Shown here: one piece after another, positions 1 to 64,000 of the stretch
Numbering within the stretch: position 1 is the first letter of the stretch
Layout of the letters: each line of letters opens with the position of its first letter
NCBI RefSeq assembly: GCF_003182475.1
Contig: NZ_QGTS01000001.1
Coordinates: forward strand, 167,980 to 231,979
Length of the DNA stretch: 64,000 bases
Direction: 5' to 3'
DNA from: Mangrovibacter plantisponsor
GTDB taxonomy: Bacteria; Pseudomonadota; Gammaproteobacteria; Enterobacterales; Enterobacteriaceae
The notes under the pieces: generated by a model
Told to the model about the DNA's origin: nothing
The model's input: the letters and a program-made list of their open reading frames with translations, nothing else
Database searches by the model: none
Made by a program: the position numbers and the translations under genes

Positions 1-225
1 ATTTGGGAAACCTTCCGTAACGGCGATATTGCGGCCTCACACCATGCACAGGAAGCCGTTACGGGATTACGCACTGACCTCTACAAAATTGCCTTTTCAC
101 CTGCCGTCGTTAAAGAGGCACTGGTGTTGATGGGCCATGACGTGGGGGCCAGCCGCTATGGTGTGAGCTTTACACCAGACCAACAACAGCAAATTCGCCA
201 GATAGTGAACCAGTACCTTCACTAA
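1..225 (+). CDS. C-terminal fragment of a DapA/NAL-family aldolase (dihydrodipicolinate synthase / N-acetylneuraminate lyase-like); 5' end lies outside the window
   Basis: Frame-1 translation ...LVLMGHDVGASRYGVSFTPDQQQQIRQIVNQYLH* resembles C-termini of DapA-family lyases. Stop TAA at 223-225. Lies directly upstream of the symporter/sialidase-like operon. Confidence 0.5.
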   Translation: MWETFRNGDIAASHHAQEAVTGLRTDLYKIAFSPAVVKEALVLMGHDVGASRYGVSFTPDQQQQIRQIVNQYLH

Positions 226-301
226 AGCCATTTGCGCTTTCGTCAAAAATGCAGTCGGGCATCCCAGGATGCCCAGGTCTGATACGCCCAAAAGAGAGGC
301 T

Positions 302-1720
302 ATGATGAATCATTTTACCACTGAAGATACCTTATATATTGTCGGTATCGTCGTTGCTTATATCCTGTTTACAACGTGGCTGACGTTCCGATTACGCAGT
401 AAAGATTCTGGCGATTTCATGGAAGGATCCAGAGCGATGCCGGCTTTTATTGTCGGGATCTTGTTGATGTCTGAATATATCGGTGCCAAATCCACTATCG
501 GTACCGCACAGGCAGCATTTGAATCCGGCGTTGCTGCCTCCTGGTCGGTACTTGGTGCCGCAATTGGTTTCCCTTTATTTGGTTTATTATTGGTGAAACG
601 GATTTACAACACCGGGAAAATCACTATTTCTGGTGCAATCTCTGAAAAATATGGCCGTTCAACCAAGAATATTGTATCCCTGATAATGATCTACGCGCTG
701 TTGCTGGTGAATGTCGGGAACTATGTCAGTGGTGCAGCAGCCATTTCCACGGTGTTGAAAATCAATCTTCCGGAAGCCGCCTTTATTACCGCAATTGTCA
801 GTACATTCTATTTTGCCTTTGGCGGTATGAAAGGCGTGGCGTGGGTAACAATGCTGCACAGTGCACTTAAATATGTCGGTGTTCTGGTTATTCTTGGTTT
901 TGCTCTGTACGAAACCCATGGTTTTGCACCTATGGTGAAAAACATGCCAGATTACTACTGGACATGGGATGGCAACTTTGGTGCCGGCACCATCGTCGCA
1001 TGGGTGATTGGTACGGTAGGCTCTATCTTCTGTACTCAGTTTGTTATTCAGGCGATATCGTCCACCAAAAATGTTGAATCTGCCAAACGTTCAACCTGGG
1101 TTGCGTTTTTCTTCTGCCTTCCCATTGCTCTGGCAATCGCCATTATTGGTGTCGCCGCAAAATACCTGCACCCGGAAATCCACAGTTTGTATGCACTGCC
1201 AGTATTCCTGCAGGACATGCCGGTCTGGCTGGCAGGGTTGGTAACGACTTCGCTGGTTGCTTCTATCTTTGTGAGCGTCAGTACCGTTGCGCTGGCGATT
1301 GCTTCGCTGGTAGTCAAAGACTTCTATGTGCCAATGAAAAACCCAACACCCGATCAGGAGTTCCGCGCCACACGCTGGATCTCACTGGTCATTGGTTTTC
1401 TGCCCCTTATCTTTGTCTTGTTTGTTCCTGAGGTTCTTAAACTGTCGTTCTTCACCCGTGCAATCCGTTTGTCGATATCGGTTGTGGCTGTCATTGCCTT
1501 CTACTCGCCGATGTTCAAAAGTACGCGCGGTGCCAACGCTGGTTTAATCGGTGCCTGTGTCATGACATCACTGTGGTACTTGCTGGGCGACCCATTTGGT
1601 ATCAACAACATGTATATCGCTCTGATAACACCAGCAGTCATCATGGTTATTGACCGCATCGTGCCTCATAAAAACAAAGTACAAAATCCACATACCGTAA
1701 TGAGTAATAACGGAGTCTGA
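302..1720 (+). CDS. sodium:solute symporter (SSS) family transporter
   Basis: ORF 269..1720, highly hydrophobic with about 13 TM segments and an SSS-like N-terminal region. Start placed at internal Met12/13 (302/305) behind a GAGAGG motif. Stop TGA lies 1 nt before the next ATG. Confidence 0.75.
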   Translation: MMNHFTTEDTLYIVGIVVAYILFTTWLTFRLRSKDSGDFMEGSRAMPAFIVGILLMSEYIGAKSTIGTAQAAFESGVAASWSVLGAAIGFPLFGLLLVKRIYNTGKITISGAISEKYGRSTKNIVSLIMIYALLLVNVGNYVSGAAAISTVLKINLPEAAFITAIVSTFYFAFGGMKGVAWVTMLHSALKYVGVLVILGFALYETHGFAPMVKNMPDYYWTWDGNFGAGTIVAWVIGTVGSIFCTQFVIQAISSTKNVESAKRSTWVAFFFCLPIALAIAIIGVAAKYLHPEIHSLYALPVFLQDMPVWLAGLVTTSLVASIFVSVSTVALAIASLVVKDFYVPMKNPTPDQEFRATRWISLVIGFLPLIFVLFVPEVLKLSFFTRAIRLSISVVAVIAFYSPMFKSTRGANAGLIGACVMTSLWYLLGDPFGINNMYIALITPAVIMVIDRIVPHKNKVQNPHTVMSNNGV

Positions 1721-1721
1721 T

Positions 1722-3374
<1,653 letters not shown>

Positions 3375-3375
<1 letters not shown>

Positions 3376-4052
3376 TGCCACATGCATTGGTCACTGGCGC
3401 CAGTTCAGGAATTGGTGCAGCCATTACAGAACGGCTTCTGGAAAGCGGCTGGTCAGTGACAGGAATCAGCCGTCGCCCGGCCAGCTACCCGAGCCAGGCA
3501 TTTCATAACCTGAATGTGGACATGAACGATTTACCCGCGCTCACCGCTGCGGTAACAGCCCTTGAAACAGTTGATGCTGTCATTCATGCTGCAGGTTTTA
3601 TGGCTGCTGCCCCACTGGGTATGCTGGATGCCGAACTCAGTGAACAATTGTGGCGCATCCATGTTCTGGCACCACAAGTATTACTTAATACCCTGGCACC
3701 ACGCATGCCCACAGGTGGGCGCATTGTGCTAATTGGCAGCCGTACCGCCCATGGTGCCGCCGGGCGTTCACAATATGTGTCCTGCAAAGCCGCAGTAATT
3801 GGTATGGTACGCAGTTGGGCCGCAGAATTGGCCCCCCGCGGCATAACAGCAAATATTGTGGCACCGGGTGCAACGCTTACACCAATGCTCTCTCAACCAG
3901 GCCGTGTTTCATCGCCACCTAAACTTCCCCCTATTGGCCGCTATATCGACCCAAAAGAAGTGGCTGCACTGGTCAATTTTTTGGTCTCGCCAGAAGCGGG
4001 GGCAATAACCGGCCAGGAATACATTATTTGTGGTGGCGCATCATTATCCTGA
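3375..4052 (+). CDS. SDR-family short-chain dehydrogenase/reductase
   Basis: N-terminal TGASSGIGAA Rossmann motif, 225 aa. ATG overlaps the upstream TAA (TAATG). Confidence 0.8.
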
Positions 4053-4571
4053 CCACTGTGCGCGTATATCGCTAAGGTTATACGCGCCATTTCAGCACCT
4101 TACCAGGCCAATAATCAGGCAGGAATTATTCTTTTAATTTGTCGATACCCACCACACAAAACACCCAGCCTAACGCATTGATATGTTTTATATTTTTTAA
4201 AACAAATAAAATATTACACTATATTCAATTGCAGGTAAAAATTGCCAACATTAGTTAGCCAGCCGGGAAAATTAAGCAGAATATTAGCACTTGCTTTGAA
4301 GAGAGATTATGGTAGGGTTGATATTAACAACATATTTACACAGGAAAAAACAAGATAACTAAAACACCCATCCTCATTTTAGCACAGTGCAAAAAACCGT
4401 TAAAAATTGATGGCGTTAATTTTGTTTTCACCATCATCCACATGAGCAAAAATCAATAATACGCCTGCTGCATATCAGCGCCGCCGCATTATTGATGTGT
4501 GCTCCAAAAAATCATAAATCCGCTCTGCTATGGCGGAGAATAATATGCACAACATCATAAGGAACCGTTCC

Positions 4572-5579
4572 ATGAAAAAGACCTTTCCTGTTGCACTCAC
4601 CTTAATTTCCACCGTACTGATGGCAACCGGGTCCGCAAAGGCTGCTGACTTACCCGGCAAAGGTGTCACTGTTTACCCTGTGCAAAGCCCACTCCCGGAA
4701 GAATCCTTTCAAACTGAACTGGTGAACCGCGCGCTTGAAAAATTAGGCTACGATGTTCAGCCAACCAAAGAAGTGGATTACAACGTTGCGTATACAGCCA
4801 TATCAGAGGGCGATGCCACTTATATGGCAGTCAACTGGGAGCCGTTACAGAAAGACATGTACAACTCGGCCGGCGGCGACAAGAAGTTTTACCGCAAAGG
4901 GACGTATATTAGTGGTGCCGCACAAGGGTATTTAATTGATAAGAAAACAGCAGATAAATACCATATTACTGATCTCTCACAGCTTAAAGACCCGAAAATA
5001 GCCAAACTATTTGATGCGGATGGCGATGGTAAAGCCGATTTAACCGGTTGTAACCCTGGCTGGAATTGTGGGTCGGTTATTGCCACACAAATAAAGGCAT
5101 ATGGGTTAAGCAATACTGTCGAGCAGAATCAGGGGAACTACTCCGCAATTATTGCAGAAACCCTGACTCGTTATAAAGCAGGCAAACCGGTATTATATTA
5201 TGCCTGGACGCCTTACTGGGTTAGTTTTGTATTAAAATCGGGTAAGGATGTGGTATGGCTCACCGTGCCATTCTCCGCTAATCCTGGCGGGTTAAAAGGG
5301 CTGGATACCACACTGCCAAATGGCAAGAATTATGGTTTCTCCGTTAATAACGAACACATTGTGGCAAATAAACAGTGGGCGGAGAAAAACCCGGCGGCAG
5401 CCAAACTGTTTGCCATTATGAAACTCCCCCTGGCAGATGTGAACGCCCAGAATCTACGGATGCATGAAGGCCAGGACTCAGCACAGGATGTTCAGCAACA
5501 GGTCGATGGCTGGATTAAAGCGCACCAAAGTACCTTCGATGGCTGGGTAAAACAGGCTATGGCTGCCGCGGGTAAATAA
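4572..5579 (+). CDS. proX: glycine betaine/proline betaine-binding periplasmic protein ProX (orphan; no proV/proW nearby)
   Basis: Near full-length similarity to E. coli ProX ([37 protein letters not shown]..). Signal peptide present. Start at Met15 of ORF 4530..5579 behind an AAGGAA motif. Confidence 0.85.
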
Positions 5580-5651
5580 CCTGGTTAATTGTGTTACCCC
5601 CCGCCAACTGCGGGGTAACCAAACTCAGAAAAGGTTACCTGAAGAGTACAA

Positions 5652-5690
5652 CCAGAAAGAAACCCGCGGGTTTCTTTCTGGTTTGTTTAT
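5652..5690. terminator. perfect 15-bp inverted repeat hairpin plus T-tract; bidirectional terminator between proX and the EF-hand gene
   Basis: ccagaaagaaacccg/cgggtttctttctgg followed by tttgtttat. Confidence 0.7.
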
Positions 5691-5727
5691 GTACCACATA
5701 CCACTGTGTATCACCGTATCGCGAATA

Positions 5728-6000
5728 CTAACGGTGGGCAGCGACAAATGATTCAATCTGCGCCTGAGTGATACTGCCCGTACCCTGGGTATCAATTTCA
5801 CTAAAATGCTTCGCCACCATCGGCATACCCGCCTGCGCTTCTTGCAATGTCAGCTTACCATCATGGTTGGTATCCGCTTGTGAAAACCGCTGAGCCAATC
5901 TTGCAGATTGAGTGGCAGCAACAGCCAGTGTGGTACTGCCAGCCAGTGTGGTACTGCCAGCCAGTAACAACCCGGCCATTAAAAATGTACGTATTTTCAT
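5728..6000 (-). CDS. small secreted EF-hand calcium-binding protein
   Basis: Signal peptide. Canonical EF loop DTNHDGKLTLQE plus a second degenerate loop DTQGTGSITQAQ. 90 aa. Confidence 0.7.
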   Translation of the reverse strand: MKIRTFLMAGLLLAGSTTLAGSTTLAVAATQSARLAQRFSQADTNHDGKLTLQEAQAGMPMVAKHFSEIDTQGTGSITQAQIESFVAAHR

Positions 6001-6319
6001 TGTAGCATCCTTTTATTTTCGCAGAATTGCGGCGCTATTTATTCACCACAATTTTATTTATGGTTACCAGAATAAAATTATGTCACCTGATGTCGCCATG
6101 AATAAAACCAGTGACATGCCATGACATAATTCACCACTTCTGAAGTATGGAAAATAAAAATAGAATAATCAGTGCAGAGCAAACTATGGCCAACTGAGCA
6201 CCACAAGCCATTATTTTCGGTAATAAACTTTTGGTAATAAATACAGCCCACACACAGCAACCACTTAATTATCAACCTAAAAACTGAAATTCATTATTTA
6301 TTAATAAAGGCTTAGCACG

Positions 6320-6748
6320 ATGAATAATAAATCAATGAATAATAAACGATGCCAGCAGCTTATCGGTGTCCTGGGGTTATTATGCACTTTTTTAACCGTG
6401 GCACCCAGGCTTATGGCTGAAGAGCCGGAGCACATCAACCTGGTTTCTCCTGCCAGGCTGGTTATTATTACCCCGGCACATCCCCCGCGTTTGTTAGTGG
6501 CAGCACCACCTCCTCCTGTAGGCTCCAGAATGCCCCGTGGAATGTATTGGAAACCCAGGCCCCCTCATGGGCCTTCTCAGCCAGGCCATCCCGGGCAGCC
6601 AATGGCACCCAATGGGCAACCAGGAATGAAACAGCAACAACCAGGGCAACCGGGAGGTTCGCCGCAACAACCCGGGCAGCCACAACAGCCAGAAGGCGCG
6701 CCACAACAAGGTGAGCCGGGGTATGTTGCTCCAGCCACACATGCCTGA
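6320..6748 (+). CDS. secreted Pro/Gln/Gly-rich low-complexity protein of unknown function; first gene of the efflux operon
   Basis: Signal peptide (..APRLMA-EE). C-terminal PGQP/QQP repeats with scattered His/Met. 15 bp upstream of the MFP gene. Confidence 0.5.
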   Translation: MNNKSMNNKRCQQLIGVLGLLCTFLTVAPRLMAEEPEHINLVSPARLVIITPAHPPRLLVAAPPPPVGSRMPRGMYWKPRPPHGPSQPGHPGQPMAPNGQPGMKQQQPGQPGGSPQQPGQPQQPEGAPQQGEPGYVAPATHA

Positions 6749-6763
6749 GGAACGGTAACGATA

Positions 6764-7951
6764 ATGCAGTGGCCTGTTACTCTCAAACAAACGTTACTCA
6801 ATAACGCGGGCAAAATCAGCGTGCTTTTGCTGCTGGCTGCCATGCTGTGCACTATTGGGTATCTGTTACCTAAACGCACCCAGGTGTTTCGCCCAACGCG
6901 TGAAGTCCTGCACCAGTCATTCAGCGGCGCAGGCGAAATGGCAGCACTTAACCAGGCACAACTGTCCAGCAAAACGCCATTGCGCCTGCAGTCTCTGCTG
7001 GTTGATACGGGCGATAAAGTCAAACGAGGTGAACTCCTTGCCCAGTTTGATGACCAGGAGCTGCAGGCAGATGAGCAGGCAGCCAAAGCCGCCCTTGATG
7101 GAGCAGTGAGTAGTGAAGCCGCGGCACACACCAACTGGCTGCGCCAACAGCATATTGAGCAACAGGCCAAAGATGATGACCGCCGCGCACATATTCTGGC
7201 CCGCACAGGTAAAGGCGCGATTTCACAAAGCGACCTGGAAAATGCCAAAACCAGCCTGCAGACAGCCCAGCTAGACCTGGCGTCAGCCCGGTTCCAGTGG
7301 CAGCAGGCACAACACGCCCATACAGAGGCACAGGCACAATGGCGCGCCGCTCAGTCGCGCCTTGCGGATACCCGAATGGTGGCGCCATTCAGCGGCTTAA
7401 TTACCGGCAGAAAGTGCAGTGAAGGCGACATTATCTCCCCCGGCACAGCCTGTATTGAGTTAACCGATACTCAATCGCTGTACATCAGTGCACGCTTTGA
7501 TGAATCAGTACTGGGCACCATCCAGGTGGGTGACAGTTGCGAGGTTTTTCTGCGCTCACACCCGAACCAGGCCCTGCACGGCTATGTGGAGCGGATAAAC
7601 CGCAGCGTAGACAGCGACACGCGCGAATTCACCGCCAATATTGGGTTACCGGCCCTGCCCCCTGGCTGGGCGCTGGGTGAGCGAGCGGTTGTAGTTCTTC
7701 ACCACACCAGTGCGCAGCCTGTGCTTACCCTGCCAGAGCACCTGCTCACCCATGCAAACAGAGAAACCTGGGTTTGGTTGCTGGACAAAGGGCATGCGGT
7801 CTTGCGCAAGGTGCAAATTGGGCAACACACCGAACAGGCCAGTGAAATCACACAAGGGGTAACACCAGACAGCCTGGTACTGCCACCGGCCCACTACCGC
7901 CCCGGGCGGCGTATCAGCCCGGTCAGGAGCGAAGATGAATCTCGCGATTAA
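6764..7951 (+). CDS. efflux periplasmic adaptor / membrane fusion protein (HlyD family)
   Basis: N-terminal TM anchor, coiled-coil region rich in Q/A, C-terminal beta-barrel-like region. Overlaps the permease gene. Confidence 0.75.
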   Translation: MQWPVTLKQTLLNNAGKISVLLLLAAMLCTIGYLLPKRTQVFRPTREVLHQSFSGAGEMAALNQAQLSSKTPLRLQSLLVDTGDKVKRGELLAQFDDQELQADEQAAKAALDGAVSSEAAAHTNWLRQQHIEQQAKDDDRRAHILARTGKGAISQSDLENAKTSLQTAQLDLASARFQWQQAQHAHTEAQAQWRAAQSRLADTRMVAPFSGLITGRKCSEGDIISPGTACIELTDTQSLYISARFDESVLGTIQVGDSCEVFLRSHPNQALHGYVERINRSVDSDTREFTANIGLPALPPGWALGERAVVVLHHTSAQPVLTLPEHLLTHANRETWVWLLDKGHAVLRKVQIGQHTEQASEITQGVTPDSLVLPPAHYRPGRRISPVRSEDESRD

Positions 7952-9074
7952 AGACATTCGCGCGGGTCTGTTTCGCTTTACGCTAACCTGCGTGGGGATT
8001 GGTTTAATGCTGATGACATCGCTGGCTATGACTGGGTTGTATCAGGGGATCGTGGCAGATGCATTGTCCATTATTGACCACGCCCATGCAGATTTATGGG
8101 TAATTGAAGCCGGAACCGAAGGCCCGTTCGCCGAAAGCTCACTCATTGACCGCAGCGTACTGAGCCGTTCTCTGGCCTTACAGGATGTCGCAACCGCCCG
8201 GCAGTTTACCTTGCAATCAGAGCGTTTCAGCGTGCACGGTAAAACAGTGCGCGCATCACTGGTTGGGCTGGATTACCCAACAGATACCGGCAGCACTATT
8301 CCATTATCCGCAGGCCGCCACCTGCGTGCCGGGCGCAATGAAGCCATTGCAGACCAAAGTACCGGCCTGCATACCGGTGACACACTGCGCCTCGGCACAA
8401 CAGATCTCACCGTGGTGGGTGTGGCAAAGAACTACCAGGACTACAACGGTAACCCCATGGTTGCTGTGTCGGTTAATGATGCGCTGGATATCCAGGCTCA
8501 TCGCCCGGAAGAAAGTGTGTATATCTCGCGCGATACCGGGCGCGTCCAGGTGCCCAGTAAAACAGCTAATATTGCCGCAGTCCTGTTAACTCTGGTCCCC
8601 GGTGCCAACCTGCAGCAAGTGCAGCAACAAATAAACCGCTGGGGAGACGTTATCGCTCTGACCAGCGAACAGGAGCGAGAAGTCTTTTTGTATGGCAGGC
8701 TGGAGCGTTTACGGGGCCAGATAGTACTGTTCACAGCCATTTTACTGGTAGTAACCGCCGTTGTAATTGCGGTGACGCTCTACACCATGACACTGGAGAA
8801 ACTCCACGAAATTGCGCTCCTCAAACTGATTGGCGCGCGCAACCGTGTCATCATCAGTATGATTTTACAGCAGTCTATTGCTCTGGGTGCTCTGGGTTAC
8901 ACCATGGCAGCCGTGCTCATTCCCGTGGTATCACCTTTCTTTCCACGCCGCCTGGTACTGACACTCAATGATTACCTGCTGTTTGCAGTTATTGTTTTGC
9001 TGTTATGCATTGTTGGAGCGTTACTCGGTATCCGCCGTGCCATGCAGGTAGAAGCACGTGAGGTGCTGTCATGA
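7935..9074 (+). CDS. ABC transporter permease, FtsX/MacB-like (4 TM, large periplasmic domain)
   Basis: Topology TM1, ~220-aa periplasmic domain, then 3 TM, typical of DevC/LolC/MacB-type permeases. 4-nt overlap with the ATPase gene. Confidence 0.8.
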   Translation: MNLAIKDIRAGLFRFTLTCVGIGLMLMTSLAMTGLYQGIVADALSIIDHAHADLWVIEAGTEGPFAESSLIDRSVLSRSLALQDVATARQFTLQSERFSVHGKTVRASLVGLDYPTDTGSTIPLSAGRHLRAGRNEAIADQSTGLHTGDTLRLGTTDLTVVGVAKNYQDYNGNPMVAVSVNDALDIQAHRPEESVYISRDTGRVQVPSKTANIAAVLLTLVPGANLQQVQQQINRWGDVIALTSEQEREVFLYGRLERLRGQIVLFTAILLVVTAVVIAVTLYTMTLEKLHEIALLKLIGARNRVIISMILQQSIALGALGYTMAAVLIPVVSPFFPRRLVLTLNDYLLFAVIVLLLCIVGALLGIRRAMQVEAREVLS

Positions 9075-9793
9075 AACGTGCGGTCATTGAGCTCAGCGGT
9101 ATTACCAAGTGCTATGGCCAGGGCCTCACCCAGGTTACCGCCATCGCCAATGTCACGACCACGCTGTATGCCGGTGAAGTTGTTGCCCTGCTCGGCCCCA
9201 GTGGCTCGGGTAAATCCACCCTGCTGATGATTGCCGGGTTACTGGAATCCCCAACCCAGGGCACAGTGACTATTAACGGGTTGTCCGCCAGTGGCCCTGA
9301 TGCCGCAATTGGCAACGTGCGCGATTTCCGCCGCAAGAATATTGGCTTCGTTTTCCAGAAACCCAACCTGATCCCCTTTCTTACCGCCCAGGAGAATATT
9401 CGCCTGGCAATGGAAATCAATGACGTGCCAGCACCACAGCAAGCCCGAACACTCGCGGATTTACTCAGCTGGCTTGAAATTGAGCACCGGGCCAATAACT
9501 ACCCCGGGCAATTATCTGGCGGTGAGCAACAACGCGTGGCGATTGCCCGGGCTCTGGCAAACCACCCGCCACTGCTACTGGCCGATGAACCTACCGCAGC
9601 ACTGGACAGCAAGCGCGGGCGCCAGGTGGTGTCGCTGTTTCATAACATTGCGCATGAGCGAGATACCGCAGTAGTGCTGGTTACTCACGACCACCGCTGT
9701 CTGGACCTGGTAGACAGAATTCTGGAAATGGAAGATGGCCAGTTAGTTGAACGCCCCATGAATAGCGTGATAACTCACGATAAGCGAAACTGA
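9071..9793 (+). CDS. ABC transporter ATP-binding protein
   Basis: Walker [10 protein letters not shown], signature [15 protein letters not shown], Walker B LLLADEPT. Confidence 0.9.
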
Positions 9794-9796
9794 ACC

Positions 9797-11248
9797 ATGC
9801 GTGTTATGAACACTCTGTGTGCCTCACTGACTGCCCTGAGTATTGCTCTGAGCCTTAGTGGGTGCCATGCCCCTGCGCTGCCAAAAGACACTACACTGGC
9901 AATCCCCAACCGGTTTAACGCAACCAGCAGCGCCTCCACAACAGCACAACTGCGCCCGGACTGGTGGGTTGAGTTTAATGACACAACACTCAACTCACTG
10001 GTTCACCAGGCGCTGGAAAATAACCCCAATATTGCCGCATCGGCAGACCGCCTGAGCGCCGCAATGGCTCAGACAGCCCAGGCCCATGCAGACCGGTTGC
10101 CACAACTTTCACTGTCGCCACAAACCAGCCGACGCAAAGCATCAACCGCAACGGATAAACCCTGGAAAGTCAGCAGCAACGGCCACGAAAGCGCCCTCAG
10201 CAGTAGCGGCCTGTTTCTGGACACTCAACCCTATGCCACCGACTGGCAGGCACCGTTACAATTGAGCTGGGAAGTGGATCTGTGGGGAAAACTGCAAGCC
10301 AGTGAAAATGTAGCCGGGGCACAAGCAGAAGCCAGCCAGGAAGACCTGCGCAACGCCCGGTTATCATTGGTTGCCTCGGTTGCACAGGGTTACATCCAGT
10401 TGCGGGCCGACCAGGCCAGTGCACAACTGCTCAGTAAACAACAAGCGGTACAACAGGCATTATTCGAAAACAGCCAGGCCAGCCAGTCGGCGGGAATCAC
10501 CGACCTGACCGCAGCAACTCAGGCACAAATGGCATTGTTTGCGCTGAATAACCAGCAACAGGCGATGAGCCTGCATATTAGTGACGATATCCATACACTG
10601 GAGGTACTGTGCGGGCTGATGCCAGGTAGTTTGGCCGGTTTACGCAGCTCACAACACTGGCCGCTCAATTTACCTCAGACACCCGCCAGCCTGCCTGCCA
10701 GCGTGCTCAAACAGCGCCCGGATATTCGCCGTGATACCGACCAGTTGAATGCTGCCCGTGCTCAGGTGAAAGTCGCCCGGGCTGATTTTTTCCCGTCACT
10801 GAATCTCACCACCAGCCTGGGTACCGAGTCATCGAGCCTCTCTTCTTTGCTGAGCGCCGGCAGTCTGCTGTGGTCGTTAGGTGCCAGAATATCTCAACCC
10901 TTGTTTGACGGCGGGCGCCTGCAGGCAAATTACCAGGCAGCAACGGCACAATTTGAAGAAGCCGCGCATAATTACCAGGCCACAGTGATTCAGGCATTAA
11001 GTGATGTCGATAAAGGGTTAACCGCTCTGCAAATCAGCAAAACCAGCAGCGAAACCGCCACCAGACTCGTCACCGCTTCGGCACAGCTTACTGCACAACA
11101 ACAGGCGCGGTTTAGTGCAGGAATGGGTACTCAGGATGCCGTAAACCAGGCCCGGCTGAGTGAATACCAGCAGCAGTCGGCGCTGGTCACATCACAAACG
11201 GCAGCCTTGCAGGCCTGGCTGACATTACGCCAGGCGCTGGGTGAATAA
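9797..11248 (+). CDS. outer membrane efflux lipoprotein, TolC/NodT family
   Basis: Lipobox LSGC, two repeat halves typical of outer-membrane factors, 483 aa. Confidence 0.85.
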   Translation: MRVMNTLCASLTALSIALSLSGCHAPALPKDTTLAIPNRFNATSSASTTAQLRPDWWVEFNDTTLNSLVHQALENNPNIAASADRLSAAMAQTAQAHADRLPQLSLSPQTSRRKASTATDKPWKVSSNGHESALSSSGLFLDTQPYATDWQAPLQLSWEVDLWGKLQASENVAGAQAEASQEDLRNARLSLVASVAQGYIQLRADQASAQLLSKQQAVQQALFENSQASQSAGITDLTAATQAQMALFALNNQQQAMSLHISDDIHTLEVLCGLMPGSLAGLRSSQHWPLNLPQTPASLPASVLKQRPDIRRDTDQLNAARAQVKVARADFFPSLNLTTSLGTESSSLSSLLSAGSLLWSLGARISQPLFDGGRLQANYQAATAQFEEAAHNYQATVIQALSDVDKGLTALQISKTSSETATRLVTASAQLTAQQQARFSAGMGTQDAVNQARLSEYQQQSALVTSQTAALQAWLTLRQALGE

Positions 11249-11319
11249 CAGACCCAGGGTGAATAACAGGGTATGGGCAAATCAATCGCCCTGACAAATG
11301 GCGTGAGCGGCAACCCCAT

Positions 11320-12621
11320 TTACCGGTTCAGCGGCAACAGAACAGCTACCGCCAGCCCGCCAGTCGCGGAGGCAGATAAACGCAGTTGCCCACCATGCTG
11401 GCGGGCGATGCGCTCAACAATCGACAACCCCAGCCCGGCGCCTTTATCCTGGCGCGCCTTACCACGGTAAAATGGCCGAACAATATCAGGCCATTGTTCT
11501 GGTGGGATCCCAGGCCCGCTATCTGCCACTTCCACCACAGCCATGGGCCCTTCAAGGCGCGTAGACACATGCAAACCCGTTTGGCCGTATTTCACTGCAT
11601 TTTGCATCAGGTTCATCAGCGCACGCTGAACGGAAACTGGCCGCCAGGTGAACTCAGGTAACTCTGCCAGTTGCACAGTGAAATCCACACCAAGGCCCGC
11701 GTAATCTGCCACCAGCGCTTCTACCAGGTGATTGAGGTTACCCGGTTGCGCCACTTCGTTATCTTCTTTACGGGCGAAATCAATAAACTGCCCCAAAATG
11801 GCGTCAATGGCCGCAATGTAACGCTCGGCGTCTTTCTGCCCGGACTGAAACAACGCAGGTTCTGCAACCACCATGCGTAGCTTGGTCAGAGGGGTGCGAA
11901 TATCATGTGAAATCCCCGCCAGCATCTCTTCCCGGGCAGCATCACTACGCGCCAGTGTACTCACCATATGGTTAAACGCGCGGGTGACTGTCGCCAGCTC
12001 TTCAGGGCCCTGTGGTGGAACCGGCGCAGGCCACTCCCCGGTTGCTACCGTGCGCGCAGCCGCAGCCAGTTGGTTCAGTGGGCGCGAAAGACGCCAGTGG
12101 ATCCACGCAGCGCACAAAACGGGAAACAGCATAATAATAAAAGCGACCAGAACACCGGCAGCAGGCATCTGGTTGGAAATATGCTGAGCCGAAAAGGCTA
12201 TCCACCAGCCATCATCTTTACGCAGGCGAACCCACAAACGCCGCTGCTCACCATATTCCCAATGCAGTGTCACACCGGGAGGTAACTGGCGCGACAGTTG
12301 CGCGAAAAAGTGATGCAGCATCATGCCTTCTGGCAGGCTGTCATGCCGTGCGGCTGTAGGCAGTTCGCTGTCAGGAATTCCATGCATATTGATTAATTGC
12401 TGGCGGCGCTCTTCGGGCGTCAGTGTTGCGAACAACTGGTTTATCATGCTGATCTGCTGGCTGACCAGTGCGGCTGCATCATCTACCCGGGGAAACTGCA
12501 CCAGGCGAATCCACACGAACCACGCAGAAGCAAAACAGAGCAAAACCATTGGGATAAGCAAAGCGAGGTTGCGGCCGAGTAGAGACCGAAATAAGCGTTT
12601 GTTGAACACAGAGCCTGGCAT
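11320..12621 (-). CDS. two-component sensor histidine kinase (2 TM, periplasmic sensor, HAMP, HisKA, HATPase)
   Basis: H-box AGISHDIRTPL plus N, G1 and G2 boxes (DSGPGIP, GAGLGLSIV). Confidence 0.85.
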   Translation of the reverse strand: MPGSVFNKRLFRSLLGRNLALLIPMVLLCFASAWFVWIRLVQFPRVDDAAALVSQQISMINQLFATLTPEERRQQLINMHGIPDSELPTAARHDSLPEGMMLHHFFAQLSRQLPPGVTLHWEYGEQRRLWVRLRKDDGWWIAFSAQHISNQMPAAGVLVAFIIMLFPVLCAAWIHWRLSRPLNQLAAAARTVATGEWPAPVPPQGPEELATVTRAFNHMVSTLARSDAAREEMLAGISHDIRTPLTKLRMVVAEPALFQSGQKDAERYIAAIDAILGQFIDFARKEDNEVAQPGNLNHLVEALVADYAGLGVDFTVQLAELPEFTWRPVSVQRALMNLMQNAVKYGQTGLHVSTRLEGPMAVVEVADSGPGIPPEQWPDIVRPFYRGKARQDKGAGLGLSIVERIARQHGGQLRLSASATGGLAVAVLLPLNR

Positions 12622-12722
12622 GTGTGCTCCTGTTACTCAGAATAACCAGGTGGGAATGAAGCCGGGCTTGTTAAGACCTGGCAGGTTTGAGCGCTAAAAG
12701 GCAGGTGAGCACTGGCACGTTG

Positions 12723-13496
12723 TCAGGCAATAACCTCACCGGATAACAAATAGCCTTTCCCCCACACAGTGCGCAACCAGCGTGGTTCGGACGGGTTCTG
12801 CTCAATGATTTTGCGAATACGCAACACCTGTACATCCACACTGCGGTCAAGTGCCACATAGCTGCGCCCGCGCGCGCGGGCAATTAAATTATCGCGGCTT
12901 ACCGGGCGGTTAAGCGTGGTCGCCAGCGCCACCAACAAGCTGATTTCTGCAGTATTGACCTCTACAGGCGTGCCCAAATGTGTCAGCAGTGACTGCGCCA
13001 GATCCAGCTCAAACTCACCAAAACGCACTTTTTTGGGCGCAGCCGGGTTTTCGCCCCCCAGCATACGCTGGCGGCGCAAAATAGCCCGGACACGAGCCAA
13101 CAGTTCCTGTGGAATAAAGGGCTTAGCGAGGTAATCATCAGCGCCACTTTCCAGGCCGGTTATCCGGTCTACCGGGTCGCCACGGGCGGTGAGCATCAAC
13201 ACCGGTAAAGTGTGCCCTTCTGCACGTATGCGGCGGCACACACTCAGGCCATCTTCCGGTGTCATCATTAAATCGAGGATAAGTAAATCCCAGGGAGAGC
13301 GGGCCAGCAGAACATCAAGCCGGGCGCTGTCCGCAATAGCCTGGACACGAAACCCATGCGCCTGCAGGTAATGCTGCAACATTTGGCGCAATTCACTTTC
13401 GTCATCCAGCACAATGATGCTGGCCTGGTTTTCCACTAAGCCCTGAGAGGTCACGCTGGTTTCTCCAACCTGAGTGTTACGGACTGACTGTAGCAC
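12723..13496 (-). CDS. OmpR-family response regulator (true start possibly the GTG at 13436)
   Basis: Receiver motifs (ILDLMMTP.DG, LTARG..D) and a winged-helix C-terminal domain. The N-terminal 20 aa of the ORF are probably not translated. Confidence 0.85.
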   Translation of the reverse strand: MLQSVRNTQVGETSVTSQGLVENQASIIVLDDESELRQMLQHYLQAHGFRVQAIADSARLDVLLARSPWDLLILDLMMTPEDGLSVCRRIRAEGHTLPVLMLTARGDPVDRITGLESGADDYLAKPFIPQELLARVRAILRRQRMLGGENPAAPKKVRFGEFELDLAQSLLTHLGTPVEVNTAEISLLVALATTLNRPVSRDNLIARARGRSYVALDRSVDVQVLRIRKIIEQNPSEPRWLRTVWGKGYLLSGEVIA

Positions 13497-13601
13497 CCGG
13501 GGCTAACAGGCCAAAGCGGGAAAATATGTCACAGTCTTACACGGCGGGATAAACGGGCAGACACCCGCTATCCCAACGCCTGGTTAAAACTGAACTGTAA
13601 C

Positions 13602-14888
13602 TTACTTGCGCCCAACAACACCGGCTTTTTCCAGCATGGCATGCAACAGCACATTGCCGCCTTTTTCGACCTGTTCTGGTGAGGAATACTCAATTTCGTT
13701 ATGGCTGATACCGTCTTTGCAGGGGATAAAAATCATCCCGGTGGGGGCGAGCATGCTCATATAGACTGCATCGTGCCCGGCGCCAGAAACAATATCCATA
13801 TGGGAATAGCCCAACTGCTGAGCAGCACGGCGCACGGCATCTTTGCAGGCCGGGTCGAAAGGCGCGGCCGGGTAGTGGGAAACTTGTTCCAGCTTAACGC
13901 TCAGGCCACTTTCCTGTTCCACTTTGGCAATAAAGGCTTTCAGGGCGGTATCCATGTTATCCACATCGGCATCGGTCATGTTGCGGAAATCAATGGAGAA
14001 CTTCACGCTGCCTGGCACCACGTTGCGGCTGTTAGGGTACACCTGCACCATACCCACTGTTCCCCGCCCATGGGGCGCAAACTGCCCGGCGATGGCGATC
14101 ACTTCCTGCATAATGCGGGTGGAGACCTGGAGTGCATCCTGGCGCATAGCCATTGGGGTTGGCCCGGCATGGGATTCCATCCCCGTTACAGTGCAGTCAT
14201 ACCAGCGGATCCCCAGCACGGCCTGCACCACGCCAATAGAAATATCCTGGTCTTCCAGAATCGGCCCCTGCTCAATGTGAGCTTCAAAATAGGCACCAAT
14301 CGGGTGTTGCCCGGGAACTGCCGGCCCGGCATAACCAATTTTATGCAGTTCATCTTTTACAGTTTTGCCGGTGGTATCGGTGGCGGCATAGGCCTGTTCC
14401 AGCGTGAAAATACCGGCAAACACCCCGGAGCCCATCATCACCGGAACAAAGCGGGAACCTTCTTCGTTGGTCCAGAACACCATTTCTACCGGTGCTTCAG
14501 TTTCAATACCGTAGTCATTCAGAGTGCGAATCACTTCAAGGGCGGAAAGCACACCGAAGTTACCATCGAACTTGCCGCCGGTGGGCTGGGTATCGATATG
14601 GCTGCCAGCGACAATAGGTGGCAGGCTGTTATCACGCCCGGCGCGGCGCATAAACACATTACCAATCTGGTCCACTTCTACAGATAACCCGGCTTCTTTG
14701 GCCCAGGACACCACCAGGTCGCGGCCCTGGCGGTCGAGATCCGTCAGTGTCAGGCGGCATACACCGCCTTTAGGCGTGGCACCAATTTCAGCCAGGCGCA
14801 TCAGTGAATCCCACAAGCGTTCGCCATTAATGCGCAGGCTCTGGGTATCTGCCGTTTTTTTCGTTGCGGATAATACTTCACTTGTCAT
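13602..14888 (-). CDS. Zn-dependent N-carbamoyl-amino-acid amidohydrolase / beta-ureidopropionase (M20, AmaB/HyuC family)
   Basis: 428 aa, M20 metal-binding His/Asp/Glu pattern. Last gene of the preTA-dihydropyrimidinase operon. Confidence 0.8.
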   Translation of the reverse strand: MTSEVLSATKKTADTQSLRINGERLWDSLMRLAEIGATPKGGVCRLTLTDLDRQGRDLVVSWAKEAGLSVEVDQIGNVFMRRAGRDNSLPPIVAGSHIDTQPTGGKFDGNFGVLSALEVIRTLNDYGIETEAPVEMVFWTNEEGSRFVPVMMGSGVFAGIFTLEQAYAATDTTGKTVKDELHKIGYAGPAVPGQHPIGAYFEAHIEQGPILEDQDISIGVVQAVLGIRWYDCTVTGMESHAGPTPMAMRQDALQVSTRIMQEVIAIAGQFAPHGRGTVGMVQVYPNSRNVVPGSVKFSIDFRNMTDADVDNMDTALKAFIAKVEQESGLSVKLEQVSHYPAAPFDPACKDAVRRAAQQLGYSHMDIVSGAGHDAVYMSMLAPTGMIFIPCKDGISHNEIEYSSPEQVEKGGNVLLHAMLEKAGVVGRK

Positions 14889-14927
14889 GACTTTCTCCTT
14901 CCTTCATTGAATTCGAATAACAGGGTA

Positions 14928-16400
<1,473 letters not shown>

Positions 16401-17705
16401 TCAGGCGGTGGTTGCCATCGGGTTATTGGGGTGCGTTGTCCAGTTGGCATACTGGTCGGTCACCACTTTACCGGTGCGTTTATCCACTTCGCCGGGTTGC
16501 AAACTACGCAGAGAAATACAGTTTTCTACCGGGCAGACAGAGGCGCACAGGTTGCAGCCAACGCAGTCTTCTTCGCGCACTTCAAAGTGGCGTTCACCGT
16601 CTTGTAAGGTAGAGATGGCCTGGTGAGAGGTGTCTTCACACACCAGGTGGCAACGCCCGCATTTAATACACAGGCTTTGATCAATGACGGCTTTATCAAC
16701 ATGATTAAGGTTGAGGTAACGCCAGTCAGTAACACTGCCCAGCGCCATGCCGCGGAAATCTTCAATGGTGCGGAACCCTTTCTGATCCATGTAGTTTTCC
16801 AGGCCGCTAATCATGTCGCGCACAATCTGGAAACCATTGACCATCACGGCTGTACACACCTGAACGTTGCCACAACCGAGCGCGATAAATTCCGCCGCAT
16901 CGCGCCAGGTGGAAATCCCGCCGATACCGGAAATCGGCAGCCCCTGGGTTTGCGCATCGCGGCCAATTTCAGACACCATATTCAGGGCAATGGGTTTCAC
17001 CGCCGGGCCACAATAGCCGCCGTGGGACCCTTTATTGCCGGTATGGGGCGTCATCAGCATGGAATCCAGGTCAACGCCCATCACGGAGTTGATGGTGTTG
17101 ATCAGTGAAACGGCATCTGCGCCACCAGCCCGCGCAGCTCTGGCGGGGTAGCGGATGTCGGTGATATTTGGGGTGAGTTTGACGATAACCGGCAGGCTGC
17201 AATACTGTTTGCACCAGCGGGTAACCATCTCAATATATTCAGGCACCTGGCCTACTGCCGCGCCCATGCCCCGTTCACTCATCCCGTGCGGGCAACCAAA
17301 GTTCAGTTCAATGCCATCAGCGCCGGTTGCTTCCACTTGCGGCAGAATAGTTTTCCAGGCGTCTTCTTCGCAGGGCACCATGATAGAGACCACAATCGCC
17401 CGGTCCGGCCAGCGTTTTTTCACCTGAGCAATTTCTTCCAGGTTAATGGCGAGGCTGCGGTCGGTGATAAGTTCAATATTATTCAGGCCAAGCACTTTGC
17501 GGTCTGCGCCGCGCAACGTGCTGTAACGCGGGCCGCTTACGTTAACGACATGGGGGTCAAGCCCGAGGGTTTTCCACACCACGCCACCCCAGCCAGCGGC
17601 AAATGCGCGTTCCACATTCAGGGCTTTATCGGTTGGTGGCGCAGAGGCGAGCCAGAAAGGATTAGGACTGTGGATGCCTAAAAAATTACTATGTAAATCA
17701 GCCAT
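16401..17705 (-). CDS. preA: NAD-dependent dihydropyrimidine dehydrogenase subunit PreA (DHOD-like domain plus 2x4Fe-4S ferredoxin domain)
   Basis: Start at Met58 of ORF 16401..17876 (MADLHSNFLGIHSPNPFWLASAPP, as in E. coli PreA). C-terminal CxxCxxCxxxCP motifs. 8-nt overlap (ATGGCTGA) with the preT stop. Confidence 0.85.
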   Translation of the reverse strand: MADLHSNFLGIHSPNPFWLASAPPTDKALNVERAFAAGWGGVVWKTLGLDPHVVNVSGPRYSTLRGADRKVLGLNNIELITDRSLAINLEEIAQVKKRWPDRAIVVSIMVPCEEDAWKTILPQVEATGADGIELNFGCPHGMSERGMGAAVGQVPEYIEMVTRWCKQYCSLPVIVKLTPNITDIRYPARAARAGGADAVSLINTINSVMGVDLDSMLMTPHTGNKGSHGGYCGPAVKPIALNMVSEIGRDAQTQGLPISGIGGISTWRDAAEFIALGCGNVQVCTAVMVNGFQIVRDMISGLENYMDQKGFRTIEDFRGMALGSVTDWRYLNLNHVDKAVIDQSLCIKCGRCHLVCEDTSHQAISTLQDGERHFEVREEDCVGCNLCASVCPVENCISLRSLQPGEVDKRTGKVVTDQYANWTTHPNNPMATTA

Positions 17706-19098
17706 GAGCGTGCTCCCCGGCGAAATCAGCATGAGATGTAGCAACAGAAAGTGCCTGTGCAATGGAAACTGCGGCGATTTTTCCCTGCCGCACCGCATCA
17801 ACCGTGAGATCAAGGCCACCGAAGCAACAGTCGCCCCCGGCCCAAACACCCGGCAACGAGGTCTGGCCCTGCTCATTGGTTAAGATGCGGCCCTGTTTAA
17901 GGGTTATCGCCGCTCCTGCCGGGGCCGGGTCGTAAGCCTGGCCAATCGCTTTCAGTACCCAGTCCGCCGCCAGGGTGTAACGCTCCCCACTGTCTGCCAG
18001 GCCGGTGTCACTTTGGGCCATCACACTGAATGTCACGCCAGTCACCTGGTTATTTTGCTGTTCATACGCCAGCGGCGCAGACCAGTAACGCAGCGTGACA
18101 CCGTTGTCTTTGGCAAACGCCTGTTCTTTGGGCGAAGCTTTCATGGATTCAGCCCCGCGGCGGTATACCAAAGTGACGTCACGCGCACCGAGCTTCTTCG
18201 CCTGAACGGCGGCGTCAATCGCCGTCATCCCACCGCCAATCACCACCACGTTACGGCCAACAGGCAACTGGCTGAGGTCCGTGCTCTGGCGCAGACGGGC
18301 AATAAAATCAACGGCATCCATAACACCTGTGGGTTCTGCTGAACCCAGGCTGGCATCGTTAACAGCCGCAAGGCCCAGGCCCAGGAAAACCGCGTCATAC
18401 TCTTCACGCAGTGTATTAAGCTGCACATCCAGCCCCAGACGGGTTTGTGGGTGAAAATGAATGCCGCCCACCGAAAGCAGCCACGCCACCTCTTTGCTGG
18501 CAAAATCTTCGCCCACTTTGTAGCGGGCAAGGCCATATTCATTCAGCCCACCCGCTTTCGGGCTGGCGTCAAACATATCCACTTCGTGGCCTGCAACTGC
18601 AAGTTGATGTGCAACAGCCAGGCCTGCCGGGCCTGCACCAACCACGGCCACACGCTTCCCGGTGGCAGGAGCACGAACAAACAGCGGCTTGCCGCCATCA
18701 GCAAAGAACTGGTCGGTGGCAAAACGCTGGAGCAATGCAATATTCAGCGGTTTGCCATCCTGAGCGTTACGCACACAAGCCTGCTGGCACAGGTTTTCTG
18801 TTGGGCAAACCCGGCTGCAAATACCACCCAGCACATTGGCTTTAAGGATCAGTTCAGCTGCACCGCGCGTATTGTTTTGTGCTACGCGGTGAATAAAGCC
18901 CGGAACATCGATATCTGCCGGGCACGCCTGGCTACAGGGTGCGTCATAACAGTAGTGGCAACGGTCAGCTTCTGTTACAGCCTGGTGTGCTGTGAGTGGG
19001 GCTTCGCAATCGGCAAACTCACGCGCGTAATCTGCCGGGGCTAATCGGCCAGCCTGTACACCAGCCAGATCAATACCCAAAGGTGCATGTTTATTCAC
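17698..19098 (-). CDS. preT: NAD-dependent dihydropyrimidine dehydrogenase subunit PreT (GltD-like)
   Basis: GltD-like FAD/NAD binding motifs (VAVVGAGPAGL, VVVIGGGMTAIDAA). GTG start at residue 23 of the ORF behind AGGAGG. Confidence 0.8.
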   Translation of the reverse strand: MNKHAPLGIDLAGVQAGRLAPADYAREFADCEAPLTAHQAVTEADRCHYCYDAPCSQACPADIDVPGFIHRVAQNNTRGAAELILKANVLGGICSRVCPTENLCQQACVRNAQDGKPLNIALLQRFATDQFFADGGKPLFVRAPATGKRVAVVGAGPAGLAVAHQLAVAGHEVDMFDASPKAGGLNEYGLARYKVGEDFASKEVAWLLSVGGIHFHPQTRLGLDVQLNTLREEYDAVFLGLGLAAVNDASLGSAEPTGVMDAVDFIARLRQSTDLSQLPVGRNVVVIGGGMTAIDAAVQAKKLGARDVTLVYRRGAESMKASPKEQAFAKDNGVTLRYWSAPLAYEQQNNQVTGVTFSVMAQSDTGLADSGERYTLAADWVLKAIGQAYDPAPAGAAITLKQGRILTNEQGQTSLPGVWAGGDCCFGGLDLTVDAVRQGKIAAVSIAQALSVATSHADFAGEHAHG

Positions 19099-19235
19099 AA
19101 GCCACCTCCTGCACTTGCCAAAAATGAAACAGGGGCAGCTCGGTGGGGCAACGAACAACAACATACTGCGGGACGTCTCTGCTCATTATGCTTCTCCTGA
19201 AAGATGCAGCTCACGAAAAGTCCGGCTGCAAATTT

Positions 19236-19251
19236 TTGACCAAATGGTTAA
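19236..19251. promoter_or_regulatory. RutR-box-like operator (TTGACCAAATGGTTAA) in the preT promoter region
   Basis: 15/16 match to the E. coli RutR consensus TTGACCAnnTGGTCAA, which I quote from memory of the literature. Lies between the RutR-like regulator gene and preT. Confidence 0.5.
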
Positions 19252-19429
19252 GTTTTCAGGAATACCCATGCGATTTGCATGCCATTTATTTCATCTTCCT
19301 TTAACCCTGCAGAAAACAAGGCTTAAGGCCACCAACACACGCTTATCAATGCACAACATCTCTTCATTTTGGTGCATTTCGCACCATTTTTGACACTTTT
19401 AGCTACATTAAGAGGCAACAGGCATGCCA

Positions 19430-20077
19430 TCACTCAAGACCACAAATCCGTAAAACACAACTCAGCACATGCTGGGTTGCACGCTCTTCAGCGCCTTCAC
19501 TGTGGGCATCACTCCCCAGAATTGCGGCTATCTGAATGTCAAAATCGGCGTAGGTCTGGGTCATCGACCAGACGGTAAAAAAGAAGTGAGTGGTATCAGT
19601 TGCGCGTAATTTTCCCTGCGCTATCCAGCCATCCAGCATGCGTGCTTTTTCAGCCACCAACTGGCGTAACTGATTTTGCAGTAACGGGTGCACCACCTGT
19701 GCGCCCTGCAATATTTCATTGGCAAACAGTTTTGAGGCATCCGGGCGCGTAAAGCTGAAGCGGATTTTTTTGCGTACATAAGCTTCCAGCGCCGCTTTAG
19801 GGTCTGCGTCCGCCACCATGACTTCGAGTGGCGCCAGCCAGTCATGGAGAATGCGCTCCAGTACCCGCAGATAAAGGTTTTGTTTATTGCCGAAGTAATA
19901 GTGAAGGTTGGGCTTGGGGAGTTGGGCTTCATCGGCTATTTGTTGCATGGTCGCACCGCGAAAGCCATAACGGGCAAACACCCGCTCAGCCGCAGGCAGG
20001 ATAACGGCTTCATTGTCCTGGCGAATGCGCCCTTTATCCGGGCTTTCCACCATGCCACTGAGCAATACATCATTCAT
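19430..20077 (-). CDS. TetR-family regulator, RutR-like (pyrimidine utilisation regulator homolog)
   Basis: Alignable over its length with E. coli RutR (..LYYFPSKE/LHYYFGNKQ.. ..WLAPL.. ..YADF..). HTH at the N-terminus. Confidence 0.8.
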   Translation of the reverse strand: MNDVLLSGMVESPDKGRIRQDNEAVILPAAERVFARYGFRGATMQQIADEAQLPKPNLHYYFGNKQNLYLRVLERILHDWLAPLEVMVADADPKAALEAYVRKKIRFSFTRPDASKLFANEILQGAQVVHPLLQNQLRQLVAEKARMLDGWIAQGKLRATDTTHFFFTVWSMTQTYADFDIQIAAILGSDAHSEGAEERATQHVLSCVLRICGLE

Positions 20078-20132
20078 CAGTTAACTTACGCCTCCGAAAC
20101 GAATGAAAAGCGCCCTCCCTGGCGCAAAAGCA

Positions 20133-21149
20133 TTACTGCAGTTTGGCAGCGGCATCCCATACTGCGTGGGACATAGCCGCATCGCCCGGGTCTTTCTTAA
20201 TCACCGGGGTATCGCCGCCACTGTGCAGCAGAACATCAATGGTGCGATGGTAGGCTGCCGGGTCAAGCCAGCCAATTTTTGGGGTGTTCGCGTTGGTTAT
20301 CAGTTTGGCGACATTTTCCATCTGGCGTGTTTGCCCTTCCACGGTGGAAGCACCAGAGGCATCTTCAGCAACCACAATTTTTGCTGCTTCTTCCGGGTGT
20401 TTAACGGCATAGTTCCACCCTTCAAATGACGCTTTCAGGAATTTCGCCATTTTGCTGACAAACGCCGGGTCCTTGAGGTCCGGGCCACGCACGTACAGGC
20501 CGTCTTCCAGGGTTGAAACCCCTTCGTCCTCATAGGGGAAATTAATCAGTTCATCTTTTTTCAGCCCGGCGTCAATTAACTGCCAGTATTCGTTGTAATT
20601 CATGGTGGAGATACAGGCAGCCTGGTCCTGTAACAATGGGTCAACGTTGAAGCCCTGTTTTAAGATGGTGATGTCTTTACCCGGTTTCAGCCCCAGTTTG
20701 TTCATCCAGTTAAAGAAGGGGTATTCGTTGCCGCCGAACCAGACACCGAGGGTTTTGCCTTTAAAGTCTGCCGGGGTTTTAATGCCACTGGCTTTTTTAC
20801 AGGTGAGCATCATGCCCGAGCGGTCATAGACCTGGGCAATATTCACTAATGGAACGCCGGCTTCGCGGGAAGCAAGCGCATCAGGCAGCCAGTCAACAAT
20901 GACATCTGCAGATTTACCGGCAATCACCTGGACTGGCGAAATATCCGTCCCGCCCGGCTTGATAGTGACATCCAGCCCTTCCTTTTGATAAAAACCTTTC
21001 GCCTGAGCCACGTAATAGCCAGCAAACTGCGCCTGCGGCACCCATTTTAACTGGAGTGTCACTTTCTCTGCGGCAAAGGTTTGAAAGGCGAGCGTCGCAG
21101 ACATTGCCGCCAGCAACAATCCCCGGCGAAAAGCAGAACGTTTTATCAT
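20133..21149 (-). CDS. ABC transporter substrate-binding protein, NitT/TauT (NMT1/THI5-like) family
   Basis: Start at Met15 behind GAGGAG. Signal peptide. NMT1-like fold signature. Confidence 0.75.
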   Translation of the reverse strand: MIKRSAFRRGLLLAAMSATLAFQTFAAEKVTLQLKWVPQAQFAGYYVAQAKGFYQKEGLDVTIKPGGTDISPVQVIAGKSADVIVDWLPDALASREAGVPLVNIAQVYDRSGMMLTCKKASGIKTPADFKGKTLGVWFGGNEYPFFNWMNKLGLKPGKDITILKQGFNVDPLLQDQAACISTMNYNEYWQLIDAGLKKDELINFPYEDEGVSTLEDGLYVRGPDLKDPAFVSKMAKFLKASFEGWNYAVKHPEEAAKIVVAEDASGASTVEGQTRQMENVAKLITNANTPKIGWLDPAAYHRTIDVLLHSGGDTPVIKKDPGDAAMSHAVWDAAAKLQ

Positions 21150-21281
21150 TGAGTAACTCCTCGGGTTAGGTATGTATATCCCCAGACTCATTCCGGCATA
21201 CCGCTACCAGCCGCCGGTATTAAAAAGGGAATACAAACGTGCTAAGCATCATTAATTAACGTTATTTTTCATTCACTTCGC

Positions 21282-22352
21282 TTACGACATACCACGCACT
21301 GTGGGATGCCAGAAATTCACCCGCCTGTCGAGGCGGACCACCAGGGCGTACATCAGCGAGCCGGCAACGGAGGCCACCACAATGGCAGACCACACCACCG
21401 GCATATGCATGCGCGCAGATTCAGTAGAAATACGAAAGCCCAGCCCGGCAGTGGGCGAGCCAAAAAACTCCGCAACAATGGCGGTAATTAATGACAGCGT
21501 CGCATTCACTTTCAGGGCACTAAAAATGAATGGCATGGCTTCAGGCAGGCGCAGGGAAAGCAGGCTCTGGCGCGGCGTGGCGGCATAGCAATACATCAGT
21601 TCCTGCTCCATTTTCCCGCAGGATTTCAGGCCAGCCAGGGTACTCACCAAAGCCGGGAAGAAGGTGACCAGGGTGACAACAGCCGCTTTGGAAGGCCAGT
21701 CGAAGCCAAACCACATCACCGCTATCGGCGCCACCCCCACTAATGGCACGGTACTGGTCAGGTTGGCCACTGGCAGCAATCCGCGTTGCAGGAACGGCAG
21801 GCGGTCTATCAACAAAGCAACCACAATACCCAGCCCGCTTCCCAGGACATAACCCGCCAGGACAGACTTAATCACCGTTTGCAGGACATCGCCCATCAGC
21901 ATACCTGAGCTGCTCACCAGCGCAGACACAATCGCCAGCGGCGCAGGCAAGATGACCTGGGGCACATCAAATGCCGTGACCAGGATTTGCCAGAACACCA
22001 GGATCCACAGCCCTAACAGGCTGGCAACCAGGCTTGCCGGTAGTGGCGTGCGGGCAAGGCGCTGCACACTGACCACCGCCAGTAATGCCACCGCCGCCAG
22101 AGTTAACCCGCTGAGCGGCAACCACGCAAGCCACACGGTACCTGCCGCCAGAGTGATAGCAAAAGCCGCCATGCGCCAGACCGGCAATGTGGGTGAACAG
22201 GCCAGCAGCGCACTGATAATCAGCACCAGGTTTACCGCCGCCAGCGCACCGTTCACCGGCGAGGCAACAGAGAGTTGGACCAGGGATAAAGCCAGTAACA
22301 GCAGTGCCAACAGCAGTGAGATAACACCCGGAATAGTTTTACTTTTCATCAC
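21282..22352 (-). CDS. ABC transporter permease (NitT/TauT family)
   Basis: Polytopic membrane protein with an EAA-like loop (..ATPRQSLLSLRLPEAMPFIFSALKV..). Confidence 0.75.
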   Translation of the reverse strand: MMKSKTIPGVISLLLALLLLALSLVQLSVASPVNGALAAVNLVLIISALLACSPTLPVWRMAAFAITLAAGTVWLAWLPLSGLTLAAVALLAVVSVQRLARTPLPASLVASLLGLWILVFWQILVTAFDVPQVILPAPLAIVSALVSSSGMLMGDVLQTVIKSVLAGYVLGSGLGIVVALLIDRLPFLQRGLLPVANLTSTVPLVGVAPIAVMWFGFDWPSKAAVVTLVTFFPALVSTLAGLKSCGKMEQELMYCYAATPRQSLLSLRLPEAMPFIFSALKVNATLSLITAIVAEFFGSPTAGLGFRISTESARMHMPVVWSAIVVASVAGSLMYALVVRLDRRVNFWHPTVRGMS

Positions 22353-23245
22353 GCCCCCTTACGCTTACGCATGACCAGGCGTTCAGCCAGTGTGACCATG
22401 CCGGTTAGTACCAGGCCCAGCAGCGACGCCATCACCAGAGCCGACCAAATCTGCACGGTATTACCGTAATAAGAACCGGTCAGCAGGCGAGCCCCTAACC
22501 CGGCCTGCGCACCTGTAGGCAGTTCTGCCACCATGGTGCCCACCAGCCCACTGGCAATCGCGACACGAAAAGCGGGGAACAAATAAGGCAAAGCGGAAGG
22601 CAGGCGCACCATCCAGAAGATATGGATCCGGCTGGCCGCCCAGGTGTGTACCAGTTCCATCTCCATTTTTTGCGGGGAACGCAGCCCCTGCACAGTGGCT
22701 ATCGTCACCGGGAAAAAGCACAAATACATGGCGATGGTGGCTTTCGGCAACATACCTGTTATCCCCATGCTGCCGAGAATGATCAGTACGATGGGAGCAA
22801 TAGCCAGTACCGGAATGGTTTGTGAGGCTACAATCCACGGCAGCAATGCTTTATCCAGGGTGCGAGAATGAACGATACACACTGCCAGCAAAATCCCCAA
22901 CACCACCCCCATGGCGAAACCGGTTAATGCGGCGCTGGCCGTTACCCAGGTGTGCAACAGCAGGTTACGCGGCGATGTTACCGGCCATTGAGTGAGGCTG
23001 TTCCAGATATCAGCAACAATTTGGTGGGGAGCAGGCAGTAACGGGCGAGTGGCATTCAGTGAGGCAACAATCAGATCTGCCGTGTTCCAGGAAGCCCGGT
23101 GGGACAACACCCGGTCAATGGTGCCATGGGCATTCAGCGCCACAGCCAGGGCGTACCACAGCACGACCACTGCCAGCAGTACCACACTGACGGGCAGCGT
23201 ATGGAACGTTAAACGCCTGCCCCAGGAGAGCGTTCTAGTGGTCAT
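22349..23245 (-). CDS. ABC transporter permease (NitT/TauT family)
   Basis: Second permease. 4-nt overlap with the neighbouring permease gene. Confidence 0.75.
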   Translation of the reverse strand: MTTRTLSWGRRLTFHTLPVSVVLLAVVVLWYALAVALNAHGTIDRVLSHRASWNTADLIVASLNATRPLLPAPHQIVADIWNSLTQWPVTSPRNLLLHTWVTASAALTGFAMGVVLGILLAVCIVHSRTLDKALLPWIVASQTIPVLAIAPIVLIILGSMGITGMLPKATIAMYLCFFPVTIATVQGLRSPQKMEMELVHTWAASRIHIFWMVRLPSALPYLFPAFRVAIASGLVGTMVAELPTGAQAGLGARLLTGSYYGNTVQIWSALVMASLLGLVLTGMVTLAERLVMRKRKGA

Positions 23246-24068
23246 GATGCCCCTCCACCAGCGCTTCCCTCACCGCCTGAGATAACTGCATAAATGCAGC
23301 TGTGTCGCGGATTGACAGGTCGCGCTCAGCAGGCAGGGGCGAATCAATCACTTTAATAATGCGCCCGGGCCGTGGAGACATAATGACGATTTTGGTGGAC
23401 AGGTACACTGCCTCAGAAATGGAGTGGGTCACGAACACCATAGTGCGTTGCTCGTGATACCACAGTTGCTGCAGTTGTTGGTTGAGGTTGTCGCGGGTCA
23501 GTTCATCCAGCGCGCCGAAAGGTTCATCCATCATCAATATTTTGGGTTCAAAACCTAAAGCACGGGCAATGGAGACACGCTGCTGCATGCCGCCGGATAA
23601 CTGCCAGGGGTACTTTTTCTCAAACCCTTTCAGCCCAACACGGGCCAGTTGCTCACGGGCAATTTCATCACACCGGCCTGGCGGCACACCCTGAATTTGT
23701 AACGGCAACATGACATTTGCCAGCACCGTGCGCCACGGGAGCAATACCGGTGCCTGGAAGACATAACCATAAGCCCCGGCCTGGCGGGCTTCAGAAGGAG
23801 ACATATCGTTGACCAGCAACTCACCTGAACTCACCTGTTCGAGATCGGCAATGGCACGCAGTAAGGTTGTTTTTCCGCAACCGGACGGCCCAATGAAAGA
23901 GACAAACTCACCCTGGCGAATTGTCAGATTCACATCTTTAAGTGCATGTACTGGCTGGTCTGCCGCCGGGTAAATGACATTTACATCACGCACCGTAACG
24001 GCTGGCCGTGCCGTGGCAGGCTTTAAGGACACCACGGCAGACTCTTCCTCATACATTAGCTGGCTCAT
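23235..24068 (-). CDS. ABC transporter ATP-binding protein (NitT/TauT family)
   Basis: Start at Met85 of the ORF (MSQLMYEEE..) behind GGGGAG. Walker A GPSGCGKTT, signature LSGGMQQRVSIARAL. Confidence 0.85.
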   Translation of the reverse strand: MSQLMYEEESAVVSLKPATARPAVTVRDVNVIYPAADQPVHALKDVNLTIRQGEFVSFIGPSGCGKTTLLRAIADLEQVSSGELLVNDMSPSEARQAGAYGYVFQAPVLLPWRTVLANVMLPLQIQGVPPGRCDEIAREQLARVGLKGFEKKYPWQLSGGMQQRVSIARALGFEPKILMMDEPFGALDELTRDNLNQQLQQLWYHEQRTMVFVTHSISEAVYLSTKIVIMSPRPGRIIKVIDSPLPAERDLSIRDTAAFMQLSQAVREALVEGHHDH

Positions 24069-24539
24069 TCCCCTGCTCCCCCTGTCAATTTTTGACTGGT
24101 TGGTTAAGTTTCTCTTGGTTATGCCATTTTTGTGCCAGAGTGAAAAACCGCAAGAACACAGCACGTTTAAAGCAATTGGCGGCAGGATATGAACTTTTAT
24201 TGACCATATGTGGTGCAAAAAACAGCAGAGTTGCTTTGTGATGGGGCAAGGAAAGTACGTGGGCAATAAAACTGTGGTCAGGGCTGCCCAAAAAGTGATG
24301 AAAAAGGCAGCAACTGCCATCCTATAAAAGGCTCGCAGTTGCAGTTAGTGACAGATGCCCACAACCGCTGTGGCAGTTGGTGGAAAAACCAGCAAAAATA
24401 CCGTCATGGCTATCAGAATGACTAATATCTGTAGCCCGATGCTGAACATTCTTTCTGCCAGAACAGCAACACTGGCATAACCGGCAAAAAACGGTATGGT
24501 TTGCTGATGAAAATTGTTGATGACTTTCAGGAACTCCCC

Positions 24540-25391
24540 ATGGAAAACCCGCTTACCTTCCACCGCTACCACGGCCTTGGCAACGACTACCTGGTCTGCC
24601 ACCACAGTGTGGCTGCGCAACTGACTAACCAGCAGATCCAGCGTATTTGTGACCGCCATTACGGCATTGGCTCCGATGGCCTGTTGGTGGATGGCGATGA
24701 CGGCGATATCCCCACATTGCGTATTATTAACCCCGATGCTTCAGAAGCCGAGAAAAGCGGAAATGGGCTCAGGATCTATGCCCGTTATCTGTTCGATTGC
24801 GGCCGTGTGGCGCACACGCCTTTTAAGGTAAACACCCTGGGCGGCCAGGTTTCCTGCCTGGTGGAAGAAGGGGCACATCAGGTAGTTGTCGATATGGGCG
24901 AAGCCCGTTTTAACCCTGCCGCCCTGCCAGCATTAGTAGAAGGCACAGAAGCACTGGCTCTGCCATTAATGCTGGGTGGCAAATCCTGGCAGGCAACGCT
25001 GGTATCTATGGGTAACCCACATTGTGTTATCCGTGTGGAAAAGCTCGACCTGGAGCTGGTCCGGCAGTTGGGTGGGCAAGTGGAAACCCTGCCATTATTC
25101 CCCCGGCGCACTAATGTGCAGTTTGTGGAAGTTGTGGACCGCAATAATATCAATATTGGTATCTGGGAGCGGGGAGCCGGTTATACCCTGGCTTCCGGCA
25201 GCAGCAGTTGTGCCGCCGCCAGTGCCATGTACAAACTGGGGTTAGTGGATGAACAAGTCACCGTGCATATGCCTGGCGGGCAGCTCACTATCACACTGAA
25301 TAAAGATTTCCAGGTCAGAATGCGCGGCCCGGTGCAGAAAGTTGCTACTATTCAGCTGGATAACGACTGTTTTTTTGATATGCACAGTTAA
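24540..25391 (+). CDS. diaminopimelate epimerase family protein (DapF-like paralog)
   Basis: GLGNDY, SMGNPHCV and GSGSSSCAAA catalytic Cys motifs alignable to E. coli DapF. Start at Met14 behind AGGAA. Confidence 0.7.
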   Translation: MENPLTFHRYHGLGNDYLVCHHSVAAQLTNQQIQRICDRHYGIGSDGLLVDGDDGDIPTLRIINPDASEAEKSGNGLRIYARYLFDCGRVAHTPFKVNTLGGQVSCLVEEGAHQVVVDMGEARFNPAALPALVEGTEALALPLMLGGKSWQATLVSMGNPHCVIRVEKLDLELVRQLGGQVETLPLFPRRTNVQFVEVVDRNNINIGIWERGAGYTLASGSSSCAAASAMYKLGLVDEQVTVHMPGGQLTITLNKDFQVRMRGPVQKVATIQLDNDCFFDMHS

Positions 25392-25549
25392 GCTCATACT
25401 AAGCCCGGTATATAACCGGGCTTCGCTTTTTGCTCACAAAACCCCACCGGATCAGTGTATTCCCTTCAAGTTATTCCCCGATTAGTCGATAGCAGATAGA
25501 TAAAAAAATAATTTCCTGCCTATAACTTGTTACTCACCGGGAGTTCAGA

Positions 25550-27148
25550 ATGAAAATGACCGTTCGGGCGCGTTTAATCGGTATAATTGGTTTTCTCTGT
25601 ATTTTACTAGTGATCACCTCCGTTTGGGGGATCTTTGGCCTGCACAGTGCAGAACAGCGAGCAGAAAGCACCTACCGTACTGAACTGCTGCCCTTGCAAT
25701 ACTCTTCCCGTTTGTACCGCATGGTGCAAAACCAGTCTTCTACATTATTCGAAGCGTTACGTTACTGGACCAGTGCCAGTGAAGTAGAAACTCGTCTGAC
25801 CGTTATTCAGGAAGACAGTGAAAAAATTGCCGCCGCCCGTAAAGCCTGGGCTGGCCTGGATACTCATAAAGACATTGCCGGGTTGCGCGACAGTTTTTTC
25901 CAGGATCTCGACAACTACCAACAGGCACTGAATGAAGCCGGGGGGTTGCTCAAACAAGGTAACCCTTCCGCTGCGCTGGTGGTGATTGAAACCCGCCTTC
26001 GGGTGCATTCACGGGCAATGGCAAAGAATATTGATACCCTCGATGCACAAATGCGCACGCTGGCAGAGAAGAATTACCAGCAAAGTAACAACGCCTATCT
26101 GCTGGCGCGTAACAGCCTGATAGTGATGCTGATTGTCGGGTTACTGGCAGGCATTATCGCAGGCTGGCTGCTGATTCGCTCATTACACCAGACACTTTCC
26201 CGCGCCCGTAACCTGGCGGAATCCATTGCCAATGGTGAACTGAACCACCGTGTCACCGCCAGCACACGTGACGAACTTGGGGAACTGATGCAGTCACTCG
26301 CCACGATGGATGTGCGCTTGTCAGATATTGTGCAGGATGTCAGTAGCAGCGCAGATATTCTGCGTGATGCGGCTCGCCAGATGGCTCAGGGCAACGACGA
26401 CCTTTCCGAACGCACTCACTCCCAAGCCAGTTCACTGGAGGAAACCGCTGCCAGCATGGAGCAAATGACGGCCACCGTGAAACACAACGCGGAAAATGCT
26501 TCACAGGCAGATGCACTGGCAACCACCGTGCGCGAACAGGCACAACGTGGTAGCGATGTCTTAAACAGCGCGGTAAGCGCCATGCGTGAAATTGAAGAAG
26601 CCAGTAACCAAATTGCCGATATCAACCGGGTGATTGATGAACTGGCCTTCCAGACTAACTTACTGGCACTGAACGCTGCGGTGGAAGCCGCAAGAGCGGG
26701 TGAGCAAGGGCGTGGTTTTGCCGTAGTTGCCACCGAAGTGCGCCAGTTAGCCCAGCGCTCAGCTAAAGCTGCAGCAGAGATCAAAACCCTGATAGACGCC
26801 AGCGTGAGCAAAATTAACACCGGGAGTAACCTGGTCAGCCGCTCCGGTGACATGCTGAATGAAATTAACCAGGGCGTTGAACGCGTGGTTCATATTGTGG
26901 GTGAAATTGCAGTTGCCAGCCGGGAACAATCAAGCGGCATTGAGCAAGTCAATGCGGCAGTAAACCTGATGGATACGGCTATTCAGCAAAACGCCTCGCT
27001 GGTACAGGAAGCAAGCCATGCCAGCCAGACTGTACGCCAGCACGCTGACTTGTTGGTGGAAAAAATGGCCTTTTTCCACACACAAAATAGTAAAGCCACG
27101 CGGCAGGGAACGGCAACGCACACTGCGATTGAATACAAGGAGGCATGA
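25550..27148 (+). CDS. methyl-accepting chemotaxis protein with periplasmic four-helix-bundle sensor, HAMP and MA domains
   Basis: 2 TM topology. Conserved MCP signalling hairpin (..AFQTNLLALNAAVEAARAGEQGRGFAVVATEVRQLA..). Confidence 0.9.
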   Translation: MKMTVRARLIGIIGFLCILLVITSVWGIFGLHSAEQRAESTYRTELLPLQYSSRLYRMVQNQSSTLFEALRYWTSASEVETRLTVIQEDSEKIAAARKAWAGLDTHKDIAGLRDSFFQDLDNYQQALNEAGGLLKQGNPSAALVVIETRLRVHSRAMAKNIDTLDAQMRTLAEKNYQQSNNAYLLARNSLIVMLIVGLLAGIIAGWLLIRSLHQTLSRARNLAESIANGELNHRVTASTRDELGELMQSLATMDVRLSDIVQDVSSSADILRDAARQMAQGNDDLSERTHSQASSLEETAASMEQMTATVKHNAENASQADALATTVREQAQRGSDVLNSAVSAMREIEEASNQIADINRVIDELAFQTNLLALNAAVEAARAGEQGRGFAVVATEVRQLAQRSAKAAAEIKTLIDASVSKINTGSNLVSRSGDMLNEINQGVERVVHIVGEIAVASREQSSGIEQVNAAVNLMDTAIQQNASLVQEASHASQTVRQHADLLVEKMAFFHTQNSKATRQGTATHTAIEYKEA

Positions 27149-28440
27149 TGAGCAAGTTACTGGCCTCACTTTGTCTGGTATTCCCGGTGCTCGGCTGGGC
27201 CGACACTACACTGAAAATCGCCACCATCAGTAATGGCGACATGACGATTATGCAACAACTTTCAGACCGGTATGAGCAGTCTCACCCGGGCGTCCATTTG
27301 CAGTGGCATGTAATGGACGATGGCACACTGAGAAAAACGATTTATTCCTCAATGGAAGGTAACGGCGAACGTTTTGATGTGATTACCGTCGGCACATACG
27401 AAGCACCGTTATGGGGAGAGAAAGGCTGGCTTGCGCCACTGAACAATTTACCCGACAGTTATGACGTGAACGATTTACTGCCCCCATTGCGCAAGGCACT
27501 TTCATGGCATAACACGCTGTATGCCCTGCCGTTTTATGGTGAAAGCAGTATGACGTATTACCGCAAAGATTTGTTTGCCGCAAAAGGGCTGAGCATGCCG
27601 GCAGAACCCACCTGGCAGGATATTCAGCATTTTGCAGCCGAACTGACGGACAAGAGCAAAGGCATTTATGGTTTGTGCCTGCGCGGGCAACCAGGCTGGG
27701 GCGATAACGTTGCGCTTATCAACACAATTGCCAACGCTTATGGTGCGCAGTGGTTCGATGAAAGCTGGACACCAACCATGAATACACCGGAGTGGCGGCG
27801 GGTTCTGACTGACTATGTCGCAATGGTGCATGAGTACGGCCCACCCGATACAGTAGACAACAGTTTTGGGCAGATCCTGCGCCTGACGGCACAGGGGGAA
27901 TGCGCCATGTGGGTGGACAGTACCGTTGCCGCCGGGCTGCTGACCAACCCGCAAATTTCGCTGGTGGCCGACAAACTGGGGTTTGCTTCAGCGCCCCATG
28001 ATATTACCCGCAATGGCTCTCATTGGTTATGGGCATGGGCGCTGGCGGTACCCGCTAACAGTTCCCAGCGGGAACAGGCAGTAGATTTCATCGCCTGGGC
28101 CACTTCACGTGGGTATATCCAGGAAGTTGCCAAAGTGGTGGGCTGGGGGTCTGTTCCTCCGGGTAGCAGGCAATCGACCTATGCTGAAGCAGGCTACCAG
28201 GCACTGGCACCCTATGCCAAACAAGTGCTGGCCGCCATGGAAACGGCCTCACCGGAAACACCGACACTGAACCCGGTACCCTACCAGGGGATTCAGTATG
28301 TCAGTATCCCCGGGTTTGACCAGATGGGCAGCCAGGTGGCACAAAACATCGCTAACCTGTTAACGGGCAAACTGACAGTGGATGAAACGCTGAGTGCCAA
28401 CCAGCAGGCTGTGCTGGATGTCCGGCAGAAAATCCACTAA
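27145..28440 (+). CDS. extracellular solute-binding protein family 1 (sugar/polyol-type SBP), orphan
   Basis: Signal peptide, ~43-kDa family-1 SBP. ATG overlaps the MCP stop (ATGA). RBS AAGGAGG lies inside the MCP 3' end. No ABC permease or ATPase genes adjacent. Confidence 0.8.
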   Translation: MMSKLLASLCLVFPVLGWADTTLKIATISNGDMTIMQQLSDRYEQSHPGVHLQWHVMDDGTLRKTIYSSMEGNGERFDVITVGTYEAPLWGEKGWLAPLNNLPDSYDVNDLLPPLRKALSWHNTLYALPFYGESSMTYYRKDLFAAKGLSMPAEPTWQDIQHFAAELTDKSKGIYGLCLRGQPGWGDNVALINTIANAYGAQWFDESWTPTMNTPEWRRVLTDYVAMVHEYGPPDTVDNSFGQILRLTAQGECAMWVDSTVAAGLLTNPQISLVADKLGFASAPHDITRNGSHWLWAWALAVPANSSQREQAVDFIAWATSRGYIQEVAKVVGWGSVPPGSRQSTYAEAGYQALAPYAKQVLAAMETASPETPTLNPVPYQGIQYVSIPGFDQMGSQVAQNIANLLTGKLTVDETLSANQQAVLDVRQKIH

Positions 28441-28453
28441 CCCCAAAGGATAA

Positions 28454-28488
28454 CTGCCCCATGCTTAATCAACTGGGGCAGTATTTTC
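28454..28488 (+). terminator. rho-independent terminator after the SBP gene
   Basis: ctgcccc-N14-ggggcag stem followed by tattttc. Confidence 0.6.
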
Positions 28489-28494
28489 AGGATG

Positions 28495-29511
28495 TTATTT
28501 ACCGCTGACGGCAGCCATACCTTTTAATAACGCGGCATTAAACACCGCCGGGTCCTGAATTTGTGGGGCGTGGCCCAGATTATCGAATTCAACCAACGTG
28601 GCGTGAGGCATTTTGCTGGCCGCTTCTTTGCCCAAAACCGCATAGTTACCCAGAGTGGCCTGCACCGAAGGCGGCGCACCATCTTTACCCGGCGCGGTAT
28701 TGTCTTTCTTACCCACCATAAGCAGCACTGGCATGTGTAAATCACCCCATTCATACATAACGGGCTGGGTGTAAATCATGTCGTACAGTTGTGCCGAGTT
28801 CCAGGCTATACGCTGTTTGCCCGGGCCGTTATACATACCCGCCAGCATGTTCACCCATTTATCCCATTCAGGTTGCCACTCACCGGCATAGTAAGTGTGC
28901 TGTTCATATTTGCGAATAGAAGCTGCCGTGGTTTTCAGCTCTTTTTGGTACCACTGGTCGATAGTACGGTAAGGTACGCCTTTGCGTTTCAGATCTTCCA
29001 GACCAACCGGGTCCACCAGAATCAGTTGCGACACGGAATCCGGGTACATCAGTGCAAAACGTGTCGCCAGCATCCCACCGGTAGAGTGCCCCATCAGGCG
29101 AAAGCGGGTTATTCCCAGGTGGTTCAGCAACTGGTGGGTATTTTCTGCCAGTTGCTGAAAACTAAACTGGTAAGCTGCCGGTTTGCTGGATTTGCAAAAA
29201 CCGATTTGGTCCGGTGCTATTACCCGGTAGCCCTGTTCTGACAACAAGCGAATGGTGCCTTCCCAGGTATCTGAGCAAAAGTTTTTGCCATGCATCAGTA
29301 CCGCCACCTGCCCATTCGCTTTTTCCGGGCGAATATCCAGGTACGCCATCTCCAGGGACTGCCCCTGGGAGGTAAAGGTAAAATGCCGGGCAGGCCAGGC
29401 GTAGTTAAAACCTTCCAGTTGCAGCCCATAGCTGGGGGTTTGCGTTTGTGCCCATACAGGAAAAGCACAACAAATCGACAGTAAAGCTGCAGGTAAAACA
29501 CGTATTCCCAT
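28495..29511 (-). CDS. secreted alpha/beta-fold hydrolase
   Basis: Signal peptide, nucleophile elbow GHSTGG. Confidence 0.8.
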   Translation of the reverse strand: MGIRVLPAALLSICCAFPVWAQTQTPSYGLQLEGFNYAWPARHFTFTSQGQSLEMAYLDIRPEKANGQVAVLMHGKNFCSDTWEGTIRLLSEQGYRVIAPDQIGFCKSSKPAAYQFSFQQLAENTHQLLNHLGITRFRLMGHSTGGMLATRFALMYPDSVSQLILVDPVGLEDLKRKGVPYRTIDQWYQKELKTTAASIRKYEQHTYYAGEWQPEWDKWVNMLAGMYNGPGKQRIAWNSAQLYDMIYTQPVMYEWGDLHMPVLLMVGKKDNTAPGKDGAPPSVQATLGNYAVLGKEAASKMPHATLVEFDNLGHAPQIQDPAVFNAALLKGMAAVSGK

Positions 29512-29638
29512 TATCCACCTCCATAGAAAAGCCAGGCACCAGGTATAACGGTTTCAGTTAAGTTACGGGGGGAAAACGTGCTATTTGCGGTGAGTGAGGC
29601 AAGAAATACACGGCCTGCTGTTATTGCAGGCCGTGGTT

Positions 29639-30475
29639 TCAGCGCGCAACATGAATGCGTTTTTTAACATCTTTCAGAAATAACGTGAGCGTGAAACTCA
29701 TTAATACCAGTAAACTCCATGAGCTCCATTTGCCCACATGAACCACTGACCAGGCACCCAGTTGGTTGGGGTAACGCCACACGCCCATAAATGTGCTGAT
29801 GTTCTCCGCCAGCCAGATAAAAAAACCGACCAGCATAAACCCAACCAGTAACGGCATTTTGCGGGGTTTATCGTAAGGCGTGAACACCACTTCACTACGC
29901 GCATACAGCCCAACCACCAGCGCAGTAATATACCAGCGGTAATCGCCAATATAATGATGAGTGAAAAAATTCAGGTAAATCAATAATGAGGCAATAACCG
30001 CAAACCCCAGAGGCGGGTGGTGGCGAATATGTAAATCCAGCAAACGCCAGGCCTGAATAATATAACTGCCAACGGCGGCATACATAAACCCGGCAAATAA
30101 CGGCACGCCGCCTACTTTACTCCAGGCAAAATCCGGGTAACTCCAGGCACCAATAGCAGAAGAGGTTTTAAATAACTCAAGAATAAACCCAACAATGTGA
30201 AACAAGGTGATGGCTTTAAACTCATCCCAGGTTTCCAGTTTGGTTGCCAGCATCAGTGCCTGAATACCCAGGGCAATAATCAGCAGCAGATCATAACGCG
30301 CCAGCGGGCCAACCCCGCTGCGTGGCACCACAAACATCGCCAGAAAGAAAAGCCCGGCAAACAAGCAGGCCCGGGCTTCTTTCAGGCCAAACCACAACAA
30401 TTCAAAGAAAAAGCGCCGCACACCGGACATCAACCGGTTGGAGCCCGGGTACGGAAGTAATTCGGGGGGTGTCAT
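29639..30475 (-). CDS. DUF817-family integral membrane protein
   Basis: Polytopic, 278 aa, sequence typical of the DUF817 family. Confidence 0.65.
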   Translation of the reverse strand: MTPPELLPYPGSNRLMSGVRRFFFELLWFGLKEARACLFAGLFFLAMFVVPRSGVGPLARYDLLLIIALGIQALMLATKLETWDEFKAITLFHIVGFILELFKTSSAIGAWSYPDFAWSKVGGVPLFAGFMYAAVGSYIIQAWRLLDLHIRHHPPLGFAVIASLLIYLNFFTHHYIGDYRWYITALVVGLYARSEVVFTPYDKPRKMPLLVGFMLVGFFIWLAENISTFMGVWRYPNQLGAWSVVHVGKWSSWSLLVLMSFTLTLFLKDVKKRIHVAR

Positions 30476-30618
30476 TTAGCTTCCCTGCATCTTAGTCAGG
30501 TAAATCGCCGCCAGGGTTTCTGGCGGCGGAAAAGTGTACTATTTTGCTATAAAACAATGGGTAATAATAGAAGATGCTCCCCACCAAAAAAGGTTGTACA
30601 GACCACAAACAGGTGCCG

Positions 30619-31404
30619 TTACCCCATTACCGTGCGGTACAGCAGGCTGTCGAGCGCCCCTGTTTTACCCGTTGCGCTCAGGGGTAATTCCGGTGGGATT
30701 TCCCCTCTTGCCAGTTCGTGTTCAATAAACGCATGCAAGTGCTCCCTGCGCGGGCCATACCCGGCTTCCCCGGTGCGCTGTTTAATTTCCAGTAACTGGT
30801 CTATTTCTGCCAGAAGGCTGGCATCAGTAACTGTTTTTGCCAGTAATTCGCGGAACAGTACGGGTGGTTGCCCCAGCCCGGCCTCAATCCAGCGCACTGC
30901 CAGTAAAGGCCGCAGCACATAAAAGTACTTTTTCAGTCGTACCGAGTCACCCTGCAAATAACCGCGAAAGTTTTTGCGCGCCATTGAGTAATAGTGCCAG
31001 CGAGCTCTGACAGGTGAAAACCAGTCTGGTTGCTGTGCACGCAACTCGGCCATCACACTTTCATCCTGCTGGTAAACCACCGGGGAGTTCAGCCATTCGA
31101 GCAATGTAGGGTTGGCGGCTTTTAATAGCCCCAGTGCTTTGCGCCACTCCCAGCCACTGACATCCAGCTCATCATCAATGGGAAGCTCGATGACATCGCG
31201 TTGCGGTTCAACCCGCAGGTACCACTCAGCCGGGTGAACATATAAAAACCGGACATCGTAGTCGCTGTCTGGTGAGGCAAAGCCCCACCCACGGCTCCCG
31301 GATTCACAGGCATAAAGCACTTTCACCCCAAACCGGCTTTCTACAGATTGTAATGTGTGCCGCACACGGCTTTGCATGGCGGCGTCCACTGCTAATATTG
31401 CCAT
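30619..31404 (-). CDS. pol-beta superfamily nucleotidyltransferase (RlaP/PF10127-like predicted NTase)
   Basis: Start at Met14 behind GGAG. NTase motif YACESGSRGWGFASPDSDYDVRF (hG[GS]...D.D). About 32 bp downstream of the SPFH gene. Confidence 0.7.
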   Translation of the reverse strand: MAILAVDAAMQSRVRHTLQSVESRFGVKVLYACESGSRGWGFASPDSDYDVRFLYVHPAEWYLRVEPQRDVIELPIDDELDVSGWEWRKALGLLKAANPTLLEWLNSPVVYQQDESVMAELRAQQPDWFSPVRARWHYYSMARKNFRGYLQGDSVRLKKYFYVLRPLLAVRWIEAGLGQPPVLFRELLAKTVTDASLLAEIDQLLEIKQRTGEAGYGPRREHLHAFIEHELARGEIPPELPLSATGKTGALDSLLYRTVMG

Positions 31405-31435
31405 TTTCTTCTCCTTTTTGTGGCCTGTTGCCGGG

Positions 31436-32566
31436 TTACACATTAATTTTCACTAAACCCTGTAATACCTGGTCCAGCCCGCCAAATACTGAAATTTTAT
31501 CAATACGTTCAGCCACTTTTTCCAGGGTTTCCATTTCTTTAAGCCGCAACGCGACCGGGTTGTTTTCCATCACTTTGGCTGTATTCAGCAAAGATCGGGT
31601 TGCTGCTGTTTCTTCACGACGGCGGATGACATTTGCCTGCGCTGATTTTTCCGCTTCCACCAGCCGGGTTAAAATCGCCTTCATATCACCAGGCAAGATA
31701 ATGTCCTTCACACCGACAGACGCAATTTCAATACCAAAGAGAGCCAGCCGCTGTGTTACCTGCTCACCCACGATGCCGTCCAGCACCAGTTTGTCTTCCA
31801 ACAATTCGTCCAGTGAGCGGGTTCCCACGGCCTGGCGCAGCGCGAACTGGACTTCGCGGTACAGGTATTCCAGTGGCTTAGTCAGTTGAGCAAATGCGCT
31901 CAATACATCCTGGTAGCGCCAGTTCACCGCCATATTCAGGCGAATGCTGACTTTATCTTTTGTCAGGATCTCCTGGCCGCTCACTTCCAGCGCCTGTAAG
32001 CGCATATCCACCACTTCGGCTTCCACCTGGTGGTTTACCTTCCAGTACGCATGAACGCCGGGTGGTAACAGTTCCTGGGTTACACCATCTATTTTCAGTA
32101 CCCCAGTATGCCAGGCAGGGACTTGTACGCTCAGCACAAGGTCGCGGCCTTTAACCGCTGCACTACCAGTGCGTGATTTCACCAGCAGGTTTTGCAGCGC
32201 TTCTGGCAACTTCACATCCTGAACTTCTACGCGTTCCAGGCGTAATGCGCCCTGGTTCTGCCAGTACAGACGGCGCGTTGAAGGGGGAATCAGTGCCTGT
32301 AACACGCCATCGCAGTACAACACACCCACTTCATCTTCACCGGTGTCTGCTTCCAGGCAATAACGCGCCACCCACTCGGGTTTGTAGTGGCGTAAATAGC
32401 CACTGAGTTCATCATCCACCATGCTGCCATCCAGTTTTATCAACTGCACTTCGGCAGCCGAAAACCAGGGTAAACGGTGCTGGCCCGCTTCCAGAATTTT
32501 TTCAATTTCTTCGTGTTGCGCCAGCAAACCAATCTGACCTTTCCGTATTGTGATTTTTTTAGCCAT
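31436..32566 (-). CDS. SPFH/band-7 (slipin-like) domain protein with a unique ~150-aa N-terminal domain; no TM segment
   Basis: Start at Met27 behind AAGGAAA. C-terminal half matches SPFH cores (..IRLNMAVNWRYQDVLSAF.. ..RLALFGIEIASVGVKDIILPGDMKAIL.. ..EAEKSAQANVIRRREETAA..). Confidence 0.75.
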   Translation of the reverse strand: MAKKITIRKGQIGLLAQHEEIEKILEAGQHRLPWFSAAEVQLIKLDGSMVDDELSGYLRHYKPEWVARYCLEADTGEDEVGVLYCDGVLQALIPPSTRRLYWQNQGALRLERVEVQDVKLPEALQNLLVKSRTGSAAVKGRDLVLSVQVPAWHTGVLKIDGVTQELLPPGVHAYWKVNHQVEAEVVDMRLQALEVSGQEILTKDKVSIRLNMAVNWRYQDVLSAFAQLTKPLEYLYREVQFALRQAVGTRSLDELLEDKLVLDGIVGEQVTQRLALFGIEIASVGVKDIILPGDMKAILTRLVEAEKSAQANVIRRREETAATRSLLNTAKVMENNPVALRLKEMETLEKVAERIDKISVFGGLDQVLQGLVKINV

Positions 32567-32733
32567 GTTGTTTTCCTTTTTCTTAATACCGGTGCAACCA
32601 CGGATGCAGGGGCGAAACCGCAGGGGAAACGTTGTTTTGCCCACGGCCCGGCACCATTACCGGTGGTTGCCTGGGGGCTACTCCATACTGGCTGTAACCC
32701 GTTGTACTGCGAAAGTTGTTTCACTCATTCAAT

Positions 32734-32810
32734 GTGAGGTGCGAACCCAGGAATCGAACCTGGCATGACCGACTTTTCGCTAATGCCGTTCTGCTGGCGG
32801 AACACACCCC
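32734..32810 (-). ncRNA. tRNA-like element (canonical T-arm plus acceptor-like helix) inside the ~310-nt leader of the SPFH/NTase transcript; candidate Y-RNA-like module or tRNA remnant
   Basis: Minus-strand CCAGG-TTCGATT-CCTGG (32763..32747) is a textbook T-stem/T-loop. Flanking GGGGUGU (32810..32804) can pair with GCACCUC (32742..32736), giving a ~77-nt tRNA-sized unit. D and anticodon arms are degenerate and there is no encoded CCA. Confidence 0.4.
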
Positions 32811-32890
32811 GGATAACGACCGTATCGTTCCTGGTGCGCTGGCGGAGAGTTATTAACTCCGGCAATTCCAGCATGCTGACGTAGATAACA

Positions 32891-32907
32891 TTGCCAGTTC
32901 CGTGCCA
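32891..32907 (-). promoter_or_regulatory. sigma54-type -24/-12 promoter (TGGCACggaacTGGCA) pointing away from rtcR toward the SPFH/NTase unit
   Basis: Minus-strand 5'-TGGCACGGAACTGGCAA-3' has GG and GC at the canonical 10-bp spacing. About 140 bp from the rtcR start, mirroring the rtcR/rtcBA arrangement in E. coli. Confidence 0.55.
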
Positions 32908-33043
32908 AAAACCAGAAAAGCGCAAAATAAATTCATAACCAATTGAAAAATATATTATTTATAATATAAAAGATGAATATCACTTGTTCGCCACCAGGCA
33001 TTTTTATATCCTTATTTATCGTATTTTATCTTTTGGGATAAAC

Positions 33044-34627
33044 ATGAATAAACGCCGGGTTGTGATAGGTGTACTGGGAACTGAACTGGACAGGCGAGGA
33101 AAACGCGCCAACCGGATGAAAAAGTGGCGCCCGACTGTTGGGTTGTGCATGCAGGAAGACATGCCGGTTGACCGACTGGAATTATTACACCAGCCCACAG
33201 ATATCAACCTGGTGTCTGCGGTGCAGCAGGATATTCAACAGGTTTCACCAAAAACGACGGTAAACACCCATGCTATTGCGATTAATGACCCGTGGGATTT
33301 TGAAGAGGTGTATGCCGCATTTCTCGATTTCGCCACACACTACCCGTTCGACACCGGGCATGAAGAGTACCTGGTGCATATCACCACAGGTACACATGTG
33401 GCACAGATTTGCTGGTTTTTGCTAACCGAGGCCCGCTACCTGCCCGCCAGCCTGTTACAAACCAGCCCGGCCAAACGCCAGGGAGATGAACCGGTTTCTC
33501 CCGCAGGCACCTGTTCCACAATTGACCTCGACCTGAGCCGTTACACTAAACTCACCAGCCGCTTTCAACATGAACAGCAGGAGTCGGTGTCATTTCTGAA
33601 ATCTGGCATTGAAACCCGCAATGCAGACTTTAACCGGACTATCGACCAGATTGAGCGGGTGGCACTGCGTTCATCTGCACCGGTATTGCTTACCGGGCCA
33701 ACCGGTGCCGGGAAGTCGTTTCTGGCCCGGCGTATTTACCAGTTACGCCAGGCCCGCCATTTAGTTAAAGGGCAGTTTGTCGCCGTGAACTGTGCAACTT
33801 TGCGGGGCGATAACGCCATGTCTGCGTTATTCGGCCATGTGAAAGGAGCCTTTACTGGTGCGCTACAGGCCAGAAGTGGCTTGCTACGTGAGGCCGACGG
33901 CGGCGTTCTGTTTCTGGATGAAATTGCCGAACTGGGGCTGGATGAACAGGCAATGCTTCTGAAAGCTATCGAAGAGAAAACGTTTTTCCCTTTTGGTTCA
34001 GATAAAGAAGTCCACAGTGACTTCCAATTGATTGCCGGTACGCACCGCAATATGCATGAATGGGTGGCTCAGGGCCATTTCAGGGAAGATTTATTCGCCC
34101 GTATTAATATGTGGACGTTCCGCTTACCTGGCCTTGCTGAACGCCGGGAAGATATCGCGCCAAATATTCGTTATGAGCTGGAGCGCTATGCCCGCGACCA
34201 CCAGGCACAAATTCGCTTTGATAAAGAAGCGCTCACCCGCTACCAGAATTTTGCCTGTTCAGCCGGAGCACAGTGGCGCGGTAACTTCCGCGAGCTTGGC
34301 AGCTCAATCGCTCGCATGGCAACCCTTGCAGAACAAGGGCGCATTACGGAATCACTGGTAGATGAAGAAATTGCCCGGCTGCAGGCAAACTGGAACCCTT
34401 CTGCACATTCAGCGCCGCCATTACCCGTCGATATCAGCCAACTGGATGTGTTCGACCAGCGCCAGTTAGAAACTGTAATTGAGGTTTGCCGGCGGTCCGC
34501 AACCCTTTCCCAGGCCGGGCGAGAATTATTTGCCGTATCACGGCAGAAAAAAGCCAACCCAAATGACGCCGACCGGCTTCGCAAATACCTGGCGCGCTTT
34601 GGGCTCAATTGGGATGATGTGAAATAG
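33044..34627 (+). CDS. rtcR: sigma54-dependent transcriptional regulator RtcR (CARF-like N-domain, AAA+ sigma54 activator domain, C-terminal HTH)
   Basis: Alignable along its whole length with E. coli RtcR (..KWRPT..LC.Q.....DRLELLH.. ..NPWDFEEVYA.. ..THVAQICWFLL.EARYLPA.L.Q.SP.. ..DLDLSRY.. ..GPTGAGKSFLARRI..Q..QARH.. ..GAFTGA.. ..DADRLRKYLARFGL.W..). Start at Met21 of ORF 32984..34627. Confidence 0.9.
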   Translation: MNKRRVVIGVLGTELDRRGKRANRMKKWRPTVGLCMQEDMPVDRLELLHQPTDINLVSAVQQDIQQVSPKTTVNTHAIAINDPWDFEEVYAAFLDFATHYPFDTGHEEYLVHITTGTHVAQICWFLLTEARYLPASLLQTSPAKRQGDEPVSPAGTCSTIDLDLSRYTKLTSRFQHEQQESVSFLKSGIETRNADFNRTIDQIERVALRSSAPVLLTGPTGAGKSFLARRIYQLRQARHLVKGQFVAVNCATLRGDNAMSALFGHVKGAFTGALQARSGLLREADGGVLFLDEIAELGLDEQAMLLKAIEEKTFFPFGSDKEVHSDFQLIAGTHRNMHEWVAQGHFREDLFARINMWTFRLPGLAERREDIAPNIRYELERYARDHQAQIRFDKEALTRYQNFACSAGAQWRGNFRELGSSIARMATLAEQGRITESLVDEEIARLQANWNPSAHSAPPLPVDISQLDVFDQRQLETVIEVCRRSATLSQAGRELFAVSRQKKANPNDADRLRKYLARFGLNWDDVK

Positions 34628-34645
34628 CTTATTGGGAAGAGCTAA

Positions 34646-34674
34646 GTGAACAACTCTGTATAAGAGTTGTTCAC
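34646..34674. terminator. 11-12-bp inverted repeat between convergent rtcR and the DUF3750-like gene (putative bidirectional terminator)
   Basis: gtgaacaactct-gtataa-gagttgttcac. Confidence 0.4.
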
Positions 34675-34710
34675 GATAATATTGCCAGCCAGGCCAGTGT
34701 GTGCGAACGC

Positions 34711-35490
34711 TTACCCTTGTTCGTTATCACCAGAATGACCACCCGCGCCAATGCTGCCAATAAACGGCAACCGCAGGCTCAACGGTGTAAAATCCAGCCC
34801 TAAATTCAGACCAAGAACGTTCACCTCAACGCCCTCTTCTGCGCCCACAGTAATACCCGCCACACCCAGTAACGACAACTGGACACCGCGCCCGGATGGC
34901 GGTAAGCCAACCGGGTTTAGCAACGAACGGTAATCCTTCCCTACCGCATTAGCCGGCATATCCAGTTTTAATGCCGGTACTTCCCGGCCGATATGGGCAA
35001 GAAACGTATTACTGTTAGGGCCCGGCCAGGCGTGGTAGGTATCCGGCCAGGGGTAAGAGGCAATCGCCGCTTCAATTTTAGGGATCAACGCAGCAGCTTC
35101 AGCACCACGATGCGACACCAGTAAGCGGGGTTTAGCGCCATACCAATAGCCATCCGGTGTATTACTGTTGCGCCGCACCTTGTCGCCAGAGCCCCAACTG
35201 ATGACTTCGTAGCGGGTGTACTGCGTTTCCCCGGCGCGTTTAAAAATAATCCACGGGTGTACTGCTACCGCCCCTTTCCAGCCCCAGGTTGGGGCTGCAT
35301 AAACTTGCACAATAGCTTGCTGAGCGTATTTCACCGGGTTGGGAGCGACGCCTGCCGAATCTCGCCGCGCGGACCACCATTGTGACTGACTCGTTGTTTC
35401 ACGCTGATGCACTGCCTGAGCGACACTGGCGGCCAGTGATAACAAAAAAATAGTTACTATGCCGAAGCCTGTGACTTTGCTCAGACTCAT
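34711..35490 (-). CDS. secreted hypothetical protein (DUF3750-like)
   Basis: Signal peptide. 259 aa, W/Y-rich, no catalytic motifs recognised. Confidence 0.55.
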   Translation of the reverse strand: MSLSKVTGFGIVTIFLLSLAASVAQAVHQRETTSQSQWWSARRDSAGVAPNPVKYAQQAIVQVYAAPTWGWKGAVAVHPWIIFKRAGETQYTRYEVISWGSGDKVRRNSNTPDGYWYGAKPRLLVSHRGAEAAALIPKIEAAIASYPWPDTYHAWPGPNSNTFLAHIGREVPALKLDMPANAVGKDYRSLLNPVGLPPSGRGVQLSLLGVAGITVGAEEGVEVNVLGLNLGLDFTPLSLRLPFIGSIGAGGHSGDNEQG

Positions 35491-36225
35491 AAATATTCAC
35501 CATGATGTTAGTTAAGACTGTTTAATCAGATGTAACCAGGAGCGGAACAAAAGTGCCCGCGTTTAACGGAGCACACCTGCTACGGGTTAGCCGTTCCCAT
35601 TGCAGGTATCTTTTTAAAATCCGGAGGTATTTTCTCATAAAATTTGGCTGTTTTCTCCACCACCTGAATACGGCTCAGTGTATATAAGAATGTTGAGTTG
35701 AGGTGTTTATGTGTGCGGTAGTGATATCTCTGGCGGTATAAACCTGATGGTGGTTGCACAATTTATTCACCGGTGGGTTTATCTGCGCTGCGGTAAAAGA
35801 TTAGCTTCGGACTCTGGAGTGAGGCGCTATTTACCGGGCCTGATTTGTTGAGCATCTGCCCGGTAAATGCATTTATGGCGAGGCCTTATCCGGATTATCT
35901 GATAATGGTCGAGTGTCTTTATGTTGACCTGCGTGATGTTTATTCCCAGGCTTTCGGGGGTGGATAACCCCATTGGCAACAGCACAATAAATTACCGGGT
36001 CGGCGTCATCATGTTCTGCCAGGCGGAAAGGTTTGGTTACCCCGGAAAGTAAACGACGTAAAAGTAACAGCCAGCTTCTGCTCATGTTCAGCCTGCTTTT
36101 GCTTTCTCAGATTCACCATCAGAATATGTTGCCAGCCCGATCGCCCACGTGCAGGCCAACCACCAGCGACAAATGACCATCTGAAGCCAGCGGGGGTTAA
36201 CCCACTGGCTTAACGTATTGGCCAG

Positions 36226-37353
36226 TTAAAATTCCACAATGACATTACCCTTCGGAATACTACAACACGACAGGATATAGCCCTCTTCAACATCCTCGTC
36301 GGTAATCCCGCCGTTATGGTTCATTTCAACTTCACCTTCGATACGTTTTACTTTACATGTTCCGCAAATGCCCATACCGCAGGCTTTAGGAATATGAAGC
36401 CCTAATTTAGCAGCTGCAGCATGGATAGTTTCACCAGGTGCGATTTGCACACTTTTACCTGTGCTCGCAAACGATACTTCAAGTAGTTCAGAGCTGGGTA
36501 AAGCTTCAGCCAGTTCTGCGGCTTCCTCCGCCCCTTGCACCACCTGCTCTTTAACAACGTCAGGGGTCGAGCCAAACGACTCTTCATGATAGCGAGACAT
36601 GTCAAAGCCAACATTTTGTAAGATGGCTTTTACCGCGCGCATGTAAGGTGTTGGCCCACAACAATAGATTTCACGTTCCAAAAAGTCCGGGGCAATCATT
36701 TGCAGCATTGCGTGAGTCAGGAAACCACTGTACCCACTCCAGTACTGACCAGATTCATAACGTTCACAAATAAGGCTGAGTTTAAAGTTGGAAATACGCG
36801 CGACCATATTTTCCAAATCACGTTTAAAAATAATATCTTGCGGTGTGCGGGCACTATGCACAAAAACCATATCAACATCGGCGTTAGTGTCGAAATACCA
36901 GCGAGCCATTGACATCATCGGGGTAATCCCTACCCCACCAGAGAGAAACAGCACTTTGTCACTGGGGAAGTCGATACAGTTGAACTGCCCCACCGGCCCA
37001 TGAACCGCAAGGTTTGAGCCTTCTGTCAAATTGTCATGCAGCCAGTTTGAAACCTGGCCTCCCGGCACACGCTTCACGGTAATAGAGAAGCTGTAGGGGA
37101 CAGAGGGTGAACTGGAAATGGTGTATGAACGAAACACTGGCTCGTTCTCTATCATCAGTTCCAGTGTGACAAACTGCCCGGGTTTGAAGAAGAACATCAC
37201 CGGTTGCTCAGCCATGAAGCAGAAGGTTTTTACATCCCATGTTTCCTGGATAACCTTGACGCACCGCACCGCATGGCGTCCATTACTCCAGGTCTGTGTC
37301 GTTACTGGCTCAAAGGCATTGGTATTCAGTACCGTGATATTTCTGTCTGTCAT
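36226..37353 (-). CDS. gbcB: Rieske-oxygenase reductase component (FNR-like FAD/NAD domain plus C-terminal plant-type 2Fe-2S ferredoxin), GbcB-like
   Basis: Start at Met22 behind AGGAAG. RSYSISS FAD motif, GGVGITP NAD motif, C-terminal CGMGICGTC ferredoxin motif. Divergent from the Rieske oxygenase gene. Confidence 0.7.
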   Translation of the reverse strand: MTDRNITVLNTNAFEPVTTQTWSNGRHAVRCVKVIQETWDVKTFCFMAEQPVMFFFKPGQFVTLELMIENEPVFRSYTISSSPSVPYSFSITVKRVPGGQVSNWLHDNLTEGSNLAVHGPVGQFNCIDFPSDKVLFLSGGVGITPMMSMARWYFDTNADVDMVFVHSARTPQDIIFKRDLENMVARISNFKLSLICERYESGQYWSGYSGFLTHAMLQMIAPDFLEREIYCCGPTPYMRAVKAILQNVGFDMSRYHEESFGSTPDVVKEQVVQGAEEAAELAEALPSSELLEVSFASTGKSVQIAPGETIHAAAAKLGLHIPKACGMGICGTCKVKRIEGEVEMNHNGGITDEDVEEGYILSCCSIPKGNVIVEF

Positions 37354-37722
37354 ACATACACTTCCTGTCGAAGGTAGATGGAAATAAACTGCCGATATCG
37401 ACTCTGGTGCAACCATTTACCTCTGAGCCGGTCATTTGATTTTCCGTTCAACCCTCCAACAACATTTATTTATTCGCGACATCGAAATATCTGAAAAAAC
37501 CACTTTTCAAATAAATTTTCTCTGCGCGTCTTTATCAGAGCGGTTTTATGTCGCAGTTAGAACATTGGCTAACGCTTAACAGGTGCAGCATGCATGCTGA
37601 CAGTTATCCATAACACCATTATGGACTTCCGGTAGACCGGGAGCTGGAGCTTTGTTGACAATCGGATGTGCCTGCAAAGGCACCGGACAATACAAAATGA
37701 ACAGCGCGAGAAGACCAACACT

Positions 37723-38988
37723 ATGAGCCACAACGATCTGCTGAATATAACTTGTGCAAGCCTTGTTGATGCGAGTGACCGAATGACTGAGTTGCTTGAA
37801 AAGCGCCAGCCGAACTACTCTCTGCCACAGGCTCTGTATAACGACCCAACACTGTTTCGCATTGATATGGAAGAAATTTTTCAGAAGGAGTGGTTGTTTG
37901 CAGGTATGAGTAGTGAGATTCCCAAAAAAGGCGACTATTTCACTCTGGAAATTGGGCAGAATCCTGTACTCGTAGTGCGTGATGCGGAAGGGAATATTAA
38001 TGCCTTCCACAATACTTGCCGCCATCGAGGTTCACGCTTGTGTTCACAGCATCGTGGAAAAGTTGCCAACCTGGTTTGCCCTTACCACCAGTGGACATAT
38101 GACCTCAAAGGTAACCTGCTGTTTGCCGGGACTGAGATGGGCCAGACCTTCGACATGAAACAACATGGTCTGAAAAAAGCGCAGTGTAAAACCGCCGGCG
38201 GTTTTATTTTTATCTGCCTTGCCGACACAGCTCCGTCTTCAGACTTTGACAGTTTTCTCGCGACGCTTGAAGAATACATGGCCCCTTACGATGTTGAGAA
38301 CACGAAACTTGCCGTGGAATCTCACATGTATGAGAAAGCCAACTGGAAACTGGTGATTGAAAATAATCGCGAATGTTACCACTGTGCGGGTAGCCACCCA
38401 GAACTGCTTAATACATTACTTGAGTGGGATGACACCAACGATCCCCGTGCACCGCAAACCTTCCTGGATTACTACAACCAACAGGCCGCAGATTGGGATG
38501 AGCAGGGTATCCCGCATCGCCATCAGAGCTTTGGTTTACGCAATCGTATTGTCCGTATGCCTCTGAAAGAAGGCGTAAAAGTTATGACCATTGATGGCGC
38601 TGAAGGGTGTAGTAAATTGCTGGGCCGTTTTACCAGCTACTTCCAGGGGTCGATGCGTATTCTGCATTTACCCAACTCCTGGAACCATATGCAAAGCGAC
38701 CATTTCATCGTTTTCCGTGTGTTGCCCATTTCAGCACAGGAAACTATGGTGACAACCAAGTGGTTTGTCCATAAAGATGCCGTGGAAGGGGTTGATTATG
38801 ATCCTGAGCGCCTGAGAAAAGTATGGGATGCCACTAACGACCAGGACCGCATTCTGGGTGAGGAAAACCAGCGTGGTATCAATTCAGTGGGTTATCAGCC
38901 CGGCCCTTACTCCGAAACTTATGAGTTTGGTGTGATTAACTTCATTGACTGGTATAGCGAAACTGTACTGAAAAACCTGAAAGAGTGA
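37723..38988 (+). CDS. gbcA: Rieske [2Fe-2S] non-heme-iron oxygenase, GbcA-like (glycine betaine demethylase oxygenase component)
   Basis: Rieske motif CRHRG..(17)..CPYHQW, mononuclear iron motif NRECYHC..H. ~420 aa as for GbcA. Start could alternatively be the ATG at 37666. Confidence 0.7.
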   Translation: MSHNDLLNITCASLVDASDRMTELLEKRQPNYSLPQALYNDPTLFRIDMEEIFQKEWLFAGMSSEIPKKGDYFTLEIGQNPVLVVRDAEGNINAFHNTCRHRGSRLCSQHRGKVANLVCPYHQWTYDLKGNLLFAGTEMGQTFDMKQHGLKKAQCKTAGGFIFICLADTAPSSDFDSFLATLEEYMAPYDVENTKLAVESHMYEKANWKLVIENNRECYHCAGSHPELLNTLLEWDDTNDPRAPQTFLDYYNQQAADWDEQGIPHRHQSFGLRNRIVRMPLKEGVKVMTIDGAEGCSKLLGRFTSYFQGSMRILHLPNSWNHMQSDHFIVFRVLPISAQETMVTTKWFVHKDAVEGVDYDPERLRKVWDATNDQDRILGEENQRGINSVGYQPGPYSETYEFGVINFIDWYSETVLKNLKE

Positions 38989-39192
38989 CACCTGCCTTCG
39001 GTGCCCATAAATATAAGATGCCAGGCATAACGCCTGGCATTTCTTTTGGCATTCAGTGTAATGACTAACCTCAGGTGGCAACACAGCGCCACCCCATATT
39101 CAGCACGCCAGGGCAACTCGCTGCCCTCATAAAAAAGCCAGCCTGGAAGCATAAACTCCAGGCTGGCGCGCAATAAACATCGTGCCGTTATC

Positions 39193-39966
39193 TTAGCGAA
39201 TCACACCTTCTTCAAGTAACAGGTCAAATATTGACTGAGCCATTTCAGCGACGGGTTTATCCTTCAGCACTTTTCCGCCTTCACTTTGTGACTTTGCGGT
39301 AGCAGCCCGGAAGCGGTCTGCCGCCGTTTTCGCTTTCACTACTTTCAGACGTTTTGGCTTTTTGCGTGCAGGTGCTTCTTCCCATTGCAGCATCGCCTCA
39401 TCAACAGCCTGTACGCCTTCATCATGAAAATCTATCTTTGCCCGGCTGGCAGGGCCATATGCACTTTGCCGTGGAGCTACTGCCGCCATATCTACACTGG
39501 CAATAAACGGCAGAGAAACCCTCAGTAAGCGGCGCTGGCCACGGGGTAATGCCTGCAACACCTCGGCTTCTGTACCAGTCATTCTGACGATTTCAGCCAC
39601 CCCAACCACCACCGGGATGCTGAGAGCTTCAGCCAGCAGAAACGGCAGCATACCAGATGACTCACCGCCTTCTGAGCGCACGCCAGTCAGAATAATATCT
39701 GGCTGTTTATGTTGCAGATAATGGCTCAGTACCTTAACGGCATCACCATTTTCATCCATCGACAGCACGCGCAAAGAGGAGATCCCCATCCCGGCGTAAC
39801 TGCGTAATGCTGAATCATATGGGTTGCCCGCATGCAGAACTTCCAACTGATCAACAGACAGACTCATTCCCATTTCTACAGCGCGCGCATCCTGTTCTGC
39901 ACGGCGGGCTCGTCCCGATTCCGGATGCTTACCTATCGAAACTAACGCAGTAATTTGGCAAGCCAT
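39193..39966 (-). CDS. etfB: electron transfer flavoprotein beta subunit (dgc-cluster type)
   Basis: Start at Met9 of the ORF. ETF-beta fold, atypical sequence as seen in the Pseudomonas dgcAB-etfBA clusters. Confidence 0.7.
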   Translation of the reverse strand: MACQITALVSIGKHPESGRARRAEQDARAVEMGMSLSVDQLEVLHAGNPYDSALRSYAGMGISSLRVLSMDENGDAVKVLSHYLQHKQPDIILTGVRSEGGESSGMLPFLLAEALSIPVVVGVAEIVRMTGTEAEVLQALPRGQRRLLRVSLPFIASVDMAAVAPRQSAYGPASRAKIDFHDEGVQAVDEAMLQWEEAPARKKPKRLKVVKAKTAADRFRAATAKSQSEGGKVLKDKPVAEMAQSIFDLLLEEGVIR

Positions 39967-39976
39967 ATTATGCTCT

Positions 39977-41215
39977 TCACGCTGCATCATTCAGTTCCTC
40001 TTTGCGCCAGGCCTGAGCAAGACGGGCCAGTTCAGCCATTATTTCGTCGCTATCCGCAATTACGCTTAATGACGCGCGTTTAACCATATCGCACCCCGGA
40101 TCAGTATTGATGGCAATCACCTTGTCGCACTGGCCAATACCCTGTAAATGCTGAATGGCACCTGAAATTCCGACAGCCAGATACACTCTGGCGGTAACCC
40201 AGGTCCCCGTTGCGCCAACCTGACGCAGACGTGGCATATGGCCGTTATCGACCGCTACACGGCTGGCACCTTCTGTCGCTCCTAATATTTCGGCTGTTTT
40301 ATGGAATTGCGACCAGTCGTTTACGCCATTACCTGCCGAGAGGATGAATTCAGCCTCAGCAAGCGGTACAGCCGCCGGGTCAACAGGTACCTGACCACAA
40401 TCCTTAATATGAACAGGTTTAACGCTCCACGGGCCAGGTACTACCGGGAGTGCTTCATGGCGTGTTTCATCTATGGGGTTAGCACACTCAGGTGCCAGCA
40501 ACAGCACCCGCGGGATCTGGCGCGTAATGTCCAGGGTTCCTCCTGCGGCACGGCCAGTGCATGTTTTCTCATCAACCCGCCAAACCTGAGTTGCCGGGCG
40601 CTCACCAACCCGGGCGGCAAAACGGCACCCTAATTCAAACCCGGCAGTCACACTATCTGGAAACAGCCAGAGAAGAGGAGCCAGTTCTTTTTCCACGGCG
40701 GCCAGTGCATTCGTGCAGTATTCCGGGCTGTAGCCCTGATACTGTTCACCAGTAAGATGAATAAGCCGGTCTACACCCGCAGTATCAAATGCCTCTTCTC
40801 GGTGTTCGCCAAAAACAATCGCCAGTACCGCCCCGGCTCCGCCCATGTGACGAATACGCTCGTGAGCCAGGCCAATGATATCTTTGTCATGGCTGGTCAG
40901 GCGGCCGCCGACCATATCGGGAACAACGGCAATATAATATTCTGGATTTTCAACACGATGCAGTGGCAGTTCAACCACCTTACTCACCGTAGCTGAACGC
41001 CGGCCTGCCGGATTCACAAAGGCACTAATATTCATCCGGTCAATTCGCTTAATACCGGCGGGGCCAATAAAACCCTGTGCATGTGGATTCTTACGCAGTA
41101 AACCTGTAGGGCCGCGAGTTTCCTGCCCAAACAAAGCCAACTCAGTATGCTGTGGGTGGAGCCGGTTACGCTGTATCCACTCAGCTCTGGGATCTCGACG
41201 AATAATTGAGTCCAT
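39977..41215 (-). CDS. etfA: electron transfer flavoprotein alpha subunit (with N-terminal extension)
   Basis: C-terminal FAD-binding region (..VAVGISGAIQHLQGIG..IAINTDP..). ATG overlaps the dgcB stop (ATGA). Confidence 0.8.
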   Translation of the reverse strand: MDSIIRRDPRAEWIQRNRLHPQHTELALFGQETRGPTGLLRKNPHAQGFIGPAGIKRIDRMNISAFVNPAGRRSATVSKVVELPLHRVENPEYYIAVVPDMVGGRLTSHDKDIIGLAHERIRHMGGAGAVLAIVFGEHREEAFDTAGVDRLIHLTGEQYQGYSPEYCTNALAAVEKELAPLLWLFPDSVTAGFELGCRFAARVGERPATQVWRVDEKTCTGRAAGGTLDITRQIPRVLLLAPECANPIDETRHEALPVVPGPWSVKPVHIKDCGQVPVDPAAVPLAEAEFILSAGNGVNDWSQFHKTAEILGATEGASRVAVDNGHMPRLRQVGATGTWVTARVYLAVGISGAIQHLQGIGQCDKVIAINTDPGCDMVKRASLSVIADSDEIMAELARLAQAWRKEELNDAA

Positions 41216-43173
41216 CAGATAACCTCCACTGCTATTTGTCGGTCACGGATCTTTTCGGGCAAAGTACTTTTCGTTTCGCTTAATGCATCAGCTACCAGCT
41301 CAGCAATGTCTTTCACTTCTGGATGCGGGCCAACCACGCCTTCAAGCATCGCCGTGCACTGTTGGCAACCTACGGCTATCATTTCTGCCCCTGTTTTTTT
41401 GGCATCATCCATACGCATATCGGCAATTCGCCGTTCTCCAGGGATATCGGTAATCGGTGCGCCGCCACCGCCGCCACAACAGCGTGAACGAAAGCCCGAA
41501 CGTTCCATCTCCACGAGTTTAATGCCCAATTCAGCAAGCAATTCACGGGGGGAATCATACTCACCGTTGTAACGCCCCAGATAACAGGGATCATGGTAGG
41601 TCACCTTGCCACCTTTATAATCTTTCAGTTCAAGCAACTGCGCTTTAACCAGCTCATTGATAAAGGTGGTGTGGTGCATAACTTCATAGCCGGGTTTTTC
41701 CTGTTCCGGGTAGAAATCAGGGTACTCGTTCTTTAAGCAATGGAAAGCATGGGGATCGGTGGTCACAATCCGGTCAAACTGATACTGATTCAGTGTCGCG
41801 ATATTGCTCTTTGCCAGGCGTTGAAATGTGGCATCATCGCCAAGTCGCCTTGCGACATCACCACTGTCGAGCTCTTCATCTCCCAATACGGCGAAATTCA
41901 CACCAGCAGCCCGCAGAATTTTTACGAAGGCACGCAAAATACGCTGGCTGCGCATATCGAAAGCGCCATCAGAGACCCAGAACAACACATCAGCCTGTTT
42001 AACATCTTTCATTAAAGGTAAATTCTGATCTGCAGCCCAATGAGTACGGTTGCGCGGATTAAAGCCATTTGGGTTATCGGTGACTATCAGGTTATCCAGA
42101 ACCTCTGCACCTTTTCCTGGCGTCTGTCCCTTTTCCATAGTCAGAAAACGGCGCATATCGACAATGGCATCAACATGCTCAATCATCATGGGGCATTCTT
42201 CAACGCAGGCCCGGCAAGTGGTACAGGACCACAGCGTCTCTTCGCTCACTAATCCGGCAGTTATTGGTTGATGTGGTGCCCCTTTCGCCTCGCCGATTTT
42301 CTTGCCTGGATATGGGCTGCCAGCAAACCGGGCATCCGAGCCACCGGCCATGCCAGTCACCATATCCTGAATCAATTTTTTAGGATTCAGGGGTTGCCCG
42401 GCAGCAAACGCCGGACACATAGCCTCACATTTCCCGCACTGGACACAGGCATCAAATCCCAGTAACTGGTTCCATTTAAAATCAACGGGTTTCTCTACCC
42501 CTAGTTTGGGCGCATCGAGATCAAGCCGCTTGAGCCCGGTGGAACGCCCACCACCAAAACGTTCAGAACGCCGATGAAATGCCAGATGCAAAGCCCCGGC
42601 AAAAGCATGCTTCATTGGCCCGCCCCAGGCCATACCCAGTACCAGTTCACCCAGCCCCCAAATGATACCAGCCAGCAGAATGGCGGAGAGTATCCAGCCA
42701 CCAGCGTTACCAAATACCGGGGAAACAGGTAGTGTTGTAATGAAAAACGTGATGGAAAATACCAACAGGCTCTTTGGCAGGCGCATCCACGGCCCACGGG
42801 ATAACCGGGAGGGTGGATGACGGCGGCGTTTATAAACGAACAGTGCGCCAATGAACATTAAGACAAGGGAAGCCGATAACGCGAGATCGACCAGATAGTT
42901 GCTGACACCAAACAGGTTGACCACCAGGATCAACACCATGGATAAAACAAACCCCCCTGCTGTCGCCACATGTGTTTTAGACATATATTTGTCGCGTGCG
43001 ACAACATGGTGTAAGTCCACCAGATAACGACGCGGCATCGCCAGCAGACCACGCAACAACGCGACCTTTTCAGGCTGGCCACGCCGCCAGAGCAGCGCTC
43101 GCCGGATCATACCTGTTACGGCCAGGATAACGGCGCAAATAAGTAACAGGGGGAGTAACCTCTCAAGTACCAT
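41215..43173 (-). CDS. dgcB: dimethylglycine demethylase Fe-S subunit DgcB (N-terminal membrane domain, 4Fe-4S cluster motifs, CCG domains)
   Basis: CxxCxxCxxxCP motifs (CVQCGKCEAMCP, CTTCRACVEECP) and heterodisulfide-reductase-like Cys-rich domains (..CCGGGGG..). 652 aa. Confidence 0.8.
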   Translation of the reverse strand: MVLERLLPLLLICAVILAVTGMIRRALLWRRGQPEKVALLRGLLAMPRRYLVDLHHVVARDKYMSKTHVATAGGFVLSMVLILVVNLFGVSNYLVDLALSASLVLMFIGALFVYKRRRHPPSRLSRGPWMRLPKSLLVFSITFFITTLPVSPVFGNAGGWILSAILLAGIIWGLGELVLGMAWGGPMKHAFAGALHLAFHRRSERFGGGRSTGLKRLDLDAPKLGVEKPVDFKWNQLLGFDACVQCGKCEAMCPAFAAGQPLNPKKLIQDMVTGMAGGSDARFAGSPYPGKKIGEAKGAPHQPITAGLVSEETLWSCTTCRACVEECPMMIEHVDAIVDMRRFLTMEKGQTPGKGAEVLDNLIVTDNPNGFNPRNRTHWAADQNLPLMKDVKQADVLFWVSDGAFDMRSQRILRAFVKILRAAGVNFAVLGDEELDSGDVARRLGDDATFQRLAKSNIATLNQYQFDRIVTTDPHAFHCLKNEYPDFYPEQEKPGYEVMHHTTFINELVKAQLLELKDYKGGKVTYHDPCYLGRYNGEYDSPRELLAELGIKLVEMERSGFRSRCCGGGGGAPITDIPGERRIADMRMDDAKKTGAEMIAVGCQQCTAMLEGVVGPHPEVKDIAELVADALSETKSTLPEKIRDRQIAVEVI

Positions 43174-43318
43174 GATATGCCCTTTCCAAACTGTTCTCTG
43201 TTATGTGCTGCAAGTGACAAAGCCTGAATTTGTACCTGGTGACAGGTTGTTTTTCCGCATCACCAGGTATGACACTCGGGGCTTTTTCGCTGACCACTCC
43301 CAACGATAATGTCAATAG

Positions 43319-45382
43319 TTACAGGTCTTTACACAGGCGTAGCGCATCATAGATCGCCGCATGGGTATTACGCTGAGAGACACAGTCCCCCAGACGCCAC
43401 AGAATAAATCCCTCACCAGGTTCAGACAGTACCGGCTGCGGCTTGATGTCAAACAGCGCTTCGGTATCAATCTGCCCCTGGTTACGCGACTCAGCTTTCA
43501 AGGCATAATAGAGTTCTTCGTTAGGACGCGTACCGTTCTCAACCACTATCTGGTCAACCACGCGCTCCTCTTTCTGGCCGGTATATTCGTTTTCAAGCAC
43601 CGCCACCAGCTTGTCACCTTCGCGGTACACTTTTTCCAGCGCCAGATCAGACGTCATAATGACGGACTTTTCATACAGGCTGCGGTAGTAAGTCGGGAAG
43701 GTTGTCCCCCCAATCCCTACACCTGGCTTAATATCACCGGTGACCAGTTCAACCAGAGCACCACGCGAGGCAAGGAAATCTGCGGCGGACATCCCAGAAA
43801 ACTCACAGATAGAGTCATAAATCAGCACATTTTTGCCCGGCTCAACCACTCCATTGAGAATATCCCAACTGGAAACCACCAGGCCTTCTGCAGCACCCCA
43901 TTCTGGATTTTGCTCAAGGAAAGGCTGCCCGCCAGTTGCCAGAATGCACACATCCGGTTGCAGGTCACGGATCATCGCAGCATCGGCCGTTGTCCCCAGT
44001 TGAATATTGACACCGAGCCGTTCAATTTCCATCGATAACCAGCGGGTAATACCGGCCATTTGGTCACGCTGGGGGGCTTTCGCCGCAATGGTAATCTGGC
44101 CACCCAGTTCTTCTGCACGCTCAAGTAATGTAACCCGGTGTCCACGTTCAGCCGCGACCCTTGCCGCTTCAAGCCCACCAGGACCACCACCTATCACCAC
44201 CACATTACGAACAGGCCCCTGGGTTTTTTCAATGATATGTGGCAACCCCATATACTCACGGGATGTCGCCGCATTCTGAATGCACAGTACATCAAGCCCC
44301 ATATACTGCCGGTCTATGCAGTAGTTGGCCCCGACACACTGACGAATCTGATCAACCTGGTTCATTTTGATCTTGGTAATCAGATGCGGATCGGCAATGT
44401 GCGCGCGGGTCATACCAACGAAATCAACATAACCAGCTGCAAGAATGCGCTGCGCCTGGTTTGGATCTTTAATATTCTGCGCATGAATAACCGGAACAGA
44501 GACTACCTCTTTAATACCCGCAGCTAAATGCAGGAACGGTTCTGGTGGGTAGCTCATGTTAGGAATAACGTTCGCCAGGGTATTGTGGGTATCACACCCG
44601 GAGCCGACGACGCCAAAGTAATCCACCATCCCAGTGGCATCGTAGTAAGCCGCAATCTGGCGCATGTCTTCATGGTTAAGGCCATCAGGATGGAATTCAT
44701 CACCAGTAATACGCATTCCCACCACGAAATCCGGGCCGACAGCGGCACGAACTGCTTTAAGCGCCTCCAGGCCGAAACGCATGCGGTTCTCGAAACTTCC
44801 GCCCCACTCATCGGTGCGCTTATTCACACGTGGTGACCAGAACTGGTCAATCATGTGCTGGTGGACTGCTGACAGTTCCACCCCATCAAGCCCACCTTCT
44901 TTCGCACGAACGGCAGCTTTAGCGAAATCACCGATAATCCGCCAAATTTCTTCTACTTCGATGGTTTTACAGGTCGCACGGTGCACCGGTTCACGAATGC
45001 CAGACGGAGACATCAGGTTAGGCCAGTTTTCACCATCCCAGCGGGAACGTCGCCCCATATGAGTAATCTGGATCATGATTTTTCCGCCATGCTTATGCAC
45101 AGCATCTGCCAGATTCTGGAAATGCGGGATAATGCGGTCGGTGCTCAGGTTGACTGAACTCCACCAGCTCTGTGGGCTGTCAATCGAGACCACGCTGGAA
45201 CCGCCGCAAATACACAGCCCACAGCCGCCTTTCGCTTTTTCTTCGTAATATCTGACGTAACGATCTGTCGTCATCCCGCCATCGGTGGCGTAAACCTCGG
45301 CATGGGCAGTGCTGACAATACGGTTACGAATGGTCAGTTTATTAATATTCAATGGCTGAAACAGGAGATCAAACTGTGACAT
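43319..45382 (-). CDS. dgcA: dimethylglycine demethylase flavoprotein subunit DgcA (OYE-like TIM barrel plus NAD(P)/FAD-binding domain; trimethylamine dehydrogenase family)
   Basis: 687 aa. N-terminal NADH:flavin oxidoreductase domain and C-terminal GGGPGGLEAA dinucleotide motif. Confidence 0.8.
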   Translation of the reverse strand: MSQFDLLFQPLNINKLTIRNRIVSTAHAEVYATDGGMTTDRYVRYYEEKAKGGCGLCICGGSSVVSIDSPQSWWSSVNLSTDRIIPHFQNLADAVHKHGGKIMIQITHMGRRSRWDGENWPNLMSPSGIREPVHRATCKTIEVEEIWRIIGDFAKAAVRAKEGGLDGVELSAVHQHMIDQFWSPRVNKRTDEWGGSFENRMRFGLEALKAVRAAVGPDFVVGMRITGDEFHPDGLNHEDMRQIAAYYDATGMVDYFGVVGSGCDTHNTLANVIPNMSYPPEPFLHLAAGIKEVVSVPVIHAQNIKDPNQAQRILAAGYVDFVGMTRAHIADPHLITKIKMNQVDQIRQCVGANYCIDRQYMGLDVLCIQNAATSREYMGLPHIIEKTQGPVRNVVVIGGGPGGLEAARVAAERGHRVTLLERAEELGGQITIAAKAPQRDQMAGITRWLSMEIERLGVNIQLGTTADAAMIRDLQPDVCILATGGQPFLEQNPEWGAAEGLVVSSWDILNGVVEPGKNVLIYDSICEFSGMSAADFLASRGALVELVTGDIKPGVGIGGTTFPTYYRSLYEKSVIMTSDLALEKVYREGDKLVAVLENEYTGQKEERVVDQIVVENGTRPNEELYYALKAESRNQGQIDTEALFDIKPQPVLSEPGEGFILWRLGDCVSQRNTHAAIYDALRLCKDL

Positions 45383-45480
45383 AGCTACACCTTAACTCGA
45401 TTCTAAAACTCAGCCCGCCAGCATGCGGCCCCGACATTGTTATGTGTTATACGCAGCGGGTAACCACTGCGATATTCTGA

Positions 45481-46014
45481 TTACGACAATGGTGAAACTT
45501 CGAAGATGCCGAATTCACAGCCTTCCTGAGCAGCGCTTTGTGTCTGCACTGCCTGTGTTCTGACGCTGTATCCCAGGCTTTGTGCTATCTGATCCATTGC
45601 ACCGGCAAACCATCCGGTAAACATGTAATCCACCTTGCGGTTCACTTTGCCATACTGATAAACAAAGGCGGAATGCTCAAGACGGATACGTGCAGTACCC
45701 TTTTCTAAATCCAGAGACTCCGTGATAAAAAAGCCCCATCCTCGCTGAGATAAGCGCTTCATATAGTGTTCAAACACTGCAGCGCCAGAGAGCCCGTGCA
45801 ACTCAGCTTCTTTTTCACACCAGTGAAACGCGGATTTGTAGCCCGCTTTATAAAGAATTGCCGCATAGCGTTCAGCGCCAATTTCTTCTTCAATTCCCAT
45901 ATGGTTATTGACGAAGAAATGACGTGGTACGTACAACATGGGTAATGCGTCAGTTGTCCAGACCCCGGTTTCACTGTCTACGTTGATAGGCATTTCAGGT
46001 GCATGTGAACTCAT
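45481..46014 (-). CDS. conserved hypothetical protein of dgc clusters
   Basis: Start at Met24 behind AGGAG. 177 aa. Position equivalent to the small hypothetical gene between the dipeptidase and dgcA in Pseudomonas. Confidence 0.5.
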   Translation of the reverse strand: MSSHAPEMPINVDSETGVWTTDALPMLYVPRHFFVNNHMGIEEEIGAERYAAILYKAGYKSAFHWCEKEAELHGLSGAAVFEHYMKRLSQRGWGFFITESLDLEKGTARIRLEHSAFVYQYGKVNRKVDYMFTGWFAGAMDQIAQSLGYSVRTQAVQTQSAAQEGCEFGIFEVSPLS

Positions 46015-46054
46015 TTGATTCTCCTGGAAATTTGCTTCATCCACTGGTATTGAA

Positions 46055-47032
46055 TTACTCGCCCCAGACATCAGCCAGAACATTCATCCAGTTCTCACCC
46101 ATAAACTTACGTACTTGTTTTTCACTAAATCCGTGGCGTAACAACGCCTCCGTTAAATTGGGGAAATCCCCCAGGGTACGAATACCTTCCGGATTAATGA
46201 TTTTGCCGAAGTCAGTAAGATGACGGGCATAGCCTTTGTCATGAGTTAACCACTCAAAAAACGCCTGACCATGGCCCTGAGTGAAGTCGGTTCCGATACC
46301 GATTTGGTCTTCCCCCACTAAGTTGAAGATGTATTTAATCGCTTCCACGTAGTCATCGATGGTTGAGTTAATGCCCTTTTTAAGGAAAGGAGTGAACATC
46401 GTGACGCCAACAAAACCGCCATGGTCTGCAATAAATTTCAGTTCTTCATCAGACTTGTTGCGTGGATGGTCTTTCAAACCAGAAGGGAGACAATGTGAAT
46501 AACAGACAGGTTTTTTTGATGCCAGGATCACTTCCTGTGAGGTTTTTGCACCAACATGGGATAAGTCACACATGATCCCGACGCGGTTCATTTCCTCAAC
46601 CACTTCATGTCCATAACCAGAGAGGCCCCCATCGCGCTCATAGCACCCGGTGCCAACTAAGTTTTGCGTGTTGTAGGCCATTTGCACCACACCGACACCC
46701 AGCTCTTTGAACACCTGGATATACCCGAGCTGGTCTTCAAACGCATGGGCATTCTGAAAGCCCATCAGTATCCCGGTTTTGCCTTCTTGTTTAGCCCGGC
46801 GAATATCCGCAGTGGTGCGAACTTTTGTCACCAGGTCAGCATTGAGGTCAATAAGGTTGTTCATATCAACAATATTATTGACGGTGCTTTGAAAACCTTC
46901 CCAGACGGATACGGTGCAGTTCGCTGCAGTTAACCCGCCACGTCGCATATCTTCAAACAACTCGCGGTCCCACTTCGCAATCACCAACCCATCAATCACA
47001 ATGGCGTCATTATGTAATTCTGTAGCGTTCAT
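46055..47032 (-). CDS. membrane dipeptidase (M19 family)
   Basis: Start at Met49 of the ORF behind GAAGG. M19 zinc-ligand pattern (HND..VIDGL...DLSH..H..D). Confidence 0.75.
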   Translation of the reverse strand: MNATELHNDAIVIDGLVIAKWDRELFEDMRRGGLTAANCTVSVWEGFQSTVNNIVDMNNLIDLNADLVTKVRTTADIRRAKQEGKTGILMGFQNAHAFEDQLGYIQVFKELGVGVVQMAYNTQNLVGTGCYERDGGLSGYGHEVVEEMNRVGIMCDLSHVGAKTSQEVILASKKPVCYSHCLPSGLKDHPRNKSDEELKFIADHGGFVGVTMFTPFLKKGINSTIDDYVEAIKYIFNLVGEDQIGIGTDFTQGHGQAFFEWLTHDKGYARHLTDFGKIINPEGIRTLGDFPNLTEALLRHGFSEKQVRKFMGENWMNVLADVWGE

Positions 47033-47400
47033 ACCTTCCCCTTCTGTTTTCACCCACAACTGGAAGTGACCTGATGAAGACAGAATAGGGTTAACAGCAA
47101 CACTGAATTGTTCTGAAAGCGTCACTCGCCATGCAGGTAGCGTAATCCACCGCAAGAGCGGAATAATGTTCATCACATTCCAGTGGTGGCACGGATAGCA
47201 ACGTCGGTGGTGTAACCTGCAGGGAGAGAGGAAACGTAACGGACAGGATTAGGCCCCGGCAATAACCTGTCATCATGACCAGGCTACCCCGGGGTTGGGT
47301 TGCGCTGCCAGTGGGCAGCGTTAATGGAAGCAAGTATTAGCCAGCCAGGCGCTCAACTGGCACACATATTATGATTCAGAGAACTGAGCCATATGTTGCC

Positions 47401-48549
47401 CTAAATATTCTGGTTCAGAACAACAGAGCCATAAGTCGGTTCGAAACGTGCCTCGCTTAACATCCGGATTGAAGCCGATAATGCGCTTTCCTGATGCGGA
47501 CTATTCAGGCCCGGTATTTCCGTCACAACCATTTGAGTCAGCGTATTACCGCTGCCCTGGCTACGAACCCCACGCCGTTCTTCCCGGGGAGGAACACCAA
47601 GATGTTCACGGTAACACTTACTGAAATGCGGCGTTGAAACAAACCCGCAGGCCAGCGCAATTTCTATAATTGACATTGATGTTTGCTTAAGCAGCTGTCG
47701 GGCACGAAACAAACGCAGTTTCATGTAATAGCGAGATGGCGAGCAATGCAAATACTTTTGAAACAACCGCTCCAGCTGACGACGGGATAACCCAACATAT
47801 CCTGCCAGTTCGTCCAGGTCGATGGCTTCTTCAATGTTTGCTTCCATTAATGATACCGCTTCGACCAGGCCTGGTTGAGCTGTACCAAGTACATGGCGTA
47901 AAGGAATACGTTGATAATCTGACTCATTGCGCACACGGTCGCAAATGAACATTTCAGAAATCGCGGCAGTAAGTTGGTAACCAAAATCCCGATGAATCAT
48001 GGTGAGCATCATGTCCATTGGCACGGTGCCGCCACTGCTGGTCATTCGGTCACGTTCAATAACAAACAGTTGATTGGTACAAATCACTTTGGGGTAAGCT
48101 TCCTGCATGGAAGCAATACATTCCCAGTGAGCACTGCAGTGATAACCATCAAGCAGCCCTGCTTCAGCCAGTAAATAAGGCCCGGTACACACGGCTCCGA
48201 TAAGTATTTTTCTGCGTGCCAGCCCCTGTAACCAGGTTACCTGGCGCACACTGTAGCTACGGGTAATATTGACCCCACCCACAACAATCAGTACATCCAG
48301 TGCCGGTACATCAGCCATGGAGTGATCGGGGGTAATAGAAATACCATCGCTGGCCATAACGGCACCGCCGTCTTCACTTACTGTGCACCAGTTGTATAGA
48401 TCTCGGGCACTCAGTTGATTAGCCATGCGCAAAGGTTCAACAGCCGTTGCAAGGGCTATCATTGTGAAATTATTCACCAATAAAAAACCGACAGTGCGTT
48501 TTTTTATGTTTTCAGAGGAACTCTTATGAACGGTGTTCAAGTCGAACAT
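47401..48549 (-). CDS. gbdR: AraC-family regulator with N-terminal DJ-1/PfpI (GATase1-like) domain, GbdR-like
   Basis: N-terminal class-I glutamine amidotransferase-like domain and C-terminal AraC HTH (..LSRRQLERLFQKYLHCSPSRYYMKLRLFRARQLL..IALACGF..HFSKCYR..). Confidence 0.7.
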   Translation of the reverse strand: MFDLNTVHKSSSENIKKRTVGFLLVNNFTMIALATAVEPLRMANQLSARDLYNWCTVSEDGGAVMASDGISITPDHSMADVPALDVLIVVGGVNITRSYSVRQVTWLQGLARRKILIGAVCTGPYLLAEAGLLDGYHCSAHWECIASMQEAYPKVICTNQLFVIERDRMTSSGGTVPMDMMLTMIHRDFGYQLTAAISEMFICDRVRNESDYQRIPLRHVLGTAQPGLVEAVSLMEANIEEAIDLDELAGYVGLSRRQLERLFQKYLHCSPSRYYMKLRLFRARQLLKQTSMSIIEIALACGFVSTPHFSKCYREHLGVPPREERRGVRSQGSGNTLTQMVVTEIPGLNSPHQESALSASIRMLSEARFEPTYGSVVLNQNI

Positions 48550-48870
48550 TTGCGCTAACCTCTATTATGCTTCACTGAAAGAACGAAAACGGTACATTGC
48601 TCTGAATCGTTTTCCATCACTTACAGAATAAGCAACAGACGTGCCATTTGTCGTTCACATAAACGCATTTAAAATGACACGCAGTTAACATAATGGGCGC
48701 AAATGTCACAAATCAGAATATATCGATCCTCCTTATAGGTTGGTCAGCCCCAGGATCGCCAATACAGTGCAAAAACTGATTCATTTTGGATATCCCCCCT
48801 GTTTTTTGCACTATTAACGCTCTTCTGGCGTTCACCGCTCAGACTGTTTTACCAAACTCAACAGTTTTTC

Positions 48871-50247
48871 TTAACATTCAATGGCATTTACAGCCAGCCC
48901 GCCACGCGATGTTTCTTTATATTTATCCTGCATATCACGGCCAGTATCACGCATTGTACGGATGACTTTATCCAGAGAAATAAAGTGCTGGCCATCGCCC
49001 CGCAATGCCATTTGTGCAGCATTGATTGCTTTCATGGCAGCAATAGCATTGCGTTCAATGCATGGCACCTGTACCAGACCACCGACAGGATCACATGTCA
49101 GACCAAGATTATGCTCCAGAGCAATTTCAGCCGCATTCTCCACTTGTTCGGGAGTGCCCCCTAAAACCTCAGTCAAACCCGCCGCTGCCATAGCACATGC
49201 AGAGCCGACTTCTCCCTGGCACCCCACTTCGGCGCCCGAGATCGATGCATTTTTTTTACACAGTGCTCCAATTGCTGCCGCGGCCAATAAGAAATCCACA
49301 ACATCTCGTTCACTGGCATGTTCATTAAATTGCATGTAGTACATCAATACGGCGGGAATGATACCGGCGGCACCATTGGTCGGGGCCGTTACCATGCGCC
49401 CGCCAGCCGCATTTTCTTCATTCACGGCCAGTGCGTAGAGATTAATCCAGTCCATTGCCGATAACGTTGAACTGATAACATTCGCAGCCGTTGCTTTCTG
49501 CAATGAGCGGTAAAGTGACGGTGCACGACGACGCACGTTCAGCCCTCCTGGTAACACGCCTTCATTTTCAAGGCCACTGGAAATACAGGCCTGCATAACC
49601 TGCCAAATATGAGCAAGGCCAGAGCGAATTTCATCTTCATTACGCCAGACTTTTTCATTCTCAAGCATCAACTGGCTTATTCGTAATCCCTGTTCGCGAC
49701 AGCGCACGAGCAGTGCTTCCCCAGTATTGAAATCATGAGGTAATTCACACTGTGGTACCAGATGAGCAGATGCAGTCGCTTCCTGTTCATCTAATACAAA
49801 CCCGCCGCCAACCGAGTAGTAGATGTTGGAAAATGTATTGTTATCTCTGAAAAATGCTGTCAGGCGCATGGCATTTGGGTGGTACGGCAATACTTCATCA
49901 ATGAATAACAGATCAGCATGCCATTCAAATTCAATATTCGCGCCCCAGGGAAGCGTCAAAGAGTCTGTCTCACAGACAGCTTTAATTGCAGAATCAATAA
50001 TGCGTGGATCAATAGTATCTGGCGATGCCCCCATCAGCCCCAGTAACACTGCCTTATCGGTACCATGGCCTACTCCGGTCGCACTTAATGAACCGAAGAG
50101 TTCAATTTTGATTCGGTGAAGCATGTGCCGTTCATCACTTTCGCGTAATTGTTCAGCGAAACGTTGAGCTGCACGCATCGGCCCTACAGTATGCGAACTG
50201 GATGGTCCAATTCCGACCTTGAACAAATCGAAAACACTGATACTCAT
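48871..50247 (-). CDS. L-serine dehydratase (4Fe-4S L-serine ammonia-lyase, single-chain)
   Basis: 458 aa, closely resembles E. coli SdaA/SdaB ([30 protein letters not shown]..). Confidence 0.85.
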
Positions 50248-50617
50248 TATGCTCTCCAGGGCTCAAGCCAGCTGTTCGTTAATCTCGTCATGAGAGAGCA
50301 TTATCGATGCCTGCACAAAATAATTAATGCCGGATAACGACGCATTCAGATATTAACTCGCCAGCAAATACGTTTTTCATCTTTTTTGTTTATCACCACC
50401 ACGCAGAGAACCACCGATTTACCCGGCAATTAACGCCCTCCCCCCCCTTTTCCGGGTATGTCGCAAATTGACATAGCCTGGACGCTCCCAAACATCATGG
50501 ATTTGTAGGCACTGGTTATCATCACCCAACATCAGAACCAACAGATGCCTTGATTCGCTGAATCCGTCAGCTCAAGCGCACCTTTGTTATTCGGCACGAA
50601 GGGGAAGGAGAGAAAGA

Positions 50618-51883
50618 ATGTTTGCGAAGAGCGATGATATCCAGAGCTTTGATAGCGAGCTTTGGGAAGCGATACAACATGAAGCCGTGCGTCAGGAAGA
50701 GCACATTGAACTTATCGCATCCGAGAATTATACCAGCCCGCGGGTTATGCAAGCTCAGGGAACAGTGCTCACCAATAAATACGCCGAAGGCTACCCTGCC
50801 AAACGTTATTACGGTGGTTGCGAATACGTCGATATCGTTGAGAAGCTCGCCATCGAACGCGCCTGCGCACTGTTTGGTGCCGACTACGCTAACGTTCAGC
50901 CACATTCAGGCTCTCAGGCAAATGCCGCTGTTTATATGGCGCTGTGCCAGCCAGGTGACACCATTCTTGGTATGAGCCTTGCTCATGGCGGGCATCTGAC
51001 ACATGGTGCTCATGTCAGTTTTTCCGGCAAAATCTACCACGCAGTCCAGTATGGTCTGAACCAGGAAACCGGTGAAATAGATTACGACCAGGTAGAAGCA
51101 CTGGCTCTTGAGCACAAACCGAAAATGATTGTGGCTGGTTTTTCTGCTTATTCCCGTATTGTCGACTGGGCAAAATTCCGCGAAATTGCTGATAAAGTCG
51201 GTGCCTGGTTATTTGTCGATATGGCCCACGTTGCCGGGCTGGTTGCCGCTGGCCTCTACCCGAATCCTTTGCCCTGGGCAGACGTAGTAACCACTACCAC
51301 ACATAAAACCCTGCGCGGCCCGCGTGGTGGATTAATTCTGGCTAAAGCTAACCCCGAGATTGAAAAGAAACTCAACGCGGCAGTGTTCCCGGGCGGACAA
51401 GGCGGCCCTTTGATGCACGTCATCGCAGCAAAGGCCGTTGCATTCAAAGAAGCGATGCAACCAGGCTATATCGAGTATCAAACGCAAGTTGTGAAAAATG
51501 CCCGCGCAATGGCCAGTGTGTTTATTGAACGTGGTTACGAGGTTGTTTCAGGTGGTACTGATAACCACTTGTTCCTGCTGAGCCTGATTAAACAAGGGCT
51601 GACCGGGAAAGCCGCCGACGCAGCATTAGGACGGGCCAATATTACCGTAAATAAAAATGCCGTTCCCAACGATCCGCAATCGCCGTTTGTAACATCTGGT
51701 TTGCGTATTGGTGCTCCTGTCATTACTACCCGTGGTTTCGATGAACAAAGCTGCCGCACGCTGAGTGGCTGGATTGCCGACATCCTGGATGTATTACATG
51801 ACGAAGTTCGACTGGAAGAAAAAATTACCCAGGTTAAACAACAGGTCCTCAGTCTGTGCGCTGACTACCCGGTTTACCGTTAA
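50618..51883 (+). CDS. glyA: serine hydroxymethyltransferase
   Basis: Near-identical motifs to E. coli GlyA (..[18 protein letters not shown].. PLP-lysine region ..[13 protein letters not shown]..). Confidence 0.9.
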
Positions 51884-51974
51884 TTCTCAGATGGTCCGAA
51901 TACTACCCTGAAACATTTTCGAACCCTGTGTAGTCGTCAGCCCGCATAAGCGGCTTAGTTATGGAGTAGATACA

Positions 51975-53228
51975 ATGCAACGGTATTCTGGATTTGGGCT
52001 GCTTAAACACAGTCTGAGCTATCACGAGAACTGGCAGAAAGTATGGCGTAACCCTACACCAAAAAAGAAATATGACGTCATCATTATTGGCGGTGGCGGT
52101 CATGGTCTTTCTACCGCTTATTATCTTGCTAAAGAGCACGGTGTCACCAATATCGCGGTGCTCGAAAAAGGGCATTTAGGTGGTGGCAATATCTGCCGTA
52201 ATACCACCATTGTGCGCTCCAACTATCTGTGGGATGAATCTGCAGCACTGTACGAGCACTCAATGAAGTTATGGGAAGGGCTTTCTCAGGATCTGAACTA
52301 CAACCAGATGTTTTCCCAGCGTGGTGTCTACCACACTTGCCACACCTTGCAGGACCTGCGTACCAACGAACGTCTGGTTAACGCTAACCGCTTACAGGGC
52401 GTAGACAATGAAATGGTGTACGCAGACCAGCTGCAAAAAGAGATCCCTGCACTGGATTGCAGTAAAGATGCACGCTACCCGGTATTAGGGGCATCCGTAC
52501 AACGCCGGGGTGGTAACGCGCGTCATGACGCCGTAGCCTGGGGTTATGCCCGTGCCGCCGACAGTTTGGGTGTGGACCTTATCCAAAACTGTGAAGTCAT
52601 CGATATGGAAATCAGTGACGGTAAGATTACCGGTGTAAAAACCCGCAATCACGGCATCATCAAAGCCGACCGCGTTGGCTGTGTGACTGCAGGCAACTCT
52701 GGTGTTATGGCAAAAATGGCCGGTTTCGAATTACCCGTTGAATCACACCCCTTACAGGCACTGGTTTCCGAACCGATCAAACCTTTTCTTGATACCGTAC
52801 TGATGTCAAACCATGTCCATGGCTATATGAGCCAGTCAGATAAAGGCGATTTGGTTATCGGTGCCGGTATTGATGGCTGGGTGGGCTACGGCCAGCGTGG
52901 TTCCTACAGCATTATTGAACACACTATTCAGGCCATTGTTGAACTCTTCCCCTGCACCAGTCGCGTTCGTATGAACCGCCAGTGGGGCGGGATTGTCGAT
53001 ACTTGCCCGGATGCCAGCCCTATTCTCTCTGCCACCCCGGTCAGAAATTTATTCTTCAACTGTGGGTGGGGAACGGGTGGCTTTAAAGGTACTCCTGGGT
53101 CAGGCAATTTATTCGCCCATATGTTAGCGCACGGCAAAGCTCACCCAATCGCCGAACCGTTTTCTATGTACCGTTTTTATACCGGTGCGTTAGTTGATGA
53201 ACATGGCGCCGCTGGCGTCGCCCACTAA
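51975..53228 (+). CDS. soxB: heterotetrameric sarcosine oxidase beta subunit
   Basis: FAD motif DVIIIGGGGHGLSTAYYLA, 417 aa. Confidence 0.9.
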   Translation: MQRYSGFGLLKHSLSYHENWQKVWRNPTPKKKYDVIIIGGGGHGLSTAYYLAKEHGVTNIAVLEKGHLGGGNICRNTTIVRSNYLWDESAALYEHSMKLWEGLSQDLNYNQMFSQRGVYHTCHTLQDLRTNERLVNANRLQGVDNEMVYADQLQKEIPALDCSKDARYPVLGASVQRRGGNARHDAVAWGYARAADSLGVDLIQNCEVIDMEISDGKITGVKTRNHGIIKADRVGCVTAGNSGVMAKMAGFELPVESHPLQALVSEPIKPFLDTVLMSNHVHGYMSQSDKGDLVIGAGIDGWVGYGQRGSYSIIEHTIQAIVELFPCTSRVRMNRQWGGIVDTCPDASPILSATPVRNLFFNCGWGTGGFKGTPGSGNLFAHMLAHGKAHPIAEPFSMYRFYTGALVDEHGAAGVAH

Positions 53229-53238
53229 GGACTTAAGC

Positions 53239-53526
53239 ATGCTGCATATCTACTGTCCTCACTGTGGTGAGTATCGTGAAGAAGAAGAGTTTCATGCCAG
53301 AGGACAGGCGCATATTGCCCGCCCTGCTGACCCGGACAATTGCACTGACGAAGAATGGGGTGCTTACCTGTTCTTCCGCAAAAACCCCCGGGGACTGCAC
53401 CATGAACTCTGGGTTCATAGCGCCGGATGCCGCAAGTTCTTCAACTTGTCCAGAGACACCCAGACTTATGAAATAAAAGAAGTTTATAAGATTGGCGAAC
53501 AACCACAAGTGGTTGAGAAAGGTTAA
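53239..53526 (+). CDS. soxD: sarcosine oxidase delta subunit
   Basis: Start at Met16 of the ORF (MLHIYCPHCGEYREEEEF..), Cys4 zinc ribbon, ~95 aa. Confidence 0.8.
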   Translation: MLHIYCPHCGEYREEEEFHARGQAHIARPADPDNCTDEEWGAYLFFRKNPRGLHHELWVHSAGCRKFFNLSRDTQTYEIKEVYKIGEQPQVVEKG

Positions 53527-53538
53527 GGAGCGGAGAGT

Positions 53539-56500
53539 ATGAGCCAGAAAAATCGTCTGCCATCTGGTGGCAGAATAGACCGTTCCAGAGCACTGAAATT
53601 TATGTGGAATGGCCGCCAGTATACCGGATATGAAGGTGACACTGTTGCCTCTGCTCTGCTGGCAAACGGTGTGGATATTGTCGGGCGGAGTTTCAAATAC
53701 AGCCGCCCCCGAGGGATTGTCGCAGCCGGAGCAGAAGAGCCAAATGCTGTATTACAACTGGGTGCGACAGAAGCCACTCAGGTGCCAAATGTAAGAGCAA
53801 CCCAGCAGTCACTTTACAATGGGCTGGTATGCTCTGCGACAAACGGCTGGCCCAGCGTAGAATCAGACCTGATGGGGCTGGTAGGCAATATCGGTGGCAA
53901 AATGATGCCTCCGGGGTTCTACTATAAAACATTCATGTACCCACAATCCATGTGGCCAACTTACGAGAAATTCATTCGTAAAGCTGCCGGGCTGGGTCGT
54001 GCTCCGCGTGAAAAAGATCCCGACACCTACGATGTAATGAATCAGCACTGCGATGTGATGATTGTTGGTGGTGGGCCTGCAGGATTAATTGCTGCACTGG
54101 TTGCTGCACGCAGCGGCGCACGCGTGATTCTGGCAGACGAGCAAAATGAATTGGGCGGGCACCTGCTTTCCAGCCGGGAAACCATAGATGGTAAACCTGC
54201 CGCAGACTGGGTGGCAGACATTGTCTCTGAGTTATCCGGGCTGCCTGAAGTCACTATTCTGACGCGTTCTGTCGTGAACGGTTACCACGACCATAACTTC
54301 CTCACCATCAACGAGAATAAATCAGATTTCCAGGGCGACCGGGCTTTGTCGGGTAAAGTTCGCCAGCGTATGCACCGTGTCCGGGCTCACTGGGTTATTC
54401 TTGCGACTGGTGCCCAGGAACGCCCTCTGGTTTATGGTAACAACGATGTCCCTGGTTGCATGGTGGCATCAGCTATATCAACCTATATCAATCGCTATGG
54501 TGTTGTGCCTGGCAGCCAGTTGGTGCTGATGACCACTAACGATAGCGCTTACCAGACGGCGCTGGACTGGGCTGATGCCGGTCGTGAAGTCATTGCTGTC
54601 GTGGATACTCGCGCCAACCCACAGGGTGAGCTGGCGGCAATGGCGCGTAAACGCGGCATCCGGATTATTACCGGCAGTGCAGTGATTGATGTTCAGGGCA
54701 AAAAACGCGTCTCTGGTGTGACCATCGCCAGTATCGATAGCAAAGGTGATGCCGTTACCGGCAATATCTCTACACTGCGCTGTGATACTGTCGCCAGTTC
54801 AGGCGGCTGGAGCCCGGTGGTTCACCTCGCCTGCCATACCGGCAGCCGGCCGGTTTGGAACGATGAGGTGATTGGTTTTCTCCCCGGGCCTACCCGCCAA
54901 AAACAGATCACGGCGGGAGGAATTAATGGCCAATATGCGCTAAGCAGCGTGTTACTGGAAGGCATTGAAGCCGGGCAAAATGCCGCCGCTAATTTGGGGC
55001 TGACTCCTGGCGAAATAGTGCTTCCGGAGGTGAAAACCTGGCGCGAAGACAAACCCGCAGCCCTGTTTTACATTCCGCATACTAAGCCGATTAGCCGTGC
55101 TCCCAAGCAATTCGTTGACTATCAGAATGACGTGACTGCCGCTGGCATTGCTCTGGCGGCACGTGAAGGTTTTGAAGCCATTGAACACATTAAGCGTTAT
55201 ACCGCAATGGGCTTTGGGACCGACCAGGGGAAACTGGGTAACATCAATGGCATGGCCATTGCTGCCAGAGTCATGGGGAAAAGCATTCCTGAAACCGGCA
55301 CTACCGTTTTCCGCCCTAACTACACGCCAATAGCATTTGGCGCGATTAGCGGGCGTAACTGTGGGCCGCTGTTCGAACCGAAGCGCTTCACTGCCATGCA
55401 TAAATGGCACGTGCAACATAACGCAAAATTTGAAGATGTCGGCCAATGGAAACGCCCGTGGTATTACCCCAAACCAGGCGAAACCATGCAGCAGTCCCTC
55501 GACCGGGAATGCCGGGCTGTGCGTTCAGGCGTTGGCATTCTTGACGCTTCCACTCTCGGTAAAATCGATATTCAGGGTAAAGATGCCCGTGAGTTTCTCA
55601 GCCGTGTGTACACCAATGCATGGGCGAAGCTTGGCGTTGGGAAGTGCCGCTACGGGCTGATGTGTGGTGAAGGCGGCATGGTGTTTGACGATGGCGTCAC
55701 CTCCTGCCTGGCGGAGAACCACTTCCTGATGACCACCACCACCGGGGGCGCGGCTCATGTTTTAGAGTGGCTTGAACTCTACCACCAGACTGAATGGCCT
55801 GAATTAGAGGTATTTTTTACCAGCGTCACTGACCACTGGGCAACCATGACTATCTCCGGGCCGGACAGCCGGAAATTACTGTCAGAACTGTGCCTGGATA
55901 TCGATCTGGATAAAGACGTCTTCAAATTTATGGACTGGCGCGAAGGCACGGTGGCTGGTGTACCGGCTCGGGTGTTCCGTATTTCCTTCACGGGTGAACT
56001 GTCATTCGAAGTTAACGTTCAGGCAAACTACGGATTGCACGTTTGGGAAAAACTGTTTGAACACGGTGCCAAATACAACCTCACGCCCTATGGCACGGAA
56101 ACCATGCATATCTTGCGTGCCGAGAAAGGGTTCATCATTACGGGCCAGGATACCGATGGTTCAGTCACCCCGCTTGATCTCGGTATGGGGTGGTGTGTCG
56201 CAAATACCAAACCTTTCAGTTATATCGGCAAGCGCGGCATGGCCCGGGAAGATTGCGTTCGCGAACAGCGCAAGCAACTTGTTGGTCTGAAAACACGCGA
56301 CCCGATGACCGTTCTTCCGGAAGGGGCGCAGGCAGTGGCAGACCCGAAACAACCGGTTCCAATGGATCTGCTCGGGCATATCAGCTCAAGCTACTGGAGT
56401 GCCAACCTTAATCGCAGTATTGCGATGGGATTTATCAAAGGTGGCCTGGATCGTATGGGAGAAACCGTTTACTACCCGCTGGCTGATGGCCGGGTGATCG

Positions 56501-56559
56501 AAGCTGAAATTTGCAGCCCTATCTTTCTTGACCCGAAAGGAGAACGTCAGAATGTCTGA
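53539..56559 (+). CDS. soxA: sarcosine oxidase alpha subunit
   Basis: 1006 aa. N-terminal NAD/FAD-binding domain and C-terminal aminomethyltransferase (GcvT-like) folate-binding domain. Confidence 0.9.
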   Translation: MSQKNRLPSGGRIDRSRALKFMWNGRQYTGYEGDTVASALLANGVDIVGRSFKYSRPRGIVAAGAEEPNAVLQLGATEATQVPNVRATQQSLYNGLVCSATNGWPSVESDLMGLVGNIGGKMMPPGFYYKTFMYPQSMWPTYEKFIRKAAGLGRAPREKDPDTYDVMNQHCDVMIVGGGPAGLIAALVAARSGARVILADEQNELGGHLLSSRETIDGKPAADWVADIVSELSGLPEVTILTRSVVNGYHDHNFLTINENKSDFQGDRALSGKVRQRMHRVRAHWVILATGAQERPLVYGNNDVPGCMVASAISTYINRYGVVPGSQLVLMTTNDSAYQTALDWADAGREVIAVVDTRANPQGELAAMARKRGIRIITGSAVIDVQGKKRVSGVTIASIDSKGDAVTGNISTLRCDTVASSGGWSPVVHLACHTGSRPVWNDEVIGFLPGPTRQKQITAGGINGQYALSSVLLEGIEAGQNAAANLGLTPGEIVLPEVKTWREDKPAALFYIPHTKPISRAPKQFVDYQNDVTAAGIALAAREGFEAIEHIKRYTAMGFGTDQGKLGNINGMAIAARVMGKSIPETGTTVFRPNYTPIAFGAISGRNCGPLFEPKRFTAMHKWHVQHNAKFEDVGQWKRPWYYPKPGETMQQSLDRECRAVRSGVGILDASTLGKIDIQGKDAREFLSRVYTNAWAKLGVGKCRYGLMCGEGGMVFDDGVTSCLAENHFLMTTTTGGAAHVLEWLELYHQTEWPELEVFFTSVTDHWATMTISGPDSRKLLSELCLDIDLDKDVFKFMDWREGTVAGVPARVFRISFTGELSFEVNVQANYGLHVWEKLFEHGAKYNLTPYGTETMHILRAEKGFIITGQDTDGSVTPLDLGMGWCVANTKPFSYIGKRGMAREDCVREQRKQLVGLKTRDPMTVLPEGAQAVADPKQPVPMDLLGHISSSYWSANLNRSIAMGFIKGGLDRMGETVYYPLADGRVIEAEICSPIFLDPKGERQNV

Positions 56560-57226
56560 AACCATAATACCCGAAACCAAATCACGGGATACCGTCAGGC
56601 AGGTTGCGGTCATGAACCAGAAAGCCGAGGGCGCAGTGCGTGCTGAATCCCCCCTTTACCACGCAGAGCTGGGTAAGTTAGCCACACAGAGCCCCAGGGA
56701 AGGGGGGGTAACATTACGTGAACTGGGCTTACTTGGGCACTTAATTGTGCGCGGCTCTCAAAGCAACCAAAGCTTCATGCAAGGATGTGCTGAAGTGTTG
56801 GGTACCGCCCTGCCCGTTAAACCACTCACCAGCACAGAAGAAGGTGATATTTCTGTACGCTGGCTGAGCCCTGACGAGTGGCTGGTTGTGATGCCCATGA
56901 ACCAGATTTTCCCGGTGGAAGAAGCATTACGCGCCACCATTCAGGGGCATTATTCCGTTGTGAATGTCAGTGGCGGGCAAACCATCCTGCTGTTGTCAGG
57001 CAAAAACGCAATCGATGTCCTGAAGAAAAGTACCGTGCTGGATCTCCACCCTTCTGCGTTCCCGGTAGGTAAAGTTGCTGCATCTGTTTTTGCAAAAAGC
57101 AGCGCAATTATTCGCCGTACAGGAGAGGAGAGCTGGGAGCTGGTCATTCGCCGCAGTTTTGCTGATTACATCTGGCTGTGGGTACAGGATGCCAGCCACG
57201 AGTACGGACTGATTATGAATAAGTAA
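56552..57226 (+). CDS. soxG: sarcosine oxidase gamma subunit
   Basis: Start at Met9 of the ORF behind GGAGAA. ~224 aa. 8-nt overlap with the soxA end. Confidence 0.8.
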   Translation: MSETIIPETKSRDTVRQVAVMNQKAEGAVRAESPLYHAELGKLATQSPREGGVTLRELGLLGHLIVRGSQSNQSFMQGCAEVLGTALPVKPLTSTEEGDISVRWLSPDEWLVVMPMNQIFPVEEALRATIQGHYSVVNVSGGQTILLLSGKNAIDVLKKSTVLDLHPSAFPVGKVAASVFAKSSAIIRRTGEESWELVIRRSFADYIWLWVQDASHEYGLIMNK

Positions 57227-57299
57227 GTGAAGAAGGTGCTGGCAAAACGGTGTCTCGCTTTGCCAGCACACGGCTATTCTGTGTACCTGGAGAACCCCA

Positions 57300-58163
57300 A
57301 TGAGCTCTCTGCCTGATTCGTGGATTTTCACCGCAAGTTGCCCCAGCAAACTGGGAACGGTTGATGTCGTAACTCGCTTTATGGCTGAGTCCGGTCACTA
57401 CATTAATGAAATTCACTCCTTTGATGACCGGGTGAGTAAGCAATTTTTTATTCGCATCGCTTTCCAACCAGCCCCAAACTTCAGTACAGATAATTTCCAA
57501 CAATATTTTACGCCACGAATCACAACATTTGACATGCAGTGGCAATTAACACCGCCCCAACATCGTGAGCGGGTCGCTATTCTTGTTTCTAAATTTGACC
57601 ATTGCCTGAATGATTTACTTTTTCGCCATCGCACTGGCCAGTTGAATATCGATATCCCACTGATTATTTCCAACCATCCTGATCTGCGCCCACTTGCACA
57701 ATGGCACGGTATTCCTTATTACCACCTGCCTGTAACGAATGCGACACGGCCACAGCAGGAATCCCAAATTCTGGACTTACTGGAACAGTACAGCATCGAT
57801 CTCGTTGTTTTGGCCCGATATATGCAAGTCCTCTCACCTGTAATGTGCGAAAAACTTGATGGTAAGGCTATCAATATTCACCACTCACTCTTACCGGGAT
57901 TCAAGGGAGCAAGGCCTTACCACCAGGCATGGGAAAAAGGCGTAAAAATGGTCGGGGCAACAGCCCACTATGTAAATAATGACCTGGATGAAGGCCCCAT
58001 TATTACCCAGGGTATTCAAAGCGTTGATCATGCACTTTACCCGGATGATCTGATAAGCCGGGGGCAGGATATTGAGCGTGTAACCTTGTTTAATGCCGTG
58101 CGCTATCACGTTGAGAAGCGCGTGTTTCTCAGTGGCAAACGCACCGTGGTGTTCAGCCATTAA
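57300..58163 (+). CDS. purU: formyltetrahydrofolate deformylase
   Basis: ACT-like N-terminal domain plus formyltransferase core (..HHSLLPGFKGARPYHQA..). Confidence 0.85.
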   Translation: MSSLPDSWIFTASCPSKLGTVDVVTRFMAESGHYINEIHSFDDRVSKQFFIRIAFQPAPNFSTDNFQQYFTPRITTFDMQWQLTPPQHRERVAILVSKFDHCLNDLLFRHRTGQLNIDIPLIISNHPDLRPLAQWHGIPYYHLPVTNATRPQQESQILDLLEQYSIDLVVLARYMQVLSPVMCEKLDGKAINIHHSLLPGFKGARPYHQAWEKGVKMVGATAHYVNNDLDEGPIITQGIQSVDHALYPDDLISRGQDIERVTLFNAVRYHVEKRVFLSGKRTVVFSH

Positions 58164-58395
58164 CCCGTCTTTGCTGCCCTGATACACCGCAAGCCACTTA
58201 CCAGTGGCTGCTGTATCAGCGCAAATGTTGTGACCGATGTTGTTGTATTTCAAGAAAACTATGCAGACACAGACCATCCCTGGCAACAGGGGTAAACGGA
58301 CGAGACGCAGACCATGATGGTTATATAAAACAAAGCTGCCTGTATTTCTAAGGATAGCTTTTAACAAAAACAAGCAGATCGCGAGGAAAGAGAAT

Positions 58396-60051
58396 ATGGC
58401 GGATTCAAAAGATCCAATGACACCGGATGGTGAAGTTACACCATACGATACGGATTATCAGGTCGGTCAGGATAATATTGTGGTAAATGTCGGCCCGTTT
58501 GGACTGGATATTCATAACCGGGTTTTCCTTATTTCAGGGTTAGCCGTTATTGCCTTTATCGTATTAACGCTGGTATTTCAGAGTGATGTTGCTCCACTTT
58601 TTAAAGGTATGCTGAACTGGCTTACCACCAAACTGGACTGGTTTTTTCTGAGTGCGGGTAATATTTTCGTTGTTATCAGCCTGGCATTAATTTTTACCCC
58701 ACTTGGTAAAGTGCGGCTTGGCGGTACACTGGCTCGCCCGGATTACAGTTATATCACCTGGTTTTCGATGCTCTTTGCCGCAGGTATGGGCATTGGCCTG
58801 ATGTTTTATGGTGTTTCTGAACCGTTATCGCACTTCTCCAGTTCCTTTGGTGGTGTACATCTTGAAAATGGGGTCCGTACCGACTGGGCTCCGTTGAATG
58901 CGGCCGCTGGCTCTTCAGAGAATGCGATCCACCTTGCCATGGCCGCCACTATTTTCCACTGGGCACTGCACCCATGGGCTATTTACGCCGTGCTGGCTCT
59001 GGGACTGGCTTTATTCTCTTTTAATAAAGGTTTACCACTTACCATACGTTCTGTCTTCTACCCTCTTCTGGGTGATGCAGTCTGGGGATGGCCGGGGCAT
59101 ATCATCGATATTCTTGCCGTACTGGCAACCTTGTTCGGGCTTGCCACATCGCTGGGATTAGGTGCTTCACAGACCGCCTCCGGTCTTAATTTCCTGTTCG
59201 ACGTACCACTGGGAGAAACCACACAGATTATCCTGGTTGTCGTGATTACCGGTATTGCAACATTCTCGGTAGTTGCCGGGCTGGATGCAGGCGTTCGGCG
59301 GTTGTCTGAAGCGAATATGATCCTTGCCGGGATATTACTGCTGTTTATTATTGTGGTAGGGCCCACACTGGCTCTGTTTACTGGCTTTTTCTCTAACCTT
59401 GCTTCATATATAGAATACCTGCCTGCCCTGTCTAACCCGATTAACCGCGCCGACAGTAACTTCGCCGGTGGCTGGACTTCATTCTACTGGGCATGGTGGA
59501 TTTCATGGTCACCGTTTGTGGGTATGTTCATTGCGCGTATATCCCGTGGGCGTACAGTTCGTGAATTCATTATTTCTGTGTTACTGGTTCCATCACTGGC
59601 CTGTGTACTCTGGATGACCGTATTAGGTGGCACTGCTATTCATCAGTATTTTGTTGAAGGGTTCAAAGCCATTGCGGATGCTGCACTGCCGCTGCAACTG
59701 TTTACTATGCTGGATACATTGCCAATGGCAAAAATTACCTGTGTGGTGGCAATTATACTGGTCGTGGTGTTCTTTGTGACTTCAGCGGATTCCGGAACGC
59801 TGGTTATTGATATTATCGCGTCCGGGGGTAAAGTCGAATCCCCCACATCACAACGTGTATTCTGGTGTATTTTTGAAGGGCTGGTGGCAATTACGCTGAT
59901 TATGGGAGGCGGGCTGGATGCCTTGCAGGCCATGGTGGTATCGACAGGGCTTCCTTTTGCTATTGTTCTGCTGGTCGCTTCGGTGGCCGTGATAAAAGGC
60001 CTGGCAACGGAGCCGCGCCCCGGCAAACACGTCTCCGTAAATAGTAAATAG
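58396..60051 (+). CDS. BCCT-family (betaine/carnitine/choline) transporter
   Basis: 12 TM. BCCT signature region (..WTSFYWAWWISWSPFVGMFIARISRGRTVREF..). Confidence 0.85.
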   Translation: MADSKDPMTPDGEVTPYDTDYQVGQDNIVVNVGPFGLDIHNRVFLISGLAVIAFIVLTLVFQSDVAPLFKGMLNWLTTKLDWFFLSAGNIFVVISLALIFTPLGKVRLGGTLARPDYSYITWFSMLFAAGMGIGLMFYGVSEPLSHFSSSFGGVHLENGVRTDWAPLNAAAGSSENAIHLAMAATIFHWALHPWAIYAVLALGLALFSFNKGLPLTIRSVFYPLLGDAVWGWPGHIIDILAVLATLFGLATSLGLGASQTASGLNFLFDVPLGETTQIILVVVITGIATFSVVAGLDAGVRRLSEANMILAGILLLFIIVVGPTLALFTGFFSNLASYIEYLPALSNPINRADSNFAGGWTSFYWAWWISWSPFVGMFIARISRGRTVREFIISVLLVPSLACVLWMTVLGGTAIHQYFVEGFKAIADAALPLQLFTMLDTLPMAKITCVVAIILVVVFFVTSADSGTLVIDIIASGGKVESPTSQRVFWCIFEGLVAITLIMGGGLDALQAMVVSTGLPFAIVLLVASVAVIKGLATEPRPGKHVSVNSK

Positions 60052-60133
60052 ATAGTCACCATAGCGTTGGTCGCGGATGGCCGTAACTGGCTGTCCGCTA
60101 TTCTCATTTTTCTTGAATTTGCCAGAGGTCTGA

Positions 60134-62017
60134 ATGCAGGCTGAGTATCAGGAAATCATAGATTTTCTCCGTCGCTACCCGCCTTTTAACGATCTGCCCG
60201 ATGTCGCTCTGGCCCGGATTGCCAGCAACATTGAAGTCAGCTATTTCAAGGCAGGGACCCAGATATTAACCTTTGGCCAACAAGTCGATGCCTGGTATGT
60301 GATTCGCAGTGGCTCTACCGAGGTATACCGCCGTAATGGTGATCTGTATAACCGCCTGAGTGCCGGGGGTTACTTTGGGCAATTTGGTTTATTACGGGAA
60401 AACAGTGTGCGCTTCCCTGTTACGGCACTCGAAGATACGCTGGCCTATTTAATACCTGCTCAAATTTTCCACGAATTATTTGAAAAGTACGAACATTTTG
60501 CAGATTTAGTAGAAGTAGAAGACAGAACCCGCCTGCGGCAAACCATCGCGCGCAATGAAGATGCTAACGGCCTGCTAAGCTCCCCAATTGAAACGCTCAT
60601 CAGCAGACCCCCGGTGACTGTTGAAGCAATGGAGACAGTGCGCGACGCAGCGTTAAAAATGAGTGCTGAAGGCGTGTCATCACTGTTGATTCTCTTACCT
60701 TCAGACACTAACCCGGCACCAGAGAACACCAAACTGGTCGGTATTGTAACGGACAAAGACTTACGTGATCGGGTGATTGCTCGCGGGTTAAGTTATACCA
60801 CGCCGTTGTCCAGTATCATGACATCGAAACTCATTCATGTTGAGCATTCGCAACTCGTTTTTGAAACCATGATAACCATGATGCAGCACAATATTCACCA
60901 TTTGCCTGTGCTGAAAAATGGCCAGCCCGTTGGGGTAATTTCGCAGTCAGATATTATTCGCTATGAGTCTCAAAACAGCCTGTTTATTGTCAGCCGAATT
61001 TTCCATTGCAACAGCACTGAAGAGCTCAGCGCACTGAAAAACGAAGTACGGGCCTGTTTTACGAGAATCGTGCGGGAAGATGCAAACTCCCAGATGATTG
61101 GGCGCGCGATGGCAGTTATTGCACGTAGTTTTATGCAACGTTTGCTGGCTCTTGCTGAAGAGGCGCTTGGCCCGCCTCCGGTGCCCTATTGCTTCATCGG
61201 GATGGGGTCAATGGCCCGCCAGGAACAATTACTGGTGACTGACCAGGATAATGCACTGATCCTCGACAACCGTTTCAACCCGACACGCCATGATGCCTAT
61301 TTCATGGCACTGGCTAAATTTGTCACCGATGGTCTGGCCGCTTGTGGTTACCACTATTGCAAAGGCAATATCATGGCAACCAACCCCCGCTGGCGACAGC
61401 CGCTTCATGTGTGGGAAAGTTACTTTGAAGAGTGGATTGACAGCCCTTCTCCACAAGCGCTACTGGACAGTGCCATCTTCTTTGATTTGGATGGTGTATG
61501 GGGAAAAGTGGAATGGGCTGAACACCTTAATTTATTTATTACTCGGAAAGTACGCCACAATTCCCGCTTTCTTGCCTGTATGGCACGTAATGCCTTGCTG
61601 CGTAAACCGCCGCTGGGATTTTTTAAAAACTTTGTGATGGAACCTTCCGGGCAGCATACTCAGTCTATTGATATGAAACGGCGAGGAACGGCACCTTTGT
61701 CTGATCTTGTCCGGGTTCATGCGCTGTCCGTTGGCTCAATGGCGCATAACTCTTTCGATCGCCTGAATGATGTTATTGCTGCTGATATTCTGCCTAACGG
61801 CCGGGGGCAGGATCTGCGTGACTCGCTGGAGTTCATTTCGATGGTACGTATTCGCCACCAGGCGCAGGATGTGGAAGCAGGCCAGAATCCGGACAATAAA
61901 ATTGAGCCGTTGAATTTATCTGATTTTGAAAGAAAAAATCTTAAAGATGCGTTTCAGATCCTGAGCAACGCACAGAAGTATCTCAAGTATCGCTACCAAC
62001 CCGGAAGAAAAGTTTGA
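60134..62017 (+). CDS. cyclic-nucleotide-binding / tandem CBS / DUF294 nucleotidyltransferase signalling protein
   Basis: N-terminal cNMP-binding fold, two CBS domains, NTase motif GMGSMARQEQLLVTDQDNALIL, DUF294_C-like tail. Confidence 0.8.
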   Translation: MQAEYQEIIDFLRRYPPFNDLPDVALARIASNIEVSYFKAGTQILTFGQQVDAWYVIRSGSTEVYRRNGDLYNRLSAGGYFGQFGLLRENSVRFPVTALEDTLAYLIPAQIFHELFEKYEHFADLVEVEDRTRLRQTIARNEDANGLLSSPIETLISRPPVTVEAMETVRDAALKMSAEGVSSLLILLPSDTNPAPENTKLVGIVTDKDLRDRVIARGLSYTTPLSSIMTSKLIHVEHSQLVFETMITMMQHNIHHLPVLKNGQPVGVISQSDIIRYESQNSLFIVSRIFHCNSTEELSALKNEVRACFTRIVREDANSQMIGRAMAVIARSFMQRLLALAEEALGPPPVPYCFIGMGSMARQEQLLVTDQDNALILDNRFNPTRHDAYFMALAKFVTDGLAACGYHYCKGNIMATNPRWRQPLHVWESYFEEWIDSPSPQALLDSAIFFDLDGVWGKVEWAEHLNLFITRKVRHNSRFLACMARNALLRKPPLGFFKNFVMEPSGQHTQSIDMKRRGTAPLSDLVRVHALSVGSMAHNSFDRLNDVIAADILPNGRGQDLRDSLEFISMVRIRHQAQDVEAGQNPDNKIEPLNLSDFERKNLKDAFQILSNAQKYLKYRYQPGRKV

Positions 62018-62024
62018 GGTTTCT

Positions 62025-62786
62025 GTGTTCTATCTTAGCAAAGAGCAAATGAGCGACCATCCCCCAGTCAGGCAGCATAAGATAACGCCGCCAGACTGGC
62101 CCTGCGCGATGGAAACTTTGGCCCTCCAGACACGCCATTTCGCACTACGCGAGTATTACAAGTCTGGTATTGTTTCCCCCGAAACGCCTTTATGTGACGT
62201 GCCCTTTCTGGCGATGGATTTTGAAACGACCGGGCTGAATACCCAGCACGATGACATTGTCAGTATTGGTCTGATCCCCATGAGCCTGTCGCGAATCCGG
62301 CTCCAGGAAAGCCAGCACTGGATACTCAACCCCCGCGCGGATTTACGCAAAGAATCGGTTGTCATTCATGGTATTACCCACTCCAAAATTATCAGTGCGC
62401 CAGACCTGAACGAAGTGATTCAGCAATTACTCGCGCTGATGGCTGGCAAAGTGATGGTGGTACACCATCGCAGTATTGAGCAAAACTTTCTCGATATTGC
62501 TCTTAAACGGCGTATTGGCGAAGGCATCATTTTTCCCTGCATTGATACGCTATACCTTGAGGCCTTACAGCTAAGCGCGCCTGATTCCACCAGCCTGATG
62601 AAAAAATTATTTCGCCGAAAACCCAAAATATCAGTACGCCTGCCTGAGTGCCGGGAGCGCTACCACCTTCCCCATTATCCTGCACATAATGCGCTGACTG
62701 ATGCCCAGGCCTGTGCCGAGTTATTTCAGGCGCAAGTTGCTCATCACTTCACGCCAGAAACAGCAATCGGCACATTGTGGTGTTAA
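62025..62786 (+). CDS. DEDDh 3'-5' exonuclease (DnaQ/DNA Pol III epsilon-like)
   Basis: Exo I FLAMDFETTGL, Exo II/III motifs (..VVHHRSIEQNFL.., ..HNALTDAQACAELF..). 7 bp downstream of the DUF294 gene. Confidence 0.75.
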   Translation: MFYLSKEQMSDHPPVRQHKITPPDWPCAMETLALQTRHFALREYYKSGIVSPETPLCDVPFLAMDFETTGLNTQHDDIVSIGLIPMSLSRIRLQESQHWILNPRADLRKESVVIHGITHSKIISAPDLNEVIQQLLALMAGKVMVVHHRSIEQNFLDIALKRRIGEGIIFPCIDTLYLEALQLSAPDSTSLMKKLFRRKPKISVRLPECRERYHLPHYPAHNALTDAQACAELFQAQVAHHFTPETAIGTLWC

Positions 62787-62846
62787 CAGGCAAGCGGGTT
62801 CCAGTGCCGCCACAACTTTTGCGGCACACTGGCGTTTTCGCCGAGG

Positions 62847-63395
62847 TTACCTGCCAGCAATGTGTGTCGCCATGCCATACACTGCAAACGTGGGTAATAC
62901 TTCCATGCCGGTGTAGAACAGTGTGCCGTGTGTGACAGGGAACAGAAGTTGCTCTAAAGGGCCATTAATTCCGCGTGGGGAGTAAGCCTGTTCTGGCCCA
63001 CCAACACTGACTGCCAACAGTGCGCGTTTGCCTGCAAAAGCGCCCTCTCCGTAGCGATGGGTATTACTTTTCCCCTGGTAGCCATATGCCAGGCCGTAAG
63101 CCCAGACGCGCTCTATCGAGCATTTCATTATTGCCGGCATGCCAAACCACCAGAGGGGAAACAACATGATCACGGCATCCGCCGCCAGGACTTTTTGTTG
63201 CTCTGCGCTGACATCAGGTGTCTGGCTACCATTGTGAAAAGCGTGCCCGGACTCTTCAATAAATGACAAGCGCGCCGGGTTAACACGCTCAGGAAAATCA
63301 TGGTTATCAAACACTGCCTTCCACCCCATGCCGTAGAGGTCGGATTGTTCGATATGGTGCCCCTGCTCCGTTAATACCTCAACAGCGATATTCAC
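62847..63395 (-). CDS. NAD(P)H dehydrogenase (quinone)-like flavodoxin-fold protein (Flavodoxin_2 / NQO1-MdaB-like), apparently lacking its N-terminus
   Basis: Aligns with NQO family from about residue 12 onward (..VAVETLTEQGH..). The only available start is a GTG. Upstream in-frame sequence (KRYLLYRETHRHL) still resembles the family N-terminus but has no ATG and is preceded by TAA. Confidence 0.5.
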   Translation of the reverse strand: MNIAVEVLTEQGHHIEQSDLYGMGWKAVFDNHDFPERVNPARLSFIEESGHAFHNGSQTPDVSAEQQKVLAADAVIMLFPLWWFGMPAIMKCSIERVWAYGLAYGYQGKSNTHRYGEGAFAGKRALLAVSVGGPEQAYSPRGINGPLEQLLFPVTHGTLFYTGMEVLPTFAVYGMATHIAGR

Positions 63396-63399
63396 CAGA

Positions 63400-63685
63400 T
63401 GGCGGTGGGTTTCGCGGTATAACAGATACCTTTTTGATGGAACAAGGGATTACCCGCAAAGTGTCACTGCCGGTTCCCCATTTTCTTTTCCTTTGTGCGG
63501 TGTTGACCAATACCGATATGGTGGCAATGGTGCCCTGAAGGCTGGTGCGGGAAAACATTGCGCTTCAGGTAATTCCCTTGCCTTCTGAGGTGCCGGGCTT
63601 CGAGATGCTTATGCTTTGGCCTGAACGGGTTCACCGGGATCCTGCGCATAAATGGTTACGCGAGCATATTACCAACCAGATATAA
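63400..63685 (+). pseudogene. remnant of a LysR-family regulator gene (C-terminal ~90 codons only) with an in-frame TGA
   Basis: Frame reads ..VPHFLFLCAVLTNTDMVAMVP*RLVRENIALQVIPLPSEVPGFEMLMLWPERVHRDPAHKWLREHITNQI*, a typical LysR C-terminal end. TGA at about 63526-63528. The N-terminal ~220 codons are absent and the position is abutted by the NQO-like gene. Confidence 0.5.
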
Positions 63686-63840
63686 ATCCTGGACGGGCTT
63701 TCCCAACAGCAAGTAGTGAAAGGCCACAGCTGCGTTCTTTTCGCTTAGCGGGAAATAGCGCACTTTTCAACCAATACACCTATTGAGCCGGATACAAACC
63801 CGAGCCATACTCTGTACAAGAAGGATTTCCTCCGGAGGCG

Positions 63841-64000
63841 ATGATGGCGGTAGGTTGGGCAGGTGATGGTGCCGTTCAGGCACAAATTGACAGCACTGTT
63901 GATGATGCAGTTGCCAGAGCGCGCAGTTCACTCCCGTCAGGGGAAAGCCTGGAGTTTTGTGCAGAGTGTGGCGAACCTGTTCCAGAGGCCCGGCGCAAGG
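63841..64000 (+). CDS. DksA/TraR-family C4 zinc-finger protein (YbiI-like), 5' part; continues beyond the window
   Basis: MMAVGWAGDGAVQAQIDSTVDDAVARARSSLPSGESLEFCAECGEPVPEARRK closely parallels E. coli YbiI (MASGWANDDAVNEQINSTIEDAIARAR..GESLDECEECGAPIPQARR). GGAGG RBS. Confidence 0.7.
   Translation, partial: MMAVGWAGDGAVQAQIDSTVDDAVARARSSLPSGESLEFCAECGEPVPEARRK

Follow-up and report, generated by a model that had tools for sequence, protein, structure and literature searches.

A genus-restricted secreted protein as a possible accessory of a two-component-linked ABC efflux module in Mangrovibacter

The small secreted protein encoded at the head of a tripartite ABC efflux operon in Mangrovibacter plantisponsor is not a structural subunit of the pump. 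Our preferred reading of the sequence comparisons, which we hold tentatively, is that this orphan would be a genus-specific and dispensable addition, in the periplasm, to a stress/efflux module under the control of a regulator. Within the window (the whole stretch of DNA analysed, 64,000 nt), the region makes up an eight-gene envelope module of Mangrovibacter, with a divergent EF-hand gene, an operon of orphan, MFP, permease, ATPase and OMF genes, and a convergent EnvZ/OmpR-like pair; it was probably acquired horizontally.

The orphan ORF (6320..6748, + strand; 142 aa, Pro/Gln/Gly-rich and predicted to be secreted; WP_110024514.1) is annotated as 'hypothetical protein'. Its stop codon (6746-6748) is separated by 15 nt from the ATG at 6764 of the MFP, or periplasmic adaptor, gene (6764..7951, +; 395 aa with an N-terminal membrane anchor), whose product matched Pfam HlyD_D23 and HlyD_3 and scored 159 bits against TIGR01730 (RND_mfp; cut-off 94.9). 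The MFP gene overlaps by 17 nt with that of a Type VII ABC (MacB/FtsX-type) permease (7935..9074, +; 379 aa, Pfam MacB_PCD and FtsX), for which the nearest solved structure is HrtB (7w78, E = 4e-9). A further overlap of 4 nt leads to a separate ABC ATPase (9071..9793, +; 240 aa, ABC_tran), which is followed by a NodT-family outer-membrane factor (OMF) lipoprotein (9797..11248, +; 483 aa, lipobox LSGC, Pfam OEP; 294 bits against TIGR01845, NodT family, cut-off 210). On the opposite strand are an EnvZ-like sensor histidine kinase with a periplasmic loop (11320..12621, -; HAMP-HisKA-HATPase_c) and an OmpR-family response regulator (12723..13454, -), the latter with a probable GTG start at 13454 preceded by GGAGA; both scored under the equivalog cut-offs (260.9 bits against 415 for EnvZ and 276.3 against 331 for OmpR). 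The eighth gene encodes a small secreted EF-hand protein (5728..6000, -; 90 aa, Pfam EF-hand_6/1/7) and is divergent from the pump operon. The ORFs were thus all where the first-pass annotation had placed them, with the small ORF 15 nt ahead of the MFP-permease-ATPase-OMF genes and a two-component system downstream on the opposite strand (kinase 11320-12621, regulator 12723-13496 when taken as the longest ORF). No terminator-like site was found between the orphan ORF and the MFP gene and, given also the 15 nt gap and the overlaps of the downstream genes, the orphan is probably co-transcribed with the pump genes.

The proposal that the small ORF encodes a protein was borne out by its pattern of selection. 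Intact copies occur in M. plantisponsor, strain MFB070, M. yixingensis and two metagenome contigs, and the indels within the ORF are all multiples of three (102, 30, 9, 6 and 3 bp), whereas an indel just upstream is 14 bp long. Between the window and M. yixingensis, differences fell 21, 12 and 46 times at codon positions 1, 2 and 3 respectively, and dN/dS was 0.22 at a dS of 0.62 (Nei-Gojobori), compared with 0.02-0.14 for the adjoining genes and 0.035 for the EF-hand gene. The orphan values (range 0.22-0.54) were the highest of the region. An AAGG Shine-Dalgarno-like motif 8 nt upstream of the start is conserved, and the 5' end of the ORF consists of a 15-bp tandem repeat (MNNKx) with two copies in the window and four in M. 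yixingensis. Judged from these comparisons, the orphan is a genuine translated gene under purifying selection.

The first 33 codons (6320..6418, +) form a predicted signal peptide with cleavage after LMA, as judged by inspection, hydropathy and a helix at residues 4-27 of the AF2 model. By inspection it has a positive n-region (K4, K9 and R10) and a hydrophobic core at residues 14-27, and the cleavage motif (V/L)-x-A↓EE is conserved, suggesting Sec export of the orphan with cleavage after residue 33. Comparison of alleles divided the mature protein (109 aa; Pro 26%, Gly 13%, Gln 13%) into a conserved core at codons 34-79 (6419..6556, +; EEPxHINLVSPARLVIITPAHPPRLLVAAPPPPxGxRMPRGMYxKP), a low-complexity Pro/Gln/Gly tail with indel and stop variants (6557..6700, +) and a conserved C-terminal motif, PQQ(G/S)EPGxVAPATHA (6701..6745, +). 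The AF2 model, built on a three-sequence alignment, had no secondary structure past the signal peptide and a mean pLDDT of 54, which points to an intrinsically disordered mature protein. A signal peptide and a Pro/Gln-rich tail were therefore confirmed as first described. The description of the tail as collagen-like did not hold, as the Gly-Gly spacing is irregular (5,3,7,3,7,3,1,6,7,5,3) with never more than two consecutive G-X-Y triplets, and the scattered His and Met residues that had been remarked on contain no SilE-type HxxM or MxxH motif.

In one strain (L086), codon 80 of the orphan is a stop codon, leaving a 79-aa truncated product beside an intact pump, and a metagenome variant (P0002) has lost 34 codons of the tail (6599-6700). 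The mature core is kept by every variant, the truncated one included. Because of the nonsense codon in one strain and the 34-aa deletion in another, the orphan is not a core part of the pump. Orphan homologues were found only in Mangrovibacter in searches of 5.8e9 clustered proteins and 1.84e9 representatives. The protein matched nothing in Pfam, NCBIfam or the PDB, and had no similarity to the Cys-rich, EF-hand and FA-hydroxylase genes or to anything else in 85 loci. On this sequence evidence the orphan is restricted to the genus and fast-evolving. When conservation was checked in relatives carrying the pump, the small ORF proved not to be conserved, being absent from L003, the closest non-Mangrovibacter locus; therefore it is no general component of this pump family. 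The nonsense allele, the tail deletion and the lack of a small ORF in this outgroup all speak to the dispensability of the orphan.

The likeness to DevBCA or LolCDE that had been proposed held for the gene organization, with a split permease and ATPase in the order devB-devC-devA, but not for family membership. Among the NCBIfam models, the DevA subfamily scored best for the ATPase, with 225.6 bits, under the cut-off of 295.8, and DevC (28.1 against 290.35 bits) and DevB (44.4 against 129 bits) also fell below theirs; membership of either family was not supported, as all the NCBIfam models scored under their cut-offs. Thus the pump resembles DevBCA-HgdD, the cyanobacterial glycolipid exporter, in its split permease and ATPase, its adaptor-permease-ATPase order and its best ATPase model, and differs from it in these sub-threshold scores, in taxon and in gene context. 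With MacAB-TolC it shares a MacB_PCD plus FtsX permease, a periplasmic adaptor, an outer-membrane duct, probably the uptake of substrate from the periplasm, and a small Sec-exported protein encoded with the pump; MacAB-TolC exports the Sec-delivered enterotoxin STII (PMC5985334). However, the Mangrovibacter ATPase and permease are split, with no fused MacB (181 bits against the NF007826 cut-off of 966), and the operon has its own NodT-type OMF and, next to it, a two-component system dedicated to it. A MacB-related ABC transporter in conserved genomic linkage with a two-component system is known from BceRS-BceAB of Firmicutes (PMC5985334), a Gram-positive system that differs in having a 10-TM permease and an intramembrane-sensing kinase, with no adaptor, OMF or small secreted protein.

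Next, we considered the related pump loci. The MFP-permease-ATPase set is constant over 80 of these, and an OmpR-type regulator and kinase adjoin the pump in about 50 of the 80. A gene for a small secreted protein was present in 29 of the 32 full-flank loci with an adjacent two-component system and in 0 of the 21 without one, a count that overstates independence because both traits are clade-structured on the permease tree. These proteins carry a Cys-rich repeat or an EF-hand (families confirmed as PF00839 and EF-hand) and are non-homologous to the orphan, and their gene is frequently the first of the operon, 0-20 nt upstream of the MFP gene. In L005, L007, L040, L041, L043, L051, L053 and L085, an EF-hand homologue immediately precedes the MFP gene; the EF-hand protein is the conserved small-protein member of the module, retained in Mangrovibacter in a divergent position. 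In several loci the operon of the two-component system includes the Cys-rich gene, preceded by an LTXXQ (CpxP/Spy family) gene; this ties the small proteins to signalling and stress and not to the pump alone. Overall, a two-component system and small secreted proteins go together with this pump family. The BaeSR-MdtABCD-Spy and CpxAR-CpxP systems of E. coli are envelope-stress systems that co-regulate small periplasmic proteins. Likewise, here a two-component system stands beside a tripartite pump and LTXXQ genes occur in related loci; however, the Mangrovibacter pump is of ABC type VII rather than RND, its kinase and regulator are EnvZ/OmpR-like paralogues, and the orphan is no LTXXQ protein.

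The AT-rich divergent control region (6001..6319) is unusually conserved in alignments between Mangrovibacter species. An Rfam search of it returned no family, and no stable leader fold was detected in it (z = +0.61). It contains two candidate response-regulator boxes: box 1 (TGTCAC-CTGA-TGTCGC; 6081..6096, +), a direct repeat with a 10-bp period that faces the pump operon, and box 2 (TGTCAT-GGCA-TGTCAC; 6111..6126, -), which faces the EF-hand gene. Together they form the inverted repeat I3 (6076-6094 / 6113-6131), and a -10-like CATAAT lies at 6122-6127. The pattern TGTCRYN5GTCRY, drawn up post hoc on the very loci used to count it, has three matches in the 64 kb against 0.32 expected, two of the three in this control region. 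The same box was seen in the regulator/pump intergenic region of the beta/gamma relatives L004, L005 and L007, whereas L003 and the alphaproteobacterial loci lack it. The EF-hand ATG lies about 111 bp downstream of box 2, and the corresponding distance for the L005 EF-hand gene is about 113 bp. Box 1 is about 240 bp upstream of the orphan ORF, so another promoter may exist. With the pair beside about 50 of 80 pumps and a box shared by Mangrovibacter and three relatives, the earlier suggestion that the two-component system may control the operon is strengthened, and a functional tie to the pump is very likely.

We favour a scheme in which the island's own response regulator probably switches on the orphan-pump operon and the EF-hand gene together, acting through the two inverted TGTCRY-N4-NGTCRY candidate boxes at 6081-6126. 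The orphan, induced at the same time, would then serve as a partner in the periplasm; it might, for example, bind or buffer what the pump handles, or modulate the periplasmic domains of the kinase or the pump. It would fill the slot taken in related operons by Cys-rich-repeat, EF-hand or CpxP/Spy-family proteins. Both the accessory role and the regulation through these boxes are what we infer from the comparisons above. The main rival, which we regard as somewhat unlikely, is that the orphan is cargo: Sec would deliver an unfolded Pro-rich chain to the periplasm, from where it would be driven out by the MacB-type pump along the MFP/OMF duct, and equivalent cargos in related operons would be the Cys-rich and EF-hand proteins. 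There is precedent in MacAB-TolC, which exports enterotoxin STII in this way, and in the Aat system, which exports dispersin. The orphan has a signal peptide, heads the operon with 15 nt between it and the MFP gene, and, as a Cys-free and disordered chain, would be easily threaded; the operon has its own OMF; and fast evolution with a variable tail is typical of extracellular proteins. Its positional analogues are likewise small (about 60-70 aa mature) secreted proteins encoded 0-20 nt before the MFP gene, and MacB-type pumps accept periplasmic proteins up to about 10 kDa (PMC5985334). A small secreted protein encoded this close to the MFP gene is just as much what one would expect of cargo. 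However, the orphan is much younger than the pump family, which is also far more widespread and in many of its members lacks a small gene altogether; the small secreted genes follow the two-component system rather than the pump, at times in its operon beside a CpxP/Spy-like gene; and one strain combines a nonsense orphan allele with an intact pump.

Less probable again, and in our view unlikely, is a young gene, possibly arisen de novo in the leader that formed when the EF-hand gene became divergent, translated and weakly constrained but mechanistically unconnected with both pump and two-component system. The lack of homologues outside Mangrovibacter and within the 85 loci, the highest dN/dS in the region, the low-complexity tail with its length polymorphism and nonsense allele, and the contrast with L005 and L007, where nothing separates the EF-hand gene from the MFP gene that follows it, would all fit. 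Against this, with about 0.6 synonymous substitutions per site, dN/dS is still clearly under 1, and all full-length alleles conserve the frame, the cleavage motif and the motifs of the core and the C-terminus. We consider it improbable that the orphan acts as a periplasmic metal sponge or chaperone whose scattered His and Met bind a metal sensed or handled by the module. SilE, a disordered periplasmic Ag/Cu 'molecular sponge' of similar size, has a two-component system and a tripartite pump as genomic neighbours (PMC5008109), and PA4063, a periplasmic Zn-binding protein, has its gene beside a MacB-like ABC system (PMC8561739, PMC11481552); like the orphan, both are small proteins with a signal peptide and partial or complete disorder, and their genes adjoin an efflux system and its regulator. 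The module includes a Ca-binding EF-hand protein, and the five His and the RMPxGMY methionines of the orphan are largely conserved between species, although conservation of five His at 77% overall identity is not significant. Unlike SilE and PA4063, the orphan has no HxxM or MxxH, no Cys, a His plus Met content of only 8% in its mature form and no sequence similarity to any metal-binding family, and MacB-type pumps are not known as ion pumps. Finally, a SecM/VemP-type arrest peptide, in which polyproline stalling or secretion-dependent arrest near the C-terminus would control MFP translation, seems very improbable. It would make use of the signal peptide, the PPPP motif and other Pro runs, and the last 14 residues, which end 15 nt before the MFP start, are conserved. 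However, no stable or covarying RNA structure was found over the MFP ribosome-binding site (z = -0.12, 0 compensatory pairs), the N-terminal mature core rather than the C-terminus is best conserved, and the pump genes are intact beside the nonsense allele.

Taken together, the presence of other small secreted proteins and a like regulator in related pumps suggests that this pump is an uncharacterised but ordinary-looking envelope-stress module, to which Mangrovibacter would have added a genus-specific extra gene.

The orphan, a 142-aa ORF at 6320–6748 on the forward strand, is the first of five genes lying in the same orientation. Its stop codon is 15 nt from the gene for the MFP (membrane-fusion protein; 6764–7951, HlyD_D23 and RND_mfp in Pfam and NCBIfam), which is followed by the permease (7935–9074, MacB_PCD and FtsX, overlapping the MFP gene by 17 nt), the ATPase (9071–9793, ABC_tran, overlapping the permease gene by 4 nt) and the OMF (outer-membrane factor; 9797–11248, OEP and, above cut-off, the NodT family). 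A histidine kinase gene (11320–12621, HAMP–HisKA–HATPase_c) and an OmpR-type regulator gene (12723–13496, Response_reg and Trans_reg_C) are on the reverse strand, the latter probably starting at a GTG at 13454 with GGAGA ahead of it. This ORF map agreed exactly with the gene order, 15-bp gap and convergent two-component system described in the first-pass annotation. Across the OMF stop codon (11240–11269) stand two direct copies of GGTGAATAACAG with 18 bp between them, which look like a duplicated 3′ end of that gene.

Directly upstream, on the reverse strand, lies the gene for a 90-aa secreted EF-hand protein (5728–6000), with proX beyond it and convergent with it. The perfect hairpin between these two genes (15-bp stem, 5650–5683) marks the left edge of the island and is probably a strong bidirectional terminator. 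Rfam gave nothing beyond a sub-threshold Thr_leader match at the proX terminator, which was rejected as spurious. The EF-hand protein owes its 90 aa to an in-frame duplication of 18 bp within the signal peptide (AGSTTL AGSTTL; 5926–5961, reverse strand); it has 84 aa in M. yixingensis and in the related contigs L001 and L086.

Domain scores place the pump among known transporters. The permease scored 53.1 bits for the MacB-like periplasmic core (PF12704, cut-off 27) and 36.5 bits for the C-terminal 4-TM domain of FtsX (PF02687, cut-off 25.5), the ATPase 129 bits against ABC_tran, and the TIGR01730 match of the adaptor and the TIGR01845 match of the OMF 159.3 (cut-off 94.9) and 294.4 (cut-off 210) respectively, so that the pump is a type VII ABC (MacB/FtsX superfamily) tripartite system. 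The permease is divergent, its nearest solved structure being HrtB at only E = 4e-9. MacB proper (NF007826) is a fused ATPase and permease of ~650 aa, whereas here the two are separate genes, and it was rejected as an assignment with an ATPase score of 181 bits against a cut-off of 966. The resemblance to DevBCA proposed earlier holds for the devB–devC–devA order and the split permease and ATPase, but not for the family scores (DevA 225.6 against a cut-off of 295.8, DevC 28.1 against 290.35 and DevB 44.4 against 129), even though the DevA subfamily was the best NCBIfam model for the ATPase, below cut-off. Thus the pump is DevBCA-like by organisation and outside the DevBCA family. The accompanying comparison with LolCDE was not borne out, as LolC/E (28.9, cut-off 362.45) and LolD (190.2, cut-off 307.75) were below cut-off; that the pump has its own adaptor and OMF is a further argument against it. 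The kinase and regulator likewise fell short of the EnvZ/OmpR osmoregulation pair itself (EnvZ 260.9 against 415, OmpR 276.3 against 331) and are paralogues travelling with the pump.

The permease was 97% identical within Mangrovibacter, 68%, 64% and 59% identical to those of the metagenomic loci L003, L004 and L005, 60% to that of Methyloversatilis (L007), ~52% in Acidobacteriota and ~45% in Alphaproteobacteria. To find these relatives for a gene in an enterobacterial genome argues for horizontal acquisition of the pump island, which has ~56% G+C compared with ~49–51% for much of the window. The annotation of Mangrovibacter sp. SLW1 shows the permease (P0043) as a fragment of 217 aa that covers 44% of the query at 97% identity, and the pump of that strain may be disrupted or misassembled.

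We then considered whether the orphan is a gene at all. The M. plantisponsor locus was aligned with those of a near-identical contig in NCBI, a contig from a JGI metagenome and M. yixingensis, and the ORF was open in all four sequences. The indels within it all had lengths divisible by three (102 bp deleted, 30 bp inserted at the 5′ end, and −9, +6 and −3 bp elsewhere), whereas the flanking intergenic DNA carried an indel of 14 bp. Within the ORF, differences between the window and M. yixingensis numbered 21, 12 and 46 at codon positions 1, 2 and 3, and dN/dS was 0.22 at a dS of 0.62 (0.02–0.14 for the neighbouring genes), indicating purifying selection weaker than that on its neighbours. A conserved Shine–Dalgarno-like AAGG(G) motif precedes the first ATG by 8–9 nt. 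Taken together, these sequence comparisons show that the small ORF is a genuine gene; an exact-sequence look-up returned it as WP_110024514.1, a ‘hypothetical protein’ of Mangrovibacter plantisponsor. At its 5′ end a 15-bp unit, ATGAATAATAAAnnn, which encodes MNNKx, is repeated in tandem, with two copies in M. plantisponsor (6320–6349) and four in M. yixingensis (6362–6421 of locus L006), so that the signal-peptide n-region and the number of in-frame ATG codons differ between the species.

The encoded protein has a positive n-region (K4, K9 and R10), a hydrophobic core at residues 14–27 (hydropathy peak 11–27) and a (V/L)-x-A|EE cleavage motif kept in three species, and by heuristic judgement is predicted to be a Sec-dependent secreted protein. 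A lipoprotein was rejected, as there is no lipobox and the cysteine is replaced by serine in M. yixingensis. The mature protein (109 aa, no cysteine; 26% Pro, 13% Gly and 13% Gln) is probably disordered: an AF2 model from a shallow alignment contained a helix at residues 4–27 and nothing else, with a mean pLDDT of 54. Its three parts are a core that is conserved (EEPxHINLVSPARLVIITPAHPPRLLVAAPPPPxGxRMPRGMYxKP), a tail of low complexity that varies in length, and a conserved C-terminus (PQQ(G/S)EPGxVAPATHA). The tail had been called collagen-like, which it is not: its glycine spacing is irregular (5,3,7,3,7,3,1,6,7,5,3), with no more than two G-X-Y triplets in succession. Likenesses to an apidaecin-like PRPPH motif and to a TonB box were discarded, the residues not being kept in M. 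yixingensis.

The homology and HMM searches suggested by the first-pass annotation returned Mangrovibacter matches only. A word-indexed search of 5.8e9 clustered proteins gave two matches, both on Mangrovibacter-type contigs, and an exhaustive phmmer search of 1.84e9 representatives recovered one of these again together with one artefact, the repetitive database protein P0123 (E = 2e-4), which is no homologue. No match was found in Pfam, NCBIfam or PDB sequences. Six-frame HMM searches and tblastn gave no sign that the orphan had descended, by divergence or frameshift, from a Cys-rich, EF-hand or fatty-acid hydroxylase gene like those in related operons, or from any other part of the window.

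Two natural alleles alter the protein. A metagenome variant (P0002) has a 34-aa deletion in the tail. On L086, a 72-kb contig (Logan SRR30193479) of a Mangrovibacter strain with 97% DNA identity, codon 80 has changed from AGG to TGA and the normal stop from TGA to TCA (3001–3455); the ORF then encodes 79 aa and ends 204 nt short of the MFP gene, with the pump genes intact downstream. In L003, the closest pump locus outside the genus, there is no small ORF between the kinase and MFP genes, so the expectation that relatives carrying the pump would keep the orphan failed there as well as in the protein searches. The nonsense allele and the L003 arrangement mean that the orphan cannot be a core pump subunit; it is securely confined to a single genus, and at least one strain can dispense with it.

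The surroundings of the orphan are far more widespread. Across 80 genome loci and five contigs, the MFP–permease–ATPase unit was invariant, and the OMF gene was limited to the beta/gamma clade and one further locus. In ~50 loci the pump adjoined genes for a HAMP kinase and an OmpR-type regulator, which were nearly always accompanied by a gene for a small secreted protein, either with a single ‘cysteine rich repeat’ (PF00839; C..D...C...PGGGRI..CL....L.P.C) or of the EF-hand type. Among loci with full flanks, the small gene was present in 29 of 32 with the two-component system and in none of the 21 without it; the Fisher co-occurrence value (p = 6e-12) is not to be taken at face value because both traits are clade-structured on the permease tree, where the events were few, yet fell in two deeply separated clades. 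The small gene was often first in the pump operon, 0–20 nt before the MFP gene (0 nt in L005, 1 nt in L045, 4 nt in L071 and 18 nt in L007). The fullest arrangement was that of Methyloversatilis (regulator/kinase ↔ Cys-rich–hydroxylase–EF-hand–MFP–permease–ATPase–OMF); in Mangrovibacter the EF-hand gene alone is kept, inverted, and the orphan fills the first-gene slot. Thus the orphan operon securely belongs to a conserved module of a two-component system, a small secreted protein and a pump, for which we found no description in the searchable literature as a combination of a two-component system, Cys-rich, EF-hand or LTXXQ proteins and a split MacB-type pump.

Other genes join this module in part of the set. 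A fatty-acid hydroxylase/sterol desaturase family gene (PF04116) was present in 14 loci, which hints that some module members act on lipid; it sits between the small secreted protein and MFP genes in L004 (2294–3151), L007 (3165–4067) and 12 others. In one alphaproteobacterial subclade the Cys-rich gene is in the two-component-system operon, behind a secreted protein of the LTXXQ (CpxP/Spy/ZraP) family; in L021, L025, L036, L047 and L049 (~2900–4100, reverse strand) this protein has ~175–190 aa and its gene lies between the kinase and Cys-rich genes. Of the four LTXXQ-family proteins scanned (L021, L036, L047 and L049), one reached the PF07813 cut-off and three fell below it. L030, L031, L032 and L033 (labelled Aureimonas, Consotaella, Shinella and Pseudochrobactrum) agreed exactly in permease sequence, gene coordinates and scores, which indicates either cross-contamination or a mobile element that they came to share very recently.

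The EF-hand gene and the orphan are separated by 319 bp of AT-rich DNA, a region more conserved between species than synonymous sites in the genes on either side. An inverted repeat lies in it (6076–6094/6113–6131), each arm of which holds a direct repeat with a 10-bp period, providing two candidate response-regulator boxes, TGTCAC-CTGA-TGTCGC (6081–6096, forward strand) and TGTCAT-GGCA-TGTCAC (6126–6111, reverse strand). The motif TGTCRYN5GTCRY, derived post hoc, had three matches in 64 kb compared with 0.32 expected, two of the three in this region. The same box was present in the regulator/pump intergenic regions of L004, L005 and L007, and lay ~113 bp upstream of the EF-hand ATG in L005 and ~111 bp in Mangrovibacter. 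CATAAT hexamers at 6122–6127 (forward) and 6082–6077 (reverse), 25–28 bp from their respective boxes, suggest two fully overlapping, activator-dependent divergent promoters, as placed by eye. As the motif is post hoc and absent from L003 and the alphaproteobacterial loci, we offer regulation through these boxes as a hypothesis. A sigma-70 consensus scan gave matches no more frequent than in shuffles and none useful, no terminator-like site was found between the orphan and the MFP gene, and neither the orphan/MFP junction nor the putative 5′ leader folded better than shuffles did. The control region also has a tandem duplication of 14 bp, TTTYGGTAATAAAC (6215–6241), that is single-copy in L001 and L006; GTAATAAA turns up again within the 15-bp repeats at the start of the M. 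yixingensis orphan. The stretch 6097–6210 was ~90% identical between Mangrovibacter species (flanking-gene dS 0.3–0.6) and had no Rfam match and no stable fold; it includes a conserved 16-codon mini-ORF (6147–6197, MENKNRIISAEQTMAN) with substitutions lacking synonymous bias.

The operon of a MacB-type tripartite pump securely has the orphan as its first cistron; its function can be read in several ways. We tentatively favour, at somewhat short of even confidence, a co-induced periplasmic accessory or stress protein. Across the family the small secreted proteins track the two-component system and not the pump, and they can be encoded with a CpxP/Spy-like protein, which is also the logic of Cpx, Bae and Zra, the envelope-stress systems of E. 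coli; moreover, the pump clearly does not need the orphan. The orphan itself was rejected as a CpxP/Spy/ZraP (LTXXQ) protein, having no PF07813 or other Pfam match, while that family is present in related loci. The main rival, which we consider rather unlikely, is that the orphan is cargo exported by the pump. MacB-type pumps do export small proteins delivered by Sec, such as STII and dispersin (PMC5985334), and the tight coupling of the first gene with that of the adaptor, combined with an OMF dedicated to the pump, suits cargo equally well.

The remaining readings are less likely. A young gene unconnected with the pump is an improbable explanation. We regard a metal sponge as more doubtful again, as the HxxM/MxxH motifs of SilE/PcoE were absent from every orphan allele and neither Pfam nor NCBIfam gave a match. 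An arrest or leader peptide of the SecM/VemP type is very improbable, with no structure masking the ribosome-binding site, a junction fold of z = −0.12 and no covariation. We also put forward a wider scheme, as speculation unlikely to hold: a widespread, uncharacterised proteobacterial module of an OmpR-type system and a split MacB-type pump, whose first-gene slot would hold interchangeable Sec-exported small proteins (Cys-rich repeat, EF-hand or CpxP/Spy-like), the Mangrovibacter slot having recruited a disordered partner or cargo born de novo. Such a module would correspond, in Gram-negative bacteria, to the Bce-type modules for sensing and detoxification, or would serve as a secretion system dedicated to small proteins.

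There is nothing out of the ordinary in the pump, adaptor, duct or regulator, all from known superfamilies, and the locus itself is unsurprising. The work gives a clean comparative-genomic lead and a neat orphan-gene case, of limited surprise to a specialist as it stands. The orphan is a true one, kept by purifying selection within the operon of a conserved machine, and natural truncation and deletion alleles are at hand; it thus offers a tractable example of how an envelope system acquires a young gene. The association of a split MacB-type pump with an OmpR-type system and with small secreted proteins (Cys-rich, EF-hand or LTXXQ) is conserved but undescribed and spans Alpha-, Beta- and Gammaproteobacteria. 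If the small proteins are pump cargos or kinase co-sensors, type VII ABC systems would gain a new functional subclass, and substrates or signals such as Ca2+ or envelope stress would suggest themselves for pumps annotated just as ‘ABC transporter permease’.

What the first reader, a model, noticed from the sequence alone, without database searches (positions are those of the whole stretch)
25550..28440. Chemoreceptor gene translationally coupled (ATGA overlap) to an orphan family-1 solute-binding protein gene
The MCP stop and the SBP start overlap (..GCATGATGAGC..), and the SBP ribosome-binding site AAGGAGG lies inside the MCP coding end. No ABC permease or ATPase genes are nearby. This architecture suggests the SBP is a dedicated periplasmic ligand-presenting partner of this 4HB-sensor MCP (analogous to MBP-Tar or GBP-Trg, but genetically hard-wired), rather than a transport component.
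Basis: partly seen in the sequence, partly recalled or inferred. Interest (0 to 1): 0.55.

Follow-up and report, generated by a model that had tools for sequence, protein, structure and literature searches.

The report
Chemoreceptor operon with its own binding protein
A chemotaxis receptor gene and a sugar-alcohol-binding protein gene that has lost its transporter form a conserved two-gene unit in plant-associated enterobacteria, which would be the first bacterial chemoreceptor found to carry a dedicated periplasmic co-receptor in its own operon.

Summary
The two ORFs, the ATGA overlap and the internal AAGGAGG are real. The window is Mangrovibacter plantisponsor. One claim is wrong: an ABC transporter lies 1.2 kb upstream. 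It is a NitT/TauT-type system with its own NMT1 binding protein, so it is unlikely to serve this SBP.

- About 70 of 76 ordinary SmoE loci have the permease genes smoF and smoG directly downstream.
- None of about 30 MCP-linked loci has them.
- From the SBP side, all 13 close relatives follow an orthologous MCP. From the MCP sensor side, 16 of 16 usable loci carry the SBP.
- The gap between the genes is always tight, from an 8-nt overlap to 19 nt.
- The flanks differ: a flagellar region in Erwiniaceae, plasmids in Yersiniaceae, an unrelated locus here.
- All 10 operons examined carry a FliA (sigma-28) promoter match.
- The SBP clade has lost residues that are invariant in transporter-linked homologues.

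Most likely this is a dedicated polyol co-receptor for a four-helix-bundle chemoreceptor, expressed with the motility regulon. Binding, ligand and phenotype are untested. I rate it a new variant of a known kind, of moderate interest.

The parts
25401..25423 (+). Terminator-like hairpin ending the upstream dapF-like gene (24501-25391). It forms the 5' boundary of the operon.
   Evidence: 9-bp stem with 6 GC pairs followed by a T-rich tail. The upstream gene is DAP_epimerase.
25466..25492 (+). Candidate FliA (sigma-28) class-3 promoter, TCAAGTTA-N11-GTCGATAG. It matches 12 of 16 positions of TAAAGTTT-N11-GCCGATAA and lies 84 nt upstream of the MCP ATG.
   Evidence: nine orthologous operons have matches of 13-16/16 at -66 to -116; in 300-nt background segments, >=12/16 occurs in 2.6%, >=13 in 0.24% and >=14 in none. 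No sigma-70-like site was found in 25300-28600.
25550..27148 (+). Methyl-accepting chemotaxis protein, 532 aa. TM1 is about residues 9-30, and TM2 about residues 187-209. The protein has no C-terminal NWETF-type pentapeptide.
   Evidence: Identical to PWW12628.1/WP_110024528.1 of Mangrovibacter plantisponsor.
25640..26107 (+). Periplasmic four-helix-bundle sensor domain of the MCP (residues 31-186).
   Evidence: Pfam 4HB_MCP_1 5.6e-17 and TarH 3.8e-11. The AF2 model has pLDDT 84.8 and four helices. Foldseek top matches are the MCP2201, Tar, Tsr, Vc1313 and PcaY sensor domains at 9-16% identity. There is no sequence relative in the PDB. Only 6 hits reach E<=1e-3 among 1.84 billion representative proteins.
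26168..26308 (+). HAMP domain of the MCP (residues 207-253).
   Evidence: Pfam HAMP 6.8e-08.
26516..26977 (+). MCP signalling domain (residues 323-476), including the conserved hairpin tip LAFQTNLLALNAAVEAARAGEQGRGFAVVA.
   Evidence: Pfam MCPsignal 5.2e-49. This stretch is nearly invariant among the orthologues.
27137..27143 (+). Shine-Dalgarno sequence AAGGAGG for the SBP gene, inside the last MCP codons.
   Evidence: Orthologues carry AAGGAG or GGAG at the equivalent place.
27145..27148 (+). ATGA stop/start overlap. If the second ATG at 27148 is the real start, the overlap is the 1-nt TGATG type.
   Evidence: Databases hold both a 431-aa and a 430-aa version of the protein.
27145..28440 (+). 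Periplasmic SmoE/MtlE-like polyol-binding protein, 431 aa. Residues 1-19 (27145-27201) are the signal peptide, with cleavage after GWA.
   Evidence: Pfam SBP_bac_1 2.1e-49. Match to PDB 4RYA: E=2.5e-136 over residues 21-420. Identical to WP_245929925.1. The signal peptide was read from the sequence; no prediction tool was available. There is no lipobox.
28024..28038 (+). W294-L-W296-A-W298 motif. It corresponds to the Trp clamp that holds D-mannitol in 4RYA.
   Evidence: Aligned to the NWLWSW motif of 4RYA. Invariant in both the MCP-linked and the canonical groups. The clamp is described in PMC12718374.
28454..28487 (+). Terminator hairpin CUGCCCCA-N12-UGGGGCAG followed by UAUUUU. It lies between the SBP gene and the convergent alpha/beta-hydrolase gene and forms the 3' boundary of the operon.
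   Evidence: dG -20.4 kcal/mol, z = -3.0, and 0 of 200 shuffles fold as well.

Best explanation
This is a two-gene chemosensory module, probably transcribed from a FliA (sigma-28) promoter. The first gene encodes a transmembrane chemoreceptor with a Tar-like four-helix-bundle periplasmic domain. The second, translationally coupled to it, encodes a secreted SmoE-family polyol-binding protein that no longer belongs to an ABC transporter.

Proposed mechanism. The SBP captures a linear polyol (mannitol- or sorbitol-like; exact specificity unknown) in the periplasm. Either the closed, ligand-bound form docks on the membrane-distal part of the receptor dimer, or the SBP is already bound there and closes on ligand. 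Either event shifts the signalling helix and modulates CheA, giving polyol chemotaxis. Because the SBP is made with the receptor and the motility regulon, sensing would not depend on substrate induction of an uptake operon.

Shown here: the domain identities, conserved linkage and coupling, absence of SmoFGK from all linked loci, the promoter consensus, and clade-specific loss of transporter-associated invariant residues.

Inferred: SBP-receptor contact, the ligand class, the direction of the response, and actual FliA dependence.
For: 1. Identity. The MCP has 4HB, HAMP and MCPsignal domains. [quoted passage not shown] Of 173 positions that are >=90% conserved in transporter-linked SmoE proteins, 122 are identical in this clade, including the Trp clamp.
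2. Linkage from the SBP side. All close SBP relatives examined follow an orthologous MCP: L001-L004 and L081-L088, 13 loci. None of the 76 more distant SmoE loci has that sensor domain next to it.
3. Linkage from the MCP side. In a metagenome scan with the sensor domain, 16 of 16 loci with enough sequence carry the SBP immediately downstream.
4. The junction always lies between an 8-nt overlap and a 19-nt gap, with a Shine-Dalgarno sequence.
5. No transporter. SmoF and SmoG lie directly downstream in about 70 of 76 canonical loci, usually with SmoK and often with mannitol dehydrogenase. They occur in none of the MCP-linked loci and nowhere in the 64-kb window.
6. The pair moves as a unit. Only the pair is shared between loci. 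It sits between yedD and fliE in the Erwiniaceae flagellar region, beside Rep3/ParA-ParG genes on Yersiniaceae plasmids, and in an unrelated locus here.
7. Sigma-28 promoter matches of 12-16/16 occur upstream of all 10 operons examined. Background is 2.6% of segments at >=12 and none at >=14.
8. Pairwise distances of the sensor domain and the SBP correlate at r=0.98.
9. Positions invariant in 70-72 of 72 transporter-linked SmoE proteins are changed in this clade: T24, N29 (4RYA N16), V55 and Q392. G74, conserved in 65 of 72, is changed too. All five are also changed in its two signalling-linked sister groups. The three groups together form one clade in 29 of 30 NJ bootstraps.
10. SBP-mediated activation of 4HB chemoreceptors is an established mechanism: Tar-MBP, Trg-RBP/GBP and Tap-DppA (PMC8050422).
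Against: - There is no direct evidence that the SBP touches the receptor. A multimer prediction could not be run.
- Only the window and +/-8-10 kb of each related locus were searched for SmoFG. A matching permease elsewhere in these genomes is not excluded.
- The window's own sigma-28 match is the weakest (12/16, background 2.6%).
- Conservation in the sensor domain is concentrated on helices 1 and 4. That is expected for any 4HB receptor and does not discriminate SBP docking from direct ligand binding.
- An SBP gene in a flagellar operon need not act in chemotaxis. E. coli fliY/tcyJ in the fliAZY operon is an example (my own knowledge, not tested here).
- Several family-invariant residues are changed (N29, E243, E390, Q392). 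The ligand may therefore not be sorbitol or mannitol.
Confidence: 0.65

Rival explanations
1. Dual-function SBP, as with MBP or RBP. The protein still delivers polyols to a CUT1 permease and ATPase encoded elsewhere in the genome, and only in addition signals through the adjacent MCP.
For: All characterised bacterial chemoreceptor-SBP pairs use transport SBPs (PMC8050422). The SBP keeps 122 of 173 family-conserved positions. Whole genomes could not be searched for SmoFG.
Against: None of about 30 linked loci has SmoFG within 8-10 kb, against about 70 of 76 canonical loci. Positions invariant in transporter-linked homologues across phyla are lost in this clade and in its signalling-linked sisters. 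The pair also travels on plasmids without any permease nearby. Among 68 plasmid records with a SmoF orthologue, none of the listed genera is enterobacterial (38 records were not listed).
Confidence: 0.15
2. Co-regulation without interaction. The SBP is simply another periplasmic protein of the motility regulon, for example a scavenger or buffer for a polyol, or a competitor for ligand. The MCP senses something else directly.
For: An SBP gene inside a flagellar operon has a precedent in E. coli fliY/tcyJ (own knowledge). Competition between SBPs and a chemoreceptor for ligand has been reported for S. meliloti McpU (title and abstract of PMC13556227). No interaction evidence was obtained here.
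Against: This does not explain strict co-occurrence with one particular, otherwise unique sensor domain in both directions. It also does not explain the r=0.98 co-divergence, or a second, more distant SmoE-like group that again overlaps an MCP gene by 4 nt.
Confidence: 0.1
3. Chance adjacency or decaying remnant. An SBP gene was left behind after its transporter was lost, and it happens to follow an MCP gene.
For: Orphan SmoE-like SBP genes with no MCP nearby do exist (L042, L056).
Against: The SBP is 63-75% identical across three enterobacterial families, with an intact signal peptide and core motifs. It evolves more slowly than the MCP sensor domain. Linkage holds in about 30 loci in different contexts.
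Confidence: 0.03

Closest known systems
BasB-BasT and CosB-CosT of Halobacterium salinarum (binding-protein-mediated taxis; as summarised in PMC8050422)
   Same: The binding-protein gene lies directly beside the transducer gene rather than with transporter genes. The binding protein is thought to be dedicated to taxis.
   Different: Those pairs are archaeal, with dCache-like transducer domains and Peripla_BP_6 or OpuAC binding proteins. Their binding-protein gene is upstream of the transducer gene. Here the system is bacterial, with a four-helix-bundle domain and an SBP_bac_1 polyol-type protein. The gene order is MCP then SBP, with stop/start overlap and a sigma-28 promoter.
E. coli Tar-MBP, Trg-RBP/GBP and Tap-DppA
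   Same: A four-helix-bundle (TarH-type) enterobacterial chemoreceptor is paired with a periplasmic two-lobe binding protein. Like Trg and Tap, this MCP lacks the C-terminal NWETF pentapeptide.
   Different: Those SBPs are transport components encoded in substrate-regulated transporter operons, unlinked to the receptor gene (PMC8050422). Here no transporter is present and the SBP gene sits in the receptor operon. The sensor domain is only 13-16% identical to those of Tar and Tsr.
SmoEFGK / MtlEFGK polyol ABC transporters (S. meliloti SmoE, PMC10433430; A. vitis 4RYA)
   Same: The SBP is clearly homologous (E=2.5e-136 to 4RYA). It shares the Trp clamp and most invariant residues.
   Different: There are no SmoF, SmoG, SmoK or polyol dehydrogenase genes and no SorC/DeoR-type regulator. 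Residues invariant in canonical members have changed (N16, E232, E379 and Q381 in 4RYA numbering). The clade is separate, with a long stem branch.
Dedicated SBP-sensor kinase pairs (LuxP-LuxQ, TorT-TorS, XylFII-LytS)
   Same: The SBP gene is encoded with the signalling protein and the SBP has no transport role. A sister group of this SBP clade sits beside a histidine kinase and a sigma-54 response regulator.
   Different: The output there is a kinase controlling transcription, not a chemoreceptor controlling CheA.

Membership tests
Methyl-accepting chemotaxis proteins (four-helix-bundle sensor class) | MCP signalling domain with the conserved hairpin tip | tested here: met
   PF00015 5.2e-49. 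The tip motif is nearly invariant in orthologues.
Methyl-accepting chemotaxis proteins (four-helix-bundle sensor class) | Two transmembrane helices flanking a periplasmic four-helix bundle, followed by HAMP | tested here: met
   PF12729, PF02203 and PF00672. The AF2 model has four helices at pLDDT 84.8. Foldseek matches MCP2201, Tar and Tsr.
SmoE/MtlE polyol-binding proteins of CUT1 ABC transporters | Sequence homology to characterised or solved members | tested here: met
   E=2.5e-136 to 4RYA over 400 residues. 46-51% identity to canonical loci.
SmoE/MtlE polyol-binding proteins of CUT1 ABC transporters | Trp clamp that holds the linear hexitol | tested here: met
   W294, W296 and W298 are invariant. 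The clamp is described in PMC12718374.
SmoE/MtlE polyol-binding proteins of CUT1 ABC transporters | Encoded with the SmoF/SmoG permeases and SmoK ATPase | tested here: not met
   Absent from the 64-kb window and from all MCP-linked loci. Present in about 70 of 76 canonical loci.
SmoE/MtlE polyol-binding proteins of CUT1 ABC transporters | Family-invariant residues N16, E232 and Q381 (4RYA numbering) | tested here: not met
   N changes to S/A, E to Q, and Q to D in this clade. These residues are present in 71-72 of 72 canonical sequences.
SmoE/MtlE polyol-binding proteins of CUT1 ABC transporters | Binds sorbitol, mannitol or another polyol | not testable with these tools
   Needs purified protein. 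No coordinates were available to map the changed residues onto the pocket.
SBP-dependent chemoreceptor systems (Tar-MBP type) | Ligand-loaded SBP binds the receptor's periplasmic domain | not testable with these tools
   The prediction tool takes single chains only.
SBP-dependent chemoreceptor systems (Tar-MBP type) | The SBP is a transport component encoded with its transporter | tested here: not met
   The contrast with known systems is stated in PMC8050422.
Dedicated binding protein-transducer pairs (BasB-BasT type) | The binding-protein gene is adjacent to the transducer gene and not to transporter genes, and this arrangement is conserved | tested here: met
   About 30 loci, tested in both directions.
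Dedicated binding protein-transducer pairs (BasB-BasT type) | Mutants in either gene lose the same tactic response | not testable with these tools
   Requires genetics.
FliA (sigma-28) class-3 flagellar regulon | TAAAGTTT-N11-GCCGATAA-type promoter upstream | tested here: met
   12/16 in the window and 13-16/16 in nine orthologous operons. This is a consensus match only; expression was not tested.

The most novel reading that the evidence does not exclude
Within the SmoE polyol-binding family, one sublineage has left transport altogether and become a set of dedicated periplasmic co-receptors. Two of its groups are translationally coupled to chemoreceptor genes: the enterobacterial clade here and a more distant metagenomic group. 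A third group is fused to an SBP_bac_3-like domain, and in one locus sits beside a histidine kinase and a sigma-54 regulator. The enterobacterial module would be the first bacterial chemoreceptor with an operon-encoded, transporter-free SBP partner. It would be expressed from a flagellar class-3 promoter, and it is mobile between chromosomes and plasmids as a self-contained polyol-taxis cassette.
Probability: 0.5. Interest if true: 0.6.

Novelty: new variant of a known kind. Interest (0 to 1): 0.5.

Why it matters
[quoted passage not shown] A conserved bacterial operon of receptor plus transporter-free SBP would show that bacteria also build dedicated binding-protein co-receptors for chemotaxis.

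It would separate sensing from uptake and from substrate induction. In plant-associated Enterobacterales, which by textbook knowledge take up mannitol and sorbitol through the PTS, it would add an MCP-based route for polyol taxis.

In practice this is a compact two-gene module from a close relative of E. coli. It is absent from all 5,426 complete E. coli genomes. SBP-receptor recognition could therefore be studied, or re-engineered, in a clean and compatible host.

Tried and rejected
- Complex prediction. I built a paired alignment of a fused LBD-linker-LBD-linker-SBP construct to approximate a multimer prediction.
- Sensor-domain homologue search in the 5.8-billion-protein index. It returned only fragments of the same clade. 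The exhaustive HMMER search found 6 hits. The weak one, P0227 (29% identity), is not the partner of the second MCP-SBP group.
- PDB sequence search with the sensor domain found nothing meaningful.
- Mapping clade-specific substitutions onto the pocket or the surface was not possible. No coordinates are returned, and no paper describing the pocket beyond the Trp clamp was found.
- Seven literature searches, for an MCP-SBP operon, polyol chemotaxis through a binding protein, 4RYA, SmoE and BasB/CosB, found no description of this pair. The Sphingomonas pectin-binding SPH1118 lies with ABC transporter genes, so it is not a precedent.
- Mobile-element scars: only short, chance-level repeats flank the operon, and GC content is flat.
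- Rfam found no RNA element in 25300-28600.
- Sigma-28 pattern search with <=3 mismatches found nothing in the window. The site has 4 mismatches and was found by scoring.
- The 97%-identical cluster representative P0001 could not be located on a contig.
- I rejected the idea that the nearby NitT/TauT transporter serves this SBP. It belongs to a different family and has its own NMT1 binding protein.
Full report
**Observation.** The window carries two co-directional ORFs, 25550..27148 (532 aa) and 27145..28440 (431 aa). The first has 4HB_MCP_1/TarH, HAMP and MCPsignal domains. The second is SBP_bac_1/SBP_bac_8. The MCP stop TGA (27146-27148) overlaps the SBP ATG (27145-27147). A second in-frame ATG at 27148 would give a 1-nt TGATG overlap, and its spacing from the AAGGAGG at 27137-27143 is better. 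Both proteins match, residue for residue, database entries from Mangrovibacter plantisponsor (MCP PWW12628.1, SBP WP_245929925.1). Orthologues at about 97% identity occur in M. phragmitis and M. yixingensis.

An ABC transporter lies 1.2 kb upstream on the other strand: NMT1-type SBP 20133-21191, two permeases 21282-23245, ATPase 23235-24320. It is NitT/TauT-type with its own binding protein. It sits next to pyrimidine-catabolism-like genes and a RutR-like TetR regulator. No SmoF/SmoG-like CUT1 permease is detectable anywhere in the 64 kb.

**Operon boundaries.** A terminator-like hairpin at 25401-25423 follows the upstream dapF-like gene. After the SBP stop codon there is a hairpin at 28454-28481 with a U-rich tail (dG -20.4 kcal/mol, z -3.0), placed between the SBP gene and a convergent hydrolase gene. 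No sigma-70-like promoter was found. At 25466-25492 there is TCAAGTTA-N11-GTCGATAG, which matches 12 of 16 positions of the sigma-28 consensus. No Rfam family matches the region. GC content is flat.

**What the SBP is.** The best solved relative is 4RYA (E=2.5e-136, residues 21-420), described as a D-mannitol-binding protein with a Trp clamp (PMC12718374). Database names for homologues are 'sorbitol/mannitol transport system substrate-binding protein'. The S. meliloti homologue SmoE belongs to the broad polyol transporter SmoEFGK (PMC10433430). The N-terminus reads as a Sec signal peptide (…VLGWA|DTT) without a lipobox. Homologues fall into a discrete clade at >=63% identity (Mangrovibacter, Pantoea, Erwinia, Rahnella, Ewingella), followed by a drop to <=54%.

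**Linkage, from the SBP side.** A scan of one genome per species returned 4 clade members and 76 more distant SmoE loci. All 4 have an orthologous MCP directly upstream, with the sensor domain 50-57% identical. None of the 76 does. Six further contig look-ups gave nine more loci with the same MCP-SBP arrangement. Junctions range from an 8-nt overlap to a 19-nt gap, always with a Shine-Dalgarno sequence.

**Linkage, from the MCP side.** A metagenome scan with the sensor-domain alignment gave 18 loci carrying that domain. In all 16 with enough downstream sequence, the SBP follows. Pairwise distances of the sensor domain and the SBP correlate at r=0.98, and the sensor domain diverges about 1.5 times faster.

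**No transporter.** In representative canonical loci the SBP is followed by two BPD_transp_1 permeases, a MalK-like ATPase and mannitol dehydrogenase, with a SorC-type regulator upstream in one of them. By tblastn, SmoF and SmoG lie immediately downstream in about 70 of 76 canonical loci. The exceptions are contig ends and two orphans, L042 and L056. SmoF and SmoG are absent from every MCP-linked locus and from the window.

**Context.** None of the window's neighbouring genes recurs beside the pair elsewhere.
- In Pantoea endophytica, Erwinia rhapontici and Enterobacterales CwR94 the pair sits in the flagellar region: fliC, fliDST, (amyA), yedD | MCP, SBP, DUF6388 … fliE, fliF.
- In Ewingella and Rahnella-like strains it lies beside Rep3 and ParA/ParG genes, and it matches two deposited plasmids of 331 and 465 kb.
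- The pair therefore behaves as a self-contained unit.

**Regulation.** All ten operons examined have a sigma-28 consensus match 66-116 nt upstream of the MCP start. The window scores 12/16 and the others 13-16/16. In background 300-nt segments, >=12 occurs in 2.6%, >=13 in 0.24%, and >=14 never. This argues that receptor and SBP are class-3 flagellar genes. Expression itself was not tested.

**The sensor domain.** AF2 gives a four-helix bundle (pLDDT 84.8; helices 2-71, 76-101, 107-135 and 139-211). Foldseek places it with MCP2201, Tar, Tsr, Vc1313 and PcaY at 9-16% identity. It has no PDB sequence relative. Only 6 hits reach E<=1e-3 among 1.84 billion representative proteins, and nearly all come from the same clade. 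Conservation is concentrated on helix 1 up to the distal loop (…QSATLFEALRYWT) and on the distal loop plus the start of helix 4 (GNPSxALVxIETR). The membrane-proximal loop is variable. This fits a distal functional site but is also typical of 4HB receptors in general. None of the orthologues ends in an NWETF-type pentapeptide.

**Evolution of the SBP.**
- Of 173 positions >=90% conserved among 72 transporter-linked SmoE proteins, 122 are identical in the MCP-linked clade.
- Eighteen positions are fixed to a different residue. Many changes are conservative. The others include N to A/S at position 29 (4RYA N16), E to Q at 243, E to G at 390 and Q to D at 392.
- Seventeen positions have become variable.
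- The clade is monophyletic (40 of 40 tips) on a long stem branch.
- Its nearest relatives are also detached from transport. One is a metagenomic group (P0032, P0075; 54% identity) whose genes overlap by 4 nt the 3' end of an MCP gene; the sensor domain there is cut off by the contig ends. The other is a group fused to an N-terminal SBP_bac_3-like domain (P0036, P0084, P0181, L042). In one locus that gene is followed by a hybrid histidine kinase and a sigma-54 response regulator.
- The two MCP-linked groups cluster in 30 of 30 NJ bootstraps, and all three groups in 29 of 30.
- Positions 24, 29, 55, 74 and 392 are changed in all three groups. Four of them are invariant in 70-72 of 72 canonical sequences; position 74 is conserved in 65 of 72.

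I read this as release from a constraint tied to the permease. That step is an inference, because the residues could not be placed on a structure.

**Mechanism.** The best-supported reading is a dedicated periplasmic polyol co-receptor for a four-helix-bundle chemoreceptor, made with the receptor through translational coupling and with the motility apparatus through FliA. Whether the SBP docks only when loaded (as MBP does on Tar) or is permanently bound (as LuxP is on LuxQ) cannot be decided. Coupled, roughly equimolar synthesis from a class-3 promoter argues for tighter binding than the weak MBP-Tar interaction; this too is an inference.

The rivals are a dual-function SBP with a permease elsewhere, co-regulation without contact, and a decaying remnant. 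They are weighed in the structured fields.

[quoted passage not shown] Seven literature searches found no description of this pair. The SBP fails the membership test 'component of a SmoEFGK transporter', although it is clearly homologous. The system works like Tar-MBP, but its genetic organisation resembles BasB-BasT or LuxPQ. The SBP gene has no match in 5,426 complete E. coli genomes.

**Verdict.** I rate it a new variant of a known kind, with interest 0.5.

Noticed in passing
L109:826-5830; L042:9200-11239; proteins P0036, P0084, P0181: SmoE-like binding proteins of about 680 aa are fused to an N-terminal SBP_bac_3-like domain. In L109 the gene is followed directly by a hybrid histidine kinase (REC-PAS-HisKA-HATPase) and a sigma-54 response regulator. 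This group is sister to the MCP-linked clades and also lacks SmoFG nearby.
   Followed up: partly
L108:1-1739 and L112:3-2194: A second, more distant SmoE-like group (54% identity to the window SBP) has a start that overlaps by 4 nt the end of an MCP gene. The MCP sensor domain is cut off by the contig ends and the organism is unknown.
   Followed up: partly
window 13602-24320 (- strand): A cluster resembling reductive pyrimidine catabolism: M20 amidohydrolase, dihydropyrimidinase-like amidohydrolase, and PreA/PreT-like dehydrogenase subunits. It also holds a RutR-like TetR regulator (19430-20077) and a NitT/TauT ABC transporter with an NMT1-type binding protein, possibly a pyrimidine-related uptake system.
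   Followed up: no
window 30619-34627: RlaP (DNA polymerase beta family, RNA repair pathway), an SPFH/Band 7 protein, and a divergent RtcR sigma-54 activator. This looks like an RNA-repair-type locus without an obvious rtcA/rtcB in the ORFs examined.
   Followed up: no
L081:9448-9771; L085:9382-9726; L088:9400-9723: A small DUF6388 gene follows the SBP gene in all three Erwiniaceae loci. It is absent downstream of the pair in the window and on the plasmids.
   Followed up: no
window 25237-25250 and 28432-28445: A perfect 14-nt inverted repeat (TGGGGTTAGTGGAT / ATCCACTAACCCCA) brackets the operon. One arm lies inside the dapF-like gene and the other spans the SBP stop codon. It is probably chance; about 0.05 are expected in 5.4 kb.
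   Followed up: no
L082 (GCA_052375995.1, labelled Pseudomonas reactans) versus L086 (Ewingella allii): An assembly labelled Pseudomonas carries a 261-kb contig whose gene order around the pair matches the Ewingella plasmid-like contig (Rep3, ParA/ParG, MCP, SBP, Rrf2, RND pump). This is either mislabelling, contamination, or plasmid transfer.
   Followed up: no
L099:1171-2711: The MCP gene of this metagenomic locus aligns in two frames, indicating a possible frameshift or an assembly error. The SBP gene downstream is intact.
   Followed up: no

Follow-up and report, generated by a model that had tools for sequence, protein, structure and literature searches.

The locus described here is probably a derivative of an RtcR- and sigma54-controlled RNA-repair operon of the Band-7 type, in which the gene for the RNA ligase RtcB has been deleted in the Mangrovibacter lineage. 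It lies in a 64 kb stretch of DNA from a Mangrovibacter (the window), and all coordinates are window positions. An initial annotation had proposed that an SPFH/Band-7 protein, a tRNA-like RNA and a nucleotidyltransferase replace the ligase/cyclase pair in a combination that had not been characterized. This reading is wrong, since all three are known accessories of RtcB operons. The adjacency of RtcB to a Band-7 protein and a predicted 'b7a-tRNA' is credited by a later preprint (bioRxiv 10.1101/312249) to Burroughs & Aravind (2016; NAR 44:8525), by which account the combination has already been described, and the name RlaP derives from linkage to RNA ligases (Burroughs & Aravind, 2016). The SPFH protein PaFlo8 of P. 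aeruginosa is likewise found inside an rtc locus (PMC13086221). The features of the locus are as follows.

30619..31404, minus strand: rlaP, Pol-beta-superfamily RNA nucleotidyltransferase, 261 aa counted from M14
31405..31435, minus strand: SPFH–rlaP spacer, 31 nt, putative junction left by the rtcB deletion (junction comparison)
31436..32566, minus strand: cytoplasmic SPFH/Band-7 protein, 376 aa
32138..32359, minus strand: SPFH N-terminal β-repeat module 2, aa 70–143 (hhalign)
32360..32566, minus strand: SPFH N-terminal β-repeat module 1, aa 1–69 (hhalign)
32571..32578, minus strand: Shine–Dalgarno region AAGGAAAA of the SPFH gene (sequence)
32594..32670, minus strand: structured 3' leader domain (shuffle test, RNAalifold, motif conservation)
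32738..32781, minus strand: tRNA-like minihelix (covariance model and covarying acceptor stem)
32798..32841, minus strand: long leader RNA hairpin 2, its 3' strand ending in the conserved GUGUUCCG (covariation, alignment A5)
32842..32863, minus strand: leader RNA hairpin 1, GCCGGAG…CUCUCCGC (covariation, alignment A5)
32892..32907, minus strand: sigma54 -24/-12 promoter element TGGCACGGAACTGGCA (pattern match and conservation)
32908..33043, no strand: AT-rich divergent intergenic region from rtcR to the sigma54 promoter (sequence read)
33044..34627, plus strand: rtcR, CARF-domain sigma54 enhancer-binding activator, 527 aa

Profile-HMM searches matched all three proteins to the families first assigned to them. 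The product of rtcR matched the Pfam domains RtcR/CARF (E = 1.7e-81), Sigma54_activat (E = 3.7e-50) and AAA_lid_14 and scored 833 bits against the NCBIfam equivalog NF038308 (cutoff 650), in agreement with its annotation as an RtcR ortholog; it is 96% identical to its M. yixingensis counterpart. The nucleotidyltransferase is RlaP-like (PF10127, E = 5.6e-94), as had been stated, and is not a homolog of the antibiotic nucleotidyltransferases. Its start is most likely M14 (31404), which gives 261 aa, the same length as in all relatives, and leaves a 31-nt spacer and no overlap between the SPFH gene and rlaP; the in-frame ATG further upstream, at 31443, probably does not serve as the start. The catalytic GS…DxD and DDELD motifs of RlaP are invariant across lineages with and without rtcB. 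The SPFH protein contains a Band_7 domain (aa 148–319, E = 5.6e-27) and no transmembrane segment (maximum Kyte–Doolittle hydropathy 1.58), which bears out its description as cytoplasmic. Its N-terminal domain had been called novel, but it consists of the opening β-module of the SPFH domain, present in two further copies: aa 1–69 and aa 70–143 are homologous repeats of that module (hhalign probability 85–92%, E~1e-6). The SPFH domain follows, and then long C-terminal helices. The locus was correctly read as lacking a ligase, a cyclase and Ro60: E. coli RtcB and RtcA gave no tblastn match in the 64 kb window, and there is no TROVE/Ro60 protein among its long ORFs.

The origin of the locus is indicated by synteny. 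In Citrobacter, K. aerogenes, [Enterobacter] lignolyticus, Cedecea and Chania, rtcR faces a unit in the order leader RNA–SPFH–RtcB–RlaP, and the Providencia loci and most Xenorhabdus loci also have rtcR opposite SPFH–RtcB–RlaP. The rtcB of these relatives is 1227 nt long and sits between SPFH and rlaP. Since the same rtcR faces leader–SPFH–RtcB–RlaP in the nearest rtcB-bearing relatives, the window would represent a secondary deletion of rtcB. One possibility considered at the outset was that relatives carry a canonical unit beside this rtcR, with the SPFH/nucleotidyltransferase pair as an unrelated insertion; rtcB does lie beside rtcR in relatives, but the pair is integral to the operon. The absence of rtcA, in turn, is not special to the window, since rtcA is missing from all related Enterobacterales loci. 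Among these loci, rtcB is absent between SPFH and rlaP only in Mangrovibacter (the window and L001), Pseudocitrobacter (L002) and K. michiganensis/oxytoca (L084/85, a cluster of 489 sequences). K. michiganensis and Pseudocitrobacter branch within lineages that keep rtcB, while Mangrovibacter is the sister lineage of the Citrobacter/Klebsiella group, and the rtcB-less junctions differ, with a 31-nt spacer in one form and a 5-nt spacer in the other; judged from these comparisons, rtcB has been lost at least twice. In operons that keep rtcB, a direct repeat, AAAGGATAA-N4-6-ATG, lies on both sides of the gene, and the 3' part of the spacer at 31405..31435 (AAAAAGGAGAAGAAA-ATG) is similar to the rtcB-end/rlaP-start junction of rtcB-bearing loci.

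The control region has been retained. As the initial annotation held, the divergent unit carries a sigma54 element, TGGCACGGAACTGGCA, at 32892..32907 on the minus strand. The window holds four occurrences of the pattern, where 0.39 would be expected; the core bases of this element are invariant in 17 aligned Enterobacterales leaders, a match is present in all 22 of the related Enterobacterales leaders examined, and the distance from the element to the T arm is conserved at ~130–150 nt in leaders that have a T arm. From position and conservation, we infer that the SPFH/rlaP unit is RtcR- and sigma54-dependent. The intergenic region 32908..33043 presumably holds the upstream activating sites of RtcR and the rtcR promoter; its single sigma70-like match (32983..32954, minus strand) is not above chance.

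The transcript opens with a structured leader of ~315 nt, close to the ~310 nt first proposed. In alignment A5, which comprises 23 leaders, hairpin 1 has eight pairs, five of them compensatory (94% of cells paired), and hairpin 2 has 16 pairs, 12 of them compensatory (97.5% paired). The A5 structure as a whole is 96.3% paired, compared with 35–56% in slid controls, and its covariation score was reached by 0 of 500 shuffles; folded as a single sequence, the leader does not exceed shuffled sequence in stability (z = -0.95). The claim of a tRNA-like element stands, but what is present is an acceptor/T-arm minihelix only and not a cloverleaf; neither ARAGORN nor Rfam finds a tRNA in the leader. 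The minihelix comprises an acceptor-like stem (GCGAA/UUCGC), an 11-nt linker, a T arm (CCAGG-UUCGAUU-CCUGG, 32747..32763, minus strand) and an ACC tail. A covariance model, R1, built from 43 band-7-associated tRNAs (b7a-tRNAs) matches 32738..32781 (minus strand) at 13.4 bits (E = 0.24), a score that is weak alone, at the syntenic position; only the acceptor stem and T arm are matched, the D and anticodon arms being deleted. The same deleted form is seen in Xenorhabdus (17–25 bits), and the acceptor stem covaries (GCGAA/UUCGC, UCGAA/UUCGA, UCGGA/UCCGA). By these comparisons, the minihelix is related to the band-7-associated tRNA but truncated. For members of the Citrobacter/Klebsiella group and for some Providencia, R1 picks up the T arm alone, and it detects nothing in the leaders of L008, L010 and L015. 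The 3' domain is closed by a long-range helix, P1 (GCAACCAC/GUGGUUGC), within which lie an inner helix, P4, and unpaired motifs (GGCAAAA, UUUCCCC and UUCGCC) that are conserved out to Orbales and Neisseriales. P1 is 7–13 bp long and unrelated in sequence among Mangrovibacter, most Providencia and Xenorhabdus; of 33 loci, 12 have a P1 that is equalled in fewer than 2% of shuffles. The inner helix has 14 pairs by RNAalifold, ten of them compensatory. AAGGA ahead of the SPFH start codon is conserved in relatives.

These elements suggest a sequence of events for the rtcB-deleted operon. tRNA fragments from RNA damage would bind the CARF domain of RtcR, as established for the Salmonella protein (PMC7790460), and RtcR would switch on the promoter at 32892..32907, as its conservation implies. 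The 5' part of the transcript would be a structured RNA of ~290 nt with two hairpins, the acceptor/T-arm minihelix and the closed 3' domain, a structure shown by covariation. To judge by its fold, the soluble SPFH protein probably assembles into a large ring or cage, like other SPFH proteins and the vault shell; its scaffold role and the cofactor role of its associated RNA are conjectural. RlaP would then put one or two nucleotides on RNA 3'-OH ends, given that Pseudomonas homologs add 1–2 NMP in vitro (bioRxiv 10.64898/2025.12.29.696909), an activity that agrees with the 3'-end role first expected of the enzyme. With no ligase in cis, the products may be passed to a ligase encoded elsewhere, or the module alone may serve to heal, tag or sequester RNA ends. 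The RlaP product keeps a 3'-OH and is not ligatable by RtcB, which counts against the reading favored here and is a difficulty even for the ancestral pathway.

What the remaining genes now do can be read in several ways. Another rtcB elsewhere in the genome, in a canonical rtcBA unit or as an RtcB paralog, may complement the locus in trans, so that SPFH and RlaP still feed a ligase and only the location of its gene has changed. We consider this a real possibility, although short of an even chance: RtcB paralogs are common, several metagenome-assembled (MAG) SPFH loci carry a second, divergent RtcB (29–30% identity to E. coli RtcB) and strong purifying selection on SPFH and rlaP is expected if the pathway is still complete, but the window itself encodes neither RtcB nor RtcA and the same loss has occurred in at least two lineages. 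It is likewise possible, at slightly lower odds, that the SPFH cage, the structured RNA and RlaP are self-sufficient under RtcR, with rtcB dispensable, be it for 3'-end repair or tagging of tRNAs or as a tRNA decoy that sequesters damaged RNA or ribotoxins. The repeated loss of rtcB with retention of SPFH, rlaP, promoter and leader structure argues for such a module, as do the chemical incompatibility noted above and the many beta- and gamma-proteobacterial MAG SPFH/b7a-tRNA loci with no tblastn match to E. coli RtcB or the window RlaP within ±8 kb; however, most Enterobacterales relatives keep rtcB between SPFH and rlaP, and the roles of the SPFH protein and the RNA are putative.

Decay of the leftover genes and RNA into non-functional remnants after the loss of rtcB is a very improbable account, and one already disfavored by the data. 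The reduction of the tRNA-like element to a minihelix, its uneven recovery by R1 and the split RtcR tblastn matches in two relatives (L010 and L017) would fit it. Nevertheless, every ORF is intact, the RlaP catalytic residues are invariant, and the two rtcB-less Mangrovibacter species share an identical promoter and preserve the pairing of the leader hairpins. Between these two species, rtcR, SPFH and rlaP have dN/dS values of 0.054–0.060 (rtcR 0.054, rlaP 0.060) at dS 0.23–0.34; these genes have been under strong purifying selection since rtcB was lost (dN/dS ~0.055).

Several known systems resemble the locus. The longest structural alignments of the SPFH protein are to the major vault protein, which has β-repeat domains, an SPFH-like shoulder and a cap helix and is associated with vault RNA. 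The window protein, likewise with predicted N-terminal β-repeats, an SPFH domain and long helices, is soluble and encoded beside a small structured RNA, but it has two repeats only and, apart from the SPFH fold, is not related in sequence; the likeness is one of analogy and not of membership, with oligomer formation and RNA binding putative. L-arrays are long tRNA arrays linked to an HNH endonuclease and RtcB in cyanobacteria (PMC8421152). Many MAG loci of proteobacteria have an array of 7–19 tRNA genes ahead of a gene of the same SPFH family, with HNH and RtcB genes after it; the window has neither tRNA array nor HNH gene, and the link runs through distant relatives of its SPFH gene. The Salmonella rsr-yrlBA-rtcBA operon, with Ro60 and Y RNAs, of which YrlA has a tRNA-like domain, shares RtcR control and the tie of a putative RNP scaffold and a tRNA-mimicking ncRNA to RNA-repair enzymes (PMC7790460; bioRxiv 10.1101/312249). 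The window differs in that its scaffold is SPFH rather than Ro60/TROVE and in having no ligase or cyclase, and Rfam gave no Y-RNA or YrlA-type match in it at E<=10. E. coli rtcR–rtcBA likewise has an RtcR ortholog in a divergent, sigma54-dependent arrangement; the window lacks its RtcB and RtcA, whereas E. coli lacks the SPFH gene, RlaP and a long structured leader, and at the nucleotide level the locus shows no similarity to complete E. coli genomes. With the Band-7/b7a-tRNA RtcB operons of Citrobacter, K. aerogenes, Providencia and Xenorhabdus and the P. aeruginosa rtc locus, the window shares the divergent rtcR, the sigma54 promoter, the structured leader with a tRNA-like T arm, the gene order and orthologous SPFH (55–71% identity) and RlaP (45–74% identity). 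It differs in the absence of rtcB and in having a minihelix where Neisseriales, Orbales and Burkholderiales have a full cloverleaf. The operon type, with its regulator RtcR, tRNA-like RNA, scaffold protein and RNA-tailing enzyme, is known; what is new is the variant from which rtcB appears to have been deleted cleanly.

The distinctive feature of the locus in the window is its missing ligase. The elements that are present are as follows.

33044..34627, plus strand: rtcR ortholog, with Pfam matches to RtcR/CARF PF06956 (1.7e-81) and Sigma54_activat PF00158 (3.7e-50)
32892..32907, minus strand: putative sigma54 promoter element TGGCACGGAACTGGCA (TGGCACG-N4-TGGCA), in minus-strand intergenic sequence
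32842..32863 and 32798..32841, minus strand: two leader hairpins upstream of the minihelix, supported by covariation
32594..32670, minus strand: closed 3' leader domain, bounded by the long-range helix P1
31436..32566, minus strand: SPFH/Band_7 protein of 376 aa, Band_7 domain at aa 148-319 (Pfam, 5.6e-27)
30619..31443, minus strand: rlaP ORF, RlaP/PF10127 nucleotidyltransferase (Pfam, 5.6e-94)

The gene identities are observed directly, and all three that the initial annotation had assigned (RtcR, Band_7/SPFH and RlaP) were matched in Pfam. The regulator scores 833 bits against the NCBIfam equivalog NF038308 (cutoff 650), and its N-terminal CARF domain, sigma54-interaction AAA+ domain and full-length equivalog similarity assign it to the RtcR class by sequence. 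The divergent sigma54-type -24/-12 element of the same annotation is likewise present and conserved in Enterobacterales leaders: the core bases are invariant in all 17 leaders of an Enterobacterales alignment (A1), a match was located in 22 of the 22 related Enterobacterales leaders examined, and the GG at -24, the GC at -12, the spacing and the conservation at orthologous positions are consistent with a sigma54 promoter. Its proposal that RtcB, RtcA and Ro60 are absent agrees with the tblastn and Pfam scans of the 64 kb; E. coli K-12 RtcA and RtcB have no tblastn match anywhere in the window, and no TROVE/Ro60 domain was found by Pfam among the flanking and longest ORFs. These ORFs are unrelated genes by Pfam, the immediate neighbors of the locus being DUF3750 and DUF817, and no complete E. 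coli genome shares window DNA in a nucleotide search.

The sigma54 pattern occurs four times in the window, compared with 0.39 expected. The three further exact TGGCAC-N5-TKGCW matches lie on the minus strand at 48631..48646, 24122..24137 and 53772..53787, and the first of them, ~80 nt upstream of an ORF at 47401..48549 (-), may be a real sigma54 promoter. The -12 element is altered to TCGCA in two related loci, L008 and L010. A second, unrelated NTase-type gene at 60134..62017 (+) encodes a 627-aa protein with cNMP-binding, CBS and DUF294 putative nucleotidyltransferase domains.

Synteny was observed directly among the relatives. The Providencia loci and most Xenorhabdus loci carry rtcR facing SPFH–RtcB–RlaP, and Snodgrassella, Gilliamella, Neisseria and Vogesella carry rtcR facing SPFH–RtcB. 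The closest relatives (~70% identity), namely Citrobacter, K. aerogenes, [Enterobacter] lignolyticus, Cedecea and Chania, all have SPFH–RtcB–RlaP opposite rtcR, and the window SPFH is 55-71% identical over its full length to SPFH genes preceding rtcB. Only in Mangrovibacter (the window and L001), Pseudocitrobacter cyperus (L002) and K. michiganensis/oxytoca (cluster P0117 with 489 member sequences; loci L084/L085) does rlaP directly follow SPFH. rtcB-less rtcR/SPFH/NTase loci do exist; the closest relatives hold RtcB between SPFH and RlaP.

The junctions suggest how the ligase gene may have been lost. Where rtcB is retained, the SPFH gene and rtcB have the same ending, …AAAGGATAA, with 4-6 nt between it and an ATG (for example, at L082 7113-7136 and 8345-8369, and likewise in L088, L089 and L090), and this direct repeat flanking rtcB could have mediated its precise deletion, as in L084 and L002. 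The 5-nt SPFH–rlaP spacer of K. michiganensis and Pseudocitrobacter is as expected from deletion between AAAGGATAA repeats; the Mangrovibacter spacer is 31 nt long, and its 3' part still resembles the rtcB-end/rlaP-start junction. In neighbor-joining trees of RtcR, SPFH and RlaP, Mangrovibacter is sister to the Citrobacter/Klebsiella group, whereas K. michiganensis and Pseudocitrobacter are nested among rtcB carriers, and because of these positions the trees argue for at least two independent losses of rtcB. The selection on what remained was also observed: comparison of the two Mangrovibacter genomes that lack rtcB gives a dN/dS of 0.054 for rtcR, 0.057 for SPFH and 0.060 for rlaP (dS 0.23-0.34). 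On these values a reading of the locus as decaying pseudogenes is rejected, and they imply that the genes remaining after the loss are maintained by selection. Since ligase-less natural operons keep their remaining parts under strong purifying selection, the results indicate that rtcR, the promoter, the leader, SPFH and RlaP are useful without a ligase encoded alongside.

Several related loci differ in their surroundings. The window module sits between the DUF3750 and DUF817 genes; in Citrobacter, Klebsiella and Cedecea, the module has an SBF-like transporter gene on one side and lysC-pgi on the other. The rtcR–SPFH–rtcB–rlaP module of [Enterobacter] lignolyticus and Chania adjoins a phage-type integrase, a partial tRNA-like match, an IS1 transposase and ParA/DnaB-like genes (L088 1-2126 and 1574-1630; L090 8181-11128), which suggests carriage on mobile islands. 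RtcR appears as two adjacent tblastn segments, with a possible frameshift, in Providencia stuartii NCTC11800 (L010 5932-7505) and in Xenorhabdus vietnamensis (L017 5889-7453), and L017 has no RlaP match. In many RtcR-less MAG loci of beta- and gamma-proteobacteria, 7-19 same-strand tRNA genes precede a gene of the same SPFH family, at roughly locus positions 4200-7700 (L025, L035, L041, L043-L046, L053, L055, L058, L064, L065, L068, L069, L079); in L053 and L058, further tRNAs, an HNH endonuclease and an RtcB paralog of 469 aa come after the SPFH gene. In cyanobacteria, tRNA L-arrays with a link to HNH and RtcB are already known (PMC8421152), and no mention of an SPFH link to them was found in that paper.

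RlaP aligns to PF10127 with 314.9 bits over profile positions 1-234 of 249, and its catalytic motifs, GSRGWGFASPDSDYD and DDELD, are invariant. The full-length PF10127 match, the Pol-beta hG[GS]…DxD signature and the third acidic residue place the predicted protein in the RlaP family. Its real start is most likely 31404 (M14), because the relatives, of 261-262 aa, begin at the equivalent residue. An antibiotic nucleotidyltransferase can be ruled out, as RlaP is the only significant Pfam family; no solved RlaP structure was matched by sequence in the PDB. The family name, 'RNA ligase-associating Pol-beta', was given for genes in RNA-ligase operons; only the P. fluorescens and P. aeruginosa enzymes have been shown to add 1-2 NMP to an RNA 3'-OH; they prefer damaged RNA, and their 3'-OH product is not an RtcB substrate according to the preprint's own authors (bioRxiv 10.64898/2025.12.29.696909).

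The SPFH protein has the SPFH α/β domain followed by long coiled-coil helices that is typical of its superfamily, and an AlphaFold2 model from an alignment of 59 homologs (database proteins) has a mean pLDDT of 82.8. It carries no hydrophobic or transmembrane segment for membrane anchoring of the kind found in stomatin, HflK/C and flotillin; the top 19-aa Kyte-Doolittle score is 1.58 and is located within the SPFH domain. The N-terminal domain had been considered novel, but its first 143 residues form no new fold: hhalign relates aa 1-69, 70-143 and 144-225 to one another as homologous copies of a single β-module (85-92% probability, E ~1e-6), so that the N-terminus consists of two β-repeat modules. 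The protein is 97% identical to its Mangrovibacter yixingensis counterpart and belongs to a large family, with at least 502 loci confirmed in species-representative genomes and, in each protein search, matches for ~7,900-8,000 of the 8,000 database candidates that were scored. In Xenorhabdus, Snodgrassella, Gilliamella, Orbus, Neisseria and others, a further duplication of the N-terminal β-repeat region, seen as two matches to query residues 1-190, makes the SPFH proteins ~145 aa longer; their genes measure ~1530-1560 nt compared with ~1130 nt (L012-L019, L021-L024, L026, L027, L029-L032, L034, L036, L037, L039, L052), and database proteins of 509-591 aa confirm this longer form.

The leader had been described as carrying a tRNA-like element. 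A complete cloverleaf is lacking (ARAGORN found no tRNA gene in the window and Rfam RF00005 had no match), and what was found is a weak match to the acceptor stem and T arm. Known RNA families were rejected, as Rfam gave no hit at the gathering threshold and, up to E<=10, none of relevance, with no Y-RNA family matched in the leader at that limit. [quoted passage not shown] This minihelix without D and anticodon arms scores 13.4 bits (E=0.24) at the syntenic position. Xenorhabdus leaders have the same truncated form at 17-25 bits, the T arm alone is detected in some Providencia and in the Citrobacter/Klebsiella group, and the L008, L010 and L015 leaders gave no match to the model. Most non-Enterobacterales loci have an ARAGORN tRNA-like gene 210-570 nt upstream of SPFH with erratic 'anticodons'; several of these elements reach the Rfam tRNA threshold, and full cloverleaves occur in other orders. 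Vogesella and Polaromonas have a similar minihelix ahead of a full b7a-tRNA, Neisseria has an extra T arm at the minihelix position, and Ottowia and L063 have two full tandem copies.

On either side of the minihelix, RNA helices were observed. Folded on its own, the leader sequence does not exceed shuffled sequence in stability (z=-0.95), so the evidence for structure comes from cross-species comparison. For the two upstream hairpins, 96.3% of cells in 23 Enterobacterales leaders are paired, compared with 35-56% in slid controls; 17 of the 24 pairs show compensatory changes, and not one of 500 shuffles scores as high in covariation. In the 3' domain, the inner helix (P4) has 14 pairs, ten of them compensatory, and the motifs GGCARAA, UUUCCCC and UUCGCC are conserved and recur in Orbales and Neisseriales. 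P1 has 7-13 bp of unrelated sequence in Mangrovibacter, most Providencia and Xenorhabdus; it was assessed by a per-sequence helix search with shuffle controls, since MAFFT sets the helix in three different registers and column-based covariation was not feasible. No description of domains flanking the tRNA-like element was found in the literature searched.

An inner hairpin seen by eye, 'P2', overlaps P1 and P4. In several species (among the window, L003-L018 and L082-L090), the strands of P1, the local hairpin and the inner helix overlap, and these pairings are therefore mutually exclusive. A consensus scan found no intrinsic terminator at the leader end on the coding strand in the window. In the Citrobacter/Klebsiella group, a U-tract follows the 3' strand of P1; it may be a sign of control by attenuation or termination, or may mark where a separate ncRNA ends.

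In Salmonella, the CARF domain of RtcR is the sensor for damaged tRNA fragments (PMC7790460). By analogy, the window RtcR would sense such fragments and then activate the sigma54 promoter, and the transcript would supply a structured RNA, the SPFH scaffold and RlaP, which would extend RNA 3'-OH ends. Either an unlinked ligase would then complete repair, or the trio alone would act in end-healing, tagging or as a decoy. In this scheme, we infer the induction, the RNA processing, the SPFH oligomerization and the substrates. Because the 3'-OH products of RlaP are not substrates of RtcB, it is plausible that the function is not tied strictly to that ligase. A bolder proposal, which we regard as rather unlikely, is that SPFH, the tRNA-mimic RNA and RlaP form a ligase-independent, RtcR-induced cytoplasmic RNP, a vault-like cage that would capture damaged tRNA or ribotoxins and repair or tag 3' ends, with RtcB as an optional add-on shed repeatedly by several Enterobacteriaceae.

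Of all components of bacterial RtcB repair operons, the Band-7 protein and the RNA associated with it are understood least. The locus is of value for its ligase-less background and for the selection acting on its accessory parts, and because its leader domains and the repeat architecture of SPFH are newly delineated. Mangrovibacter, Pseudocitrobacter and the K. michiganensis/oxytoca group, which is of clinical relevance, all have ligase-less operons, and these strains are ready genetic backgrounds for the roles of the SPFH scaffold, the tRNA-like RNA and RlaP; they could help to settle the mismatch between the 3'-OH product of RlaP and the 3'-phosphate substrate of RtcB. Furthermore, the leader domains backed by covariation, and SPFH with its vault-like order of domains, offer concrete constructs for RNP reconstitution.

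A 2016 abstract by Burroughs and Aravind reportedly describes 'SPFH/Band-7 modules' with 'a novel tRNA-like molecule' as putative scaffolds or cofactors. A later preprint presents the Band-7 protein and its RNA as predicted in 2016 and never tested since (bioRxiv 10.1101/312249), and in P. aeruginosa the SPFH protein PaFlo8 is embedded in the rtc locus (PMC13086221). The claim of an uncharacterized combination must accordingly be withdrawn, as these parts are the accessory components of an operon type already described, and SPFH and RlaP had already been placed in rtc/RNA-ligase loci. The wider reading of the initial annotation, an alternative RtcR module, retains its genes, its divergent sigma54 unit and its rtcB-less locus, but the combination itself is not new. 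Sequence comparison identifies the locus as a variant, with rtcB deleted, of an operon type that is known and controlled by RtcR. The E. coli rtcBA operon has RtcB and RtcA downstream of the RtcR-dependent promoter, whereas tblastn found neither in the 64 kb; Salmonella rsr-yrlBA-rtcBA has Ro60/TROVE and Y RNAs, whereas no TROVE was found in the scanned ORFs and no Y RNA in the leader. The major vault protein combines β-repeat domains, an SPFH shoulder and a cap helix in a closed shell, and the window SPFH protein is modeled with a vault-like domain order. In operons of the Band-7/b7a-tRNA type, an RtcB gene is included, whereas in the window SPFH is followed directly by rlaP; a b7a-tRNA lies upstream of the Band-7 gene, where the window has its weak acceptor/T-arm minihelix match, and the Band-7 protein is orthologous to the window SPFH.

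What the first reader, a model, noticed from the sequence alone, without database searches (positions are those of the whole stretch)
32725..32912. tRNA-like T-arm/acceptor mimic and sigma54 promoter in the leader upstream of the SPFH gene
On the minus strand, 32763..32747 reads CCAGG-TTCGATT-CCTGG, a perfect tRNA T-stem/T-loop (GGTTCGATTCC). Flanking GGGGUGU and GCACCUC segments can close a 7-bp acceptor-like helix, giving a ~77-nt tRNA-sized module with degenerate D/anticodon arms and no CCA. It sits about 70-140 nt downstream of a TGGCAC-N5-TGGCA sigma54-type element (32907..32891) and about 170 nt upstream of the SPFH start codon. Salmonella Y RNAs (YrlA) encoded in the RtcR-controlled operon are known tRNA mimics, so this could be a Y-RNA-like regulatory or decoy RNA, or a processing signal (RNase P/Z, TruB). 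It could equally be the 3' remnant of a tRNA gene marking an old integration site for the rtcR module. A 66-codon ORF overlapping it on the same strand is probably spurious.
Basis: seen in the sequence. Interest (0 to 1): 0.7.

Follow-up and report, generated by a model that had tools for sequence, protein, structure and literature searches.

The report
Reduced tRNA-like element in RNA-repair leader
The hairpin is a real, conserved remnant of the tRNA-like RNA predicted in 2016 to accompany SPFH/Band-7 genes of RtcR-controlled RNA-repair operons, but here only the T arm survives, inside a long structured leader RNA that no database describes.

Summary
The T arm (32763..32747, minus strand) and the sigma54 motif (32907..32892) are both real and conserved. 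GGTTCGAnTCC lies upstream of the SPFH gene in about 79 of 80 related genomes. The promoter motif is found where RtcR is present.

The proposed 7-bp acceptor helix and the tRNA-sized module are not supported. Its 5' strand belongs to a strongly covarying upstream domain, M1. Its 3' strand starts a downstream hairpin. ARAGORN, Rfam and a covariance model built from relatives recognise only the T arm.

In Pseudomonas, Burkholderia and Betaproteobacteria the same position holds one or two full tRNA-like cloverleafs. [quoted passage not shown] The window, from a Mangrovibacter, carries a reduced enterobacterial variant in an operon cut down to SPFH-RlaP, with no RtcB or RtcA.

The element sits between two conserved structured domains with no Rfam family: M1, found in 82 of 89 loci, and M3. 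About 30% of complete E. coli genomes carry the same leader.

An attachment-site remnant and the 66-codon ORF are both rejected. The function is inferred, not shown: most likely a tRNA-elbow handle on an RNA cofactor of SPFH/RlaP.

The parts
33001..33042 (.). Candidate RtcR upstream activating sequence. Minus strand reads TTTATCCCAAAAGATAAAATACGATAAATAAGGATATAAAAA, with inverted TTATC/GATAA-type repeats, about 95-135 nt upstream of the -24 element.
   Evidence: Similar motifs sit at the same distance in enterobacterial loci, Pseudomonas L019, the E. coli slipin locus L089 (no adjacent rtcR) and the E. coli rtcBA promoter. That RtcR binds here is an inference.
32892..32907 (-). Sigma54-type promoter TGGCACG-N4-TGGCA (-24 GG at 32906..32905, -12 GC at 32894..32893). 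Predicted transcription start near 32882..32880.
   Evidence: The core is invariant in 20 enterobacterial leaders. A motif is present in 66 of 88 loci and is missing where RtcR is missing. The start site is inferred from the usual spacing.
32793..32872 (-). Leader domain M1, a three-way junction.
- P1: GCUGG 32872..32868 with CCAGC 32797..32793.
- H1: 32863..32842.
- P2: CGCACC 32838..32833 with GGUGUG 32808..32803, plus CAG 32841..32839 with CCG 32800..32798.
- H2: GGAACGA 32831..32825 with UCGUUAUCC 32819..32811.
   Evidence: The model is 90.3% paired with 15 compensatory pairs and 0 of 500 shuffles as good. In 51 sequences 18 of 21 pairs are compensatory. CM R3 hits 32891..32788 at 64.1 bits and gives one hit per locus in 82 of 89 SPFH loci. 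The single-sequence MFE reproduces the model. There is no Rfam hit.
32764..32792 (-). Connector AGAACGGCAUUAGCGAAAAGUCGGUCAUG. It holds a D-arm-like relic, UAGC...GUCGGU (compare UAGCUCAGUCGGGUAGAGC in relatives). It also holds GAAC (32791..32788), which could pair with GUUC (32746..32743) next to the T stem.
   Evidence: Sequence comparison with alignment A5 and with long-type enterobacterial leaders. GAA/UUC is kept in L001, L004 and L006 but shows no compensatory change, so the pairing is unproven.
32747..32763 (-). T arm: stem CCAGG/CCUGG and loop UUCGAUU. This is the only tRNA-like part that survives here.
   Evidence: GGTTCGAnTCC is invariant in alignments of enterobacterial leaders. Stem pair 156-168 shows GC:16, AU:3, GU:1. 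It is the only part matched by CM R1.
32722..32746 (-). Spacer GUUCG (32746..32742) followed by the hairpin CACCUCA (32741..32735), loop CAUUGAA, UGAGUG (32727..32722).
   Evidence: The hairpin changes compensatorily in M. yixingensis L001 to CCUCUU-AUGGG-AAGAG. In other enterics a covarying hairpin lies directly against the T stem.
32674..32700 (-). Hairpin GGGUUAC...GUAGCCC between the T-arm module and M3.
   Evidence: Predicted by RNAalifold for the long-type group.
32594..32670 (-). Leader domain M3, a long irregular hairpin. The outer helix is GCAACCAC/GUGGUUGC. Conserved internal loops and an apical GGCAAAA...UUCCCC are present. It ends about 17 nt before the Shine-Dalgarno sequence.
   Evidence: RNAalifold shows many compensatory pairs in 20 enterics. 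CM R2 scores the window at 77.6 bits and also hits Providencia, Proteus and Snodgrassella at 28-35 bits. The MFE reproduces it. There is no Rfam hit.
31436..32566 (-). SPFH/Band-7 (slipin) gene, 376 aa, with a family-specific N-terminal region of about 145 aa.
   Evidence: Pfam PF01145, E=5.6e-27. 97% identical to the M. yixingensis slipin.
30619..31443 (-). RlaP nucleotidyltransferase gene. It overlaps the SPFH stop by 8 nt.
   Evidence: Pfam PF10127, E=5.6e-94. Biochemistry of relatives: they add 1-2 NMP to RNA 3'-OH (PMC12776372).
32984..34627 (+). rtcR, transcribed divergently. The real start is probably the ATG at 33044.
   Evidence: Pfam RtcR plus Sigma54_activat. NCBIfam NF038308 equivalog at 832.8 bits against a cut-off of 650, aligned from residue 23.
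32725..32925 (-). 66-codon ORF, judged spurious.
   Evidence: Its TTG start lies upstream of the promoter, so it is outside the predicted transcript. In the same frame relative to the T loop, relatives carry stops 6-12 nt upstream, for example L082, L083, L010, L011 and L003.

Best explanation
The flagged span is the 5' part of a roughly 315-nt structured leader RNA of an RtcR/sigma54-controlled SPFH-RlaP operon in a Mangrovibacter.

The T-arm hairpin is the reduced enterobacterial descendant of the Band-7-associated tRNA-like RNA. Relatives carry one or two full cloverleafs at this position. Here the anticodon arm and half of the D arm are gone, and only the T arm is clearly kept, possibly with a D-loop-like GUCGGU and a short stacked helix. 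It lies between two conserved domains, M1 and M3.

Proposed mechanism:
1. RtcR, activated by damaged tRNA fragments, turns on the promoter. This is inferred from the motif, the adjacent RtcR and the Salmonella and E. coli literature.
2. The leader is co-transcribed with the SPFH-RlaP message. This follows from the layout and the absence of a terminator.
3. The leader, or pieces cut from it, acts as an RNA cofactor of the SPFH scaffold and the RlaP nucleotidyltransferase. The T loop would serve as a tRNA-elbow-type handle, either for a tRNA-binding partner or for an internal tertiary contact, much as YrlA serves Ro60. This step is inference only.
For: Homology and position:
- A T-loop motif lies upstream of SPFH in about 79 of 80 species-level loci. 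Enterobacterales have one copy; other lineages have two copies 70-75 nt apart.
- In non-enterics these are tRNA-like by ARAGORN and by Rfam tRNA at 40-62 bits.
- The proximal copy forms a covarying cloverleaf that is 91.4% paired, with 0 of 500 shuffles as good.
- The order promoter, M1, tRNA-like element(s), SPFH is shared.
- Only the T arm of that model aligns in the window and in all other enterics tested.

Selection on the T arm:
- GGTTCGAnTCC is invariant across about 24 enterobacterial genera while the flanks diverge.
- The same leader is present in 1632 of 5426 complete E. coli genomes.

Regulation:
- The RtcR equivalog is adjacent.
- The promoter motif is conserved and tracks the presence of RtcR.
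- A shared upstream motif also occurs at the E. coli rtcBA promoter.
- RtcR is activated by tRNA halves ending in 2',3'-cyclic phosphate (PMC7790460).

An RNA in its own right, not only an mRNA leader:
- In loci that lack RtcR, M1 and the tRNA-like elements follow arrays of ordinary tRNA genes.
- M1 and M3 are specific to SPFH operons. The E. coli rtcBA leader is only about 35 nt and lacks them.

Precedent:
- YrlA is a tRNA mimic in RtcR operons (PMC4201824).
- b7a-tRNA has been proposed to be functionally redundant with YrlA.
Against: - No expression, processing or binding data exist for any member. The b7a-tRNA itself has never been validated experimentally.
- In this sequence the nearest-neighbour MFE prefers a competing GGCAU/AUGCC hairpin over the T stem.
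- Several enterics keep only 3 G-C pairs in the T stem.
- P. entomophila L044 has lost the T loop altogether but keeps M1, and the Xenorhabdus T loop has decayed. The T arm is therefore dispensable in some lineages.
- This operon has no RtcB or RtcA within 64 kb, so a role in ligation cannot be direct.
- The SPFH structure prediction was too poor (pLDDT 45.9) to look for an RNA-binding domain.
Confidence: 0.65

Rival explanations
1. The region is purely a cis-acting mRNA leader. M1, the T arm and M3 would control the stability, processing or translation of the SPFH-RlaP message. The T arm would be a cleavage or chaperone signal for RNase P, RNase Z, RNase E or TruB, and no separate RNA would have a function.
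For: - The elements lie in the 5' UTR on the coding strand, with no terminator before SPFH.
- M3 ends about 17 nt before the Shine-Dalgarno sequence.
- The distance from promoter to start codon is conserved.
Against: - The Shine-Dalgarno sequence is not sequestered in the M3 model.
- In RtcR-less loci the same RNAs follow tRNA gene arrays, which suggests tRNA-style processing into separate RNAs.
- The relatives' cloverleafs have conserved D and T arms typical of a folded tRNA body, not of a cleavage signal.
Confidence: 0.25
2. The element is a decoy or sensor. The tRNA-like RNA would be a bait for tRNA-targeting nucleases, either soaking them up or yielding cyclic-phosphate fragments that feed back on the RtcR CARF domain.
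For: [quoted passage not shown] In other relatives it is replaced by UUCG or GNRA tetraloops.
Against: - The window's element has no anticodon arm at all, so it cannot bait an anticodon nuclease.
- The operon lacks RtcA, which would make cyclic ends.
Confidence: 0.08
3. One reading: a roughly 77-nt tRNA-sized module closed by the 7-bp GGGGUGU/GCACCUC acceptor helix.
For: The two strands are complementary in this sequence, and the single-sequence MFE of 32825..32725 pairs them.
Against: - The fold's z-score is only -1.21.
- The helix is 55.8% paired across 20 enterics. Slid controls for the whole tested structure gave 37-60%.
- The 5' strand is used by the covarying M1 helix P2.
- The 3' strand is used by a covarying hairpin.
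- The CM, ARAGORN and Rfam see no cloverleaf.
Confidence: 0.04
4. The element is the 3' remnant of a tRNA gene marking an old integration site, or a decaying relic with no function.
For: - The rtcR-leader-SPFH-RlaP module sits in different neighbourhoods in different genera, which is consistent with mobility.
- The T arm has been lost or has decayed in P. entomophila and Xenorhabdus.
Against: - The T arm is internal to the module, always between M1 and SPFH.
- It is invariant over about 24 enterobacterial genera.
- There is no tRNA gene and no second copy in the window, and no blastn match to any E. coli sequence, tRNA genes included.
Confidence: 0.03

Closest known systems
[quoted passage not shown] Known here only through its description in bioRxiv 10.1101/312249 and my memory of the abstract.
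   Same: - It lies next to an SPFH/Band-7 gene in an RNA-repair-type operon with RtcR and RlaP.
- It occupies the same position as the full tRNA-like RNAs of Pseudomonas, Burkholderia and Betaproteobacteria.
- It has the same T-arm sequence.
   Different: - b7a-tRNA is said to 'strongly resemble an authentic tRNA'. Here only the T arm remains.
- The operon has no RtcB.
- The flanking M1 and M3 domains are not mentioned in the text I could read.
[quoted passage not shown] 2014, PMC4201824; Wang et al. 2018 preprint)
   Same: - It is a tRNA mimic in an RtcR/sigma54 operon with a conserved T arm.
- In short-type enterobacterial relatives, including E. coli, the order matches YrlA's TSL-AS-DSL: T arm, closed acceptor-like hairpin, then a small hairpin with a GG loop.
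   Different: - The operon contains no Ro60/Rsr gene.
- There is no clear GNCGAAN0-1G motif.
- Rfam searches returned no Y RNA or tRNA hit over the leaders.
- In the window itself the GG-containing piece lies 5' of the T arm, and the hairpin is separated from the T stem by 5 nt.
- There is no full D arm.
tRNA acceptor/T-arm minihelices and other T-loop modules
   Same: - It is a T stem-loop with the canonical UUCGAUU loop.
- It could stack on a short helix (GAAC/GUUC).
- The distal copy in Burkholderia and Betaproteobacteria is such a minihelix: an acceptor stem and T arm joined by a 13-14 nt connector.
   Different: The stacked helix in the window is only 4 bp and is not supported by covariation. 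There is no 3' CCA and no evidence of RNase P or CCA-enzyme recognition.
E. coli rtcBA sigma54 promoter with RtcR
   Same: It has a TGGCACG-N4-T(T/G)GCA core, a divergent or trans-acting RtcR, and similar upstream TTATC/GATAA-type repeats.
   Different: The rtcBA leader is about 35 nt and unstructured. The SPFH-type leader is 310-560 nt with M1, tRNA-like element(s) and M3.

Membership tests
Canonical tRNA gene | Cloverleaf recognised by tRNA detectors or covariance models | tested here: not met
   ARAGORN found 0 genes in the window. Rfam RF00005 gave no hit at gathering score or at E<=10.
Canonical tRNA gene | 7-bp acceptor stem directly abutting the T stem | tested here: not met
   The proposed helix leaves a 4-nt gap after the T stem. 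It is 55.8% paired across relatives, and both strands are used by other covarying helices.
Canonical tRNA gene | T arm with a GTTCRANYC loop | tested here: met
   Located at 32763..32747. Conserved with compensatory stem changes.
Canonical tRNA gene | D arm and anticodon arm | tested here: not met
   CM R1 aligns only model positions 52-70. Only a UAGC...GUCGGU relic resembles the 5' half of a D arm.
b7a-tRNA (Band-7-associated tRNA-like RNA) | Encoded next to a Band-7/SPFH gene of an RNA-repair operon | tested here: met
   It lies 181 nt upstream of the SPFH start codon on the same strand, with RlaP downstream and RtcR divergent.
b7a-tRNA (Band-7-associated tRNA-like RNA) | Same position and flanking elements as the bona fide tRNA-like RNAs of related loci | tested here: met
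   The order promoter, M1, T-loop element(s), SPFH is shared in enterics and non-enterics.
b7a-tRNA (Band-7-associated tRNA-like RNA) | Strongly resembles an authentic tRNA | tested here: not met
   Non-enteric copies score 40-62 bits with Rfam tRNA. The window and all other enterics tested match only at the T arm.
b7a-tRNA (Band-7-associated tRNA-like RNA) | RtcB ligase in the same operon | tested here: not met
   tblastn found no RtcB or RtcA anywhere in the 64 kb window. Other enterics have SPFH-RtcB-RlaP.
YrlA / bacterial Y RNA | Adjacent Ro60/Rsr (TROVE) gene | tested here: not met
   The operon genes are SPFH, RlaP and possibly DUF817. The rest of the window was not scanned for TROVE.
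YrlA / bacterial Y RNA | Permuted order: T arm, closed acceptor stem-loop, D arm | tested here: inconclusive
   Short-type relatives have a T arm, an abutting covarying hairpin and a UGGUU mini-hairpin, comparable with the YrlA sequence. In the window the hairpin is 5 nt away and no GG loop follows.
YrlA / bacterial Y RNA | GNCGAAN0-1G motif (putative Ro60 contact) | tested here: not met
   The nearest sequence is UAGCGAAAAG (32782..32773), which does not fit the pattern (motif taken).
YrlA / bacterial Y RNA | Match to a YrlA covariance model | not testable with these tools
   Rfam gave no hit, but I could not confirm that Rfam holds a YrlA model. The Chen 2014 model is not held.
Sigma54 (RpoN) promoter under RtcR | -24 GG and -12 GC elements with canonical spacing | tested here: met
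   TGGCACGGAACTGGCA, with one departure from TTGCW (G for T).
Sigma54 (RpoN) promoter under RtcR | Conserved in orthologous loci and linked to the activator | tested here: met
   The core is invariant in 20 enterics. It is present in 66 of 88 loci and absent where RtcR is absent. The adjacent RtcR is an equivalog.
Sigma54 (RpoN) promoter under RtcR | RpoN- and RtcR-dependent transcription | not testable with these tools
   Needs transcript mapping in rpoN and rtcR mutants.
tRNA-derived attachment-site remnant | Lies at the boundary of an inserted element and matches the 3' end of an intact tRNA | tested here: not met
   It is internal to the module in all loci. There is no tRNA gene and no repeat in the window. 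The rest of the genome was not available.

The most novel reading that the evidence does not exclude
The whole 310-560-nt leader (M1, 0-2 tRNA-like modules, M3) may be an undescribed, widespread multi-domain non-coding RNA that forms an RNP with the SPFH scaffold and RlaP, a Band-7 counterpart of the Ro60-Y RNA particle.

On this reading M1 is the constant protein-binding core. It is present in 82 of 89 loci, including those without RtcR and those that have lost every T loop.

The tRNA-like part would be a variable accessory. It appears in several states: tandem cloverleafs with hypervariable anticodon loops, an acceptor/T-arm minihelix, a YrlA-like permuted mini-elbow (E. coli, Citrobacter, Klebsiella), and a lone T arm (this window). 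Together these would document how Y-RNA-like mimics arise from dimeric tRNAs.
Probability: 0.35. Interest if true: 0.75.

Novelty: new variant of a known kind. Interest (0 to 1): 0.5.

Why it matters
RNA-repair operons under RtcR are well known, but the roles of their SPFH proteins, RlaP enzymes and associated RNAs are not. The b7a-tRNA has never been validated experimentally.

This analysis shows three things:
- The associated RNA is much larger than a tRNA. It has two strongly covarying domains with no Rfam family.
- The tRNA-like part can shrink to a T arm while staying invariant. That points to the tRNA elbow or T loop as the functional handle.
- About 30% of complete E. coli genomes carry the system, so it can be tested in a tractable host.

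The series of forms also gives concrete intermediates for the proposed origin of YrlA-type Y RNAs from tandem tRNAs.

Tried and rejected
- ARAGORN and Rfam, at gathering score and at E<=10, on the window and on 21 loci: nothing over the enterobacterial leaders.
- Single-sequence folding of the element and of the whole leader: not better than shuffles, z = -1.2 and -0.95.
- Megablast of the leader against E. coli found nothing. Only 'distant' blastn with the Citrobacter leader found the E. coli copies.
- RNAalifold on the full leader first suggested GGAACG pairing with the invariant GUUCC. I rejected this because Pseudomonas and Betaproteobacteria support the local H2 hairpin and P2 instead.
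- The hairpin GUCA...UGAC after M1 competes with P1. I did not adopt it, because P1 covaries across clades.
- CGCACCUC as an anti-Shine-Dalgarno sequence pairing with the SPFH ribosome-binding site: the complementarity is inconsistent between species, so I dropped it.
- Fitting the GNCGAAN0-1G Ro60 motif to UAGCGAAAAG fails.
- The M3 covariance model does not reach Pseudomonas or Burkholderia, so M3 homology there rests only on visual similarity.
- AlphaFold2 of SPFH with 12 sequences gave pLDDT 45.9, so no fold search was run. The N-terminal 145 aa have no PDB relative.
- Burroughs & Aravind 2016 and the Chen 2014 supplements are not held. I therefore could not check whether enterobacterial loci were already listed as b7a-tRNA or YrlA.
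Full report
**Setting.** The window comes from a Mangrovibacter. Its SPFH protein is 97% identical to that of M. yixingensis. Three genes frame the finding:
- rtcR on the plus strand at 32984/33044..34627. It matches Pfam RtcR and Sigma54_activat and the NCBIfam RtcR equivalog at 832.8 bits.
- An SPFH/Band-7 gene on the minus strand at 32566..31436.
- An RlaP nucleotidyltransferase gene at 31443..30619 that overlaps the SPFH stop by 8 nt.

tblastn found no RtcB or RtcA anywhere in the 64 kb.

**Observation.** The T arm CCAGG-UUCGAUU-CCUGG is at 32763..32747. Its core occurs once in the window against 0.09 expected. The sigma54 motif TGGCACGGAACTGGCA is at 32907..32892. GGGGUGU and GCACCUC exist and are complementary, but 4 unpaired nucleotides would separate the helix from the T stem. 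ARAGORN finds no tRNA, and Rfam finds nothing at gathering score or at E<=10. Single-sequence folds are no better than shuffles.

**Comparative evidence for the T arm.** A scan of one genome per species returned 80 loci with an SPFH homologue, out of at least 576 found. I added eight enterobacterial loci and an E. coli locus.
- GGTTCGAnTCC lies upstream of SPFH in about 79 of 80 loci. Enterobacterales have one copy at -180 to -265. Pseudomonas, Burkholderia and Betaproteobacteria have two copies 70-75 nt apart.
- In the non-enterics these are tRNA-like. ARAGORN calls them, often with odd anticodon loops, and Rfam tRNA scores them at 40-62 bits.
- An alignment of 59 proximal copies gives a cloverleaf that is 91.4% paired, with compensatory changes in all five anticodon-stem pairs.
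- Their acceptor stem is conserved for only 4-5 bp.
- The 'anticodon' loop is hypervariable or replaced by UUCG or GNRA tetraloops.
- The distal copy is a full cloverleaf in Pseudomonas. In Burkholderia and Betaproteobacteria it is an acceptor/T-arm minihelix with a 13-14 nt connector.

[quoted passage not shown] They note that it has not been validated experimentally.

**What is left in the window.** A covariance model of the proximal copies (R1) aligns only its T-arm positions 52-70 to the window, at 12.6 bits. The same holds for the other enterics tested. The T-loop core is invariant in enterobacterial leader alignments, and the stem shows compensatory changes such as CCAGG/CCUGG, CGGG/CCCG and UCAGG/CCUGA. 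Upstream, UAGC...GUCGGU resembles the 5' half and loop of the relatives' D arm. GAAC (32791..32788) could pair with GUUC (32746..32743) next to the T stem, but no compensatory change supports this.

**The acceptor helix is refuted as the conserved fold.** Most of the flagged span is a separate domain, M1 (32872..32793), made of P1, hairpin H1, and P2 continuing into hairpin H2.
- On 20 enterobacterial leaders the model is 90.3% paired, has 15 compensatory pairs, and no shuffle out of 500 does as well.
- On 51 sequences from all clades, 18 of 21 pairs are compensatory. One pair, for example, reads UA:31 and CG:20 with none broken.
Slid controls for the whole tested structure, T stem included, range from 37% to 60%.
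- Its 3' strand begins a hairpin, CACCUCA/UGAGUG, that becomes CCUCUU/AAGAG in M. yixingensis.
- The single-sequence MFE of M1 reproduces the comparative model.

**The rest of the leader.** An M1 covariance model (R3) gives exactly one hit per locus in 82 of 89 SPFH loci, always upstream of SPFH on its strand. These include 16 RtcR-less loci that were not used to build the model. The 64-kb window has a single hit, the M1 described above, and the E. coli rtcBA locus has none. The rtcBA leader is only about 35 nt. M3 (32670..32594) is a long hairpin with conserved internal loops. It has many compensatory pairs in enterics, and its model also hits Providencia, Proteus and Snodgrassella but not the GC-rich clades. 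Neither M1 nor M3 has an Rfam family.

**Variants among relatives.** Short-type enterics (Citrobacter, Klebsiella, Phytobacter, Cedecea, Pluralibacter, E. coli) have three elements in a row:
- a T arm with a 3-5 bp stem;
- an abutting hairpin that covaries, as UUCAUU/AAUGAA, UUCACU/AGUGAA, UCACC/GGUGA and UUCGCC/GGUGAA;
- a mini-hairpin with a UGGUU loop, whose stem varies as AAC/GUU, AUA/UAU, UAC/GUA and GAACAC/GUGUUC.

This is the order found in YrlA: T stem-loop, closed acceptor stem-loop, D stem-loop. P. entomophila has lost the T loop entirely but keeps M1. The Xenorhabdus T loop has decayed.

**Regulation.** The promoter core is invariant in 20 enterics. A motif is found in 66 of 88 loci and is missing where RtcR is missing. 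In those loci arrays of ordinary tRNA genes lie upstream instead. About 95-135 nt upstream of the promoter, at 33042..33001, lie TTATC/GATAA-type repeats. Similar repeats occur in other enterics, in Pseudomonas, in the E. coli slipin locus that has no adjacent rtcR, and at the E. coli rtcBA promoter. I read these as a candidate RtcR binding site. RtcR is known to be activated by 5' tRNA halves ending in 2',3'-cyclic phosphate (PMC7790460).

**Distribution in E. coli.** 1632 of 5426 complete genomes carry the leader with slipin and RlaP. In the one locus I inspected (strain SCU-113, L089) the module lies between yjbD and lysC next to a zeta-toxin family gene, and nothing is annotated in its leader.

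**Rejected alternatives.**
- Attachment-site remnant: the T arm is internal to the module in all loci, with no tRNA gene or repeat in the window and no blastn match in E. coli.
- The 66-codon ORF: it starts upstream of the promoter, and its frame is broken in relatives.

**Mechanism.**
- Shown: homology of position and sequence with the b7a tRNA-like RNAs, purifying selection on the T loop, and covarying M1 and M3.
- Inferred: RtcR/sigma54-dependent transcription from about 32881. Also inferred is that the leader, or pieces of it, acts as an RNA partner of SPFH and RlaP, with the T loop as a tRNA-elbow-type handle. RlaP relatives add 1-2 NMP to damaged RNA 3' ends (PMC12776372).
- Caveats: there are no expression data, a competing hairpin is favoured in this sequence, the T arm is dispensable in some lineages, and the SPFH structure model was too poor to use.

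**Verdict.** This is a real feature and a reduced variant of a known but unvalidated class. The larger leader RNA, M1 in particular, is the more novel observation.

Noticed in passing
window 32793..32872 (-); CM hit 32788..32891: M1 is a roughly 100-nt three-way-junction RNA domain with strong covariation. It occurs once per locus in 82 of 89 SPFH loci across Gamma- and Betaproteobacteria, with or without RtcR, and is absent from the E. coli rtcBA leader. It has no Rfam family.
   Followed up: yes
window 32594..32670 (-): M3 is a long hairpin with conserved internal loops and an apical GGCAAAA...UUCCCC, just upstream of the SPFH ribosome-binding site. It covaries in enterics, and its model also hits Providencia, Proteus and Snodgrassella. 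It has no Rfam family.
   Followed up: partly
window 33001..33042: TTATC/GATAA-type repeats lie about 95-135 nt upstream of the sigma54 promoter. Similar repeats occur in other SPFH loci, in the E. coli slipin locus without an adjacent rtcR, and at the E. coli rtcBA promoter. This is a candidate RtcR binding site.
   Followed up: partly
window 32984..33046 (+): The mechanical rtcR ORF starts at TTG 32984, but family models align only from residue 23. An in-frame ATG at 33044 follows directly after the repeat region, so it is probably the real start.
   Followed up: partly
window 24122..24137 (-), 48631..48646 (-), 53772..53787 (-): Three further TGGCAC-N5-TKGCW sigma54-like motifs. The window has 4 in total against 0.39 expected by chance.
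   Followed up: no
L035, L038, L051, L052, L055, L057, L059, L068, L074, L076 (about 1-2 kb upstream of SPFH): In betaproteobacterial loci without RtcR or a sigma54 motif, arrays of 2-12 ordinary-looking tRNA genes lie directly upstream of M1, the tRNA-like elements and SPFH. This suggests co-transcription and tRNA-style processing.
   Followed up: partly
alignment A5 (proximal tRNA-like copies of L018-L080): [quoted passage not shown] There are 17 different triplets among 29 seven-nt loops, and UUCG or GNRA tetraloops elsewhere. The acceptor stem is conserved for only 4-5 bp, and no CCA is encoded.
   Followed up: yes
L089 (E. coli SCU-113) 3788..7203; 1632 of 5426 E. coli genomes: About 30% of complete E. 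coli genomes carry the leader with slipin and RlaP. In the inspected locus (SCU-113) it lies between yjbD and lysC, next to a zeta-toxin family gene and without an adjacent rtcR. RefSeq annotates nothing in that leader.
   Followed up: partly
L002, L003, L005-L009, L081-L086, L089 (about 60 nt starting at the T arm): Short-type enterics show a T arm, an abutting covarying hairpin and a UGGUU mini-hairpin. This is the same order as the YrlA tRNA-like domain and may be an intermediate between tandem tRNAs and Y-RNA-like mimics.
   Followed up: partly
L044 4660..4780; L087 1280..1300: P. entomophila keeps M1 but has no T loop at all. In Xenorhabdus hominickii the T loop has decayed to GGGTTCTATCGG.
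   Followed up: partly
proteins P0003, P0004, P0005, P0007, P0103 (alignment A1): Xenorhabdus and related SPFH proteins (521-524 aa) carry an internal duplication of the family-specific N-terminal region of about 145 aa.
   Followed up: no
window 29639..30475 (-): A DUF817 gene follows RlaP after a 143-nt gap on the same strand. A short tblastn match suggests it also follows RlaP in M. yixingensis. It is not found within 5 kb in the other loci. Whether it belongs to the operon is unknown.
   Followed up: no
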